IMG/VR virus record: IMGVR_UViG_3300012921_000063
Coordinates: 1-44,567 of that record
Length of the DNA stretch: 44,567 nt
Reading direction: 5' to 3' (one strand)
Origin: a virus
Lineage: Duplodnaviria > Caudoviricetes
Shown here: positions 1 to 44,567 of the stretch, piece after piece
Position numbering within the stretch: position 1 is the stretch's first letter
Layout of the letters: every line of letters begins with the position of its first letter
Made by a program: the position numbers and the translations under genes
The notes under the pieces: model-generated
The model's database searches: none
Seen by the model: the letters and a program-made list of their open reading frames with translations, nothing else
What the model was told of the DNA's origin: nothing

Positions 1-1365
1 ATGGGCAGGAATCTCGCCCGCAACGATCCCGACCGGTATCTCTCCAAGCTCTTCAGCGACAATTACTTCTACAAGCGACGCGTGCCCACGGCCGTGGCCG
101 CGCTCGACAGCCGCGCGCCGATCATCCGCATCGCGCTCAAGACCGACGACCTGGTGCTTGCACGCAAGAAGCGCGACATGCTCGAGGCGGCCGACGATGC
201 GCTCTGGGGATCGTTCCTCGAAGACGGCGTCACGGATCCGGCCCGCCGGCGCTACGAAGCGGCGGTGAAGCGCGTCGAGGCCTATGGCTTCCATTTCCAT
301 TCCTCGCAGGAGCTGCGCCGTTCCGGCTTCGTCGAGGTGCAGCGGCGCCTGCGCCAGGTCGACGAGAGCAGCACGCCCGACGTCGACTATCCGGCTCTGC
401 TCGGCATGGTCGACGTGCCGGCCACGACGATCACGCAGGCCTTCACCATGTACTGCGACGAGATCGTCGCGCCGGAACTGATCGCCAAGAGCGTGCCGCA
501 GCGCCGGCAGTGGCGGAAGGTGAAGCAGCGGGCGGTCAACAAGTTCGTCGAGCTCAACGGCGATCTCGCGATGGGCGACATCAATGCCGACCACGGCCGG
601 CGCGTCTACACCTACTGGCTGAAGCGCATCGCGCCGCAGGAGGGGCCGGCGACGGCCTCCGCCTCGTCTGGCAACCGCGACATCGGCAATCTGCGCGTGC
701 TCTACGAAGCGTATTTCCGGCACATGGGCGAGATGGATCGGCCGAATCCGTTCGCCGGCTTTGGCTTCGCCATCAAGATCAAGCGCACCCGGCCGACGAT
801 TCCCGCCGAATGGGTGAAGGATCGCGTGCTGAAGCTAGGCGCGCTCGCGACTATGAACGACGAGGCGCGCGGCATCCTGCTGATCATGATCGAAAGCGGC
901 GCCCGGCCGAGCGAGATCGCCAACCTCGATCCCGTGCAGTTCCGCCTGTCGCACAAGGTGCCGCACATCTCGATCGAGCCGCGGCTCGACCCGGAAAACC
1001 CGCGCGAGATCAAGACGGAATCATCCAGGCGCCTGGTGCCGCTGGTCGGCGTCGCGCTCGCCTCGGCGCAGCGTCATGCAGCCAAAGGTTTCCCGATGTA
1101 CAGGGACCGCGAGACGCAGCTTTCTGCGGCCATCAACAAGTTCATGCGCGCGAATTCGCTGCTGCCGACAAAAGCGCACACGCTCTATTCTTTCCGGCAT
1201 TCTTACGAAGATCGGATGAAGGAAGGCGACGTCGACGAGGAACTGCGGCGCATCCTGATGGGGCATGCGCTCGACCGGCCGCGCTACGGCAGCGGCGGCG
1301 GGCTCGCCTGGCGGCGCAAGCAGATGTTGAAGATCATGCTGCCGTTCGATCCGGCGATCGTGTGA
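1..1365 (+). CDS. int: Tyrosine recombinase / phage integrase (DUF6538-like N-terminus)
   Basis: Catalytic motifs GARPSE (R), IKT (K), YSFRH, LMGH and RYG (Y); N-terminal YFYKRRVP. Confidence 0.92.
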   Translation: MGRNLARNDPDRYLSKLFSDNYFYKRRVPTAVAALDSRAPIIRIALKTDDLVLARKKRDMLEAADDALWGSFLEDGVTDPARRRYEAAVKRVEAYGFHFHSSQELRRSGFVEVQRRLRQVDESSTPDVDYPALLGMVDVPATTITQAFTMYCDEIVAPELIAKSVPQRRQWRKVKQRAVNKFVELNGDLAMGDINADHGRRVYTYWLKRIAPQEGPATASASSGNRDIGNLRVLYEAYFRHMGEMDRPNPFAGFGFAIKIKRTRPTIPAEWVKDRVLKLGALATMNDEARGILLIMIESGARPSEIANLDPVQFRLSHKVPHISIEPRLDPENPREIKTESSRRLVPLVGVALASAQRHAAKGFPMYRDRETQLSAAINKFMRANSLLPTKAHTLYSFRHSYEDRMKEGDVDEELRRILMGHALDRPRYGSGGGLAWRRKQMLKIMLPFDPAIV

Positions 1366-1573
1366 GGCGGGCGCGCGCCGCGGCGAGCGCGGCCTCGGCG
1401 ACGCGCAGCTTCTCCAGCTCTTCCTCGAGCATCTGCCAGATCGGAAGATAAAGATCGGCGCGCTTGCCGGCCTTCACCATGTAGCGCGCCGTCATGTCCA
1501 GCCACCGCTCAAGGTCGGCGACCGTGACCGGTGGCAGGGGCCTTGTCGCCCAGCTCTGCTGGGGCTTTTTCAT
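1334..1573 (-). CDS. Small helical protein convergent on the integrase (possible recombination directionality factor)
   Basis: 79 aa; ATGA overlap with the upstream repeat gene; last gene of the leftward operon. Confidence 0.6.
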   Translation of the reverse strand: MKKPQQSWATRPLPPVTVADLERWLDMTARYMVKAGKRADLYLPIWQMLEEELEKLRVAEAALAAARARLTRSPDRTAA

Positions 1574-2868
1574 TCCACCTCGACCGGCTTGCCGTCGACC
1601 AGGCGGTACCAGACCATCGGCTTGATATCGGCGCGCCCGACGATGCCCGACCAGACGTTGCGGATCGTGCCTTCATAGGGCGAGCGCTCGACCAGGAAGA
1701 GGGCTGATCCTTCCTCGCCGCGCGCCTTGCCTTCGACGCCGGTCGCGCTCGCGGTCGAATGTTTTCCGGATGCGGTGGCAGCGCCTCCGACCCCCGATGC
1801 GGTGGCAGCGCCCTGCCAGCCGGATGCGGTGGCAGCGCCTCCGTAGCCCGATGCGGTGGCAGCGCCCTGCCAGCCGGATGCGGTGGCAGCGCCCCGCGTA
1901 CCCGATGCGGTGGCAGCGCCCTGCCAGCCGGATGCGGTGGCAGCGCCCTCTTCGCCGGATGCGGTGGCAGCGCCCCACGTGCCCGATGCGGTGGCAGCGC
2001 CCCGCGTGCCCGATGCGGTGGCAGCGCCCCACGTGCCCGATGCGGTGGCAGCGCCCCGCTCACCCGATGCGGTGGCAGCGCCCCGCTCACCCGATGCGGT
2101 GGCAGCGCCCTCTTCGCCGGATGCGGTGGCAGCGCCCCGCGTGCCTGATGCGGTGGCAGCGCCCTGCCAGCCGGATGCGGTGGCAGCGCCCTGGTCACCC
2201 GATGCGGTGGCAGCGCCCCACGTGCCCGATGCGGTGGCAGCGCCCTCTTCGCCGGATGCGGTGGCAGCGCCCCGCGTGCCCGATGCGGTGGCAGCGCCTC
2301 CGACCCCCGATGCGGTGGCAGCGCCCCACGTGCCCGATGCGGTGGCAGCGCCCTTCGTACCCGATGCGGTGGCAGCGCCCTGGTCACCCGATGCGGTGGC
2401 AGCGCCTCGATCGCGGGTGTTCTTGGCGCCTTCGCGCGCGCCCGTGGCAAAGTCGCCCTTCACCCAGGTGACGCGATCGAAGACGTATTTGATCGCGGCG
2501 GCAATCAGCTCGGGCAGGCGCAACTCGGCCTTGATCGTGATCTCGGCCGCGGCGATCTTCGTGTCGTCCCCCTGGCGCTTCGTCTCGCCGCCGAGCTCCA
2601 CCGTCGCATAGCGGCTCGTCGCCGGCGGATAATAGCGGAAGACGTTGAGCGGGTGCTCGCAGGCGTGGAAGCCGCCGGCCCCGCGGGCGATATCGTTGGC
2701 AGTGGGGCAACACACAACTTCGCCGGGGTGGGTGAATGTGCCTCCAATCGTGTACTGAAAGCCCTGGCATTTCAGGTCGGCGTCGAAGCCCTTGTAGGCG
2801 ATGATCGGGGCTGGCTTTTCGGCAGGCACGGCTTCGGCCTTCACGGCCGCCTTCGACTTGCGAGGCAT
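1570..2868 (-). CDS. Phage repeat protein: N-terminal AYKGFD..CxGFQY / GFHACEHPL domain (DUF7666-like) plus 24 x GAATASGxx repeats
   Basis: AAGGA upstream; non-repetitive N- and C-terminal domains (C-terminus IKPMVWYRLVDGKPVEVE) flank the repeat block. Confidence 0.85.
   Translation of the reverse strand: MPRKSKAAVKAEAVPAEKPAPIIAYKGFDADLKCQGFQYTIGGTFTHPGEVVCCPTANDIARGAGGFHACEHPLNVFRYYPPATSRYATVELGGETKRQGDDTKIAAAEITIKAELRLPELIAAAIKYVFDRVTWVKGDFATGAREGAKNTRDRGAATASGDQGAATASGTKGAATASGTWGAATASGVGGAATASGTRGAATASGEEGAATASGTWGAATASGDQGAATASGWQGAATASGTRGAATASGEEGAATASGERGAATASGERGAATASGTWGAATASGTRGAATASGTWGAATASGEEGAATASGWQGAATASGTRGAATASGWQGAATASGYGGAATASGWQGAATASGVGGAATASGKHSTASATGVEGKARGEEGSALFLVERSPYEGTIRNVWSGIVGRADIKPMVWYRLVDGKPVEVE
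1769..2408. repeat. Tandem array of 24 x 27-bp units (17-bp invariant core GATGCGGTGGCAGCGCC plus 10 variable bp)
   Basis: Read directly from the sequence; codes GAATASG plus a variable di-residue on the minus strand. Confidence 0.95.
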
Positions 2869-2872
2869 CGCT

Positions 2873-3055
2873 CTAATCTTTCCGTTGCTTGAGGGGTTTC
2901 ACTTCGTCGCAGATGCGCGGGTACTGGCGCTTCCAGCGCTCCGGCCACTCGGTTTTCAGAACGTCGAGGTAGATTTCGGCATGGCAGGGAGCACTGCAGC
3001 CGACGACGGGATTCCACGTCGCATCGGTCCACTCGATCGCGGTGTTGTCAGCCAT
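2873..3055 (-). pseudogene. Probable deletion fusion of a Gp37/Gp68 (DUF5131) N-terminus to the C-terminus of another phage protein
   Basis: MADNTAIEWTDATWNPVVGCS is the typical DUF5131 start, but the ORF is only 60 aa and continues as PCHAEIYL (resembles the DUF4326-type C-terminal PCH motif). Confidence 0.65.
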
Positions 3056-3302
3056 TGCCGGGTACCTCGCCGACGTCGAGCATCACCGGAGGGTGCGACG
3101 TACCGATGATGCGGAGGATGACGGGTGCGCCGGCGACTATCGCGGCGATCTCCCTCGGCGTGGGCAGCCAAGCCGTTTCCATCGCGGGCGTGTCCGGTCC
3201 CGTGACCGTGTCGTTGATGATTACGTCGCGCAACGGCAGGCCAAGGTAGCCCTGGCTCTTGCCAAGCACGCGCGTGCAACCTTCGATGCGGCCGATCTGC
3301 AT
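3048..3302 (-). CDS. Phage hypothetical protein (MQIGRIEGCTRVLGKSQGYLGLP...)
   Basis: TGATG coupling to the upstream gene; protein-like composition. Confidence 0.75.
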   Translation of the reverse strand: MQIGRIEGCTRVLGKSQGYLGLPLRDVIINDTVTGPDTPAMETAWLPTPREIAAIVAGAPVILRIIGTSHPPVMLDVGEVPGNG

Positions 3303-3613
3303 CAGGCGCTCCCTTCGGCAATGCCGTGGCGCAGCGACCAATCCTTGATGAAGACATCAAGCTCGGTCTGGATGAGCGTGAGACGTTTCAGGTCGCGCTC
3401 GGTGGGCTCGTCGCCGGGGTCGAGCACGGTCATGATCGACGAGAACAGGTGTGCCGCTCCGGCGAAGAATGCGGCGCGGGTGTCGTCGAGCTGGTCGGCT
3501 GGCGCGTCGAGAGGTATCGCGGCGAGGCGGAGCCCGACCCAGCCGGCCTCGATCAGTTTGCCCTGATCGTTCAGTTCGCGGGTCAGCCGCTCCAGATAGG
3601 CGCGATCAGCCAT
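3302..3613 (-). CDS. Hypothetical protein (MADRAYLERL...RAAFFAGA)
   Basis: Overlapping operon arrangement; AFFAGA motif recurrent in small phage proteins. Confidence 0.75.
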   Translation of the reverse strand: MADRAYLERLTRELNDQGKLIEAGWVGLRLAAIPLDAPADQLDDTRAAFFAGAAHLFSSIMTVLDPGDEPTERDLKRLTLIQTELDVFIKDWSLRHGIAEGSA

Positions 3614-3806
3614 CGACATGGTCCTCGCCGTCGAGCTGGAAGAAGAAGCGGCCGCCATTGTCGTCGACGTGGACAGCGGTGCGGCAGGTCGAGCACTGGA
3701 AGCGCTCGGAGCCGGCCATGTGCGTGCCGGGCAGGCCGTGGGCGGTGTCGTGCAGGTGCTCGAACTCGCGCGGGCCGTGGCAGATTTGGCAATGGGCCGA
3801 GATCAT
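3606..3806 (-). CDS. Small putative zinc-ribbon protein (CxxC...CxxC)
   Basis: MISAHCQICH...FQCSTC; ATGA coupling. Confidence 0.6.
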   Translation of the reverse strand: MISAHCQICHGPREFEHLHDTAHGLPGTHMAGSERFQCSTCRTAVHVDDNGGRFFFQLDGEDHVDG

Positions 3807-4111
3807 CGCAGTGGCTCCGGCAAGCCGTTGCGGCGGGCGTGATCGCGGCGGAGGAAAAGCGGCACTACGTCGATCAGGTCGAAGCCGGGATCGACGTAGG
3901 CGCGATCGAGGACGGGAGCGGGAACGATCTCCGCTGCGGCCGCACCGAAGACCTGCGGCTCGCACAACGCATTCAGCAGCGCGCAGAGCTGATCGCGGTC
4001 GCTGACCTCGATCTTCTCTATCGCCGACGGCGGCAGGTGAACCGCCTTGCGATAGGTATCGGCGAGTTCCTTCTTCGAGAACCAGTGGCGGCCGACGTTG
4101 TAGACGATCAT
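3803..4111 (-). CDS. Hypothetical protein (MIVYNVGRHWFSKK...)
   Basis: ATGA overlaps at both ends. Confidence 0.7.
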   Translation of the reverse strand: MIVYNVGRHWFSKKELADTYRKAVHLPPSAIEKIEVSDRDQLCALLNALCEPQVFGAAAAEIVPAPVLDRAYVDPGFDLIDVVPLFLRRDHARRNGLPEPLR

Positions 4112-4275
4112 GGGCTTACTCCGAGCAGGTACATGGCACCCATGCCGAGGATGGCGGCGATCAGAAGCGCGCCGATCATCCTGGCCATGAAGCGCCGGCC
4201 GGCCGGTTCCGGGTGCATGGCGCAGGCGCATTGGGCGCAATGGCACTCGGGCCAGAGATGGCAGGGCTCGCGCAT
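4108..4275 (-). CDS. 55-aa Cys-rich membrane peptide
   Basis: Hand translation MREPCHLWPECHCAQCAC...MIGALLIAAILGMGAMYLLGVSP; coupled at both ends; too short for the ORF track. Confidence 0.55.
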   Translation of the reverse strand: MREPCHLWPECHCAQCACAMHPEPAGRRFMARMIGALLIAAILGMGAMYLLGVSP

Positions 4276-4382
4276 CACGAAATCCCTGCGAGGAAGAGCG
4301 CGCCGCCGATCACGAAAGCGGCGGCGGTGAGCAGCGACGCGAGGTCCTGCGCTAGGTCGAGCAGGTCGCGCATGTCACGCAT
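4275..4382 (-). CDS. 35-aa hydrophobic peptide
   Basis: MRDMRDLLDLAQDLASLLTAAAFVIGGALFLAGIS; TGATG coupling downstream. Confidence 0.45.
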   Translation of the reverse strand: MRDMRDLLDLAQDLASLLTAAAFVIGGALFLAGIS

Positions 4383-4605
4383 CGGCCTTCTCCATCGGAG
4401 ATGCAGCCGCCGGCGACAGCGCGTTGTCGATCAGATCGCGAAGCTTGAGCATGTCGACGCGGGACAGGTAGGCGCGAGCGCTGAAGCCTTCCCCGTCAAT
4501 CGAGAGCGAATGCTCCGCGATGCGACCGCCTGACCAGATCGTCAGTGTGATCCTTGGATGTGCCTGTGGCGAGAGATCGCCCACCTGCCTCAGATTCGAG
4601 CGCAT
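4375..4605 (-). CDS. Hypothetical protein (MRSNLRQVGDL...)
   Basis: GAGG RBS; fills the operon. Confidence 0.6.
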   Translation of the reverse strand: MRSNLRQVGDLSPQAHPRITLTIWSGGRIAEHSLSIDGEGFSARAYLSRVDMLKLRDLIDNALSPAAASPMEKADA

Positions 4606-4607
4606 GA

Positions 4608-5030
4608 TCAGGCCGCCTCGGCAAGCTCGCCGCGTGCGTGCGCGGTGGCGCGGTCGGCGGCGTCGATGCCGTGCTTCTCGATCTCGGCGCTGGTGAACCC
4701 GGCCTGGCGGAGCGCCTGCGCATCGACGATGCGGCCGTTGGCCGCCAGCTCGATCATCGTCTCGGCCATGCGCTCGGGCACGGTCTTGGCGACCGGACGC
4801 GGCTGGCTCTCGACGAACGCGGCCGTGGCGATGGTGAAGGCCTGCGCCGCGCCGCCGCCGAGGCGATGAAAGCCGCGCGCCTTCAGGTCGCGCTTCAATG
4901 CGGCGACGTCTTCCGGCTCCATGTCGCGGTTGAGCGCAAGCAGCCGCCGCAGCGCGCCGCTCCACTCGGCCTTCTCAGGCAGAGGCAGTTCGTGGCCGGC
5001 AAAGACCTGGATGCTGGTGAGGGGATTCAC
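4608..5030 (-). CDS. First gene of the leftward early operon, hypothetical
   Basis: GTG start with GGAG RBS just downstream of OL/PL. Confidence 0.7.
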   Translation of the reverse strand: MNPLTSIQVFAGHELPLPEKAEWSGALRRLLALNRDMEPEDVAALKRDLKARGFHRLGGGAAQAFTIATAAFVESQPRPVAKTVPERMAETMIELAANGRIVDAQALRQAGFTSAEIEKHGIDAADRATAHARGELAEAA

Positions 5031-5068
5031 GATTTCGCTCCATCGAACGGGTTTCGATGGAGTGATAT

Positions 5069-5116
5069 TTGCCAGATGGCAAACTATTTGACAAGTGGCA
5101 ATTTGCCATTTGGCTT
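5069..5116. promoter_or_regulatory. OL: three 14-bp operators (consensus TTGCCA-NN-TGGCAA) overlapping the leftward promoter PL
   Basis: ttgccagatggcaa 5069-5082, ttgacaagtggcaa 5088-5101, ttgccatttggctt 5103-5116; same consensus as OR. Confidence 0.85.
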
Positions 5117-5855
5117 AGAAGCGCAGATTGAAGCCCAGTTTGACGAGGTGGGCGTAGCGCCCGACGTCGACACTAAACCCATCAGCGATGGATACGCTCT
5201 GATTGCCGAGATCCAGGATGCCGTACTCCCCTCTGATCGCAAGCGCATCTGTGATGGCGTATTCCAGGCCAAGGGCTCCCGCCCACGACACGACGGTCGA
5301 ACGGCGCGCTTTGCCGCCTTCGTGTGACGCGACTGACGAGTTTAGATAGTTGTAAGTGTAGCCGCGATAGAGCACGACCGTGGAAACCCTCGCGACGGCA
5401 ATGCCGGCCGCGGCGTAGAGCAGCATCCGACCTTCGCTCAACCCCATGCGTGCGGTAACAGAGCCGTAGCCGTCGATCGACGTTGCTACTCTTACGTTAT
5501 GCAAGCGCTGCAGGATCAGAGTTGGAGCATCTTGCTCCAACAACGCCCCGGTCGAAAAGGACCCCGTCCTTAAGGCGGCCGCCTCGACCTCAAAGCCTCC
5601 AAAAAAACGATGGGCTACTGGCCAGAGGTAGCCAGCTTGCAACCCGCCTCCTAAGCCGCTTTCGTGCTCACCGAAGCTGTGATCAATATTTGTTGTCCGG
5701 TGGGGAAATTGCGCGCCAGAAAATTCGAAAATGTGGCCTATGCCGCCGGGCGCAAACTGGCCATTCGCGCCTACATAGAAGCCAGACCAATCGAAGTCGT
5801 CGGCCATCACCGGGCTCGCAAGCAATGCAGTTGCAAGACCTACGACTAAGTGCAC
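5115..5855 (-). CDS. Outer membrane beta-barrel protein (Omp25/RopB-like), co-transcribed with cI
   Basis: Signal peptide ..LLASPVMA-DD, DWSGFYVG, GLQAGY, WAGALGLEYA, terminal FNLRF; GTG at 5855 overlaps the cI TAG with a GGAGAGG RBS (ORF-track start 5876). Confidence 0.85.
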   Translation of the reverse strand: MHLVVGLATALLASPVMADDFDWSGFYVGANGQFAPGGIGHIFEFSGAQFPHRTTNIDHSFGEHESGLGGGLQAGYLWPVAHRFFGGFEVEAAALRTGSFSTGALLEQDAPTLILQRLHNVRVATSIDGYGSVTARMGLSEGRMLLYAAAGIAVARVSTVVLYRGYTYNYLNSSVASHEGGKARRSTVVSWAGALGLEYAITDALAIRGEYGILDLGNQSVSIADGFSVDVGRYAHLVKLGFNLRF

Positions 5856-6538
5856 TATCCTCTCCACTGAAACCACGCGACCACCCTCCCGTAGACTCGC
5901 ACATCTTCGCGCAGCAGCTCGTCGGAGCCGTAGCGCTCGTTGTCCGACATGATCATGATCTTGTCGGTGCGAGGGATCATCTTCACGCGTTTGATCATCA
6001 GGCCGTCGCCATAGTCGAGCGCATAGATGTCTTCTGGCGACGGCACAGTGTGCGTCGTGTCGACGAAGACGTAGGACCCATTTTTCAGCGTCGGCTCCAT
6101 GCTGTCGCCGGTGACCGGCATGGCATATACCTTTTGTAGCTTCCGCCAGCCGGCCTTCACCGCATCCGGGAAACTCCAGAAACCATCCGAATAGTCGGAA
6201 AAGACCTCGCCTTCCTGGTTAGTCTGGACGCTCAGCGCGCCGCCCGGACCCATGCCGGCATGGATAGTGAAGTTAGGGATATCGCCTTTCTTCCGTGGGT
6301 GATTGCCAAATACGGCGAGGCCTTTTGCCTGCTCAAGGTCGGCAGCGTCGAACTCGTCGCTGACCTCTTCCGGCTCGACTCCTAGGGCGCGAGCGATCCT
6401 TATGACCGACTCAAGGCTGAGCCCGCGGGAGCCGCTCTCCATGCGCGACAGGTGGCTCGTCGAGATGCCGGTCAACTCCGCCAGCTGTTCGATCGTCATG
6501 TCGCGTTTTTTGCGCAAGGCGCGGATTTGGTTGGCCAT
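5855..6538 (-). CDS. cI: CI-like repressor (XRE HTH plus S24 autoprotease)
   Basis: HTH IRALRKKRDMTIEQLAELTGISTSHLSRMESG; AG cleavage-type site (HAGMG); VTGDSMEP (Ser) and IKRV (Lys). Confidence 0.93.
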   Translation of the reverse strand: MANQIRALRKKRDMTIEQLAELTGISTSHLSRMESGSRGLSLESVIRIARALGVEPEEVSDEFDAADLEQAKGLAVFGNHPRKKGDIPNFTIHAGMGPGGALSVQTNQEGEVFSDYSDGFWSFPDAVKAGWRKLQKVYAMPVTGDSMEPTLKNGSYVFVDTTHTVPSPEDIYALDYGDGLMIKRVKMIPRTDKIMIMSDNERYGSDELLREDVRVYGRVVAWFQWRG

Positions 6539-6549
6539 GGTGCTGTTAT

Positions 6550-6622
6550 TCGCCAATTGGCAAAAACGCGCCACCGCCAGCTGGCAATTTGCCAATTGAC
6601 AAATCAATTTGCCGCGTGGCAA
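6550..6622. promoter_or_regulatory. OR: four 14-bp operators between cI and cro; TTGACA at 6596-6601 (PR -35)
   Basis: tcgccaattggcaa 6550-6563, ccgccagctggcaa 6574-6587, ttgccaattgacaa 6589-6602, ttgccgcgtggcaa 6609-6622. Confidence 0.88.
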
Positions 6623-6633
6623 GCATTGCGGCC

Positions 6634-6846
6634 ATGACGCTCGCCGGCTTTCTCGAAAAGCAAGGAATCAAGCCCTCGGTCTTCGCCGACAGCCTCGGCG
6701 TCGCACCGTCAACGATCCTTCGCATCATCAATCGGGAGCGGCTTCCTGGCCTCGAGCTGGCCCTCCAGATTCGAGAAGCGACCGGCGGACTGGTCCAGCC
6801 CGATGACTTTCTCACGGAACCCGAACCGGCCGAGGTCCACCCATGA
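6634..6846 (+). CDS. cro: Cro-like HTH regulator
   Basis: Divergent from cI; MTLAGFL...FADSLGVAPSTILRIINRERLP...ATGGLVQPDDF. Confidence 0.88.
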   Translation: MTLAGFLEKQGIKPSVFADSLGVAPSTILRIINRERLPGLELALQIREATGGLVQPDDFLTEPEPAEVHP

Positions 6847-6880
6847 CGGTTCGGCACGCTCACCATGAGGGGAGGTCTCA

Positions 6881-7084
6881 TTGGACACCGCACATTATCT
6901 GCGCTGGCGCGGCCGGCGGATTGTCGGCGGCGACGACTATCCCGAGGGGATCGCGCGGCAGGACAGGCGGCTCGTCTCGGTGTCCTACGACTTTCGTCGC
7001 CGCAAGGCCTGGCAACGTCAGCAGGCCGGCCGCTTCCCCGTCAATAGCCCTTATCGGGGTAGAGCATATCGCTCGGTGCAATAG
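6881..7084 (+). CDS. Possible 67-aa basic protein (alternative frame after cro)
   Basis: TTG start preceded by a strong GGAGGT. Confidence 0.35.
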   Translation: MDTAHYLRWRGRRIVGGDDYPEGIARQDRRLVSVSYDFRRRKAWQRQQAGRFPVNSPYRGRAYRSVQ

Positions 7085-7385
7085 GGTAGGGCTGTACGGT
7101 TCGAATGACCGCGCCTTCCTCAAGATCGGACAGCGCGATGTACACAGCTTCGCGCAGCGATTCGACCGTGTCGTAAATTCCGGAAGCGCGATCGCGAAGC
7201 AGATCGGTCTGTCGTTCGCGCGCTTCCTTCTCGGCATCTTCGGAGAGACGCTTGACGTGGTTGTCGACAATGACCATCGCCCGCTCCGGCAGTTGCGTGA
7301 CAACCGCTTCCAAGGTGCCCCGCAAGGCTTCGAGCACGCCAGCAAGGTAGGCGGGGCGAAGTTGATGCTCCTCAAGATCGGCCAT
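7041..7385 (-). CDS. Antisense accessory gene, helical hypothetical protein
   Basis: AAGGA RBS; amphipathic helical composition. Confidence 0.65.
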   Translation of the reverse strand: MADLEEHQLRPAYLAGVLEALRGTLEAVVTQLPERAMVIVDNHVKRLSEDAEKEARERQTDLLRDRASGIYDTVESLREAVYIALSDLEEGAVIRTVQPYPIAPSDMLYPDKGY

Positions 7386-7486
7386 GGCCGTGATTCCTTT
7401 TCGTTTCGACAGACCAATTGGAAATCACGCCACGGCCGGAAGCAAGCGGAGCGTCGGGAACGGCGCTCCGCTTGTGGAGAACGGGC

Positions 7487-8011
7487 ATGAGGCCGATCCC
7501 GCGCTCGCAGCATGTCGCCTACAAGGCCCGCCGCTTCTGCGGCGTGCCGGAACCCGACTTCATCGATCCCGTAGCGAAAGCATCCGCGGACAACGCTGGC
7601 ACCGGCGCCGAGAACAGAGGCGCCACCGCCAGGGCGGGAGATGCGAGTAGGCCGCATGGGGCGGACCATGCACGGGGGACGCCACCTGCTATCAGGCGTG
7701 ACGGCTCGGAGAGACGAGCACCCGATTCCCGCGCCAGCATCCTCCCCTGGGATCGCGCGGCGGCGCAGTGCCCTGACCGGCCCAGCTGCGCCATGGGCGA
7801 AGGCGCTCGAACGCCTTCGCCCGCCCTGTTCACCGACGACGGCGACCTGACCGACGTCCCGCCCTTCATCCGCGCGAACGTCTCGCGCTTCGGTGTTGAT
7901 CATGCCTCGCGCGCCGCAGGCGCTCCGGCAGGGCGCGGCATAAGCCGCGACGGCCGGTCGGCCTTGCGGGCTGCGCCCGACGAATCTCACAAACGTTGCG
8001 GCAGACCATGA
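7487..8011 (+). CDS. Hypothetical protein
   Basis: ATGA start with GGAG upstream; low-complexity sequence. Confidence 0.35.
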   Translation: MRPIPRSQHVAYKARRFCGVPEPDFIDPVAKASADNAGTGAENRGATARAGDASRPHGADHARGTPPAIRRDGSERRAPDSRASILPWDRAAAQCPDRPSCAMGEGARTPSPALFTDDGDLTDVPPFIRANVSRFGVDHASRAAGAPAGRGISRDGRSALRAAPDESHKRCGRP

Positions 8012-8167
8012 GCAGAACACCGGAAGCTCCCCCGTAGCGGCGAAGGGCGTCGGGAAAAACCCGACGCCGACGCTCGCTTTCTGAATCAACCGAGCCTTTC
8101 CCGCCACGGGAAACGACGCCGGAATTTCCCGGCGCGGGAAGGATTTTTGTCTTTGGAAGTCAACACG

Positions 8168-8638
8168 ATGACCGAGTGGACCGAGCGCTGGCACGTACGC
8201 TTTCGAGCCGCGCAGCGCGACCTGATCGATGCGTGCGGCGGCATCGAGCGCGTCGCCGAGCTGACGTCCTACGGCAAGTCGACGGTGGGGCGCTGGCGCA
8301 GCCCCGGCGACCGCGACGAGATGCCCCGGCCGGTCATCCTGACGCTCGAGGCCGATTGCGGCCGGCCGCTGATCACGCGGCTGATGAACGAGTTCAACGG
8401 GCTGACGCTGGCCGAGAAGGGTGCCGGCAGCGAGGCCGTTGCCGGGCTGGAAACGCTGGCCGCTTCGCTCGTCGAGCAGTCGGGCCGCTTCGTGGTCGAG
8501 ACCATCCGCGCACGCGGCGACGGCGTGGTGACGCCGAGCGAAGCTGACCAGCTGCGCGCCATCCAGGCGCAGGTCGGCCGGCTCAACGACCAGATCGCCG
8601 ACGCGCTGGCGGGCATACGGTCGGGAGGGCAGGGCTGA
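8168..8638 (+). CDS. CII-like phage regulatory protein
   Basis: RDLIDACGGIERVAELTSYGKSTVGRW HTH; DGVVTPSEA C-terminal motif; position after cro. Confidence 0.7.
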   Translation: MTEWTERWHVRFRAAQRDLIDACGGIERVAELTSYGKSTVGRWRSPGDRDEMPRPVILTLEADCGRPLITRLMNEFNGLTLAEKGAGSEAVAGLETLAASLVEQSGRFVVETIRARGDGVVTPSEADQLRAIQAQVGRLNDQIADALAGIRSGGQG

Positions 8639-8982
8639 TGCTGCGCTCGATCCGCTTCTGGGTGCTGCTGGCGCTGTTCTATCTGCTCGTCGTCGGCGGG
8701 CCGGTGATCTGGTTCATGACCCGGCCGGCCTGGCCGCATGATGCGCCGAGGGGCTGGTCTTATCCGTTCTCCTGCTGCTCCGGCTACGACTGCCGCGAGG
8801 TGAGGAAGTCGGCCATCGGCGAGCGCCCGAGCGGTTACGTCATCAACGGCACGGGCGAGGTCATCCCCTACGGCGACAGCCGGGTGAAGGAATCACCGGA
8901 CGGCGAGTTCCATTGGTGCTCGGTCGCCGGGAAGGATGACGGCAAGACGATCTGCCTGTTCGTGCCGCCGCGGTCGTTCTGA
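8638..8982 (+). CDS. Exported Cys-rich small protein
   Basis: N-terminal TM/signal, then HDAPRGWSYPFSCCSGYDC...FHWC...TICLFVPP. Confidence 0.75.
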   Translation: MLRSIRFWVLLALFYLLVVGGPVIWFMTRPAWPHDAPRGWSYPFSCCSGYDCREVRKSAIGERPSGYVINGTGEVIPYGDSRVKESPDGEFHWCSVAGKDDGKTICLFVPPRSF

Positions 8983-10541
8983 TGACGACGCTCGCCCTCC
9001 CGCCACCCGCCGAGATCAAGGCGCATCCGCTCGCCGAGCTGTTCCCCATGCTGCCCGATCAGGAGATCGCGGAGCTGGCGGACGACATCGTGACCTACGG
9101 CCAGCGCGTGCCGATCGTCATCCACGAGATGATGGTGCTTGACGGGCGCAACCGGCTCGCCGCCTGCCTGTTCGCGCAGGTCGAGCCGGTTTTCGAGTTC
9201 TACGAAGGCGATGATCCGCTCGGCTTCGTGCTGTCGCACAATCTGCACCGGCGGCACCTGACGGCCAGCCAGCGCGCCATGGTCGCGGCGTCGATCGTCG
9301 ACTGGGAGCATGGGCTCAACCAGAACACGGCCGGGTCAGCAAATTTGCCGACCCGGAAAGCGGCCGAGCGGCTGTCGATCAGCGAGCGCGCGGTCATTGC
9401 GGCCAAGCGCATCCGGGAGCACGGCTCGGCGGAATTGGTGCAGGCGATCCGCGACGGGCGGGTTTCGGTTCACGCCGGCGAGGCGCTGTCGGACTTGGCG
9501 CACGAGGCGCAGCGCGAGGCGCTTGCCGCGGAAGAGCGCGAGATCATCCGGCGGGCGAAGGAAATCCGCGCGGCACGGCAGGAGCTGCGCCACGCCGAGC
9601 GGCTGGCGAACATGGAGCGCATCGCCGCGGCCGGGCGGCCGGCCGCGCCGCGCAAGCTCGACCGGCTCTATGCGGTCTACCACGCCGACCCGCCCTGGCG
9701 CTTCGCCGTGCACTCGGAAACGACCGGCCGGGAGAAGAGCGCGGAAAACCACTATCCGACCATGGCGACGGAAGAGATCGCCGCGCTGCTGGCCGAACTG
9801 ATCGGCGGGGAATCGCCCGCCGTCTTCTTCTGCTGGGCCACCAACCCGATGCTGCCCGACGCGCTGAAGGTGCTTGCCGCCTGCGGCTTCACCTATGTGC
9901 ACCATTGGGTCTGGGACAAGGAAGTCGCCGGCACCGGCTTCTGGGGCCGCGACCGGCACGAGCTGCTGCTGATCGGCCGCCGTGGCGACGTCGCCTCACC
10001 TTTGCCCGGCTCGCAGCCGGAAACGGTGTTCCGGGTGAAGAAGGGCAGGCACTCGGCCAAGCCGGACGTCTTTGCGGAGACGATTGAAAAGCTGTTTCCG
10101 GGCGTGTCGCGGCTGGAGCTTTTCGCGCGGCGCGCGCGGCCGGGCTGGGATGCGTGGGGCTTTGAAGCTGCCGGTGAAAGAATCCGGTCGGCGCAGGATG
10201 AGCCGATGGAGCCCTCGCCAGCGACCGGACAGCCGCCGGTAGGCGAGGGCTCCCCCGATCCAGAGGAAGCGCTGCTCTACGCGCAGTCCGTCGTGGAGGG
10301 AAGGATATCGGCGCGCCGGCTCCAGCGCCGCCTGCAGATCGACTACGGCAGCGCGCGGGCGCTTCTTGATCTGGCGAGCGAGCGCGATGTCTCCCCGCGA
10401 CTGATCGAGTTGATCGTCACGGGCATGCAGAGCGAAGCGGGGCGGCAGGCGCTCATCGCGGCGCTCGACATCATGATTGAGGGCGAGGCGGGCGGCGAGG
10501 CGGACCATGATGCGCCGCCCGCCGGAGCGGTGCCGGCATGA
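8982..10541 (+). CDS. ParB-like domain plus MT-A70 family adenine methyltransferase plus C-terminal FtsK-gamma-like winged helix
   Basis: VLDGRNRL / SHNLHRRHLT (ParB-like); ADPPW, AENHYPTM, HELLLIG, HSAKP, LELFAR, GWDAWGFE (MT-A70); ISARRLQRRLQIDYGSARALLD. Confidence 0.85.
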   Translation: MTTLALPPPAEIKAHPLAELFPMLPDQEIAELADDIVTYGQRVPIVIHEMMVLDGRNRLAACLFAQVEPVFEFYEGDDPLGFVLSHNLHRRHLTASQRAMVAASIVDWEHGLNQNTAGSANLPTRKAAERLSISERAVIAAKRIREHGSAELVQAIRDGRVSVHAGEALSDLAHEAQREALAAEEREIIRRAKEIRAARQELRHAERLANMERIAAAGRPAAPRKLDRLYAVYHADPPWRFAVHSETTGREKSAENHYPTMATEEIAALLAELIGGESPAVFFCWATNPMLPDALKVLAACGFTYVHHWVWDKEVAGTGFWGRDRHELLLIGRRGDVASPLPGSQPETVFRVKKGRHSAKPDVFAETIEKLFPGVSRLELFARRARPGWDAWGFEAAGERIRSAQDEPMEPSPATGQPPVGEGSPDPEEALLYAQSVVEGRISARRLQRRLQIDYGSARALLDLASERDVSPRLIELIVTGMQSEAGRQALIAALDIMIEGEAGGEADHDAPPAGAVPA

Positions 10542-11251
10542 GCTCAGATCGTCAGGTGATCGGGCTTCTGGGCGAGCAGCTCGAGGTGCTCGTATTTCGC
10601 GCCGATGATGCGGAGCTTGATCCGCGCGCCGACCGGAATTCTGAAGATGCCCTGAATCTCTCCCTCGTCAGGTCCGAACATCTGGACCTGAACCCGAACG
10701 GAGGGAGCCGGTTGGTTGCGGTCCGTCCAGCCGCCGATGGTGAAGGAGGTCGGGACCTGTCCTGGCCGGCCGAAGTCAGCAATTCGTTTCGAATTCAGTT
10801 TGGGGTCGAAAAACTCGGACTCGCCGAACCGGACGCCTTCGATCGGCAGGATGTCGATGATCTCGATCGTCCGTCGGTTCCAGTTCGTTATGACGACGTC
10901 GACCTGACCAAAATGCGCGGTCCGTTCCAACTCGGCAGTCGGAAAGGCGTCGCCAATCTGGAAGGCTGTCTGGCGGCGCGTCTCGCGCATCTGGCCGGCG
11001 AGATAGACGATCGTGGCGCCGGCCGCGATTGCCGCCGCCCAGCCGCTGAGAGCGCCGATCCACTCGCGCAAGCAATCCGCCTCGCCGGCGATGCACCAAT
11101 CGGCGCGCACGATGGCAAAGTCGGAAATCGCGAGGAAGGCGAAGCCGCCCAGCGCGCCAGCGCAGAACAGTACGATGAAATCTCCGGTGCCCATCTCCCG
11201 CATGGATGGCTGAATAGCACGGCGGCTACGATCTTCGCGAGGGCCGCATGA
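10538..11251 (+). other. Sense 'bridge' ORF 2 (237 codons); coding status uncertain
   Basis: ATGA overlaps at 10538-10541 and 11248-11251; in register with the antisense gene. Confidence 0.4.
10544..11203 (-). CDS. Antisense accessory gene: membrane protein with two N-terminal TM segments and a beta-rich C-terminal domain
   Basis: FIVLFCAGALGGFAFLAI and WIGALSGWAAAIAAGATIVYL, then a globular domain. Confidence 0.75.
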   Translation of the reverse strand: MREMGTGDFIVLFCAGALGGFAFLAISDFAIVRADWCIAGEADCLREWIGALSGWAAAIAAGATIVYLAGQMRETRRQTAFQIGDAFPTAELERTAHFGQVDVVITNWNRRTIEIIDILPIEGVRFGESEFFDPKLNSKRIADFGRPGQVPTSFTIGGWTDRNQPAPSVRVQVQMFGPDEGEIQGIFRIPVGARIKLRIIGAKYEHLELLAQKPDHLTI

Positions 11252-13863
11252 ACGCGCATGCCGGCGATCCCTATCTCGATTTCCTGCGCGGCAAGATCAA
11301 GCTGGCCGAGCTTGCCGGTTTCCATGTCGAGGCCGACGAGATCAATCCACGGCTGGCGCCGCACTGCCGCGCGATCGTGAAGTGGGCGGCGAGCGGCGGC
11401 TGCCGCGCGATCTTCGCCAGCTTCGGCCTGCACAAGACCTCCATGCAGATCGAGCTGATGCGGCTCGTCGGGCTGCGCCACAAGGGGCCGCGGCTGATCG
11501 TGATCCCGCTCGGGGTGCGGCACGAATTCTTCGCCGAGGTCGAAGAGCGGTTCACCGGCGAGCATGCGGCGACGCTGCGCTTCGTGCGGCGCGACGGCGA
11601 CATCGACTGGGACGACGATTCCGTCATCTGGCTCGCCAACTACGAGAGCGTGCGCGACGGCAAGATCGACGTGTCGCGCTTCGTCGCCGCCTCGCTCGAC
11701 GAGGCGGCCGTGCTGCGCGGCTACGGCACGAAGACCTTCCAGACGTTCCTGCCGCTGTTCGAGAAGGTGCGCTTCAAGTTCGTCGCCACCGCGACGCCCT
11801 CGCCGAACCGGACGAAGGAGCTGATCCACTATGCCGGCTTCCTCGGCATCATGGACACCGGCCAGGCGCTGACGCGCTTCTTCCAGCGCAACTCGGAGAC
11901 CGCCGGCGACCTGACGCTCTATGCGCACAAGGTCGACGAGTTCTGGATGTGGGTGCACAGCTGGGCCGTCTTCCTGCAGAGCCCGGCCGACCTCGGCTTT
12001 CCCGACGAGGGCTATCGGCTGCCGCCGGTGACCGTGCGCTGGCACGAGGTGCCGATCGACCACGGCACGGCCGGCTACGATCGCGACGGGCAGGGCCTGC
12101 TGTTGCGCAACACGGCGCTCGGCGTCAGCCAGGCGTCGGCGGCGAAGCGGGACAGCCTGGCGGCGCGCATCGGCAAGATGGTCGAGCTGATCGCGGAAGA
12201 GCCGGAGGCGCACCGCGTGCTCTGGCACGACCTCGAGGCGGAGCGCGAGGCGATCGAGGCGGCGGTTCCCGGCGTGCGTTCGATCTACGGCTCTCAGGAC
12301 CTAGACGCCAACGAGGCGACCGCCGTCGGCTTCAAGGAAGGGCGTTTCAAAAACCTCGCCACCAAGCCGGAGATGAGCGGGGCGGGCAACAACTTTCAGA
12401 AGCACTGCCACCGCGCGATCTTCGTCGGCATCGGCTTCAAGTTCCACGACTTCATACAGGCCGTCCATCGGATCGTGCGCTTCGGGCAGCATCACGCCTG
12501 CACGATCGACATCATCTATTCGGAGGCCGAGCGCGAGGTGCGCCGCAGCCTCGAGGGCAAGTGGGCCGAGCACGAAACCATGATGGCGCGGATGGCCGAG
12601 ATCATCCGCAGATACGGACTGTCGGGCCTGCCCGTCGACGAGGTGCTGACGCGCTCGATCGGCGTGACGCGCCGGGTGGAAGAGGGGGCGCTGTTCCGCA
12701 TCGCACACAATGACGCGGTGGACGAGGCGCAGCGGACAGCGAGCGCGTCGGTCGGGCAGATCGTGACCTCGATCCCCTTCGCCAACCACTTCGAATATTG
12801 CGCCAGCTACAATGATTTCGGTCACACCGAAGACAACGGCCATTTCTGGCGCCAGATGGATTTCCTGACGCCGGAGCTCTTCCGGATCCTGATGCCCGGC
12901 CGGCTGGCCTGCATCCACGTGAAGGACCGGGTGCTGTTCGGCAACGTCACCGGCGAAGGCGTGCCGACGATCTCGCCGTTCCACGCCGAGGCGATCTTTC
13001 ACTACCTGCAGCACGGCTTCCAGTATTTCGGCATGATCACCGTCGTCACCGACGTGGTGCGCGAGAACAACCAGACCTATCGGCTCAGCTATTCGGAGAT
13101 GATGAAGGACGCCACGAAGATGGGCGTCGGGTGTCCCGAATACGTGCTGCTCTTCCGCCGCCCGCAAAGCGACCAGACACGAGGCTACGCCGACCTGCCG
13201 GTCGAGCACGACAAGCCGCTGGTGATCGCGGCCGACGGCAGCCACGAGCGATGGAGCGACGGCGACAAGCGCAGCCAGGTGGCCGGCAGCGGTTATACTT
13301 TGGCGCGGTGGCAGCTCGACGCCCATTCCTTCTGGCCTTCGTCCGGCAACCGGCTGCTCGTCACCGCCGAACTGGTGAAGCTGGGCAGCAAATCGACCAC
13401 CCATCTGTTCAAGAAGATTTTCGAGGATGGCGGCCCGCCATACGATTTCGACGCGCATGTGCGGCTCGGCGAAGAGCTGGCGGAGCGGGACAGCATCTCG
13501 AAGACCTACATGACGCTCGACCCGCCGTCGAAACATCCGGCGGTGTGGAGCGACGTGGTGCGCATGCTGACGCTGAATGGGCAGCAGGCGCAGAAGAACC
13601 TCGAAAAGCACGTCTGCCCGCTGCAGTTCGACATCGTCGACCGGCTGATCGACCGCTACTCGAATGCCGGCGAGGTCATCTACGACCCGTTCGGCGGGCT
13701 GATGACGGTGCCCTACCGCGCCATCCTGAAAGGCCGGCGCGGCCAGGCCTCGGAACTTTCCGCAACCTACTTCCATGACGGGCTGCACTACTGCCGCCAG
13801 GCCGAAGCCAGGCGGGCCGTGCCCGACATGTTCGCCATGCTCGAAACGGAGGCGGCGGCATGA
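11248..13863 (+). CDS. SNF2-like helicase fused to an N4C/N6A DNA methyltransferase
   Basis: ASFGLHKT, SLDEAA, ATATPSPN, QAVHRIVRFGQ (helicase); VTSIPF (motif IV), KHVCPLQ, YDPFGG (motif I). Confidence 0.88.
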   Translation: MNAHAGDPYLDFLRGKIKLAELAGFHVEADEINPRLAPHCRAIVKWAASGGCRAIFASFGLHKTSMQIELMRLVGLRHKGPRLIVIPLGVRHEFFAEVEERFTGEHAATLRFVRRDGDIDWDDDSVIWLANYESVRDGKIDVSRFVAASLDEAAVLRGYGTKTFQTFLPLFEKVRFKFVATATPSPNRTKELIHYAGFLGIMDTGQALTRFFQRNSETAGDLTLYAHKVDEFWMWVHSWAVFLQSPADLGFPDEGYRLPPVTVRWHEVPIDHGTAGYDRDGQGLLLRNTALGVSQASAAKRDSLAARIGKMVELIAEEPEAHRVLWHDLEAEREAIEAAVPGVRSIYGSQDLDANEATAVGFKEGRFKNLATKPEMSGAGNNFQKHCHRAIFVGIGFKFHDFIQAVHRIVRFGQHHACTIDIIYSEAEREVRRSLEGKWAEHETMMARMAEIIRRYGLSGLPVDEVLTRSIGVTRRVEEGALFRIAHNDAVDEAQRTASASVGQIVTSIPFANHFEYCASYNDFGHTEDNGHFWRQMDFLTPELFRILMPGRLACIHVKDRVLFGNVTGEGVPTISPFHAEAIFHYLQHGFQYFGMITVVTDVVRENNQTYRLSYSEMMKDATKMGVGCPEYVLLFRRPQSDQTRGYADLPVEHDKPLVIAADGSHERWSDGDKRSQVAGSGYTLARWQLDAHSFWPSSGNRLLVTAELVKLGSKSTTHLFKKIFEDGGPPYDFDAHVRLGEELAERDSISKTYMTLDPPSKHPAVWSDVVRMLTLNGQQAQKNLEKHVCPLQFDIVDRLIDRYSNAGEVIYDPFGGLMTVPYRAILKGRRGQASELSATYFHDGLHYCRQAEARRAVPDMFAMLETEAAA

Positions 13864-14138
13864 TGGTTCGACAGGCTCACCACAGGCTCCCCGACTTCTC
13901 GCCTCTGATGCTGCGCTTCTTCCTGCATGCCCGGCACCGGCATTCGGGCAGCAAGGCGCCGGCGACCAAAGCGCTCAACCCGCTGCGCAAGGTCGCTGGC
14001 GTCGATGTCTTCGAGATGCGCGCGGCCATCGCCGGGCACCTCGATAAGGCAGAGCCGCGCGTGAAGCTTTGGGCTGCGCTCGGCCATGTCGTCGCCGATC
14101 ACGGAATCACTCTGACCGATGATGGAGGGCAGCGATGA
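13860..14138 (+). CDS. Hypothetical protein
   Basis: ATGA-coupled on both sides. Confidence 0.7.
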   Translation: MMVRQAHHRLPDFSPLMLRFFLHARHRHSGSKAPATKALNPLRKVAGVDVFEMRAAIAGHLDKAEPRVKLWAALGHVVADHGITLTDDGGQR

Positions 14139-14401
14139 GGGCCGCGTTCGACTGGCGGCGCTTCGGCCGCGACGTGCTTGAAGCCATCGGAGGCCGGCCG
14201 CTTCGCCAGCTCGCAGAAGAGATCGGCGTGACCGCGACCGACCTGTCTCGCGCATCCTCCGGAACGAATGTCGGCATCGAGAAGGTGCTCGCCATGTGCG
14301 ACGCCTTCGGCCTTTCCGAGCGCCGCTACTTCCTTCCACCCGATCCAACGAAATCAACACGTTGCACCTCAGCACACGTGAAACACGAGGCACGGGCATG
14401 A
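14135..14401 (+). CDS. XRE-type HTH protein
   Basis: LRQLAEEIGVTATDLSRASSG...VLAMCDAFGL. Confidence 0.78.
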   Translation: MRAAFDWRRFGRDVLEAIGGRPLRQLAEEIGVTATDLSRASSGTNVGIEKVLAMCDAFGLSERRYFLPPDPTKSTRCTSAHVKHEARA

Positions 14402-14982
14402 CCAGTGGATTTCCGGCGCAGCAGGCTTGGGTTTGCGGGCTGACGATCATGCAGCAGTCGGTGCTCTTCGCCGCGATCCGGGCACCCGACGGCATCCGGA
14501 AGGATCATCCGGCGAAGGTGTTGCTGCGTTGGTACCGCCGCTGCATCCTCGTCTCCGCCTTTGACGGAAAAGCGCTGACCGACCCATTCGTCCGTGGTGG
14601 CGGAAGCTTCACTGGCCCGTACGAAATCCATCATGCGGCGGCTTTCGATCCGGGCTTCACCTCAGGCGCGCGTCGCGCTCTTGAAGACGGCAATGTCGAG
14701 GTCTGGGACCGCCTAAAGGCCGCATCATTCGACAGTCAGCGCGACACCTACCTCAGGCACGTCGACGAACTGCCGCATCACTTCCAGCTGCACTTCATGC
14801 ATGCCGCCGAGATCGTCGGCTTCAAGCATCCGGATTCTGCCATCCGGACTTGGTGGCGGGAATTCTACGAGATGCTTGTCAACGACGCGCATCTGTTCCC
14901 GGAAACCGAAGAGCAGATGGACGAGCGGCTGAGCGATTTCGAGCCGGCTTGGCGCGCGCGCGAAAAGGTGTTTGCGCGATGA
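14398..14982 (+). CDS. Phage hypothetical protein with a His cluster
   Basis: ATGA-coupled start MTSGF; QQSVLFAAIRAPDG...HVDELPHHFQLHFMHAAEI. Confidence 0.78.
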   Translation: MTSGFPAQQAWVCGLTIMQQSVLFAAIRAPDGIRKDHPAKVLLRWYRRCILVSAFDGKALTDPFVRGGGSFTGPYEIHHAAAFDPGFTSGARRALEDGNVEVWDRLKAASFDSQRDTYLRHVDELPHHFQLHFMHAAEIVGFKHPDSAIRTWWREFYEMLVNDAHLFPETEEQMDERLSDFEPAWRAREKVFAR

Positions 14983-15287
14983 CGCACGCCACCGACAGCA
15001 TGAACCCGTTCGTCCGGCAGATGTACGACGCGGCCGACGATCGCGCGCGGGCGGCGGTGCTGCTCATGGTGCCCGACAAGTATCTGGCGATGTACCGGCC
15101 GCTGTTCGAACGGGCCTGCCGGCGCGCCGGCTTCGACCTCGGCCTGAGCTTCATCGCCGTGCGGCGCTCCGAGTGGAACGCCGTGCGCGGCCCCGACGGC
15201 CGGCACAAGCAGCCGCTGTTCGACCAGGCCCGGCGGGAGATGGCGAGCTATGCCTGCGGCGGGCCGGGTGACCGGGAGCGGGCATGA
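14979..15287 (+). CDS. Hypothetical protein
   Basis: ATGA-coupled start MTHATDS. Confidence 0.7.
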   Translation: MTHATDSMNPFVRQMYDAADDRARAAVLLMVPDKYLAMYRPLFERACRRAGFDLGLSFIAVRRSEWNAVRGPDGRHKQPLFDQARREMASYACGGPGDRERA

Positions 15288-15805
15288 GCTATCAGCCCAA
15301 ATGGCCGGCCTCGGCTCCGGACGAATTGCGCAGCCAGGCCGTCGTCGAGGCGCTCGGCGCGGTCGAGGCGCGCCGGCTGGCGACCGTGCTCGGCAAGGCG
15401 GAGGCTGCGGCACGCGCGCGCCTGGCCGAAGCGGCGAAGGCGGTCGAGCAGGCGCAGATCGATGCGACGCGGCTGATCGACGAGGCGAAGGCCGAAGCCG
15501 AGGCGATCATTGCCGGCCTGCCGGATTTCGCCGCGATCGAGGCGGCTCCGGCATCCGACGGCAACAGCGCGATGCGCGCGATCCGCGACGCCGCCGACCG
15601 GCAGGGCATCGCGCTCGCCGCCGTCATCGGCACGTCGCAGAATCCGAAGGCGAAGCTGGCGCGGCTCGAGGCGGCGCTGCGCGTCGCCGAGGCGTGCCCG
15701 ACGCTGACCAATCGGCAGCTGGGCCGGATGTTCAAGCGCTCGGGACCGGCCTTCGCCTGGCTGCTGCGCAAGGCCAAAGAGGCCAGACGGCGAGGCGAGA
15801 TATGA
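15284..15805 (+). CDS. Coiled coil plus DnaA C-terminal-like HTH protein
   Basis: ARLEAALRV...LTNRQLGRMFKRS resembles the DnaA domain IV pattern. Confidence 0.6.
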   Translation: MSYQPKWPASAPDELRSQAVVEALGAVEARRLATVLGKAEAAARARLAEAAKAVEQAQIDATRLIDEAKAEAEAIIAGLPDFAAIEAAPASDGNSAMRAIRDAADRQGIALAAVIGTSQNPKAKLARLEAALRVAEACPTLTNRQLGRMFKRSGPAFAWLLRKAKEARRRGEI

Positions 15806-16389
15806 GCGCGCCCGCCATCCGGATCGCCGGCTTCGAGCAGCGCTGGCTGTTCGACCGGGGCAGCGGCGAATGGTCGGAAGTCAGCATGCGCGGCGGCATC
15901 GCCATCGTGCCGGCGCGCGCGCTCGACGAGTTCGGGACGCGCGCGGCGATCGAGCGGCACGAGGCGGAGAAGAGCCGCGCCTGGCACAGCTCCGAGATGG
16001 CGCTGCATCGCTCGCTGCAGAAGCGCGATGTCGAGCCGGTGATCCGCAGCGGCTGGGCGCTGCACCATTTCGGCAGCGGCCGGCGGCTGACGCCGGCGGG
16101 CTGGCTGTTCGACCGGATCGAGGATGCGGCCGACGCGGCCGAGGCGCTGCTCGCCGACGAATGGGGAGCGTATTTCGAGGGGCACCTCGCCGACATTCAG
16201 CATTTCGGGCTGTGGGTCATCGGCGTGCACCGCTCGCACGGCTGCTTCACCGGGCGGCATCATCACCTCGCCGTGCTCGACGCGGCGATCGACCAGGGCG
16301 CCTATGAGACGAGGCTCGCCGCGCTGCGCAGCGGGCAGGCCTGCGAGCGCTGGCGCATCGCCGATCCGGTGCAGGGGAGGGCGGCGTGA
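15802..16389 (+). CDS. Hypothetical protein
   Basis: ATGA-coupled start MSAPAIRIAG. Confidence 0.65.
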   Translation: MSAPAIRIAGFEQRWLFDRGSGEWSEVSMRGGIAIVPARALDEFGTRAAIERHEAEKSRAWHSSEMALHRSLQKRDVEPVIRSGWALHHFGSGRRLTPAGWLFDRIEDAADAAEALLADEWGAYFEGHLADIQHFGLWVIGVHRSHGCFTGRHHHLAVLDAAIDQGAYETRLAALRSGQACERWRIADPVQGRAA

Positions 16390-17756
16390 ATGTGGCTGTA
16401 CGTCCCGGCGTCGACCTCATCAGCCTCTGCACCGGCGGAGGCGGGCTTGATCTCGGCGTCGAGCTGGCAATTCCAGGCGCTCGCGCAGTCTGCATGGTGG
16501 AGAGGGAAGCATTCGCCGTCGCGCACCTGGTGGCAGCGATGGAACAGGGCCTCCTTCATCCGGCTCCTCTGTGGAGCGATGCCCGAACCTTCGACGGCCG
16601 AGCTTGGCGTGGCTGCGTGGACGGCCTCATTGGCGGCATCCCGTGCCAGCCGCATAGCGAGGCCGGCAAGCGGCTCGGTAAGCAGGACGAGCGCGACCTC
16701 TGGAGCCCGACCCGGCGCATCATCGTCCAGTCGCAGCCGTGGTTTGTGTTCATCAAGAACGTCCGCGGCATGCTCTTCAGCGGCGGATTCGAGCGGGTTT
16801 GGCGAGACCTTCAGCGGCTTGGTTTCACGGTTGAACCAGGACTGTTTACGGCGGCAGAAGTCGGCGCTCAGCACGAAAGAGCTAGGCTTTTCATCCTCGC
16901 AGTGGATGACGCCGGATGTCCCGAATGGCGGCCGGACGCTTATGCCCGGAACTTCACCGACGGGCCGGCGGCCGGACGGATCGAAGGCGCAGGTCGGGCT
17001 GCAGAACCAGGTCCTCTCGTGGCCGACGCCGAACGCGACGGACGGGGAGAACGGCTCGGCCGGCCAGGTGTTCGCGCGGGGGAATCTCAGCCTGACGGCC
17101 GCCGCGGCGATGTGGCCGACACCGCGAGCATCGGAGGGGAACGAGGATTTCGCCAAGGTAGAGCGCTCAAGCACCGGGGTGTCGCTGCCGACGATGGCGG
17201 CGATTTGGTCGACGCCTCGTGCATCGGATGGGGAGAAGGGCAGTCCAAACCAAGCTCCGGGACAGGGCGGTGGTGTTCCGCTGTCGGCGCAGGCGCACAA
17301 GTGGCGAACGCCGCAAGCGATGGATGCGGAGCGCGGCTCGAACGGGACCTGGGAGCCCCAGGCGAAGGCTGGCGAGCATTCTCTTCGACATCAAATCGAG
17401 AAATGGAAGACGCCGCGGACGGTCTTCGGAAGCTACACGCGGGACAATGGCGATCCGGAGAAGCGTCGACCGTCGATCGACGGGCAGGCCTTGGCCTTTT
17501 CGCGCCTGGCCCCTCAGAGCGAGACGCTTGGCGAGACGTCCTCGAGCGAGCGCCGGAGCTTGAACCCGCTATTCGTCGAGTGGCTGATGGGGTGGCCGCC
17601 GATGTGGGTTCGCGTGTGGACGAACTCCGGCTGCTCGGCAACGGCGTTGTCCCGCTGGAAGCGGCATATGCGTTCCGCACTCTCGCAACACGCCTCGCCG
17701 CCGCCGGCTCCGCCGGCGCAACTCGGCTTGTTCGGATGATGGAGGCGGCGGAATGA
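16386..17756 (+). CDS. C5-cytosine DNA methyltransferase, catalytic frame (motifs I-VIII and X); motif VI reads KNV
   Basis: SLCTGGGG (I), GGIPCQPHS (IV), DERDLW (V), FIKNV (VI variant), QHERARLF (VIII), LRLLGNGVVP (X). Confidence 0.85.
   Translation: MNVAVRPGVDLISLCTGGGGLDLGVELAIPGARAVCMVEREAFAVAHLVAAMEQGLLHPAPLWSDARTFDGRAWRGCVDGLIGGIPCQPHSEAGKRLGKQDERDLWSPTRRIIVQSQPWFVFIKNVRGMLFSGGFERVWRDLQRLGFTVEPGLFTAAEVGAQHERARLFILAVDDAGCPEWRPDAYARNFTDGPAAGRIEGAGRAAEPGPLVADAERDGRGERLGRPGVRAGESQPDGRRGDVADTASIGGERGFRQGRALKHRGVAADDGGDLVDASCIGWGEGQSKPSSGTGRWCSAVGAGAQVANAASDGCGARLERDLGAPGEGWRAFSSTSNREMEDAADGLRKLHAGQWRSGEASTVDRRAGLGLFAPGPSERDAWRDVLERAPELEPAIRRVADGVAADVGSRVDELRLLGNGVVPLEAAYAFRTLATRLAAAGSAGATRLVRMMEAAE
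16390..17739 (+). CDS. Overlapping +1-frame product with six WxTP modules and motif IX (candidate second MTase subunit)
   Basis: 449 codons open; WMTP, WPTP, WPTP, WSTP, WRTP, WKTP; LNPLFVEWLMGWP; ends QLGLFG. Confidence 0.75.
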   Translation: MWLYVPASTSSASAPAEAGLISASSWQFQALAQSAWWRGKHSPSRTWWQRWNRASFIRLLCGAMPEPSTAELGVAAWTASLAASRASRIARPASGSVSRTSATSGARPGASSSSRSRGLCSSRTSAACSSAADSSGFGETFSGLVSRLNQDCLRRQKSALSTKELGFSSSQWMTPDVPNGGRTLMPGTSPTGRRPDGSKAQVGLQNQVLSWPTPNATDGENGSAGQVFARGNLSLTAAAAMWPTPRASEGNEDFAKVERSSTGVSLPTMAAIWSTPRASDGEKGSPNQAPGQGGGVPLSAQAHKWRTPQAMDAERGSNGTWEPQAKAGEHSLRHQIEKWKTPRTVFGSYTRDNGDPEKRRPSIDGQALAFSRLAPQSETLGETSSSERRSLNPLFVEWLMGWPPMWVRVWTNSGCSATALSRWKRHMRSALSQHASPPPAPPAQLGLFG

Positions 17757-18322
17757 AGCCGCTACTCGACTATCCTCAGAACACGCAGCGGCGACGGGCT
17801 GACGAACTCGTCCCAGACGACGCCGGGGTATTCCGCGACGCTAAAATCGACGGTGCCGGTCCAGTAGCCGTTGAATACGTGCTCCTGGCTCATGCCCTGG
17901 TCAGGGTAGCCCTGGACGGCGTGGATGTTGCCGCGATGCACCGGTGCCGCCGGATCGACCAGCTCCACCTCGTAGATCGTGTCACCGGGCGTCAGCTGGT
18001 TCCGGTAGGCGCGAGCGGTTGCGATGTTGTCGGTGTGGAAGGTCGAGGAGAGACGGGAAGGCTTGTTCGGGAACCGCTGCTGGCGGAAAGCCTCGTTGGC
18101 CATCTCGCGCGTCCAGAGGGCATGGCCCGGCCCGCCTTCGAGGATGATCCTGCCGAAGTTGCCGGGCAGGATGACGTCGCCTGCCTCGTGCTTGTCGCGG
18201 GTCGAGTGGTAGCGCGGCATCGCCGTGAATTCGTTGCGTTCGGGGTCAAGCGTCATGTCGTCATCAGCCTGCGCATTCGCAAGTCGGTTCGCGCCGGAAG
18301 ACGCGAGGGCCGACGCCGATGA
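17753..18322 (+). other. Sense 'bridge' ORF 3 (189 codons); coding status uncertain
   Basis: ATGA overlaps at 17753-17756 and 18319-18322; in register with the antisense gene. Confidence 0.4.
17762..18256 (-). CDS. Antisense accessory gene: DUF2441-like / ADP-ribosyltransferase-fold protein
   Basis: RYHSTRDKHEAGDVILPG, E..R..RFPNKPSRLSSTF, IYEVEL and a terminal W-D-E. Confidence 0.65.
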   Translation of the reverse strand: MTLDPERNEFTAMPRYHSTRDKHEAGDVILPGNFGRIILEGGPGHALWTREMANEAFRQQRFPNKPSRLSSTFHTDNIATARAYRNQLTPGDTIYEVELVDPAAPVHRGNIHAVQGYPDQGMSQEHVFNGYWTGTVDFSVAEYPGVVWDEFVSPSPLRVLRIVE

Positions 18323-19506
18323 GCAACGAATGTTCGGCCATCGTCTGGAAACGCGACTTCGGAGGCGCCAGCCGCAAGCTGATCGCCGCTCGGCTCGCCG
18401 ACCACGCCGATGACGAAGGGCGCGGCATCTGGCCCAGCGTCGAGCGGGTCGCGGCGCAGTGCAACGTTTCGCCGCGCACCGTGCAGCGCGTGCTGGCGGA
18501 CTTCGTAGACGAGAAAATCCTTGTCATCGTCGACGAAGGCGGGCGCGGGCGCGGCAGCACCCGCCGCTACGATTTCAATATGGCCGTGGTGAAGGGGCTG
18601 CCGGTCGCAAAATGGAAGCCGGACGAGCCTGCCGAAATCAAGGGTGACACGGTGTCACCCTTGGAATCTCAGGGTGACAACGAGGCGCCTAAGGGTGACA
18701 GCGGCGACGTCTTAGGGTGTCACGGTGACACCCAAACCGCCATAGAACCACCAGTAGAACCTCCAGTTGTGAGTGTGCGCGAGCGCGCGGGCGAGGAAGA
18801 GGGCGAAAACCGGAAAGCGGTCGAAAAGGCGTTCGAGCGAGCCTGGCAGGCGTGGCCGACATCGGTCGGCAATAGCCGGCCGGATGCGTGGAAGGCGTGG
18901 CTGGCGCTGACGCCTGCCGAGCGCGTGGCGGCGGCCGAAGAGGCGCAGCGCTACGTCGCTGCGGTGAGGGCGGTTCACAGCAAGGTCTGCGCCCATTCGA
19001 AGTATCTGAGCGAGCGGCGCTGGATACACAATTTGCCGCCGAAGCCGGAAGCCGCGGCCGAGCCGGTCGAGGCAAAGCCGCTCGGCAAGGCGTGGATGGC
19101 GCTCTGGTACCAGGGAATCCTCGGCGGGCCGGATCCTCGCTTCGCGCCGCGGCTGACGAGCTGGGAGCAGTCCCTCGTCGACCAGGGCAAGGCCGACGCG
19201 CAGGAGCTCTTGCGGCAGAAGGTGACCCGCGACGGCTATCCCGAGGTGAAGCGGCTGAACGAGGGCCTGCGCTACCGCACCGTGCCGCGGGTCGAGCCGG
19301 CGCTCGCGGCGCTGGCGGCAGACTTCAAGGCAGTGCATGTCGGCGACGAAATCTGGGAGGCGTGGAAGGCGCTGCACGCCGAGCGCGGCTGGCCCTGGCT
19401 GCCCGATCTCGGCTGGATCGAATGGGTGCACTTCCCGCCCGGCGGACCGGATGGGCTGAAGGCGTTCGAGGAAGCGGTGAAGGCGCTCGGTGGAGGGAAG
19501 GCATGA
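18319..19506 (+). CDS. Replication initiator (N-terminal winged HTH)
   Basis: LADHADDEGRGIWPSVERVAAQCNVSPRTVQR; FERAWQAWP; internal iterons. Confidence 0.85.
   Translation: MSNECSAIVWKRDFGGASRKLIAARLADHADDEGRGIWPSVERVAAQCNVSPRTVQRVLADFVDEKILVIVDEGGRGRGSTRRYDFNMAVVKGLPVAKWKPDEPAEIKGDTVSPLESQGDNEAPKGDSGDVLGCHGDTQTAIEPPVEPPVVSVRERAGEEEGENRKAVEKAFERAWQAWPTSVGNSRPDAWKAWLALTPAERVAAAEEAQRYVAAVRAVHSKVCAHSKYLSERRWIHNLPPKPEAAAEPVEAKPLGKAWMALWYQGILGGPDPRFAPRLTSWEQSLVDQGKADAQELLRQKVTRDGYPEVKRLNEGLRYRTVPRVEPALAALAADFKAVHVGDEIWEAWKALHAERGWPWLPDLGWIEWVHFPPGGPDGLKAFEEAVKALGGGKA
18639..18733. repeat. Replication-origin iterons (GGGTGACA / TGTCACCC)
   Basis: Palindrome caagggtgacac-g-gtgtcacccttg 18639-18663; agggtgaca at 18671 and 18692; gggtgtcac-g-gtgacaccc 18715-18733. 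Confidence 0.78.
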
Positions 19507-20126
19507 TGCGGCCTGACTACGATCTTTCCACGCGCGAGGTGCTTGCCCTTGAGCGCGGTCGACAGAAGGCCGAGCTGATCGCCTGGCTTCGGCGCGAGGC
19601 TGCTTCGCGTAATGGGGACATGTTCTGGTACGTGGCCCAGACAAGGTGGCGTGCTGATTCGGTTGCTGGCGAATTGCGCGGGCAGGGAATCGAGGCTGTA
19701 TGTCCGAAATCGCGCTACTGGCAGCGTTATCCGGGGAGCCGTTCGCGCTTCCCTGTGGAGAAACCGGTCTTCGGAAACTACCTCTTCGTGCGCACGCTGA
19801 AGGCCGAGTCGGCATGGGTCGGTGTTCTCAGCTTCGAGGGCATCAAGTCGCTGCGCGGCGATGGCGAACGGCCTCTGCCGATCACCAAGAAGGAAGAGGC
19901 GCAAATCCTTGCGCTGCTTGAGGATGCGAGCACGATCGCCGATCGGGAGGCAAACCCGATCGCGGTCGGCGACAAGGTTCTGCATCCGCTCGGCAGCATC
20001 GCCGAACTGCATGGCGAAGTGCTTGAGCTCGACCCAGTGAAGCGGGAGGCTCTGGTCTCGACTGTGCTGTTCGGTCGTGAACTCAGCACACGATGCAGTA
20101 TTGACGATCTCGAAAAGCTCGCTTAG
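19503..20126 (+). CDS. NusG/RfaH-family transcription antiterminator (late regulator)
   Basis: WYVAQT...PVFGNYLFVR (NGN domain); VGDKV and VLFGRE (KOW domain); Q-equivalent position. Confidence 0.85.
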   Translation: MMRPDYDLSTREVLALERGRQKAELIAWLRREAASRNGDMFWYVAQTRWRADSVAGELRGQGIEAVCPKSRYWQRYPGSRSRFPVEKPVFGNYLFVRTLKAESAWVGVLSFEGIKSLRGDGERPLPITKKEEAQILALLEDASTIADREANPIAVGDKVLHPLGSIAELHGEVLELDPVKREALVSTVLFGRELSTRCSIDDLEKLA

Positions 20127-20274
20127 CCATTCGCTCCACAAGGCCCCTGGAGACAGGACTGGCAACTCCGCCCTAGCAGCGGAATGAGACCGCCCTCCAA
20201 CCCTGACCCGGCTTAGTATACGGCACGCTCGCCGAACTGATGCACCGGGTCGCTGTCGAAGTGATTCCCCTCAC

Positions 20275-20658
20275 ATGCCAACGATGCCGCCGGTCTTCCG
20301 GTCGCGGACAGCTCCAACGCCTCTCGAACGTGATCGAGATCGGGATCGCCGCCGAGACGAAGCCGAACAGCGTCGATGGTACAAGACGGCGCGCTGGCAG
20401 AAGCTGAAGGTGGCAGTGCACGAGCGGGACAGTTACCTCTGCCGGGCCACCAACGTCATATGCTTAGGCAAGTATCCAGCCGATGACAGCCCAGTCGCCG
20501 ATCACGTGATCGAGCCGAACGGCGACGCTGACCTCTTCTGGGACATGGACAACATCCGGACCGTGTCCAAGGCCTTCCACGATGGCGAAAGGCAGCGCGA
20601 ACAGATCGCCCAGAGGGGCCGCGGGGCGGTCAGAAAGTTCCCAGCCTCTCAACGCTAG
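20275..20658 (+). CDS. Packaging-associated HNH endonuclease
   Basis: WYKTARWQKL, VADHVIEPNGDADLFWDMDNIRTVSKAFHD; immediately upstream of terS. Confidence 0.85.
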   Translation: MPTMPPVFRSRTAPTPLERDRDRDRRRDEAEQRRWYKTARWQKLKVAVHERDSYLCRATNVICLGKYPADDSPVADHVIEPNGDADLFWDMDNIRTVSKAFHDGERQREQIAQRGRGAVRKFPASQR

Positions 20659-20715
20659 ACCGGCGGGCTGGTGATTTTGTTTTGCGCGCGGGTTTTCGCG
20701 AAATTTTTTTTGTTT
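20612..20715. other. Candidate cos/packaging site region
   Basis: G-rich run, GACCGGCGGG, CGCGCG and a T-tract between HNH and terS, the usual cos position in HNH-terS-terL phages. Confidence 0.45.
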
Positions 20716-20729
20716 GGAGCTGCAGCGTC

Positions 20730-21326
20730 ATGGGTCGCAGGGGTCCGAAGCCCGAGCCGTCCAGCGTGAAGCTGGCGAAGGGCAATTCCGGTCATCGGCC
20801 GATCGGCGAGGAACCGACGGCCGAGCAGGTCGAGGCCAACGCCGCAGCGGCCGTCAAGGTCGAGGCGCCGGCCTGGCTGAAGAAGGAAGGCCTCGAGGTG
20901 TGGGAGCGCCTGGCGCCGAGGCTGCTCGGACAGAAGCTGCTCTTCCCGATCGACGCCGAGACGTTCGGCCGCTACTGCACCAACTTCGCCCGTTGGCTGA
21001 AGATGCAGGCGGTGCTCGACGCCGAGGGCGAGACCTACGAGAGCGAGAGCCCGCACGGCAAATACAAGCGGGCGCATCCGGCTTACCTGATCGGTGATCG
21101 CCTGGAGAAGCAGCTCGCCGCGGCCGAGGCGAACTTCGGTCTCAACCCGGCCGAGCGTCAGCGGCTCTATGCGGCACGCGCTGCAGCTGCCGGTGCCGGC
21201 GGCCAGCTGTTCGGCGACCTGCCGACCCAGCGTCGGCCGGATAGGGCCACGCCCTCGTCGGTGGCACCGCCACAGCAGCAGCCGACGACGGCCGCCGGCA
21301 AGTCGGCGATCGGGTTCCTGCAGTAA
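20730..21326 (+). CDS. terS: Terminase small subunit (P27 family)
   Basis: MGRRGPKPEP..KLAKGN; APAWL; HPA; FGLNPAER. Confidence 0.9.
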   Translation: MGRRGPKPEPSSVKLAKGNSGHRPIGEEPTAEQVEANAAAAVKVEAPAWLKKEGLEVWERLAPRLLGQKLLFPIDAETFGRYCTNFARWLKMQAVLDAEGETYESESPHGKYKRAHPAYLIGDRLEKQLAAAEANFGLNPAERQRLYAARAAAAGAGGQLFGDLPTQRRPDRATPSSVAPPQQQPTTAAGKSAIGFLQ

Positions 21327-21332
21327 CGCCAC

Positions 21333-23063
21333 ATGACGCAGGCGAGCGCCGCGCGCCGGCGAAGGCGTGCCAGGCCGCGCGGCGTAGAGTTGGGAGCAAA
21401 GTGGGACGCCAAGCGCCGTCTGTGGAGCGTGGGCGATTTCTGGTTCGATGAGGCCGCGGCCGACAAGGCGGTGGGTTTCTTCCCGGAGTACCTTGTCTTC
21501 ACCAAGGGTGAGTGGGCGGGGCGGCCGTTCATCCTTGAGGCGTGGCAGGCTGACGACATCGTGAGGCCGACCTTCGGGTGGAAGCGGCCGGACGGGACGC
21601 GGCGATATCGGCGGGTCTTCGTCTGGGTGCCGCGCAAGAACGGCAAGACCGAACTCGCCGCCGGCGTCGCGCTGCTTGTGCTTGTCGGCGACGCCGAGCT
21701 GGGCGGCGAGGTCTACGCAATCGCATCGCACGAAGACCAGGCGCGCATCGTGTTCAATGCGGCCAGTTCCATGGCCGGGCGCTCGCCGACGCTGTCGGCA
21801 GATCTGGTGCCTCTGAAGACGTCGATCTACTGTCCGGCGCTGAACGCCGGCTTCAAGCCGTTGTCAGGCAAGGCCGAAGGCAAGCACGGCTTCAACATGT
21901 CGGGACTGGTCGGCGACGAAATCCACGAGTGGACGAGCGGCGACCTCTACCAGTTCATTCATGACTCATCGGACGCCAGGCGGCAGCCGCTCGAATTCCT
22001 GATCTCGACCGCGGGCAAGAAAGGCTCCTACGGCGAGGAAGCGTGGGATGAGTGCCAGAAAATCCTCGACGGCACGATCAAGGATCCGGAAACCCTCGTC
22101 GTGATCTACGCCGCCGGCCTCGATGATGACTGGACTTCGGAAGACGTCTGGCGGAAGGCGAATCCCAATCTCGGCGTCTCAAAGAAGCTCGACGCGATGC
22201 GCGCAAACGCGCTGCGCGCGCGCCAGCTGCCGCGCCTGGAGAACGCGTTCAAGAACTATCATCTGAACATCTGGACCGAGCAGGCGGTCCGGTGGCTTCC
22301 GATGGATGCGGTCGACGATGAGGGCCGGCGGTTCGGGTGGAACCATTGCGTGGGGCCTGTCGGGTGGAAAGACCTGCCGGCAAAGCTCCGGCACAAGCGC
22401 TGCTTCGGCGGGCTCGACCTCTCGTCGACGACCGACCTTTCGTCGCTGATCTGGTGGTTCCCCATACAGGACGGCCTGCCGATTCCGGCGGTGCTTGCCC
22501 GGTTCTTCAAGCCGGCGGACCTGGTGAAGGCGCACGGCAAGCGGGACAAGCTCCCTTACGAGCAGTGGGTAAAGGACGGCGCGATTATCGCCACGCCCGG
22601 CAACGTGATCGACTACGCGTTCATCCAGCAGCAGATTTACGCCGACGCCGAAAAGTTTCGGATCGCGCATGTCGGTAATCAGGAGCGGAAGCCCGACGAA
22701 GGCGGCCTGGCAATCGACCGCTGGAATGCGACCGAAACGGCCGTGAAGCTGCAGCAGGAAGGCCTACCGGTTGTTCTGTTCGGGCAGGGGTTCGCGTCCA
22801 TGTCGCCGCCCTCGAAAGAGCTGGAGCGGCTCGTGCTCTGCAACGGCTTCCACCATGGAGGCCACCCGGTGCTGAAGCGACATGCGCAGGTCGTCGCGGT
22901 CGAGGAAGACGCGGCTGAGAATTTGAAGCCTGCGAAGAACAAGTCGACGGAACGCATTGACGGGATCGTGGCGCAGATCATGGCGCTGGGCATCGCGGCA
23001 AAGGACAAGGGCGACGACGCTGGCATGAAAAGCTTCTTCGACAGCCTGGCAGGTGCAGCGTGA
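21333..23063 (+). CDS. terL: Terminase large subunit
   Basis: Walker A VPRKNGKT, Walker B VGDEIH, ISTAG, nuclease GGLDLS, RIDGIVA. Confidence 0.95.
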   Translation: MTQASAARRRRRARPRGVELGAKWDAKRRLWSVGDFWFDEAAADKAVGFFPEYLVFTKGEWAGRPFILEAWQADDIVRPTFGWKRPDGTRRYRRVFVWVPRKNGKTELAAGVALLVLVGDAELGGEVYAIASHEDQARIVFNAASSMAGRSPTLSADLVPLKTSIYCPALNAGFKPLSGKAEGKHGFNMSGLVGDEIHEWTSGDLYQFIHDSSDARRQPLEFLISTAGKKGSYGEEAWDECQKILDGTIKDPETLVVIYAAGLDDDWTSEDVWRKANPNLGVSKKLDAMRANALRARQLPRLENAFKNYHLNIWTEQAVRWLPMDAVDDEGRRFGWNHCVGPVGWKDLPAKLRHKRCFGGLDLSSTTDLSSLIWWFPIQDGLPIPAVLARFFKPADLVKAHGKRDKLPYEQWVKDGAIIATPGNVIDYAFIQQQIYADAEKFRIAHVGNQERKPDEGGLAIDRWNATETAVKLQQEGLPVVLFGQGFASMSPPSKELERLVLCNGFHHGGHPVLKRHAQVVAVEEDAAENLKPAKNKSTERIDGIVAQIMALGIAAKDKGDDAGMKSFFDSLAGAA

Positions 23064-24352
23064 AGCTTCCGCTTCTTCGCAAGATGGCGAATGCGGTCGT
23101 GCGGATTCTGGCTCCGCGCGATCCGGACGGGTGGTATCCGGGCGGCTCGCTGCCCGACGCCGGCGAGCGGGTCGATGAAGGCAATGCGTTGGCGATCTCG
23201 GCCGTGTGGGCGTGTGTCAACCTGATCGCCGGCACGATCTCGTCTCTCCCCTTGATGGTCTATCGGACCGGTCCCGACGGTGCCCGGACGGTAGCGACCG
23301 ACCATCCGCTTTATCGCCTGCTGCATGACAGCCCGAACTTCGAACAGACAGCGGTCGACTTTTGGGATTTCGTAGCGGCGTCGATCGAGCTCTGGGGTAA
23401 TGCCTACGCCCGCATCGTCCGCTCCGGGGGGCGTGTCGTGTCGATCATCCCAATCGCACCAGCGCTGGTCACCGTTCGCCGCCTGAAGAACGGGTCTCTC
23501 GAATACCGCTGGACTGACGACGGCCAGGCGTTCGTGGAAACGGAAGCAACCATGTTCCACGTGCGTGGCCCGGGCGGCAATCCCATCGGCGGCATGTCGA
23601 CGCTCACCTTCGGCCGCCACACCTTCTCGCTCGCGCGAGCACAGGACAAGGCGGCCGGAAAGACGTTCGCCAACGGTCTGCGCCCGTCCGGCGCGCTGAA
23701 GTTCAAGAGCTGGCTGTCGGAGGATCAGCGCAAGCTGGCGCGCAGCGAGCTCGCCGAGAAGATCGGCGCGGAGGGAACGGGCAAGCCGCTCGTGCTCGAG
23801 GGCGACACCGACTGGGTGCCTTTCAGCATCAATCCCGAAGATGCCCAGATGCTGGAGAGTCGCGGCTTTTCGGTCGAGGAGGTCTGCCGCTTCTTCGGCG
23901 TTCCGCCCTTCATGGTCGGGCACACGGAGAAGAGCACCTCTTGGGGCACTGGCCTTGAGCAGCAGACGCTCGGCTTCCTCAAGTTCACACTGCGCCGCCG
24001 ATTGAAGCGTATTGAGCAGGCACTCGCAAAGCAGTTGCTCACCCCGCGCGAGCGAGCGGAGGGCTACATCATCGAGTTTGCAATCGAAGGACTGTTGCGC
24101 GCCGACAGCGGCGGCCGGGCAAAGTTCTATCAGCAGATGACGGCGATCGGCGCGATGACCATCAATGAGGTCCGCGCATTGGAAAACCTGCCGCCTGTTG
24201 AAGGTGGCGATGTGCCGCGAATGCAAATGCAGAACGCGCCGATCACGGAAGCCGAAGCTCTGGAAGAAACGCCAGCCGATCCCAAGACGATTGAGAGCGC
24301 CGTGACGTTGAGGTTGGTAGGCATTCGCGCCGCGAAAAAGGGCAAGCCATGA
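23060..24352 (+). CDS. HK97-family portal protein
   Basis: SAVWACVNLIAGTISSLPL, LWGNAY, PEDAQMLESR, FGVPP, INEVRALENLPP. Confidence 0.95.
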   Translation: MKLPLLRKMANAVVRILAPRDPDGWYPGGSLPDAGERVDEGNALAISAVWACVNLIAGTISSLPLMVYRTGPDGARTVATDHPLYRLLHDSPNFEQTAVDFWDFVAASIELWGNAYARIVRSGGRVVSIIPIAPALVTVRRLKNGSLEYRWTDDGQAFVETEATMFHVRGPGGNPIGGMSTLTFGRHTFSLARAQDKAAGKTFANGLRPSGALKFKSWLSEDQRKLARSELAEKIGAEGTGKPLVLEGDTDWVPFSINPEDAQMLESRGFSVEEVCRFFGVPPFMVGHTEKSTSWGTGLEQQTLGFLKFTLRRRLKRIEQALAKQLLTPRERAEGYIIEFAIEGLLRADSGGRAKFYQQMTAIGAMTINEVRALENLPPVEGGDVPRMQMQNAPITEAEALEETPADPKTIESAVTLRLVGIRAAKKGKP

Positions 24353-25005
24353 AAACCAAATATTCCGCTCCGATTTTGGACATCAAGAAGCTTGGCGAGG
24401 ACGGGGAATTCACCGGCTACGGGTCCATTTTCGGCAACAAAGATGTTGGTGGCGATATTGTTGTTGCCGGCGCCTTCGCGAAGAGTCTCGCCGAACATCG
24501 CCAGAAGGGCACAACGGTCAAGATGTTCTGGCAGCACGACTCTCACCAGCCGATTGGGAAATGGCTCGACCTCGCTGAGGACGGCAAGGGCCTCTTCGTT
24601 CAAGGCAAGCTAAATATGGCCGTTCAACGTGCCCGCGAGGCACACGCCTTGCTTAAGGACGGTGACATCGACGGCCTTTCAATCGGTTACGGCGTCATTG
24701 ATTCCGAGCCAGACGAAAAGCGGGGCGCTCTGCTGCTCAAGCAGGTGAAGCTCTACGAGGTATCGGTCGTTTCCATGGCGATGAACGAACGCGCGCGTGT
24801 GGATACGGTCAAGGAGGCGTTGCTCAATGGCGAGCTGCCTACGCTACCAGAATTTGAGAGGTTCCTGCGCGAGGCTGGCTTCTCGAAAACCCAAGCTGCG
24901 GCCGTCGCCAGCCGTGGTTTGACGCACCTGCTCCGGAGCGAGTCCGAGGGCGAGAAGGCGACCGAACAGGCCGCGCAGTTCCTTCAGATGCTGAAGGCCG
25001 GCTGA
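24349..25005 (+). CDS. HK97-family prohead protease
   Basis: GDIVVAGAF, FWQHD, GLSIGY, LYEVSVV. Confidence 0.93.
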   Translation: MKTKYSAPILDIKKLGEDGEFTGYGSIFGNKDVGGDIVVAGAFAKSLAEHRQKGTTVKMFWQHDSHQPIGKWLDLAEDGKGLFVQGKLNMAVQRAREAHALLKDGDIDGLSIGYGVIDSEPDEKRGALLLKQVKLYEVSVVSMAMNERARVDTVKEALLNGELPTLPEFERFLREAGFSKTQAAAVASRGLTHLLRSESEGEKATEQAAQFLQMLKAG

Positions 25006-25037
25006 TCATCCTCTCTTAGTCCCGAAAGGACACTTCC

Positions 25038-26450
25038 ATGAAAATCAGCATCGTCTCGATGCTGGCGGTAGCCATGATTGCTGCCGTCGGCGTGGTCACT
25101 GCCGGCAGCGCTTATGCCGCGGCCGGCATCGTCAATCCCGGCGATCTTGCATCGCTCGCACCTTTCGCTGCCGTCGCAGCCGGCGGCATCGCGCGTCTTG
25201 CCTCGGGCATCGGGCCCAGGATCCTCTTCGACAAGCCGAACGACCAGGGCGTCGACATCGAGGCTCTGGCGAAGGAGGTGACGGAGAAGTTCAAGAAGTC
25301 CTTCGACGAGGTGAAGCAGATCGCCGAGAAGGCCGTTGCCGATGCCAAGAAGGGCATCGACATGGCCGAGGGCGAGAAGGCGAAAGCCGACGAGGCCCTG
25401 ATCAAGATGAACGGCCTGCAGGCGCAGGTGACCGAGATCGAGCAGAAGCTCGCGCGCAGCACCAAAGCCGAAGACGACAAGCCGAAGTCGTTCGGCGAGC
25501 AGTATGTCGAGAGCGAGGGCTTCAAGGCCTGGCAGGCCAGTGGCTTCTCGAAGAACGCCCGCGGCGCCGACCTGAAGATCAAGGCGACGCTGACGTCCGC
25601 GACGACCGATTCGGCGGGCTCCGTCGGCGATGCGATCAACGCGACGCGGCTTCCCGGCATCCTGCCGCTGCCGCAGCGCCGGCTGACGGTGCGCGACCTC
25701 ATCTCGCCCGGGCAGATGGACGGCAACTCGATCGAGTATGTGAAGGAGACCGGGTTCACCAATAGCGCGGCGCCCGTCGCCGAAGCCGCGGCCAAGCCGG
25801 AATCCGACCTGAAGTTCGATCTGATGACCACCTCGGCCAAGGTGATCGCGCACTGGATGAAGGCCTCGCGCCAGGTGCTGTCCGATATCGCGCAGCTCCG
25901 CTCGACAATCGACCAGCGCCTGCTCTACGGCCTCGCCTATGTCGAAGAGGCGCAGCTGCTCAACGGCGACAATACCGGCCAGAACCTGAACGGCATCGTC
26001 ACCCAAGCGACGGCCTATGCAGCACCGCTGGCGCTCGCCGATCTGAACAAGATCGACGTGCTGCGGCTCGCCATGCTGCAGGCAGCACTCGCCGAGTATC
26101 CGGCGACGGGCCACGTGCTGCACCCGACCGACTGGGCCGAGATCGAGACGCTGAAGGACAGTAACGGCCGCTACATCATCGGCAACCCGCAAGGATCGCT
26201 GATGAAGACGCTGTGGGGCCTGCCGGTCGTCGACACGCAGGCAATGAGCGTCGGCGAGTTCCTGACCGGCGCGTTCAAGCTCGGCGCGCAGCTCTTCGAC
26301 CGCTGGGAAGCCCGCGTCGAGGCAGGCTACGTGAACGACGACTTCATCAAGAACCTGGTGACGCTGCTCGCCGAGGAGCGGATCGCTCTGGCCGTCTATC
26401 GGCCGGAAGCCTTCATCACCGGCGACTTCGCTACCGCGCTCGCCGCCTGA
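25038..26450 (+). CDS. HK97-fold major capsid protein with a hydrophobic N-terminal extension
   Basis: Coiled-coil delta domain; RLTVRDLI, AEAAAKPES, EEAQLLNGD, LAEERIALAVYRPEAF. Confidence 0.95.
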   Translation: MKISIVSMLAVAMIAAVGVVTAGSAYAAAGIVNPGDLASLAPFAAVAAGGIARLASGIGPRILFDKPNDQGVDIEALAKEVTEKFKKSFDEVKQIAEKAVADAKKGIDMAEGEKAKADEALIKMNGLQAQVTEIEQKLARSTKAEDDKPKSFGEQYVESEGFKAWQASGFSKNARGADLKIKATLTSATTDSAGSVGDAINATRLPGILPLPQRRLTVRDLISPGQMDGNSIEYVKETGFTNSAAPVAEAAAKPESDLKFDLMTTSAKVIAHWMKASRQVLSDIAQLRSTIDQRLLYGLAYVEEAQLLNGDNTGQNLNGIVTQATAYAAPLALADLNKIDVLRLAMLQAALAEYPATGHVLHPTDWAEIETLKDSNGRYIIGNPQGSLMKTLWGLPVVDTQAMSVGEFLTGAFKLGAQLFDRWEARVEAGYVNDDFIKNLVTLLAEERIALAVYRPEAFITGDFATALAA

Positions 26451-26467
26451 GCGATCGGCTGATCAAG

Positions 26468-26491
26468 GGGAGCGGCGGCCTCGCCGCTCCC
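26468..26491 (+). terminator. GC hairpin after the capsid gene (terminator or mRNA stabiliser)
   Basis: gggagcggcg-gcct-cgccgctccc; weak U-tract. Confidence 0.5.
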
Positions 26492-26525
26492 TCTATGAGC
26501 CGATCCGCGAAAAGGAGAAGTCATC

Positions 26526-26750
26526 ATGGCGGAGAACAAGCGATACCGCGTGCTGCGGCGCCACCTTGGCGATCGCTACTACGAACCCGGCGAGTTCCGG
26601 GAAGGCACGGAGAAGGAGCTCGGGCACCTCGTGCCGCGTGTGCTCAAGGAAGAGCCGGCCGCCAAGGCCGAGCCTGCCGCTCCGCAGAACAAGGCCGAAG
26701 GCGCCGCTCCGGCGAACAAGGCCGCAAGGAAGGGCAAGGGCAAGCGGTAA
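26526..26750 (+). CDS. Small head-associated hypothetical protein
   Basis: AGGAG RBS; position after the capsid gene; Ala/Pro/Lys-rich tail. Confidence 0.75.
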   Translation: MAENKRYRVLRRHLGDRYYEPGEFREGTEKELGHLVPRVLKEEPAAKAEPAAPQNKAEGAAPANKAARKGKGKR

Positions 26751-26812
26751 GCGCCGAGCCTGCGTCCGACACAGGCGCGCGCCTCGCGCGCCGCAACATC
26801 GGAGAAAACCCC

Positions 26813-27190
26813 ATGATGAAGCGTTTCAAGGTCAACGTCACGACGGCGGCCGACGGCTCGGCGACAGCCTATACGCCGCGGCTGGCCGGCAAGCTCTTTG
26901 CCGTCCACTATGTGCCGCACGGCTCGACGCCGTTCGAGAACACCGTCGACGTGACGATCACGTCCGAGGCGACCGGACAATCGCTGGTCGCGCGCACCAA
27001 CGTCAGCGCGGCGTTCATCGCCAATCCGCGCGTGGCGACGGCGGACGCGGCCGGTACCGCCGCGCTGTTCGCCGCCGGCGGCACGGCCGTGCAGGACAAG
27101 ATCGCGCTGGCGAGCGACCGCATCAAGATCGTTCTCGCCCAGGGCGGCAACGCCAAGGTCGGCACGTTCCACTTCCTGGTCGAAGCCTGA
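26813..27190 (+). CDS. Beta-rich virion hypothetical protein
   Basis: GGAG RBS; MMKRFKVNVTTAADG. Confidence 0.7.
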   Translation: MMKRFKVNVTTAADGSATAYTPRLAGKLFAVHYVPHGSTPFENTVDVTITSEATGQSLVARTNVSAAFIANPRVATADAAGTAALFAAGGTAVQDKIALASDRIKIVLAQGGNAKVGTFHFLVEA

Positions 27191-27193
27191 GCG

Positions 27194-27760
27194 ATGCTTG
27201 CGCCCGTCCGAACCATTCCGCCGGCGGCGCCGGTCGTCACGCTGGAGGCTGCAAAGCAGCACCTGCGTGCCGACTTCGATGATGACGACGTCATCATCCA
27301 GGCGCTGATCGATGCGGCCGTCGACCATCTCGACGGCTACGGCGGAATTCTCGGACGGGCGCTCATCAACCAGACCTGGCGGCAGGATTTTGGCGGCTTC
27401 AGCTGCAAGCCGCTGCGGCTGCCGCTGGTGCCCGTCCTGAGCGATCCGACGGTCGCCTACTTCGATCAGAACAACGTCCAGCAGCCGCTGGCTTCCTCCC
27501 ATTGGCAGATGCTGACCGATTCCGGCGGGCCATATGTGGCGCTGAAGCCGGATCAGTCCTGGCCATCGTCCTATTCGCGCGCGGACGCGGTGAGCGTCAC
27601 CTTCGTCGCCGGCTACGGCGCGAGCACCGACGACGTCCCGCCCGCGCTGAAGGTGGCGGTGCTGACGCACGTGAAGATGCATTACGACCCGGCGAGCCGC
27701 GAGACCGTGCAGCCGCTCTTCGATGTGCTCGTCCGTCCTTACGTCCGCTTCCAACTCTAA
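27194..27760 (+). CDS. Head-tail connector (HK97 gp6-like)
   Basis: VTLEAAKQHLR, GRALINQTW, VTFVAGYG, VPPALK. Confidence 0.9.
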   Translation: MLAPVRTIPPAAPVVTLEAAKQHLRADFDDDDVIIQALIDAAVDHLDGYGGILGRALINQTWRQDFGGFSCKPLRLPLVPVLSDPTVAYFDQNNVQQPLASSHWQMLTDSGGPYVALKPDQSWPSSYSRADAVSVTFVAGYGASTDDVPPALKVAVLTHVKMHYDPASRETVQPLFDVLVRPYVRFQL

Positions 27761-27771
27761 GGAGACTTCCC

Positions 27772-28179
27772 ATGGCTGACATTTCGATCACCGCCGCGAA
27801 CGTCGTGAAGGGCGCCGGCGCAACCGTCGAGCAGGGGATTGCCGGCGCGGCCGTAACGGCCGGGCAATGGGTGTATCGCGATGCGAACGGCAAGTATCAG
27901 CTCGCCGACAGCAATTCCGGCACGGCGATCGCGCGCACGCCGCGCGGCGTGGCGCTGAACAATGCGGCAGCGAACCAGCCGCTGATGATCGCGCGGGCCG
28001 GGCCGGTCACGATCGGCGGCACGCTCACCGCCGGCGTCACCTACTACATGTCGGACACGCCCGGCGGCATGTGTCCGGTCGCGGATGTCGGGTCGGGCGA
28101 ATATTCCTGCATCCTCGGCATCGCGACCAGCGCTTCGGTGCTCGACATCGCGATCAAGGCGTCCGGCGTCGCGCTCTGA
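27772..28179 (+). CDS. Putative head decoration/fibre-like protein
   Basis: AAGGAG RBS; MADISITAANV...AGAAVTAGQWVY...GVALN. Confidence 0.65.
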   Translation: MADISITAANVVKGAGATVEQGIAGAAVTAGQWVYRDANGKYQLADSNSGTAIARTPRGVALNNAAANQPLMIARAGPVTIGGTLTAGVTYYMSDTPGGMCPVADVGSGEYSCILGIATSASVLDIAIKASGVAL

Positions 28180-28373
28180 TGCCCTGGATCCGGTTCACCG
28201 CCGATTTCGACTTCAAGCCGAAGGCGGCGGTGACGCTCGCGTATGTGGCGGGGCAGGAGAAGAACGTGACGCGCGAATGCGCGTCGCGCGCGGTGGCGGC
28301 CGGGAAGGCCGTCAGGATCAAGCGGACGGGCAAGCACGATGGCGAAGCGGCCGGCAGCCGGCAGCCTGACTGA
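28179..28373 (+). CDS. Small hypothetical protein
   Basis: TGATG-coupled MPWIRFTADFDF. Confidence 0.65.
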   Translation: MPWIRFTADFDFKPKAAVTLAYVAGQEKNVTRECASRAVAAGKAVRIKRTGKHDGEAAGSRQPD

Positions 28374-28686
28374 GCGCGTCGCGTTCGACGACCGGGTGCC
28401 GATCGACGACGGTGCCGGCAATACGCGCGGCGAGTGGCGGCAGCAGTTCGAGTGCTCGGCCGAGTTCCGCCATCAGGGCGGCTCGGAGAGCGTGCAGGCG
28501 GCGCGCCTCGAGGGACGGAACCTGATCGGCGTCTATGTCCGATCATCGATTGCCTCGCGCTCGCTCACCACGGACTGGCGCATGCGGGACGTGCGGCGCT
28601 CGACCGAATACGCGATCCGCCTGGTGGACGCGGTGACCGACCGGGAATTCGTCTATCTGCAGGTCGAGAAGGGCGTCGCCGCGTGA
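28339..28686 (+). CDS. Head closure / head-tail adaptor protein
   Basis: AGSLTERV, DDGAGN, ESVQAARLEG; position. Confidence 0.82.
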   Translation: MAKRPAAGSLTERVAFDDRVPIDDGAGNTRGEWRQQFECSAEFRHQGGSESVQAARLEGRNLIGVYVRSSIASRSLTTDWRMRDVRRSTEYAIRLVDAVTDREFVYLQVEKGVAA

Positions 28687-29126
28687 AGGCAAAGCTCAAG
28701 GGCGTCGAGGCGCTCAAGCAGAAGCTGGCGGCGCTGCCCAAGGTCGCCGTGGCCGAGATGCAGAAGGCCATGGAGCAAAGCGCCGACGAGATCGTCGCCA
28801 TGGCGCGCAACCTCGTGCCGGTCGACCAGGGCGCCCTACGCAGCAGCATCGGCTGGACGTGGGGCGATCCGCCGAAAGGCGCCATCGTGCTCGGCAAGGT
28901 GAAGCGCACGGCGCGGCAGCGCGCGACGCAGGAGGCCGGGCTGCTGATCACGATCTTCGCGGGCGACGACAAGGCGTTCTATGCACGCTGGGTCGAGTTC
29001 GGCACGACGAAGAGCGCGGCGCAGCCGTTCTTCTTTCCGAGCTACCGGGCGCTGCGGAAGCGGACGAAATCGAGGATCCGGCGGTCGCAGACGAAGGCGG
29101 CGAAGAAGGTGGCGCAGTCGCGATGA
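28683..29126 (+). CDS. HK97 gp10-family neck protein
   Basis: VPVDQGALRSSI, FYARWVEFGT, AQPFFFP. Confidence 0.88.
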   Translation: MKAKLKGVEALKQKLAALPKVAVAEMQKAMEQSADEIVAMARNLVPVDQGALRSSIGWTWGDPPKGAIVLGKVKRTARQRATQEAGLLITIFAGDDKAFYARWVEFGTTKSAAQPFFFPSYRALRKRTKSRIRRSQTKAAKKVAQSR

Positions 29127-29548
29127 GCTCTCCCGATTTCGAGCTGCAGGTCGCCATCGTCGCGCGGCTGAAGGCCGATGCCTTCGTCGCCGCGATCGTC
29201 GAGGATCGCGTCTTCGATTCCGTGCCGGAGGGGGCTCAGTTTCCGTATGTGTCGCTCGGCCCGACGGAAGAGCTGAGCGACGATGTCACCGCCGGCGGCG
29301 ATGGAACGGCGACCCTCAAGGGCTTCGAGATCACGCTGCAGATCGACTGCTGGTCGCGGGCGGTCGGTTCGACGGAGGCGAAGCGTCTGGCCGATACGGT
29401 GCGCAGCGCACTCGTCGGCGACCAGTTCGCGCTCAATGAAAATGCGCTCGTCTATTTCGAGCACCGCGTGACGCGGACCTTCCGCGATCCCGACGGGCTC
29501 ACTTCGCATGCCGCGCTGACGTTCGAAGCGTTCGCGGAACAACCCTGA
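29123..29548 (+). CDS. Tail terminator (DUF3168-like)
   Basis: LQVAIVARLKAD, RVFDSVP..AQFPYVSLG, QIDCWSR. Confidence 0.85.
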   Translation: MSSPDFELQVAIVARLKADAFVAAIVEDRVFDSVPEGAQFPYVSLGPTEELSDDVTAGGDGTATLKGFEITLQIDCWSRAVGSTEAKRLADTVRSALVGDQFALNENALVYFEHRVTRTFRDPDGLTSHAALTFEAFAEQP

Positions 29549-29573
29549 CGCCCTTCCAACAGGAGAAACCGAA

Positions 29574-30008
29574 ATGGCGCAGCCTACCACGATCAAGGGC
29601 GGCAAAGTCCGCGTGCTTCTCGACCTCGCCGGCGGCGGCGCCTACGCGTCGCCGTGCGGCTTCACCTCGCGCTCGCTGACGCTGTCGAAGGCGCTGAACG
29701 AGTTCTCGATCCCGGACTGCGCCGATCCTGACGCCGTCGACTGGCTCGGCCGAGACGCGGTCTCGCTGTCGATGTCGGTGAGCGGGGAGGGGGTGCTGGC
29801 CTCGGAGAGCGTCGAGGACTGGCTCGACGCCTGGCACAGCGTCGATTCCGTCCCGGCCAAGATCGAGATCGAATTCCCGGCGAAGACGATCACCTATACC
29901 GGGGCGATGCATGTCGAGAGCGTCGAGATCGGGGCGAACAACGGCCAGCGGGCCACGGCCAACATCTCAATGCAGTCTGATGGCGCCATGGTGAAGGTGG
30001 TCGCCTAA
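29574..30008 (+). CDS. Tail tube (major tail) protein
   Basis: AGGAG RBS; PCGFTSRS, PDCADPD, SVSGEGV, SMQSDG. Confidence 0.85.
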   Translation: MAQPTTIKGGKVRVLLDLAGGGAYASPCGFTSRSLTLSKALNEFSIPDCADPDAVDWLGRDAVSLSMSVSGEGVLASESVEDWLDAWHSVDSVPAKIEIEFPAKTITYTGAMHVESVEIGANNGQRATANISMQSDGAMVKVVA

Positions 30009-30009
30009 C

Positions 30010-30423
30010 ATGAGCCGGGACGCCAAGATCACGCTCGACTGGGCGAGCGGTAGCCATACCTTCAGGCTTGCTTGGGGGCAGTTGTCCGAGCTCCAGGAGA
30101 AGTGCGACGCGGGCCCCTACACCGTTCTGCAGAGGCTCTACCGCGGCGACTGGAAGATTGAGGATATCAGCAACGTCATTCGGCTCGGGCTGATCGGCGG
30201 CGGCATGGAGCCCGTCCCAGCACTGAAGCTCGTCCGCGGCTATGTCGAGGCGCGGCCGCCCATGGAAAGCCTCCAAACAGCGCAGGCAGTGCTGGCGGCG
30301 GCATGCATCGGGGCGCCCGACGAGGACGCCTCAAAAAAAGACGGAGCTCCGGCCGGCGGATCGATGACCTCCCCAACGGGAAGTTCCGGTTCGGAGCCAT
30401 CTACGGAGCTTGCGGACGTCTGA
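30010..30423 (+). CDS. Tail assembly chaperone (gpG-like, GTA-gp10 type)
   Basis: Between tail tube and TMP; ELQEKCDAGP, IRLGLIGGGM. Confidence 0.85.
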   Translation: MSRDAKITLDWASGSHTFRLAWGQLSELQEKCDAGPYTVLQRLYRGDWKIEDISNVIRLGLIGGGMEPVPALKLVRGYVEARPPMESLQTAQAVLAAACIGAPDEDASKKDGAPAGGSMTSPTGSSGSEPSTELADV

Positions 30424-30554
30424 ACATGACGCCGCAGCAGGTCGATCAAATGTCGATGTGGCAGTTTTTCGCGATGTTCGACGGCATGTCGGACGACAGT
30501 GAAAGCCTGACGGCCGAAGAGATTGACGAGTTGTGGGAGTGGGTGAGGGGCTAG
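30333..30554 (+). CDS. -1 frameshift extension of the chaperone (gpGT-like)
   Basis: Slippery A AAA AAA G at 30333-30340; the -1 frame reads ...FGAIYG..MTPQQVDQMSMWQFFA. Confidence 0.8.
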   Translation, partial: KKRRSSGRRIDDLPNGKFRFGAIYGACGRLNMTPQQVDQMSMWQFFAMFDGMSDDSESLTAEEIDELWEWVRG

Positions 30555-30793
30555 CCGTCCCCGAACAGGCTGTCTGGGAGACAGGTTATCGATCCGATGC
30601 CGAGGCTCTCACTGTGAACACCGAGCGCTTCAGCGATCTTCACGTGGTCACGCTTCAGGGCCTCACATTCGCTTTTAGATAGCCCTTTGGCCACTACGCG
30701 CTCCGAGTTACCGACCGCATGAACCAGGCGATAGGTCTCGGCAGCAGCCGACAGAGTTGCCGCGAGCACGGCGATCATCAGCACGTATTTCAC
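30551..30793 (-). CDS. Antisense moron: small exported protein
   Basis: GTG start with GGGAG RBS; signal peptide MKYVLMIAVLAATLSAAA; two Cys. Confidence 0.7.
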   Translation of the reverse strand: MKYVLMIAVLAATLSAAAETYRLVHAVGNSERVVAKGLSKSECEALKRDHVKIAEALGVHSESLGIGSITCLPDSLFGDG

Positions 30794-30809
30794 CAAGGAT
30801 GTCTCCCGA

Positions 30810-32822
30810 ATGGCAACTGATCTTGAGCGACTTGTCGTCCAGCTTGCTGCCGACATCAAGGGCTATGAGCGGGCGATGCAGAAGGCACAGGGCGTAACTG
30901 TTGCCCGCACGCGCGCGATCGAGAATCAGTTCGCGCGGTCGAACAAGGCCATTGCGACCAGCTTCGCCGGTCTCAGCCGAAGCTTTGCCGTCGCGTTCTC
31001 CGGCGGTTTGGCCGGTTCGGGTGTCCAGCAGCTGCTGGATTCGGCCACGCGCATCCGCAACGCGCTCAAGGTCATCGGTCTCGAAGGCGACGAGATGCGA
31101 AATGTCTATGATCGCCTCTTCGCCGCGGCGCAGAAGAACGCTGTTCCGGTCGAGAGCCTAGTCGGGCTATATTCCAAGCTTTCGCTGACACAGAAAGAGC
31201 TCGGCGTCACATCGTCCGATCTCGTCAAGTTCGTGAACAATGTGGCGCTCGCGCTGCGCGTCGGTGGAACCGACGCTAGTGCAGCGAGCGGAGCGCTGAT
31301 GCAGCTGTCCCAGGCGTTGGGTGGCGGCGTCGTTAGGGCGGAAGAGTTCAATTCGATCCTGGAAGGCGCCCCGACGATCGCGCAGGCGGCGGCGGCCGGA
31401 TTGGAGGATGCTGCCGGCAGCGTGGCGAAGCTGCGAACGCTCGTCGTCGACGGCAAGGTTTCCTCCGAGGCATTCTTCCGGGCTTTCGGGGCGGGTGCAA
31501 CCACGTTGGAGGATAAGGTTGCCGGAGCGGAGACTACACTCTCCGGCCAGTTCGTTCGCCTGCAGAATGTGTTGATCGATACAGCGACCAGATTCGATGA
31601 TCAGACCGATGCGACCCGCGCGCTTGGCAACATCATCGAGAAGACGCTTATCCCCGCCATTCAAGAGCTTGGTGAGATGTTCACATGGCTGGTGGATGGT
31701 CCGGCCGGCGACTTCTATCGATTCCTCGGCGATATCATCGACCGGATCGTCCAGATGTCGGCCGATCTCGGCAAGATGACCGGCCTCGATCAGATCGGAG
31801 GCAATCCCTACATCGGTCCGCGTCGAATTCAGGAGCGTATCGACACTGCCTTTGCCGGAACATCATACAGCACACCGCGCTCTGATCGGAAGCCGGCGGA
31901 AGTCGATGCCACGGACCCGAACTCGGTAATTAAGCGGGTCAGCCTTGCCGACTATCCCGTCTCCGGATCGGGCTCGGCAAACGGTAAGCGCAAACGGGAG
32001 GATGATCTTCAGCGCGAAATTCGCCAAATCCAAGAGCGTACGGCCGCGATCCAGGCAGAAACCGCCGCCATGGCAAGCCTCAATCCGTTGGTCAGCGACT
32101 ACGGCTTCGCTCTGGAAAAGGCGCGTGCCAAGCAAGATCTTCTCACTGCGGCCGAGAGGGCAGGCATCTCGCTCACGCCGGAGCTGCGCGGCAAGATCGA
32201 CGATCTCGCGACGGGCTATGCGCTGGCGTCAGTAGAAGCCGAGAAACTGGCTGAGAAGCAGGAAAGGGTGCGGGACGCTGCCCAAGAACTCAACGATCTC
32301 GGCCGCGACGTTTTCGGGGGCTTCATATCCGATTTGCGAGAGGGGACCAGCGCAGCCGAGGCTCTGTCCAATGCTCTCGGCAAGGTCGGGGACCGGCTGC
32401 TCGAGTGGGCGCTCGACGATCTGTTCGGCGGGGGCGGCAAGAACGGCGGCGGCATCTTCGGCAAGCTGCTGTCGAGCATCCTGCACCAGGGCGGCGTGGT
32501 CGGTCAGGGCGGCACTACCCGCAGCGTCAACCCTGCGGCCTTCGCTGGCGCCAAGCGCATGCATACCGGCGCCGCCATAGGGCTGCGGCCCGACGAGGTG
32601 CCTGCCATTGTGCAGAAGGGTGAGATCGTCCTGCCGAAGGGGTTCGGCCGCGGCAACGGACGCGGCGGCAACGCGTCGCCGACAGTCTACCACATCGACG
32701 CGCGCGGCGCGCAGCTCGGCGTCGGCGAAGAGATCAAGCGCGCGCTGACCGAATACGATCGCGGGCGCAAGGCTCGGCTCGCCGCCGACATTCCCGATCT
32801 CATGCGACGCGGTGCGCTCTGA
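30810..32822 (+). CDS. Tail tape measure protein
   Basis: MATDLERLVVQL; QLSQALGGGVVRAEEFNSILE tape-measure motif; C-terminal HxGG..DEVPAI. Confidence 0.92.
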   Translation: MATDLERLVVQLAADIKGYERAMQKAQGVTVARTRAIENQFARSNKAIATSFAGLSRSFAVAFSGGLAGSGVQQLLDSATRIRNALKVIGLEGDEMRNVYDRLFAAAQKNAVPVESLVGLYSKLSLTQKELGVTSSDLVKFVNNVALALRVGGTDASAASGALMQLSQALGGGVVRAEEFNSILEGAPTIAQAAAAGLEDAAGSVAKLRTLVVDGKVSSEAFFRAFGAGATTLEDKVAGAETTLSGQFVRLQNVLIDTATRFDDQTDATRALGNIIEKTLIPAIQELGEMFTWLVDGPAGDFYRFLGDIIDRIVQMSADLGKMTGLDQIGGNPYIGPRRIQERIDTAFAGTSYSTPRSDRKPAEVDATDPNSVIKRVSLADYPVSGSGSANGKRKREDDLQREIRQIQERTAAIQAETAAMASLNPLVSDYGFALEKARAKQDLLTAAERAGISLTPELRGKIDDLATGYALASVEAEKLAEKQERVRDAAQELNDLGRDVFGGFISDLREGTSAAEALSNALGKVGDRLLEWALDDLFGGGGKNGGGIFGKLLSSILHQGGVVGQGGTTRSVNPAAFAGAKRMHTGAAIGLRPDEVPAIVQKGEIVLPKGFGRGNGRGGNASPTVYHIDARGAQLGVGEEIKRALTEYDRGRKARLAADIPDLMRRGAL

Positions 32823-33424
32823 TGGCCGTCAGCCTGCCCGACGTCGCCTTCCAGATCACGTTTCCGGAAGTCGTCGATCAGATATCCGTGTCCGGCGCCG
32901 GCAACGTCGTGGCGGTCGTGGAGTATGGCGATCCGTTCTGGCGGCAGGATATGCGCACGAAGCCGCTACGGGCGTCGCAGCGCCTCCAGGTCGAGGCCTT
33001 CCGGGACGCTTGCCGGGGCGGTCTCATCACAGTGCACTACACGCCTCGGATGTGCGTGCCGAAGGCTTATTGGGGCGACGCGGGCGCATCGGTGCTCGGC
33101 AACAACGGCGCGCTTGCCTCGAAATCGGGCTACGACGTCACGGTCAACAGCGTCGACAACGGCCTTGTGCTTTCGCCAGGCGATCTCATCTCGTTCACGA
33201 CGGGCGACTACAACTGGATGGCCCGCGTCAACGTGGGCGGCACGTCGTCGGGCAACGCCATCAGCCTTACGCTCAACATGCCCGCGCCGTCGTTCATCCA
33301 GACGGGCGCCGTGGTCCGCTTCAAAGACATCATCGCCAACATGCGGATGCTGCCGGGCTCGTTCGACATGCCGGACGAGCCGTTGCCCGTTGCCTCCTTC
33401 ACGCTGTTCCAGGTGCCGAAATGA
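32822..33424 (+). CDS. Distal tail-type protein
   Basis: Position directly after TMP; TGATG-coupled. Confidence 0.65.
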   Translation: MAVSLPDVAFQITFPEVVDQISVSGAGNVVAVVEYGDPFWRQDMRTKPLRASQRLQVEAFRDACRGGLITVHYTPRMCVPKAYWGDAGASVLGNNGALASKSGYDVTVNSVDNGLVLSPGDLISFTTGDYNWMARVNVGGTSSGNAISLTLNMPAPSFIQTGAVVRFKDIIANMRMLPGSFDMPDEPLPVASFTLFQVPK

Positions 33425-33987
33425 CCTTTCCCAGCGAGCTGCAGACGCTGATCGACGAAGGACGCTTCGCGGTGCGCGGCCTGATCCAGTTCCGTTTCGG
33501 CGGCGGCACGAAAGGTGTTTGGAACGGCCCGGACTATTTCGAACACGAGGGCGTCACCTACAAGCCGAACAGCCTGATCTCTGTCCAGGACATCGCCGCC
33601 GGCCTCGGTACCGCGGCAGCCCCCATCACGATCGAGATGCCGGCGAGTGCCGACTTCGGGCTGACGCCGGACATGCTCGCGAACATCGAGAGCGAGGAAT
33701 ACAAGGGCCGCACCGTCCTGATCGGCGACGCCTACTTCCATCCCGACACGCGCGAGCTGCTGCACGTCGAATGGAACTACGAGGGCCGCATCGACACGAT
33801 CGACCATGTGGTCGAAAGCGGGACGATGCGGCTCGTCGCCAATGTCGAGACGCGGGCGCTCGACAACCACCGCGACGGCTACCGCATGGCCTCGCACGAG
33901 GATCAGCAGCTCGTGTCGCCCGGCGACATGTTTTTCGAGCACGCGGCGAAGGTGCCGTTCGAAACCTTCCCGATCACTCTGGGCTGA
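33421..33987 (+). CDS. Minor tail / hub protein
   Basis: ATGA start MTFPSEL; DQQLVSPGDMFF. Confidence 0.7.
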   Translation: MTFPSELQTLIDEGRFAVRGLIQFRFGGGTKGVWNGPDYFEHEGVTYKPNSLISVQDIAAGLGTAAAPITIEMPASADFGLTPDMLANIESEEYKGRTVLIGDAYFHPDTRELLHVEWNYEGRIDTIDHVVESGTMRLVANVETRALDNHRDGYRMASHEDQQLVSPGDMFFEHAAKVPFETFPITLG

Positions 33988-33991
33988 GACG

Positions 33992-34423
33992 ATGCGGCTG
34001 CCTGATTGGGATCGTCGCCTCGCCGCGGCGATCGAGAAGCATATCGCGCTGCCCGGCGCGTGGGGCGTGTCCGACTGCTGGATGCTCGACATGGACGCGA
34101 TCGAGGCGGTGACCGGCGCGCCGATCCTGCCCAAGCTGCGGCGCTACAGGACCGAGGCGGCCGGCTACAGGCTTTTCGCGAAGCACGGTTTCACCACGGT
34201 CGAGGAAGCGCTGGCATCGGTCCTTCCGACCGTAGGGCGCCTATCGGCTCAGCGGGGTGACGTCGGCGTCATCGAACGCGAGGGGCTGATGTCCTGCGGC
34301 GTCTTCGACGCCGGAGGCTTCGTGGTGAAGACGCTGTTCGGCGAAGGGACGCGCATCGATCGCGCCGAGGTGCGTCATTTCGAGGTCACGGCCGTGAAGA
34401 CCGCGTTCAAGGTCGGTCGGTAG
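33992..34423 (+). CDS. NlpC/P60-like tail-associated protein (DUF6950-like)
   Basis: RLPDWDRRL, WGVSDC, AQRGDVG. Confidence 0.72.
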   Translation: MRLPDWDRRLAAAIEKHIALPGAWGVSDCWMLDMDAIEAVTGAPILPKLRRYRTEAAGYRLFAKHGFTTVEEALASVLPTVGRLSAQRGDVGVIEREGLMSCGVFDAGGFVVKTLFGEGTRIDRAEVRHFEVTAVKTAFKVGR

Positions 34424-34426
34424 CAG

Positions 34427-36910
34427 ATGCCGATCTTTGGCATCTTCGCATCGATCGGCGGGACGCTTGCCGGCATTGCGACGTTCCTGACTGGTGGCTC
34501 GCTCGCTGCCACCGTGGTCAAGGTGGGTATCGGCATCGCGGCAGCAGTTGCGCAAAAGGCGCTCAGCAAAAAGAGCGCATCGCAGCCGGCTGAGCAGCCT
34601 ACGCCCCAAGCGTCGCAGATCGGGACCGTCTATGGCGAGACACAGCCGCGGACAGTGATCCTCGGCCGTGTCGGCACCGACGGGCACCACATCTACCGGA
34701 ATGCTTACCCGCCGGAGCAGGGCAACCGGATCGTGCAGGACGTCTATGTCCTGTCGCACTTCCGGATTCAGGGCGTCACCCGCGTTCGGATCGACGGTGC
34801 CTGGCGGACGCTCGGCGGCGAGGAAAGTCACGAAATCGGCTTCAAGGTGCAGGGCATCGAGGCCGATATCTGGGTCAAGGTGCATATCGGCACGATGGAT
34901 CAGGCCGCGGACAACGGCCTTGTCGCGCGTGCCAACCCTCCCGGCCGCTGGACGGCCGCCCACCGGGGGGCGGGGGTCGCCTATGCGATCGTCACCAGCT
35001 TCCTCACGCGCGACCACCTGCCGTCCCCGGCAGAGGTGTTTTTCGAGGTCGAGGGACCGCTGCTCTACGACTGGCGCAAGGACGACACTGCCGGAGGCGA
35101 CGGCGACGATCGCTGGAGCAGTCAGGCCACCTGGTCGGGCAATTTCGAGAACCCGATCCTGATGGCCTATGCGCTGGAGCGCGGGCTGTTCAACGGATCG
35201 CAATTGATGGTCGGGAAGCGGGTCGACGCCTCGCGCCTGCCGATCGCGCGGTGGACCCTCGGCGCGAATATCTGCGACGAGCTGGTCGGCGGCGCAGCGC
35301 GCTACAGAGCGTCGTGCATCGTCTCGTCCGGAGCAGGCGTGACGCACGACGCAAATCTTCAGCCGCTGCTCGAAGCCTGCGCCGCCTCGTGGGTGGAGAA
35401 GGTCGGCGAGGAATATCCGATCGTCGGCGCGGCTCAGTCCTCGGTCGCGACGATCACCGACGACGACATCATGCCGGGAGAGCCATACCGCTGTTCGAAG
35501 TTCCGGCCGACGGACCAGCTCGTCAACACGGTCGCCGGCTCGTACATGGAGCCCGAAAAGTTCTATGAGGCCGCGCCGCTCGCTACGCGCGTCGACGATA
35601 CCGCGCTTGCGGCGGACGGCGAGACGCTGGCCGTCTCGGTCGCCTATGGCGCGGTCATCTATCCGGCCAACGCCGACCGCCTCAACGACATTGCCTTGCG
35701 CGCATCGCGCTACCAGGCCAACGCCTCCATCTGCCTGCACCCGAGGTGCCTGGAGCGAAAGCCTGGCGAATGGATCACCTGGCAGTCGGCACGTAACAAC
35801 TGGACGAAGACGTTCCTCATCCTGTCGAAGCAGCTCGGCTCCCTCGGCAGCAAGGGCACGCGCAACGTCTATGTGACGCTTCAGGAGGTGTCGGCGGGGA
35901 TATTCGACCCGACCGCCTACGAGACGCTGCCGCCCGATGCCGTGGGGCAGGGCGCGCCGGACTATCAGACCGAGCTCGACAACTTCGTTCTCGCCCCGCG
36001 CATCCTACAATCGGACGGCAAGCAGTTCCCCTGCATCCGCGCATCGTGGGACCCGATCGACGACGCGACGGTCATCTTCGTCGATCTCGAGTATTGGCCG
36101 GTCGACGATCCGACGGCGAAGCTGCCGATCGTGCGCGTGCCGGACGATCAGACCGTGGTCGACCTGGCCAACGGCATCTTCTCGGACCGGACCTACGCGG
36201 CGCATTACCGACTGGTCACGGCAACGGGCGTGCGGCCATGGTCACCGACCTTTGAAATCACCACGCCCGACGCGGCCACCGCCGATATCCTGGTGACGCT
36301 TGCCAATTTGCAGGCTGACATCCGGAACGCGCTGGAGCGGATGGCGCGGCGGTACGATTTGGAGATCGTGCCGTTCCTCGAGGAGCTGGCGCGGTCGCAG
36401 GCGCTCGGCGAGGGGCGCAACAGGCAGGGGTTGTCCGCCGTCACGCGCACCGCCGACAAGTTCGCGGCTGCGTTTCTGGACTTCCAGGCGGTCGTGGACA
36501 GCGAACTCGGCGCGCTGGCGACGGCAATCGTGGGCGTGCAGGTCAACGTCGACAATCTGGCCGCGGGCGGGCGTATTTCGTTCCGGGCGCAGATTCCGCC
36601 GCCTGACGGCGTGCTCGCCTCGATCGAGGTCATGGTGCGCGTCACCGACGACGACGACTTCGTCGAAAGCGGGCTGCTCATCCAGGCGGTGGACGTCGGC
36701 GGCGGCAATATCGAGGGCGTTGTGGCCGTCCTGGCCGACAGGTTCATCGTGACGGACGGCACCGTCAACGGCACGCCGATCGTGTTCCAGAGCGGCCAGA
36801 TGACACTGGCCTCCATGCGGGCGCAGACGATCACCGCTGCCCGGTTGCAGAATGTCGCCGGCACCAGCTTCATCGACATGAGCACCGGCACGATCGACCT
36901 GACGTTCTGA
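34427..36910 (+). CDS. Tail tip / central fibre protein (gpJ-like)
   Basis: YGE..RTVILG, LYDWRKD, ENPILMAY, C-terminal LADRFIV. Confidence 0.85.
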   Translation: MPIFGIFASIGGTLAGIATFLTGGSLAATVVKVGIGIAAAVAQKALSKKSASQPAEQPTPQASQIGTVYGETQPRTVILGRVGTDGHHIYRNAYPPEQGNRIVQDVYVLSHFRIQGVTRVRIDGAWRTLGGEESHEIGFKVQGIEADIWVKVHIGTMDQAADNGLVARANPPGRWTAAHRGAGVAYAIVTSFLTRDHLPSPAEVFFEVEGPLLYDWRKDDTAGGDGDDRWSSQATWSGNFENPILMAYALERGLFNGSQLMVGKRVDASRLPIARWTLGANICDELVGGAARYRASCIVSSGAGVTHDANLQPLLEACAASWVEKVGEEYPIVGAAQSSVATITDDDIMPGEPYRCSKFRPTDQLVNTVAGSYMEPEKFYEAAPLATRVDDTALAADGETLAVSVAYGAVIYPANADRLNDIALRASRYQANASICLHPRCLERKPGEWITWQSARNNWTKTFLILSKQLGSLGSKGTRNVYVTLQEVSAGIFDPTAYETLPPDAVGQGAPDYQTELDNFVLAPRILQSDGKQFPCIRASWDPIDDATVIFVDLEYWPVDDPTAKLPIVRVPDDQTVVDLANGIFSDRTYAAHYRLVTATGVRPWSPTFEITTPDAATADILVTLANLQADIRNALERMARRYDLEIVPFLEELARSQALGEGRNRQGLSAVTRTADKFAAAFLDFQAVVDSELGALATAIVGVQVNVDNLAAGGRISFRAQIPPPDGVLASIEVMVRVTDDDDFVESGLLIQAVDVGGGNIEGVVAVLADRFIVTDGTVNGTPIVFQSGQMTLASMRAQTITAARLQNVAGTSFIDMSTGTIDLTF

Positions 36911-38289
36911 TGGCAAGCAGGCTCTATTTCGGCGCGTCGCCGGGCGGCCACGCGATGCGGGTGATGAAGGACGCGGCGCACGACCCGGCGTCGACGCCGC
37001 GCGCCGAATACGAGAAGTTCGCGTTCGACAGCGAAAGCGGCGATCTCGGCTACGCGCTCGGCATCAACGCCGACGCGGCAACGGTGTCCTACTATCCGAT
37101 GATTTCGAGCATGGCCCGCTTCGAAGCTGACTGGTGGGACATGCAAAGCGCCTTCCGCCACGCGCCCGGGGGCGAAGGCCTGTTCGTGCAGGCAACATCG
37201 CACCGCGGCTCCGTCACGCCGGCGAAAGTCGAGTCGGTTCAGAAGATGAGCACGTGGCGCCTGACCGAGCTGGCGCCGACGCCGGTCGAGACCCGGTACA
37301 TGCTCTGGCAGTTCCATTCGGAGAACAACGTCTCGGAATTTCCTACCGGCGTCGGCTCGCTGTCGCGGGTGTTCATCACCGGCTCGCAGATCAGGGTCCC
37401 GCGCCCGGGCTATGCTGTCACGGACAACAACCCGAACAACTTCATCCTGCGCGAGAACCTTCGGCCCGCCAAGGTGATCGCGGCAGGCCGGTTCTTCCTC
37501 GGCGCGTTCGCCACCAACACGATCACGCTGCCGAACAACGTACCGTCGACCTGCTTCGTCGGGGGCCAGTTCAGCCCGAACGGCTTCGACGTCCTGCTGC
37601 CGATGACGGTCGAAACAGGCTACGCAGGTTCCGACGTCGAGGAATATCGGTGCCAGTTCCGGTTTCTGAGCGCCAACCAGATACAGTTCCGGGAACGTGC
37701 CGGCCGGCCGATCCTGGTGACCTACTATGTGGTGGCGGAAGACACTGCCGGCACGACGTCCGGAAGCGGACCGGTGCTCACGCGGATCGGCGGCGGCCAT
37801 TTCCAGATACGCCGGCCTGGCGCGTCAACGTCGCCGAACTTTGCCGACATCCTGATCGACTCGCGCTGGCAGACGATGCCGATCATCGCCGCCGGCTTCG
37901 TGCCGAAGGCTGCGTTCTCTGGAGCGATCCCGACCGGCATCCTTGCCGGACAGCGCACGGCGACGGCGTCGTTCACGTCGCCCGGCTACATCCCGCTCGT
38001 GCTGGTCAACTGGTACCTGCCGATGGAGTTCGCCAACTTCGAAGGCGCCACGCAGTTCGTTATCGATGGCTCCTTCGGACCACCCGGTGGCTTCAGCGGC
38101 TTCAGCGGCTTCACCTGCTACACGAAAGTGCAGGCGGGGCTGCTCACCTTCGTCAACTACTTCGACAGACCGGTTTCCTACAGTGAGGGCGCCTTCCGGT
38201 TCTGGAGCGACCCTTACGGACCGCCGGGCACCGTCTGGGGCCTCTTCCAAGGCGTCCGATACGTCGTGCTGGGCGTCCCGCAAAGCTAG
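36910..38289 (+). CDS. Tail-associated beta-rich protein
   Basis: TGATG-coupled to the J-like gene; repeated FDS/IDS motifs. Confidence 0.65.
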   Translation: MASRLYFGASPGGHAMRVMKDAAHDPASTPRAEYEKFAFDSESGDLGYALGINADAATVSYYPMISSMARFEADWWDMQSAFRHAPGGEGLFVQATSHRGSVTPAKVESVQKMSTWRLTELAPTPVETRYMLWQFHSENNVSEFPTGVGSLSRVFITGSQIRVPRPGYAVTDNNPNNFILRENLRPAKVIAAGRFFLGAFATNTITLPNNVPSTCFVGGQFSPNGFDVLLPMTVETGYAGSDVEEYRCQFRFLSANQIQFRERAGRPILVTYYVVAEDTAGTTSGSGPVLTRIGGGHFQIRRPGASTSPNFADILIDSRWQTMPIIAAGFVPKAAFSGAIPTGILAGQRTATASFTSPGYIPLVLVNWYLPMEFANFEGATQFVIDGSFGPPGGFSGFSGFTCYTKVQAGLLTFVNYFDRPVSYSEGAFRFWSDPYGPPGTVWGLFQGVRYVVLGVPQS

Positions 38290-38300
38290 AGACCTGACAT

Positions 38301-39281
38301 ATGTTCAGCGAATACTATTCGGACGGCACCGTCACGGTGGCGAACGGCTCCGCAAGCGTGACCGGCACGGGCACTGCCTGGTCCCTGTTCGGCGTCGCAG
38401 GCGGCGTGCTCTTCGTTGGCGACAAGGCGTTCCCGATCGCCTCGGTCGAGAGCGACACGGCGCTGACGCTGCGTCGGCCGGCGACCGCCACGTTCACCGG
38501 CGTCGTGTACGACATTGGCCTGTTGCCGTCCGAGCAGGCCTCGAACCTGCGCATCGCGACGCTCTATTCGGAAATTCTCGCCCGCAACGTCGGCTTCGCC
38601 TTCGGCGCCGAGGCAGAGGGCAGCCTTGCCGGCCGCGTCGCCTTCGACGCCGAGGAAGAGGGTTTCCGCTACGCGGTCGTGGACGATCCGGAGAACCCGG
38701 TCTTCTACCGCAAGGCCAGCGATATCCTAGCCGATTGGAGCGGGCCGTTTCCATGGCGCGGCCCGGCCGGCGTGGGCGTGCCGGGCGCTCCCGGCGCGTC
38801 GGATGTCGTCGGAACGTCGACTTCTTCCGTCGCCATCGGGACCGGCGCCAAGACGTTCACGATCGTGCAGGCTGACCGCGGGTGGGGTGTCGGCGCCCGG
38901 CTGCGCATTTCCTCGGCCGCGAACGTCGAAAACTTCATGGAAGGCGAGATCACCTCCTATTCGGGGGCGACGCTGCAGGTCGCCGTCGACCTGACCAGCG
39001 GCGCCGGCACGCATGCCGATTGGATCATCAACGTCGCAGGCGTCTCGGGGCAGACGATCCTCTTTGGAACGACCCCGCCAAACGCCGGGCAGGGCAGCGA
39101 CGGCGACTTCTTCATTGACCGGGTGCTGTTCGACATCTACGGCCCCAAGACGGTCGGCGCCTGGGGCTCGCCCACGCCGATCGTCACCGCGGCATTCCTC
39201 ATGAACCTCGACGGCGGCAACGCCGCGAGCACCTATGGCGGGACGACGCCGATCGACGGCGGCGACGCGACCGCAAGCTGA
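38301..39281 (+). CDS. Tail fibre / adaptor protein
   Basis: YYSDGTVTVANGS..VTGTGTAW N-terminus; short GxY stretch; GSDGDFFID..IYGPK; terminal DGG motifs. Confidence 0.75.
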   Translation: MFSEYYSDGTVTVANGSASVTGTGTAWSLFGVAGGVLFVGDKAFPIASVESDTALTLRRPATATFTGVVYDIGLLPSEQASNLRIATLYSEILARNVGFAFGAEAEGSLAGRVAFDAEEEGFRYAVVDDPENPVFYRKASDILADWSGPFPWRGPAGVGVPGAPGASDVVGTSTSSVAIGTGAKTFTIVQADRGWGVGARLRISSAANVENFMEGEITSYSGATLQVAVDLTSGAGTHADWIINVAGVSGQTILFGTTPPNAGQGSDGDFFIDRVLFDIYGPKTVGAWGSPTPIVTAAFLMNLDGGNAASTYGGTTPIDGGDATAS

Positions 39282-39325
39282 TCTTTCTTCAACGCAAGAG
39301 GCACGCCCGAAAGGCGTGATCGACG

Positions 39326-40972
39326 ATGGCTGTTCAAATCCAGCTGCGGCGCGACACAGCGGCCGACTGGTCAAGCAACAACCCGGTGCTCGCGCTCGGC
39401 GAGATGGGGTTCGAGACCGACACGCTGCGCTACAAGCTCGGCGATGGGGTAACAGCGTGGAACAGCCTGACCTATGGGGTGTTCGACGGCTTCACGTCGG
39501 GCCGGCGCTATGCCTTTTCGACAACCACCACCGACAGCGATCCAGGCGCCGGCATCCTGCGTTTCAACCACGCGACGTTCGGGTCGATCACCCAGCTCTT
39601 TTTCGACAATACCGACGGTGCGGGAGGCACCGCAACGGCCTGGCTGGATGGACTGGACGACAGCAGCGATCCTGCGAACAAGGGCACGCTGTTCATCCAG
39701 AAGCTCAATGATCCTGACGTTTACCGCGAGTTCATCGTCACGGGCGCGGTCGTTGACGGCACCGGCTACCGCAAGGTGCCTGTCTCGCCGCGGACGCAGA
39801 ACGGCGCCCTGGCCAATGCCGACCTGGTCGTTGTCGTGTTTTATCGCACCGGGGCGGCCGGCAGCATTTCCGTGGCGGGCGCGAAGACGACGCTCGTCGA
39901 TGCCGACAAGGTCGTTATCCAGGATTCGGCAGATTCCGACGCCATCAAGACCCATACCTATGCGAACCTGAAGGCCGGGCTGGGGCCGGCGATCGCTGGC
40001 TACGGCGGCAAAGTGACCCCGGTTGACGCAGACGCGATCGTGATTGCGGACAGTGCCGTGTCGAACGCACCGAAGAAGACGACGATCGCTCAGCTCAAGA
40101 CGCTTCTGGCCGGCTTGTTTGTCCGGCACGACGCGGCGCAGGCGCTCGCGAATTCGGCGCAGGCGCAAGCGCAGGTCAACGTCGGCGCGCTGCTGGGCAT
40201 GACGGTCCCGAAAACCGGCGACTACACGATCCTGGCCACGGACAACGGCGTCCTGTTCCTGACGGATGCTTCCGGCGGCACGATCACCTTCACGCTGCCT
40301 TCCGCTGCCACCGTCGGCAACGGGTTCAAGGTCGGGGTGCTCAAGTCCGACACCACCAACAATCGCGTCATCATCACCGGCGCCTCAACGCTCTACACGC
40401 CGGGCGCCATGGTGATCCTGATGTCGAATGGATCGACCTGGGTGTCGATCGCCGACAAGGCGAGCGGTGTCATTCAGATCGGTCCCTTGGTGCCGCTGAG
40501 TAGTACGCCTGTGGTTACATGGACCAACCTGAGCGCCTTCCGAAGGCTGTGGTTGAGCGGCTTCGTTCTGCCGGCGACGGACGGTGTCAATGTCGAATGT
40601 CACTTCTCGACGAACAACGGATCGTCGTGGCTGACCACCGGGTCGGACTACTCCTATGCCTACATCGCGGGCAACGCATCCAGCCCACAGGCATTCTCCG
40701 GGTCGCGCAGTTCAGTCCTGCTCAATGTGTCGGGCATCGGCAACGTGTCCACCGAGGGCTGTTGCTTCGCGCTTGAGATCGAGGAGTGGAACCAGGCGCG
40801 GACGAGCTTCGTCAAAACGCACTCGTCCATGCTGAACGCGTCGGCGTCCAACTGGGTCACATTGATCTCGAACCGGAGCGAATGGGCATCGGCCATGAGC
40901 GCCCTTCGGGTCCAGTGCTCCTCCGGAAACATGGCTGGCGGTTCTCTTACCCTGCGCGGAGAATTGGGATGA
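39326..40972 (+). CDS. Receptor-binding protein with an Mtd/hyaluronidase-type N-terminal domain
   Basis: QIQLRRDTAADW...NPVLALGEMGFETDT..KLGDGVTAWNSL; two KTT.VDAD...DS repeats; ITFTLPSAATVGNG. Confidence 0.78.
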   Translation: MAVQIQLRRDTAADWSSNNPVLALGEMGFETDTLRYKLGDGVTAWNSLTYGVFDGFTSGRRYAFSTTTTDSDPGAGILRFNHATFGSITQLFFDNTDGAGGTATAWLDGLDDSSDPANKGTLFIQKLNDPDVYREFIVTGAVVDGTGYRKVPVSPRTQNGALANADLVVVVFYRTGAAGSISVAGAKTTLVDADKVVIQDSADSDAIKTHTYANLKAGLGPAIAGYGGKVTPVDADAIVIADSAVSNAPKKTTIAQLKTLLAGLFVRHDAAQALANSAQAQAQVNVGALLGMTVPKTGDYTILATDNGVLFLTDASGGTITFTLPSAATVGNGFKVGVLKSDTTNNRVIITGASTLYTPGAMVILMSNGSTWVSIADKASGVIQIGPLVPLSSTPVVTWTNLSAFRRLWLSGFVLPATDGVNVECHFSTNNGSSWLTTGSDYSYAYIAGNASSPQAFSGSRSSVLLNVSGIGNVSTEGCCFALEIEEWNQARTSFVKTHSSMLNASASNWVTLISNRSEWASAMSALRVQCSSGNMAGGSLTLRGELG

Positions 40973-41340
40973 CCTACACAACCGAAGTGGTGAACGGCGT
41001 CGAGGTCCCGCTGAGCGCCGAGCGCATCGCGGAGCTTGAGGCTCGCGATGCCGCCTGGGCCAACCGGATTCCGGAAGAGCGCGAATATACATTCGCCATC
41101 CAGCAGCACCTCGACGGTGCGGCTCAGGCGCGCGGCTACGACAGCGCGCTATCGATCTCGACATACGCCGGCAGCTCGATAGCGGGTTGGGCCGACGAAG
41201 CCGCGGCGTTCATCGCTTGGCGCGACAGTGTATGGGCCTACGCGCTGGCCGAGCTTGCCAAGGTGCAAAATCAGGAGCGCGCCGTTCCGACGGTCGAGGA
41301 CTTCCTGACTGAACTGCCGGCGATCAACTGGGCAGACTGA
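40969..41340 (+). CDS. Tail fibre assembly-like protein
   Basis: ATGA-coupled; IQQHLD..AQARGYD...EAAAFIAWRDSVW..LP. Confidence 0.7.
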   Translation: MTYTTEVVNGVEVPLSAERIAELEARDAAWANRIPEEREYTFAIQQHLDGAAQARGYDSALSISTYAGSSIAGWADEAAAFIAWRDSVWAYALAELAKVQNQERAVPTVEDFLTELPAINWAD

Positions 41341-41380
41341 CGGGCCTGCAAGCAAGCAATCCTCAAATCGGAGAGACGTT

Positions 41381-42550
41381 ATGGATCGCGCGAAGTTTTT
41401 CGCGGCGCTGCGCGCTGCGAAGCTGTTCGGCCGTACCCTGCCACAGGGCGCGGTCGACGGCACGGAGCATCTGCTCGCGGTGCAGGAGAAATACCTGCCC
41501 GGCATGCCGCTCGACGAGCTGGCTTACGACCTGGCCACCGCTTTCCACGAGACGGCCGCGACCATGCAGCCGATCAAGGAGCGGGGCCAGAAGAGCTATT
41601 TCGACAAATACGAGCCGGGGACGAAAATCGGCAAGGTCCTCGGCAACACGCAGAAGGGCGACGGGTACCGGTTCCGCGGCGAGGGTCACGTCCAGAACAC
41701 CGGCCGGCGCAACGCCGGTGTGGCGACCCGCCGGCTGAACGAACTGTTCGGCCTCGGCATCGACCTGGTCAAGAAGCCGGACCTGCGCGGCGATCCGCTG
41801 ATCTCGGCGCTATCGCTCTTCATAGGCAACCGCGAAGGCTGGTGGACCGGCAAGGCACTCGGCGCGTTCCTCGACGGCATCGACGAGGATGACGACGCCG
41901 ATCTGCGCGAGTTCATCAAGGCCCGCGCCGTCGTCAACGGCACCGACAAGGCGGAGAAGATCGGCCGCGAGGCGCTCGTCTTCGAGGCTGCGCTGAAGCT
42001 CGCCGGATATGTCGGTGCAAACACGGTGACCGCCGTGTCCGAGCAGCCGATGACCGACGAGGCGACGGTCGAGGTCGTGCAGCGGCGGCTGCTCGAGCTG
42101 GGCTACACCGAAGTCGGCGGCATCGACGGCAAGATCGGCAAGATGACCCGTGCGGCGCTGCTTGCCTTCCGCGACGACAACGGCCTGCCGCTCGTCGCGC
42201 AGATCGACCGGCAGCTGCTCGTCGCGCTCGACGCCGCCAAGCCGCGGGAACTGGCGCCGAAGCGCGAAGGCGCTTCGGCCGTGGAGGTGCGCGAGATCGT
42301 GCCGGAGGCGAAGACGGCCTGGTGGAACAAGATCCTCGGCCCGATCGTCTCGGTCTGGGGATTGGCTGCCGCCTCGCTGGGTGGAGCGCTCGAGTTCGTC
42401 GGTGTCGCCAAGGAGACGATCGAGCCGATCCGCGAGTATCTGCCGGCTGGCATGCTCGTCATCGCCGTCGTAGGCGTCGCCATCTTCCTCAATGCGCGCA
42501 AGGGCGAGGCGAAGTCGATCGAGGCGTTCCAGACGGGGGCGCGGCGCTGA
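41381..42550 (+). CDS. Endolysin: GH19-like domain, peptidoglycan-binding domain and C-terminal TM segments
   Basis: ATAFHET, GDGYRFRGEGHVQNTGRRN; VQRRLLELGY..IDGKIG..TRAAL..F; two hydrophobic stretches. Confidence 0.85.
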   Translation: MDRAKFFAALRAAKLFGRTLPQGAVDGTEHLLAVQEKYLPGMPLDELAYDLATAFHETAATMQPIKERGQKSYFDKYEPGTKIGKVLGNTQKGDGYRFRGEGHVQNTGRRNAGVATRRLNELFGLGIDLVKKPDLRGDPLISALSLFIGNREGWWTGKALGAFLDGIDEDDDADLREFIKARAVVNGTDKAEKIGREALVFEAALKLAGYVGANTVTAVSEQPMTDEATVEVVQRRLLELGYTEVGGIDGKIGKMTRAALLAFRDDNGLPLVAQIDRQLLVALDAAKPRELAPKREGASAVEVREIVPEAKTAWWNKILGPIVSVWGLAAASLGGALEFVGVAKETIEPIREYLPAGMLVIAVVGVAIFLNARKGEAKSIEAFQTGARR

Positions 42551-42813
42551 TGTTCGGCCTGTTCTCCCTCTCGATCGGCGACGTCGTGAAGATGGGCGCC
42601 ACGGCCGTGGTCGCCGGCGGCATCATGTACGGCGTCGGCCACTGGCGCGGCGACGGCGCCGGCTACGAACGCGCCCAGGCGGAAAACCGCCAGGCGGATT
42701 TCGACCAGCTCAAGGAAAGGATGGAGACCGATGACGAGATTGCTCACATGTCTGACGCTGATCTCTGCGCTCTGCTTGGCGGCGAGTGGCTGTCAGACGG
42801 GACGTGCCGGTGA
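42550..42813 (+). CDS. Rz-like inner-membrane spanin
   Basis: N-terminal TM, helical periplasmic part, two C-terminal Cys; overlaps a lipoprotein gene. Confidence 0.7.
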   Translation: MFGLFSLSIGDVVKMGATAVVAGGIMYGVGHWRGDGAGYERAQAENRQADFDQLKERMETDDEIAHMSDADLCALLGGEWLSDGTCR

Positions 42814-42946
42814 CGGCGCCGGCTACGCGAGGATGACGCCCGGCCCCGAAACCCGGCGCTTCATCATCGCCAACGACCGGCCCTTCGCCGAAGAGGTCGC
42901 CGCGCACAACAGGCAGTGCGCGAAGGATGCCGGCTGCCGGAAGTGA
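42731..42946 (+). CDS. Rz1-like outer-membrane lipoprotein spanin
   Basis: Lipobox AASG-C after a hydrophobic leader; overlaps the Rz-like 3' end in another frame. Confidence 0.7.
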   Translation: MTRLLTCLTLISALCLAASGCQTGRAGDGAGYARMTPGPETRRFIIANDRPFAEEVAAHNRQCAKDAGCRK

Positions 42947-42953
42947 CGGGAAG

Positions 42954-43301
42954 ATGCCCGCCGAACAGAACAACGTCGAGCGCACGCTCGGCATCCTCCT
43001 CGCCAAGATTGAGGGGATCGAGAAACGACTTGAGCGTGCGGATGTCAGCCGCGCCGGCATTCACCAGCGGCTCGACCAGCTCGTCATCCGAACCACGCAC
43101 CTCGAGGCCGACGTGTTCAGCACGAAGAGCAAGGTCGAGGCGATCGAAGATGTCACCGATGCCGTGGTGCAGCTGCGCGAGCGAGCGCTCGGCGCGGGCA
43201 CGCTCGGCCGCTGGCTGCTCTGGATCGGCGGCGGGGTGATCACGGCCGGCGGCTGGGCCGCCGCCATCTACACCTGGATCACCGGCCGGCCGCCGCCTTG
43301 A
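42954..43301 (+). CDS. Coiled-coil protein with a C-terminal TM segment (DUF1515-like, candidate holin/lysis protein)
   Basis: SRAGIHQRLD coiled coil; WLLWIGGGVITAGGWAAAIYTW. Confidence 0.65.
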   Translation: MPAEQNNVERTLGILLAKIEGIEKRLERADVSRAGIHQRLDQLVIRTTHLEADVFSTKSKVEAIEDVTDAVVQLRERALGAGTLGRWLLWIGGGVITAGGWAAAIYTWITGRPPP

Positions 43302-43342
43302 TCATGCTAGGCCTAGCGAACCCCGCCGAGTTGCGGGGAGCT

Positions 43343-43597
43343 TCATTTCTTCGCGGCCTGCTTCACGATCCGGCCGAGCTCGTAAGGCAGGCTCGGGCCT
43401 CCCTCCGCCGCGGCGAATTTGATGGCGGCAAACGCGGCGGCGTTCACATGGATCGGGCGAACGGGATTCGGCCCTTTCTCGATATCCTGATACGATCGGA
43501 ACGGCATGCCCATCGCGTCGGCCATCTCGCGCTGGGTGACGCCGAGAAGCTTGCGCAGCTCTGCAAGCGTAGTGGGGCCGAAAAGATCATCGAACAT
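43343..43597 (-). CDS. XRE-family HTH protein
   Basis: LAELRKLLGVTQREMADAMGMPFRSYQDIEKG. Confidence 0.85.
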   Translation of the reverse strand: MFDDLFGPTTLAELRKLLGVTQREMADAMGMPFRSYQDIEKGPNPVRPIHVNAAAFAAIKFAAAEGGPSLPYELGRIVKQAAKK

Positions 43598-43664
43598 TGA
43601 ACTTCAACCGTCTTTCCGCTATATCCGGGACCGGGTGAGGTTTGGACCCCCACCCGGCTCCGGG

Positions 43665-43733
43665 TTACCGGCTAAGGGAGAGTGTCAGTCTCCATTTGCC
43701 GATCCGGACTTGGAAGGTGACCTTGACGGTCAT
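43665..43733 (-). CDS. 22-aa micropeptide MTVKVTFQVRIGKWRLTLSLSR
   Basis: Strong AGGAGG RBS; alternating beta-hairpin pattern; upstream promoter. Confidence 0.7.
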   Translation of the reverse strand: MTVKVTFQVRIGKWRLTLSLSR

Positions 43734-43780
43734 GGGTTCCTCCTAGTCCGTTGTCGAAGCGTGATTGCTTCGACGCAATG

Positions 43781-43830
43781 ACTATCGCATAGGCACGTAA
43801 TACGTGCAAGAGAAAAGTACGTAATACGTG
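43781..43830 (-). promoter_or_regulatory. Sigma70-like promoter TTGCAC-N17-GATAGT overlapped by two (C/T)ACGTAATACGTG palindromic operators
   Basis: cacgtaatacgtg 43794-43806 and tacgtaatacgtg 43818-43830. Confidence 0.7.
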
Positions 43831-43840
43831 TAAGATTTTT

Positions 43841-43880
43841 GAGCCGCCCGGCATCCAAGCCGAGGCGGCTTTTCATTTTC
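43841..43880 (+). terminator. Intrinsic terminator
   Basis: gagccgcc-cggc-atccaa-gccg-a-ggcggctt followed by ttcattttc. Confidence 0.7.
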
Positions 43881-43899
43881 AGGCTTTGCAAGAGAGCGG

Positions 43900-44217
43900 T
43901 CACTTCGAGGGCTCGTCGCGCCACTTGGCGCGCCGGACGTAGCGGACCTCCACCAGCCGCCGCAGCGTGATTTTCTGCCGCTCAGCTGCTGGCGGGACCT
44001 CGCCCTTCACCTCGGATAGGCTGCCGCACCGCGTGCATTTGAGCGGGAAGACGAGGTCGTCCACCTCGATATCGCCGTACACCTGCCGCAGCTCGGCCGG
44101 CAGGAACCAGCGCTCGCGCTTGTCATAGGGACAGCGGACGCGGATCAGCATGTCGTTCCGATCGGCGTCCGACAGCGTGAAGGCTCCCTTCCGTTTCGGC
44201 CAATACGGCTCCGGCAT
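43900..44217 (-). CDS. Zinc-ribbon-like hypothetical protein, probably SOS-regulated
   Basis: GGAG RBS; RCPYD..., KCTRCG. Confidence 0.75.
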   Translation of the reverse strand: MPEPYWPKRKGAFTLSDADRNDMLIRVRCPYDKRERWFLPAELRQVYGDIEVDDLVFPLKCTRCGSLSEVKGEVPPAAERQKITLRRLVEVRYVRRAKWRDEPSK

Positions 44218-44243
44218 TGACTCCGCTCACGCTTGACTCTTTT

Positions 44244-44258
44244 GTTCTCATTTCGTTC
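44244..44258. promoter_or_regulatory. Alphaproteobacterial LexA box GTTC-N7-GTTC
   Basis: gttc-tcatttc-gttc between divergent genes; TTGACT at 44233-44238. Confidence 0.85.
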
Positions 44259-44288
44259 ACTTAGGGCAGGCGGTCAATCCGCAGGAGT

Positions 44289-44567
44289 GTGACGATGGGT
44301 AGCGTGACGTTGATGCTGACGCCTGCGGAAGATTTCGCCTTGGCCACGCGGTACGGCGGGGAGCCGCCGCGCGACGAGCACGTCACCTATGTCGGACGCA
44401 CGGCCGACGGCGAGGTCGCGCATTTCCGCTGGCGCGTGCATCCCGATCTCGACGACGAGCAGGATGACCCGTATTGGGCGCGGCTCGATACGGACGAGAT
44501 TTTCGAAGCTGTCGAGTGGGCGCCGTCGTCAATGGACGGTGGCCAGATCGCGAAGCTTTACAGCTGA
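44289..44567 (+). CDS. Acidic hypothetical protein, probably SOS-regulated
   Basis: AGGAG RBS, GTG start, downstream of the LexA box. Confidence 0.65.
   Translation: MTMGSVTLMLTPAEDFALATRYGGEPPRDEHVTYVGRTADGEVAHFRWRVHPDLDDEQDDPYWARLDTDEIFEAVEWAPSSMDGGQIAKLYS

Follow-up and report, generated by a model that had tools for sequence, protein, structure and literature searches.

Why does the early operon of this phage carry genes on the opposite strand, and why does each of them lie beneath an open frame joined to its neighbors at both ends? In the window (the whole 44,567-nt viral stretch that was analyzed), three minus-strand genes, here called cargo, are fully covered by three plus-strand ORFs, here called bridges. 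As the initial annotation had described, all six translate without internal stops, each bridge shares the codon register of its cargo (3/3 slots), and ATGA overlaps are seen at all six bridge junctions (6843, 7487, 10538, 11248, 17753, and 18319).

Geometry of the three slots and its expectation by chance

The arrangement resembles that of a noncontiguous operon in having an opposite-strand gene nested between co-oriented operon genes, and is present in the three window slots and in 21 lineages of relatives; the six ATGA junctions are stop/start overlaps of the kind found in translationally coupled gene pairs. The features are as follows:

6843..7490, plus strand: bridge 1 (215 codons), which scores negative for coding and matches no family
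7041..7385, minus strand: cargo 1 (114 aa; predicted helical; 7 distinct homologs among the fetched loci)
8982..10541, plus strand: ParB-like and MT-A70 methyltransferase gene (Pfam/PHROG), upstream partner of bridge 2
10538..11251, plus strand: bridge 2 (237 codons; its tail carries the SD-like motif of the next gene)
10544..11203, minus strand: cargo 2 (219 aa; hydrophobic N-terminus; family occurring both within and outside prophage operons)
11248..13863, plus strand: fusion of a helicase-like protein and an N6/N4 methyltransferase (Pfam/PHROG), downstream partner of bridge 2
16386..17756, plus strand: main frame of a C5 cytosine methyltransferase (Pfam/PHROG), upstream partner of bridge 3 (second open frame at 16390-17739)
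17753..18322, plus strand: bridge 3 (189 codons; no family match)
17762..18256, minus strand: cargo 3 (164 aa; precomputed Pfam PF10386; PHROG 5663)
18319..19506, plus strand: replication initiation protein (Pfam/PHROG), downstream partner of bridge 3
19503..20126, plus strand: NusG-family paralog (Pfam NusG, PHROG 6386), closing the early operon; predicted late antiterminator
30551..30793, minus strand: antisense gene of the late operon that has no bridge and serves as an internal control

Cargo 1 has no match in Pfam, PHROG, PADLOC, or NCBIfam, and both cargo 1 and cargo 2 match only hypothetical clusters in the Atlas. The precomputed family of cargo 3, which we take to be DUF2441, did not reappear in a fresh Pfam scan at E 0.001, and a sequence search for a relative of solved structure found none. 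For the NusG-family paralog, the LoaP, UpxY, and RfaH models score below their cut-offs.

An ATGA in itself is nothing unusual here: between cro and the nusG-like gene, 16 of 17 junctions couple by overlap (14 as RTGA, 2 as TGATG). An in-register open frame over cargo 2 or cargo 3 is likewise expected in this GC-rich window, with chance P about 0.65 each. We simulated the slots with the ATGA tetramers fixed, the cargo recoded synonymously, the spacers shuffled, and the phases drawn at random; one ORF with both of its ends coupled then arises with P = 0.004, 0.042, and 0.047 for slots 1–3 (jointly about 7e-6), and, with the observed phases kept, with P = 0.02, 0.51, and 0.55. Taken alone, two of the three open frames are unremarkable; the question is decided by the relatives.

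Cargo and covering frames in relatives

The starting set comprised 176 loci with 57 antisense calls between cII and nusG, 41 of them distinct after duplicate removal. Seventeen of the 41 were dropped as shadows of real plus-strand genes (three by a Pfam match of the plus frame, two by likeness to such genes, the others by weak scores judged by eye); 14 of the dropped calls lay under an open frame, whereas 3 (L126, L128, and L191) did not. Island L151 was added from a gap scan, while L200, the same prophage as the window, was left out of the curated counts. Two loci of bridged appearance, L046 and L028, were rejected, both being real plus-strand genes. The MT-A70 alignment was too variable to serve for scanning.

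All 21 cargo lineages in related early operons (cII to nusG), from hand-curated islands, are covered by one open frame, defined as one ORF whose start lies in the range -10..+30 relative to the upstream stop. The cargo is of unrelated kinds: HicAB, BrnTA, HNH, DUF6161, DUF2441, and unknown membrane proteins. Codons TTA, CTA, and TCA, which would be stops in a bridge, are strongly avoided in this cargo (5 observed vs 66 expected), also when only the 17 lineages independently supported as genes are counted (3 vs 42). Strict two-ended coupling is seen in 18 of the 20 simulated lineages, against 0.21 expected and, with phases fixed, 3.2 expected; the largest bridges span two cargo genes plus spacers, reaching 833 codons (L161). 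Thus, comparison with relatives, which had been proposed as a check, yields different cargo at different slots under an open coupled frame, far beyond chance. There are exceptions: three islands of one HicAB lineage start 11–24 nt past the upstream stop, with no overlap, and L289 has one stop.

Bridges are absent from other contexts. In late (tail) operons, none of 36 antisense cargo lineages is covered (the genomes are for the most part not those of the early set, and are lower in GC), and bridge-stop codons are in excess (103 observed vs 69 expected); these lineages were merged from 64 rows after 15 had been dropped as shadows. In the cargo-centred set, 6 of the 28 loci were omitted: L275 (4 stops), the fragments L278, L281, L299, and L301, and L300 (identical to L115). 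Homologs of the window's cargo are open in 11/12 operon contexts (bridge-stop codons 1 vs 39 expected) and in 0/10 outside operons (41 vs 32), the context having been assigned by us after the flanks were seen. Openness set by codon usage would be the same in every context; here it differs between early and late operons and, within families, between operons and other contexts.

These data bear on the possibility that bridges arose by chance as shadow ORFs opposite GC-rich genes, or are left over from a gene that received the cargo, and are under no present selection. Long in-register antisense frames and stop depletion in alternative frames are common in GC-rich genomes (PMC3454372), the in-register antisense frame is open over 12/30 chromosomal hicB (and over 5/20 chromosomal hicAB pairs), and the chance values for cargo 2 and 3 point the same way. 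However, low-GC cargo of 331–420 codons contains 0 bridge-stop codons against 6–10 expected, late cargo and the same families outside operons are not open, and openness survives differences at 41 of 53 four-fold sites between cargo 3 and a homolog at another slot. Unlike the shadow ORFs described in PMC3454372, the frames here vary in openness with context (early vs late operon or chromosome) and are coupled at their ends. We consider this explanation largely refuted and the least probable of all.

As to which strand codes, cargo proteins are under purifying selection, which supports the minus-strand genes as the real ones. Bridge identity is 0.39 and 0.35 at cargo identity of 0.66 and 0.65, while shadow frames of core genes show 0.44 and 0.43; bridge proteins are thus no more conserved than shadow frames, and dual coding with both products constrained or functional (Fc02 or Ith type) is not seen. 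Bridge-to-bridge similarity is limited to bridges over homologous cargo, the bridges scanned against Pfam gave no match, and a protein-database search with bridge 2 found no homolog. Functional bridge products, e.g., inhibitors of their own cargo, have precedents in Ith, encoded antisense to Tha (PMC11087260), and in the overlapping exclusion genes of phage Fc02 (PMC9936078); nevertheless, conservation at or below that of shadow frames and the lack of matches and homologs make them very unlikely here.

The proposal that the cargo is accessory or defence-related is supported for relatives, whose similarly placed cargo includes toxin–antitoxin genes and genes resembling type IV restriction (the cargo of L104 matches type IV restriction models). 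For the window's own cargo 1–3, the PADLOC and NCBIfam models gave no match to a known defence system, and a defence role would be conjectural.

Putative relays after cro and toward the repressor

The region around slot 1 contains the following features:

5855..6538, minus strand: cI-like repressor with HTH and S24 peptidase domains (Pfam HTH_3, Peptidase_S24; PHROG 4), ATG at 6538
6546..6881, minus strand: mirror relay ORF 2 (111 codons), running opposite cro and ending in a TAA 7 nt short of the cI ATG
6634..6846, plus strand: Cro-like HTH gene (Pfam HTH_3), its stop overlapping the bridge 1 start (ATGA)
6878..8020, minus strand: mirror relay ORF 1 (380 codons; G-rich SD-like motif and GTG start), which crosses cargo 1 out of frame and closes with ATGA
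7487..8011, plus strand: second relay ORF of 174 codons, corresponding to the post-cro ORF that varies in length among relatives; stops 156 nt short of cII
8099..8141, no strand assigned: two short inverted repeats, conserved as a pair, upstream of cII
8168..8638, plus strand: CII-like activator (PHROG 101)

In relatives, 65 of 66 stops in post-cro relays overlap a start, and all 47 post-cro intervals above 300 nt are relayed. These relays end 70–175 nt before cII, with no coupling to it, and thus cover is maintained where no gene receives ribosomes. Slot 1 had been regarded as the weakest case on account of its low-confidence downstream ORF; the coding score of 7487-8011 is indeed low, although the ORF is explained as the usual post-cro ORF of the family, where relays stop short of cII. 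In this view, added here, slot 1 is a family-wide elastic relay after cro, and a putative mirror relay runs on the minus strand toward cI. No obvious Shine–Dalgarno sequence was seen by eye at the cI-like start at 6538. The inverted repeats at 8099..8141 may be CII sites within an establishment promoter, or may form RNA hairpins; a loose inverted-repeat pattern occurs in 105 of 150 distinct cII upstream regions, a count that has no chance control.

In the main competing explanation, the sole purpose of translating a bridge is to pass ribosomes on to the next gene through termination–reinitiation, transcription not being at risk. Coupling is widespread: 652/1061 early-operon junctions in relatives are overlap-coupled, and two-ended overlap is seen in 20/25 cII-to-nusG islands and 9/12 cargo-centred operon loci. 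However, 15/22 downstream genes carry an SD-like motif of their own, and the post-cro relays are coupled to nothing at their ends; judged from their positions, the latter would fit ribosome cover better than coupling. We regard delivery alone as unlikely, albeit the strongest of the competitors. The precise 3' coupling in most cII-to-nusG slots is equally well fitted by pure translational coupling.

It is also conceivable that ribosome cover serves RNA stability or silencing, by shielding early mRNA from nucleases or from pairing with cargo antisense RNA, or by helping polymerase to override the cargo promoter. Toxin–antitoxin and nuclease genes are frequent among the cargo, and the noncontiguous operons of phage 80alpha shut antisense genes off on induction (PMC11087260). 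Yet post-cro relays are kept in most intervals without called cargo, while late-operon antisense cargo, facing the same problem, has no bridge; we consider this explanation improbable.

Predicted ribosome relay and comparison with known systems

The explanation that we favor, and hold to be probable on the strength of these genomic patterns, is that bridges form a product-less ribosome relay, which would keep the early transcript covered and prevent Rho termination inside the insert. The initial interpretation, antisense cargo under a coupled bridge, is partly supported. The minus-strand genes are real accessory genes within the early operon, and the plus frames over them stay stop-free and joined to their neighbors while their amino acids drift. 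Under the relay model, ribosomes ending the upstream gene would restart at the overlapping ATG and read the bridge; by stopping on the start of the next gene they would be handed over without running over its initiation site. During lysogeny, cargo would be transcribed from a small antisense promoter of its own; once the early promoter fires, it would probably be damped. Late transcripts may do without bridges, since the NusG paralog is predicted to antiterminate them.

A putative promoter was noted for cargo 2:

11204..11245, minus strand: promoter-like element within the bridge 2 tail, whose upstream box, when reverse-complemented, gives the SD-like motif of the next gene

The promoter-like pattern, drawn post hoc from 3 of the 8 positive tails, occurs in 8/35 bridge tails vs 0/538 ordinary junctions; a promoter scan with an E. 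coli-type consensus found no site. A consensus scan for terminator-like sites at the junctions of the three slots, a weak test, also found none. Over cargo, C enrichment of the operon strand is only slight in relatives (mean skew +0.04, 22/29 positive) and is absent from the window's three cargo genes, hence no rut-like signal backs Rho here.

Overlapping stop–start chains, in which translation of one ORF is needed for the next, are known from ATGA/TGATG coupling, the lambda nin region, and P1/P7 immI icd-ant; in lambda nin and immI, these are short or real genes on one strand, unlike the long frames over exchangeable antisense cargo. As in our slots, an antisense gene is nested in a phage operon in the noncontiguous operons of Staphylococcus aureus phage 80alpha, tha-1/ith-1 among them; its own promoter and its switch between lysogeny and lysis would have predicted counterparts here, and its defence cargo has candidate counterparts in relatives. 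The 80alpha operons combine transcript overlap with a functional inhibitor protein, and neither "translational coupling" nor "polar" appears as a term in the main text on them (PMC11087260); here, instead, the cargo is overlain by a full-length coupled frame with an unconstrained product. Pseudomonas phage Fc02 olg1/olg2 and gene 10 likewise show extensive antisense overlap in a temperate lysis–lysogeny region, although products of both strands have exclusion activity there, while the sense product here shows no constraint (PMC9936078). Rho polarity follows uncoupling, and Rho acts on antisense and prophage RNA and is suppressed by translation or by N, Q, or RfaH; the predicted principle, ribosomes hiding RNA from Rho, is the same, with a NusG paralog closing the early operon here, but the main text describes protection by ordinary genes or leaders rather than by a product-less frame through the antisense strand of another gene (PMC12360218). 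In our literature search (main texts without supplements, few subscription papers), coupled product-less frames over antisense cargo were not found described.

If the relay model is true, bridges constitute a class of reading frames selected for being translated and not for their product, with loss of TTA, CTA, and TCA in the crossed genes as a signature. It would explain how lysogeny-expressed cargo sits inside the lytic operon of a temperate phage without cutting off replication genes, and would provide a sequence rule for finding accessory or defence genes that bridges hide from gene callers. It would also allow a direct test of why long antisense ORFs exist, since a single cargo-silent base change creates a bridge stop.

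More tentatively, though as a serious possibility, the relay may be two-way: product-less frames across every backward insert, together with a mirror relay that sets out at the establishment promoter and passes over cargo and cro before reaching the repressor start, would replace N-type antitermination and turn junctions into exchangeable sites for defence cargo, which would have to avoid three codons. In the leftward early operon, a set of 7 plus-strand islands, mostly integrase or genes adjoining cI and too small and mixed for use in the comparison, contains one that is covered.

Bridged antisense genes in early operons

The window, with a GC content of 65%, is a whole temperate phage record; integrase-side genes, cI, cro, and a CII-like gene are followed by the early operon (methyltransferases, helicase, replication initiator, and, last, a NusG paralog) and then by the terminase, head, tail, and lysis genes. 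The named relatives belong to Mesorhizobium, Shinella, and allied genera, which points to a rhizobial alphaproteobacterium as the likely host. The initial annotation described three antisense (cargo) genes, each crossed by a sense open frame, here termed a bridge, and this geometry is reproduced exactly, with a shared codon register and ATGA overlaps at 6/6 bridge ends:

Slot 1: cargo 7041–7385 (−) under bridge 6843–7490 (+)
Slot 2: cargo 10544–11203 (−) under bridge 10538–11251 (+)
Slot 3: cargo 17762–18256 (−) under bridge 17753–18322 (+)

A codon model trained on clear genes of the window favours the minus frames (18, 61, and 58 vs. −20, 7, and −10 for the plus frames). The simulation that had been suggested gives a joint null probability of ~7e-6 for three doubly coupled ORFs (a post hoc figure, with ATGA fixed and phases free); however, 16 of the 17 junctions in the early operon are overlap-coupled anyway, and, both being very GC3-rich, cargo 2 or 3 would be expected to lie under an open antisense frame two times in three.

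Loci of relatives were fetched around helicase-methylase, replication initiator, CII-like, and g14979 genes, genes were called with our own codon model, and antisense calls were collected from cII to nusG (176 loci, including duplicates). Removal of 17 shadows of sense genes (14 covered, 3 not) from 41 distinct calls and addition of one call from a gap scan yielded 25 antisense islands in 21 lineages, two of them the window's own. Cargo types include HicA/HicB (5 lineages), BrnT/BrnA, DUF6161, an ISL3-family transposase, and an HNH protein with matches to type IV restriction models. The annotation had asked whether relatives carry different cargo under an open, coupled frame; a single ORF, starting at −10 to +30 of the upstream stop, covers the cargo in 21/21 lineages, and strict two-ended overlap is seen in 20/25 islands. 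The remaining five are three HicAB copies, with starts 11–24 nt past the upstream stop; L167, where the ATGA end does fall on a replication gene, overlooked by the gene caller; and the transposase gene (L083, 10633–11961), antisense under a 446-codon sense frame with an overlap start, the cover going on as a chain.

Cargo codons that read as stops in the bridge frame (TTA, CTA, TCA) are strongly avoided in the 21 lineages: 5 observed vs. 66 expected from GC3-matched codon usage, and 3 vs. 42 after exclusion of four lineages without independent gene support and trimming of two long ORFs. Strict two-ended overlap is found in 18 of the 20 lineages simulated vs. 0.21 expected, and a looser relay in 18 lineages vs. 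3.2 expected with observed phases held. Bridges run over gene pairs as well as over spacers and promoter regions, and reach up to 833 codons. In L014, L119, L120, and L130, a repeated operator-like sequence upstream of hicA surrounds the hicA start within the bridge tail, hence the bridge also traverses the toxin–antitoxin control region.

Controls and the frame under selection

The late set (89 tail-region loci and the window, with 15 shadow rows removed and look-alikes merged) comprises 36 antisense cargo lineages, including the window's own late antisense gene. A covering frame is seen in 0/36, and TTA/CTA/TCA are not avoided (103 observed vs. 69 expected); these loci come mostly from other genomes, of lower GC than the early set, although even early cargo with GC3 of 0.40–0.60 is bridged. 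Chromosomal hicB has an open antisense frame in 12/30 cases, and hicAB pairs in 5/20. A search for homologs of the cargo across 401 genomes (the family of locus L019) produced 20 loci matching cargo 2 and 8 matching cargo 3; 22 of these were usable. Among homologs in prophage early operons, the frame is open in 11/12 (one has a stop), and 9 of the 12, at various slots, are coupled at both ends; in two, a transposase-like gene occupies the uncoupled end. Outside such operons, it is open in 0/10. This is the opposite of homologous slots mostly lacking an open coupled frame, one of the outcomes named as refuting. The bridged-cargo architecture is real, selected, and recurrent.

In every family compared, divergence is highest at third positions of the cargo frame. 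Cargo 2 shares 66% identity with its homolog in L001 (four-fold sites changed, 42/78), and cargo 3 shares 65% with that in L274 (41/53). Bridge-frame identity is 39% and 35%, respectively, vs. 44% and 43% for core-gene shadow frames at equal divergence. Bridge-frame similarity exceeds that of the reference bin in the closest HicAB pairs, these pairs being themselves closer in DNA. A database search found no homolog of bridge 2, and bridge likeness to other loci is confined to stretches over homologous cargo. Judged from these sequence comparisons, the bridge is preserved as an open frame, not as a protein product.

Proposed mechanism and the relays at slot 1

As described in PMC12360218, RNA becomes open to Rho once translation is uncoupled, and the genes downstream are silenced; antisense and prophage transcripts are kept down by Rho, whose action N, Q, and RfaH counter. 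An antisense insert would leave 0.5–2.5 kb without translation 5′ of the replication genes. Over a bridge, ribosomes would restart at the upstream ATGA and stay on the message along a stop-free path; at the bridge end, they would be handed over to the next gene's start, without occluding it. Late transcripts would need no bridge, thanks to the NusG paralog. Polarity suppression by translation is probably the working principle; counting against Rho polarity, no C-rich skew is seen over the window's three cargo genes.

What chiefly favours polarity over translational coupling alone is the cover after cro, which has no receiving gene. Among 66 distinct cro-to-cII intervals, the cro stop overlaps a start in 65, and the first ORF varies from 4 to 274 codons. 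In 47/47 intervals longer than 300 nt (including 13/13 with called cargo), the relay comes within 175 nt of cII but does not overlap it. The 7487–8011 ORF is an elastic post-cro element of this kind.

In some loci, the cargo would be driven by a promoter-like antisense element of the bridge tail (window 11204–11245 (−); also L001, L063, L142, L284, L293, L295, and L296), seen in 8/35 bridge tails vs. 0/538 junctions, the pattern being derived from three of the 8. Its upstream box corresponds, in reverse complement, to the SD-like motif of the following gene.

A conserved pair of short inverted repeats 5′ of cII (window 8099–8141) occurs in 105/150 regions, a count without a chance control. A long minus-strand ORF begins left of this pair, with an SD-like motif and a start codon. 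In the window, this mirror relay (8020–6546 (−)) consists of a 380-codon ORF, out of frame with cargo 1, an ATGA, and a 111-codon ORF antisense to cro, stopping 7 nt short of the cI ATG; cargo 1 is therefore overlaid by two more open frames. A candidate cI start is reached in 22 of the 46 loci with motif and cI, against an expectation of 4.1; 11 loci offered no start to test. Under a stricter null with sense frames kept open, the first mirror ORF reaches cro in 24/26 loci vs. 13.8 expected. The null itself guarantees 12 of the 24; among the remaining loci, the count is 12/14 vs. 1.8. The cII-upstream element with its relay presumably resembles the establishment promoter of lambda.

Relation to known systems and other features

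Published accounts describe antisense accessory genes within operons of S. aureus phage 80alpha, switched on induction (PMC11087260), antisense morons in lytic regions of Salmonella prophages (10.1101/787010), antisense overlaps with functional products in Fc02 (PMC9936078), and a general excess of long alternative-frame ORFs (PMC3454372). The bridged architecture can be seen as a further form of noncontiguous operon: antisense accessory genes in a phage operon are common to both, whereas the doubly coupled product-less frame belongs to the window and its relatives. No description of such a frame over exchangeable cargo was found in the literature searched, which leaves out most subscription papers.

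Other features of the window are:

1570–2868 (−): DUF7666 protein gene; a long tandem repeat region with several frames open
5115–5876 (−): outer-membrane beta-barrel gene immediately 3′ of cI, with low GC3; likely a lysogenic accessory gene
16386–17756 and 16390–17739 (+): C5 methyltransferase, two open frames in full overlap
39326–40972 (+): tail protein gene with an Mtd N-terminal domain
43343–44217 (−): small HTH and zinc-ribbon genes, antisense, beyond the lysis genes

The C-terminal stretch of the 16390–17739 methyltransferase frame resembles motif IX. The arrangement is similar to that of the heterodimeric M.EcoHK31I, whose beta chain is encoded in another frame (PMC2836561); the overlap in the window is ~450 codons.
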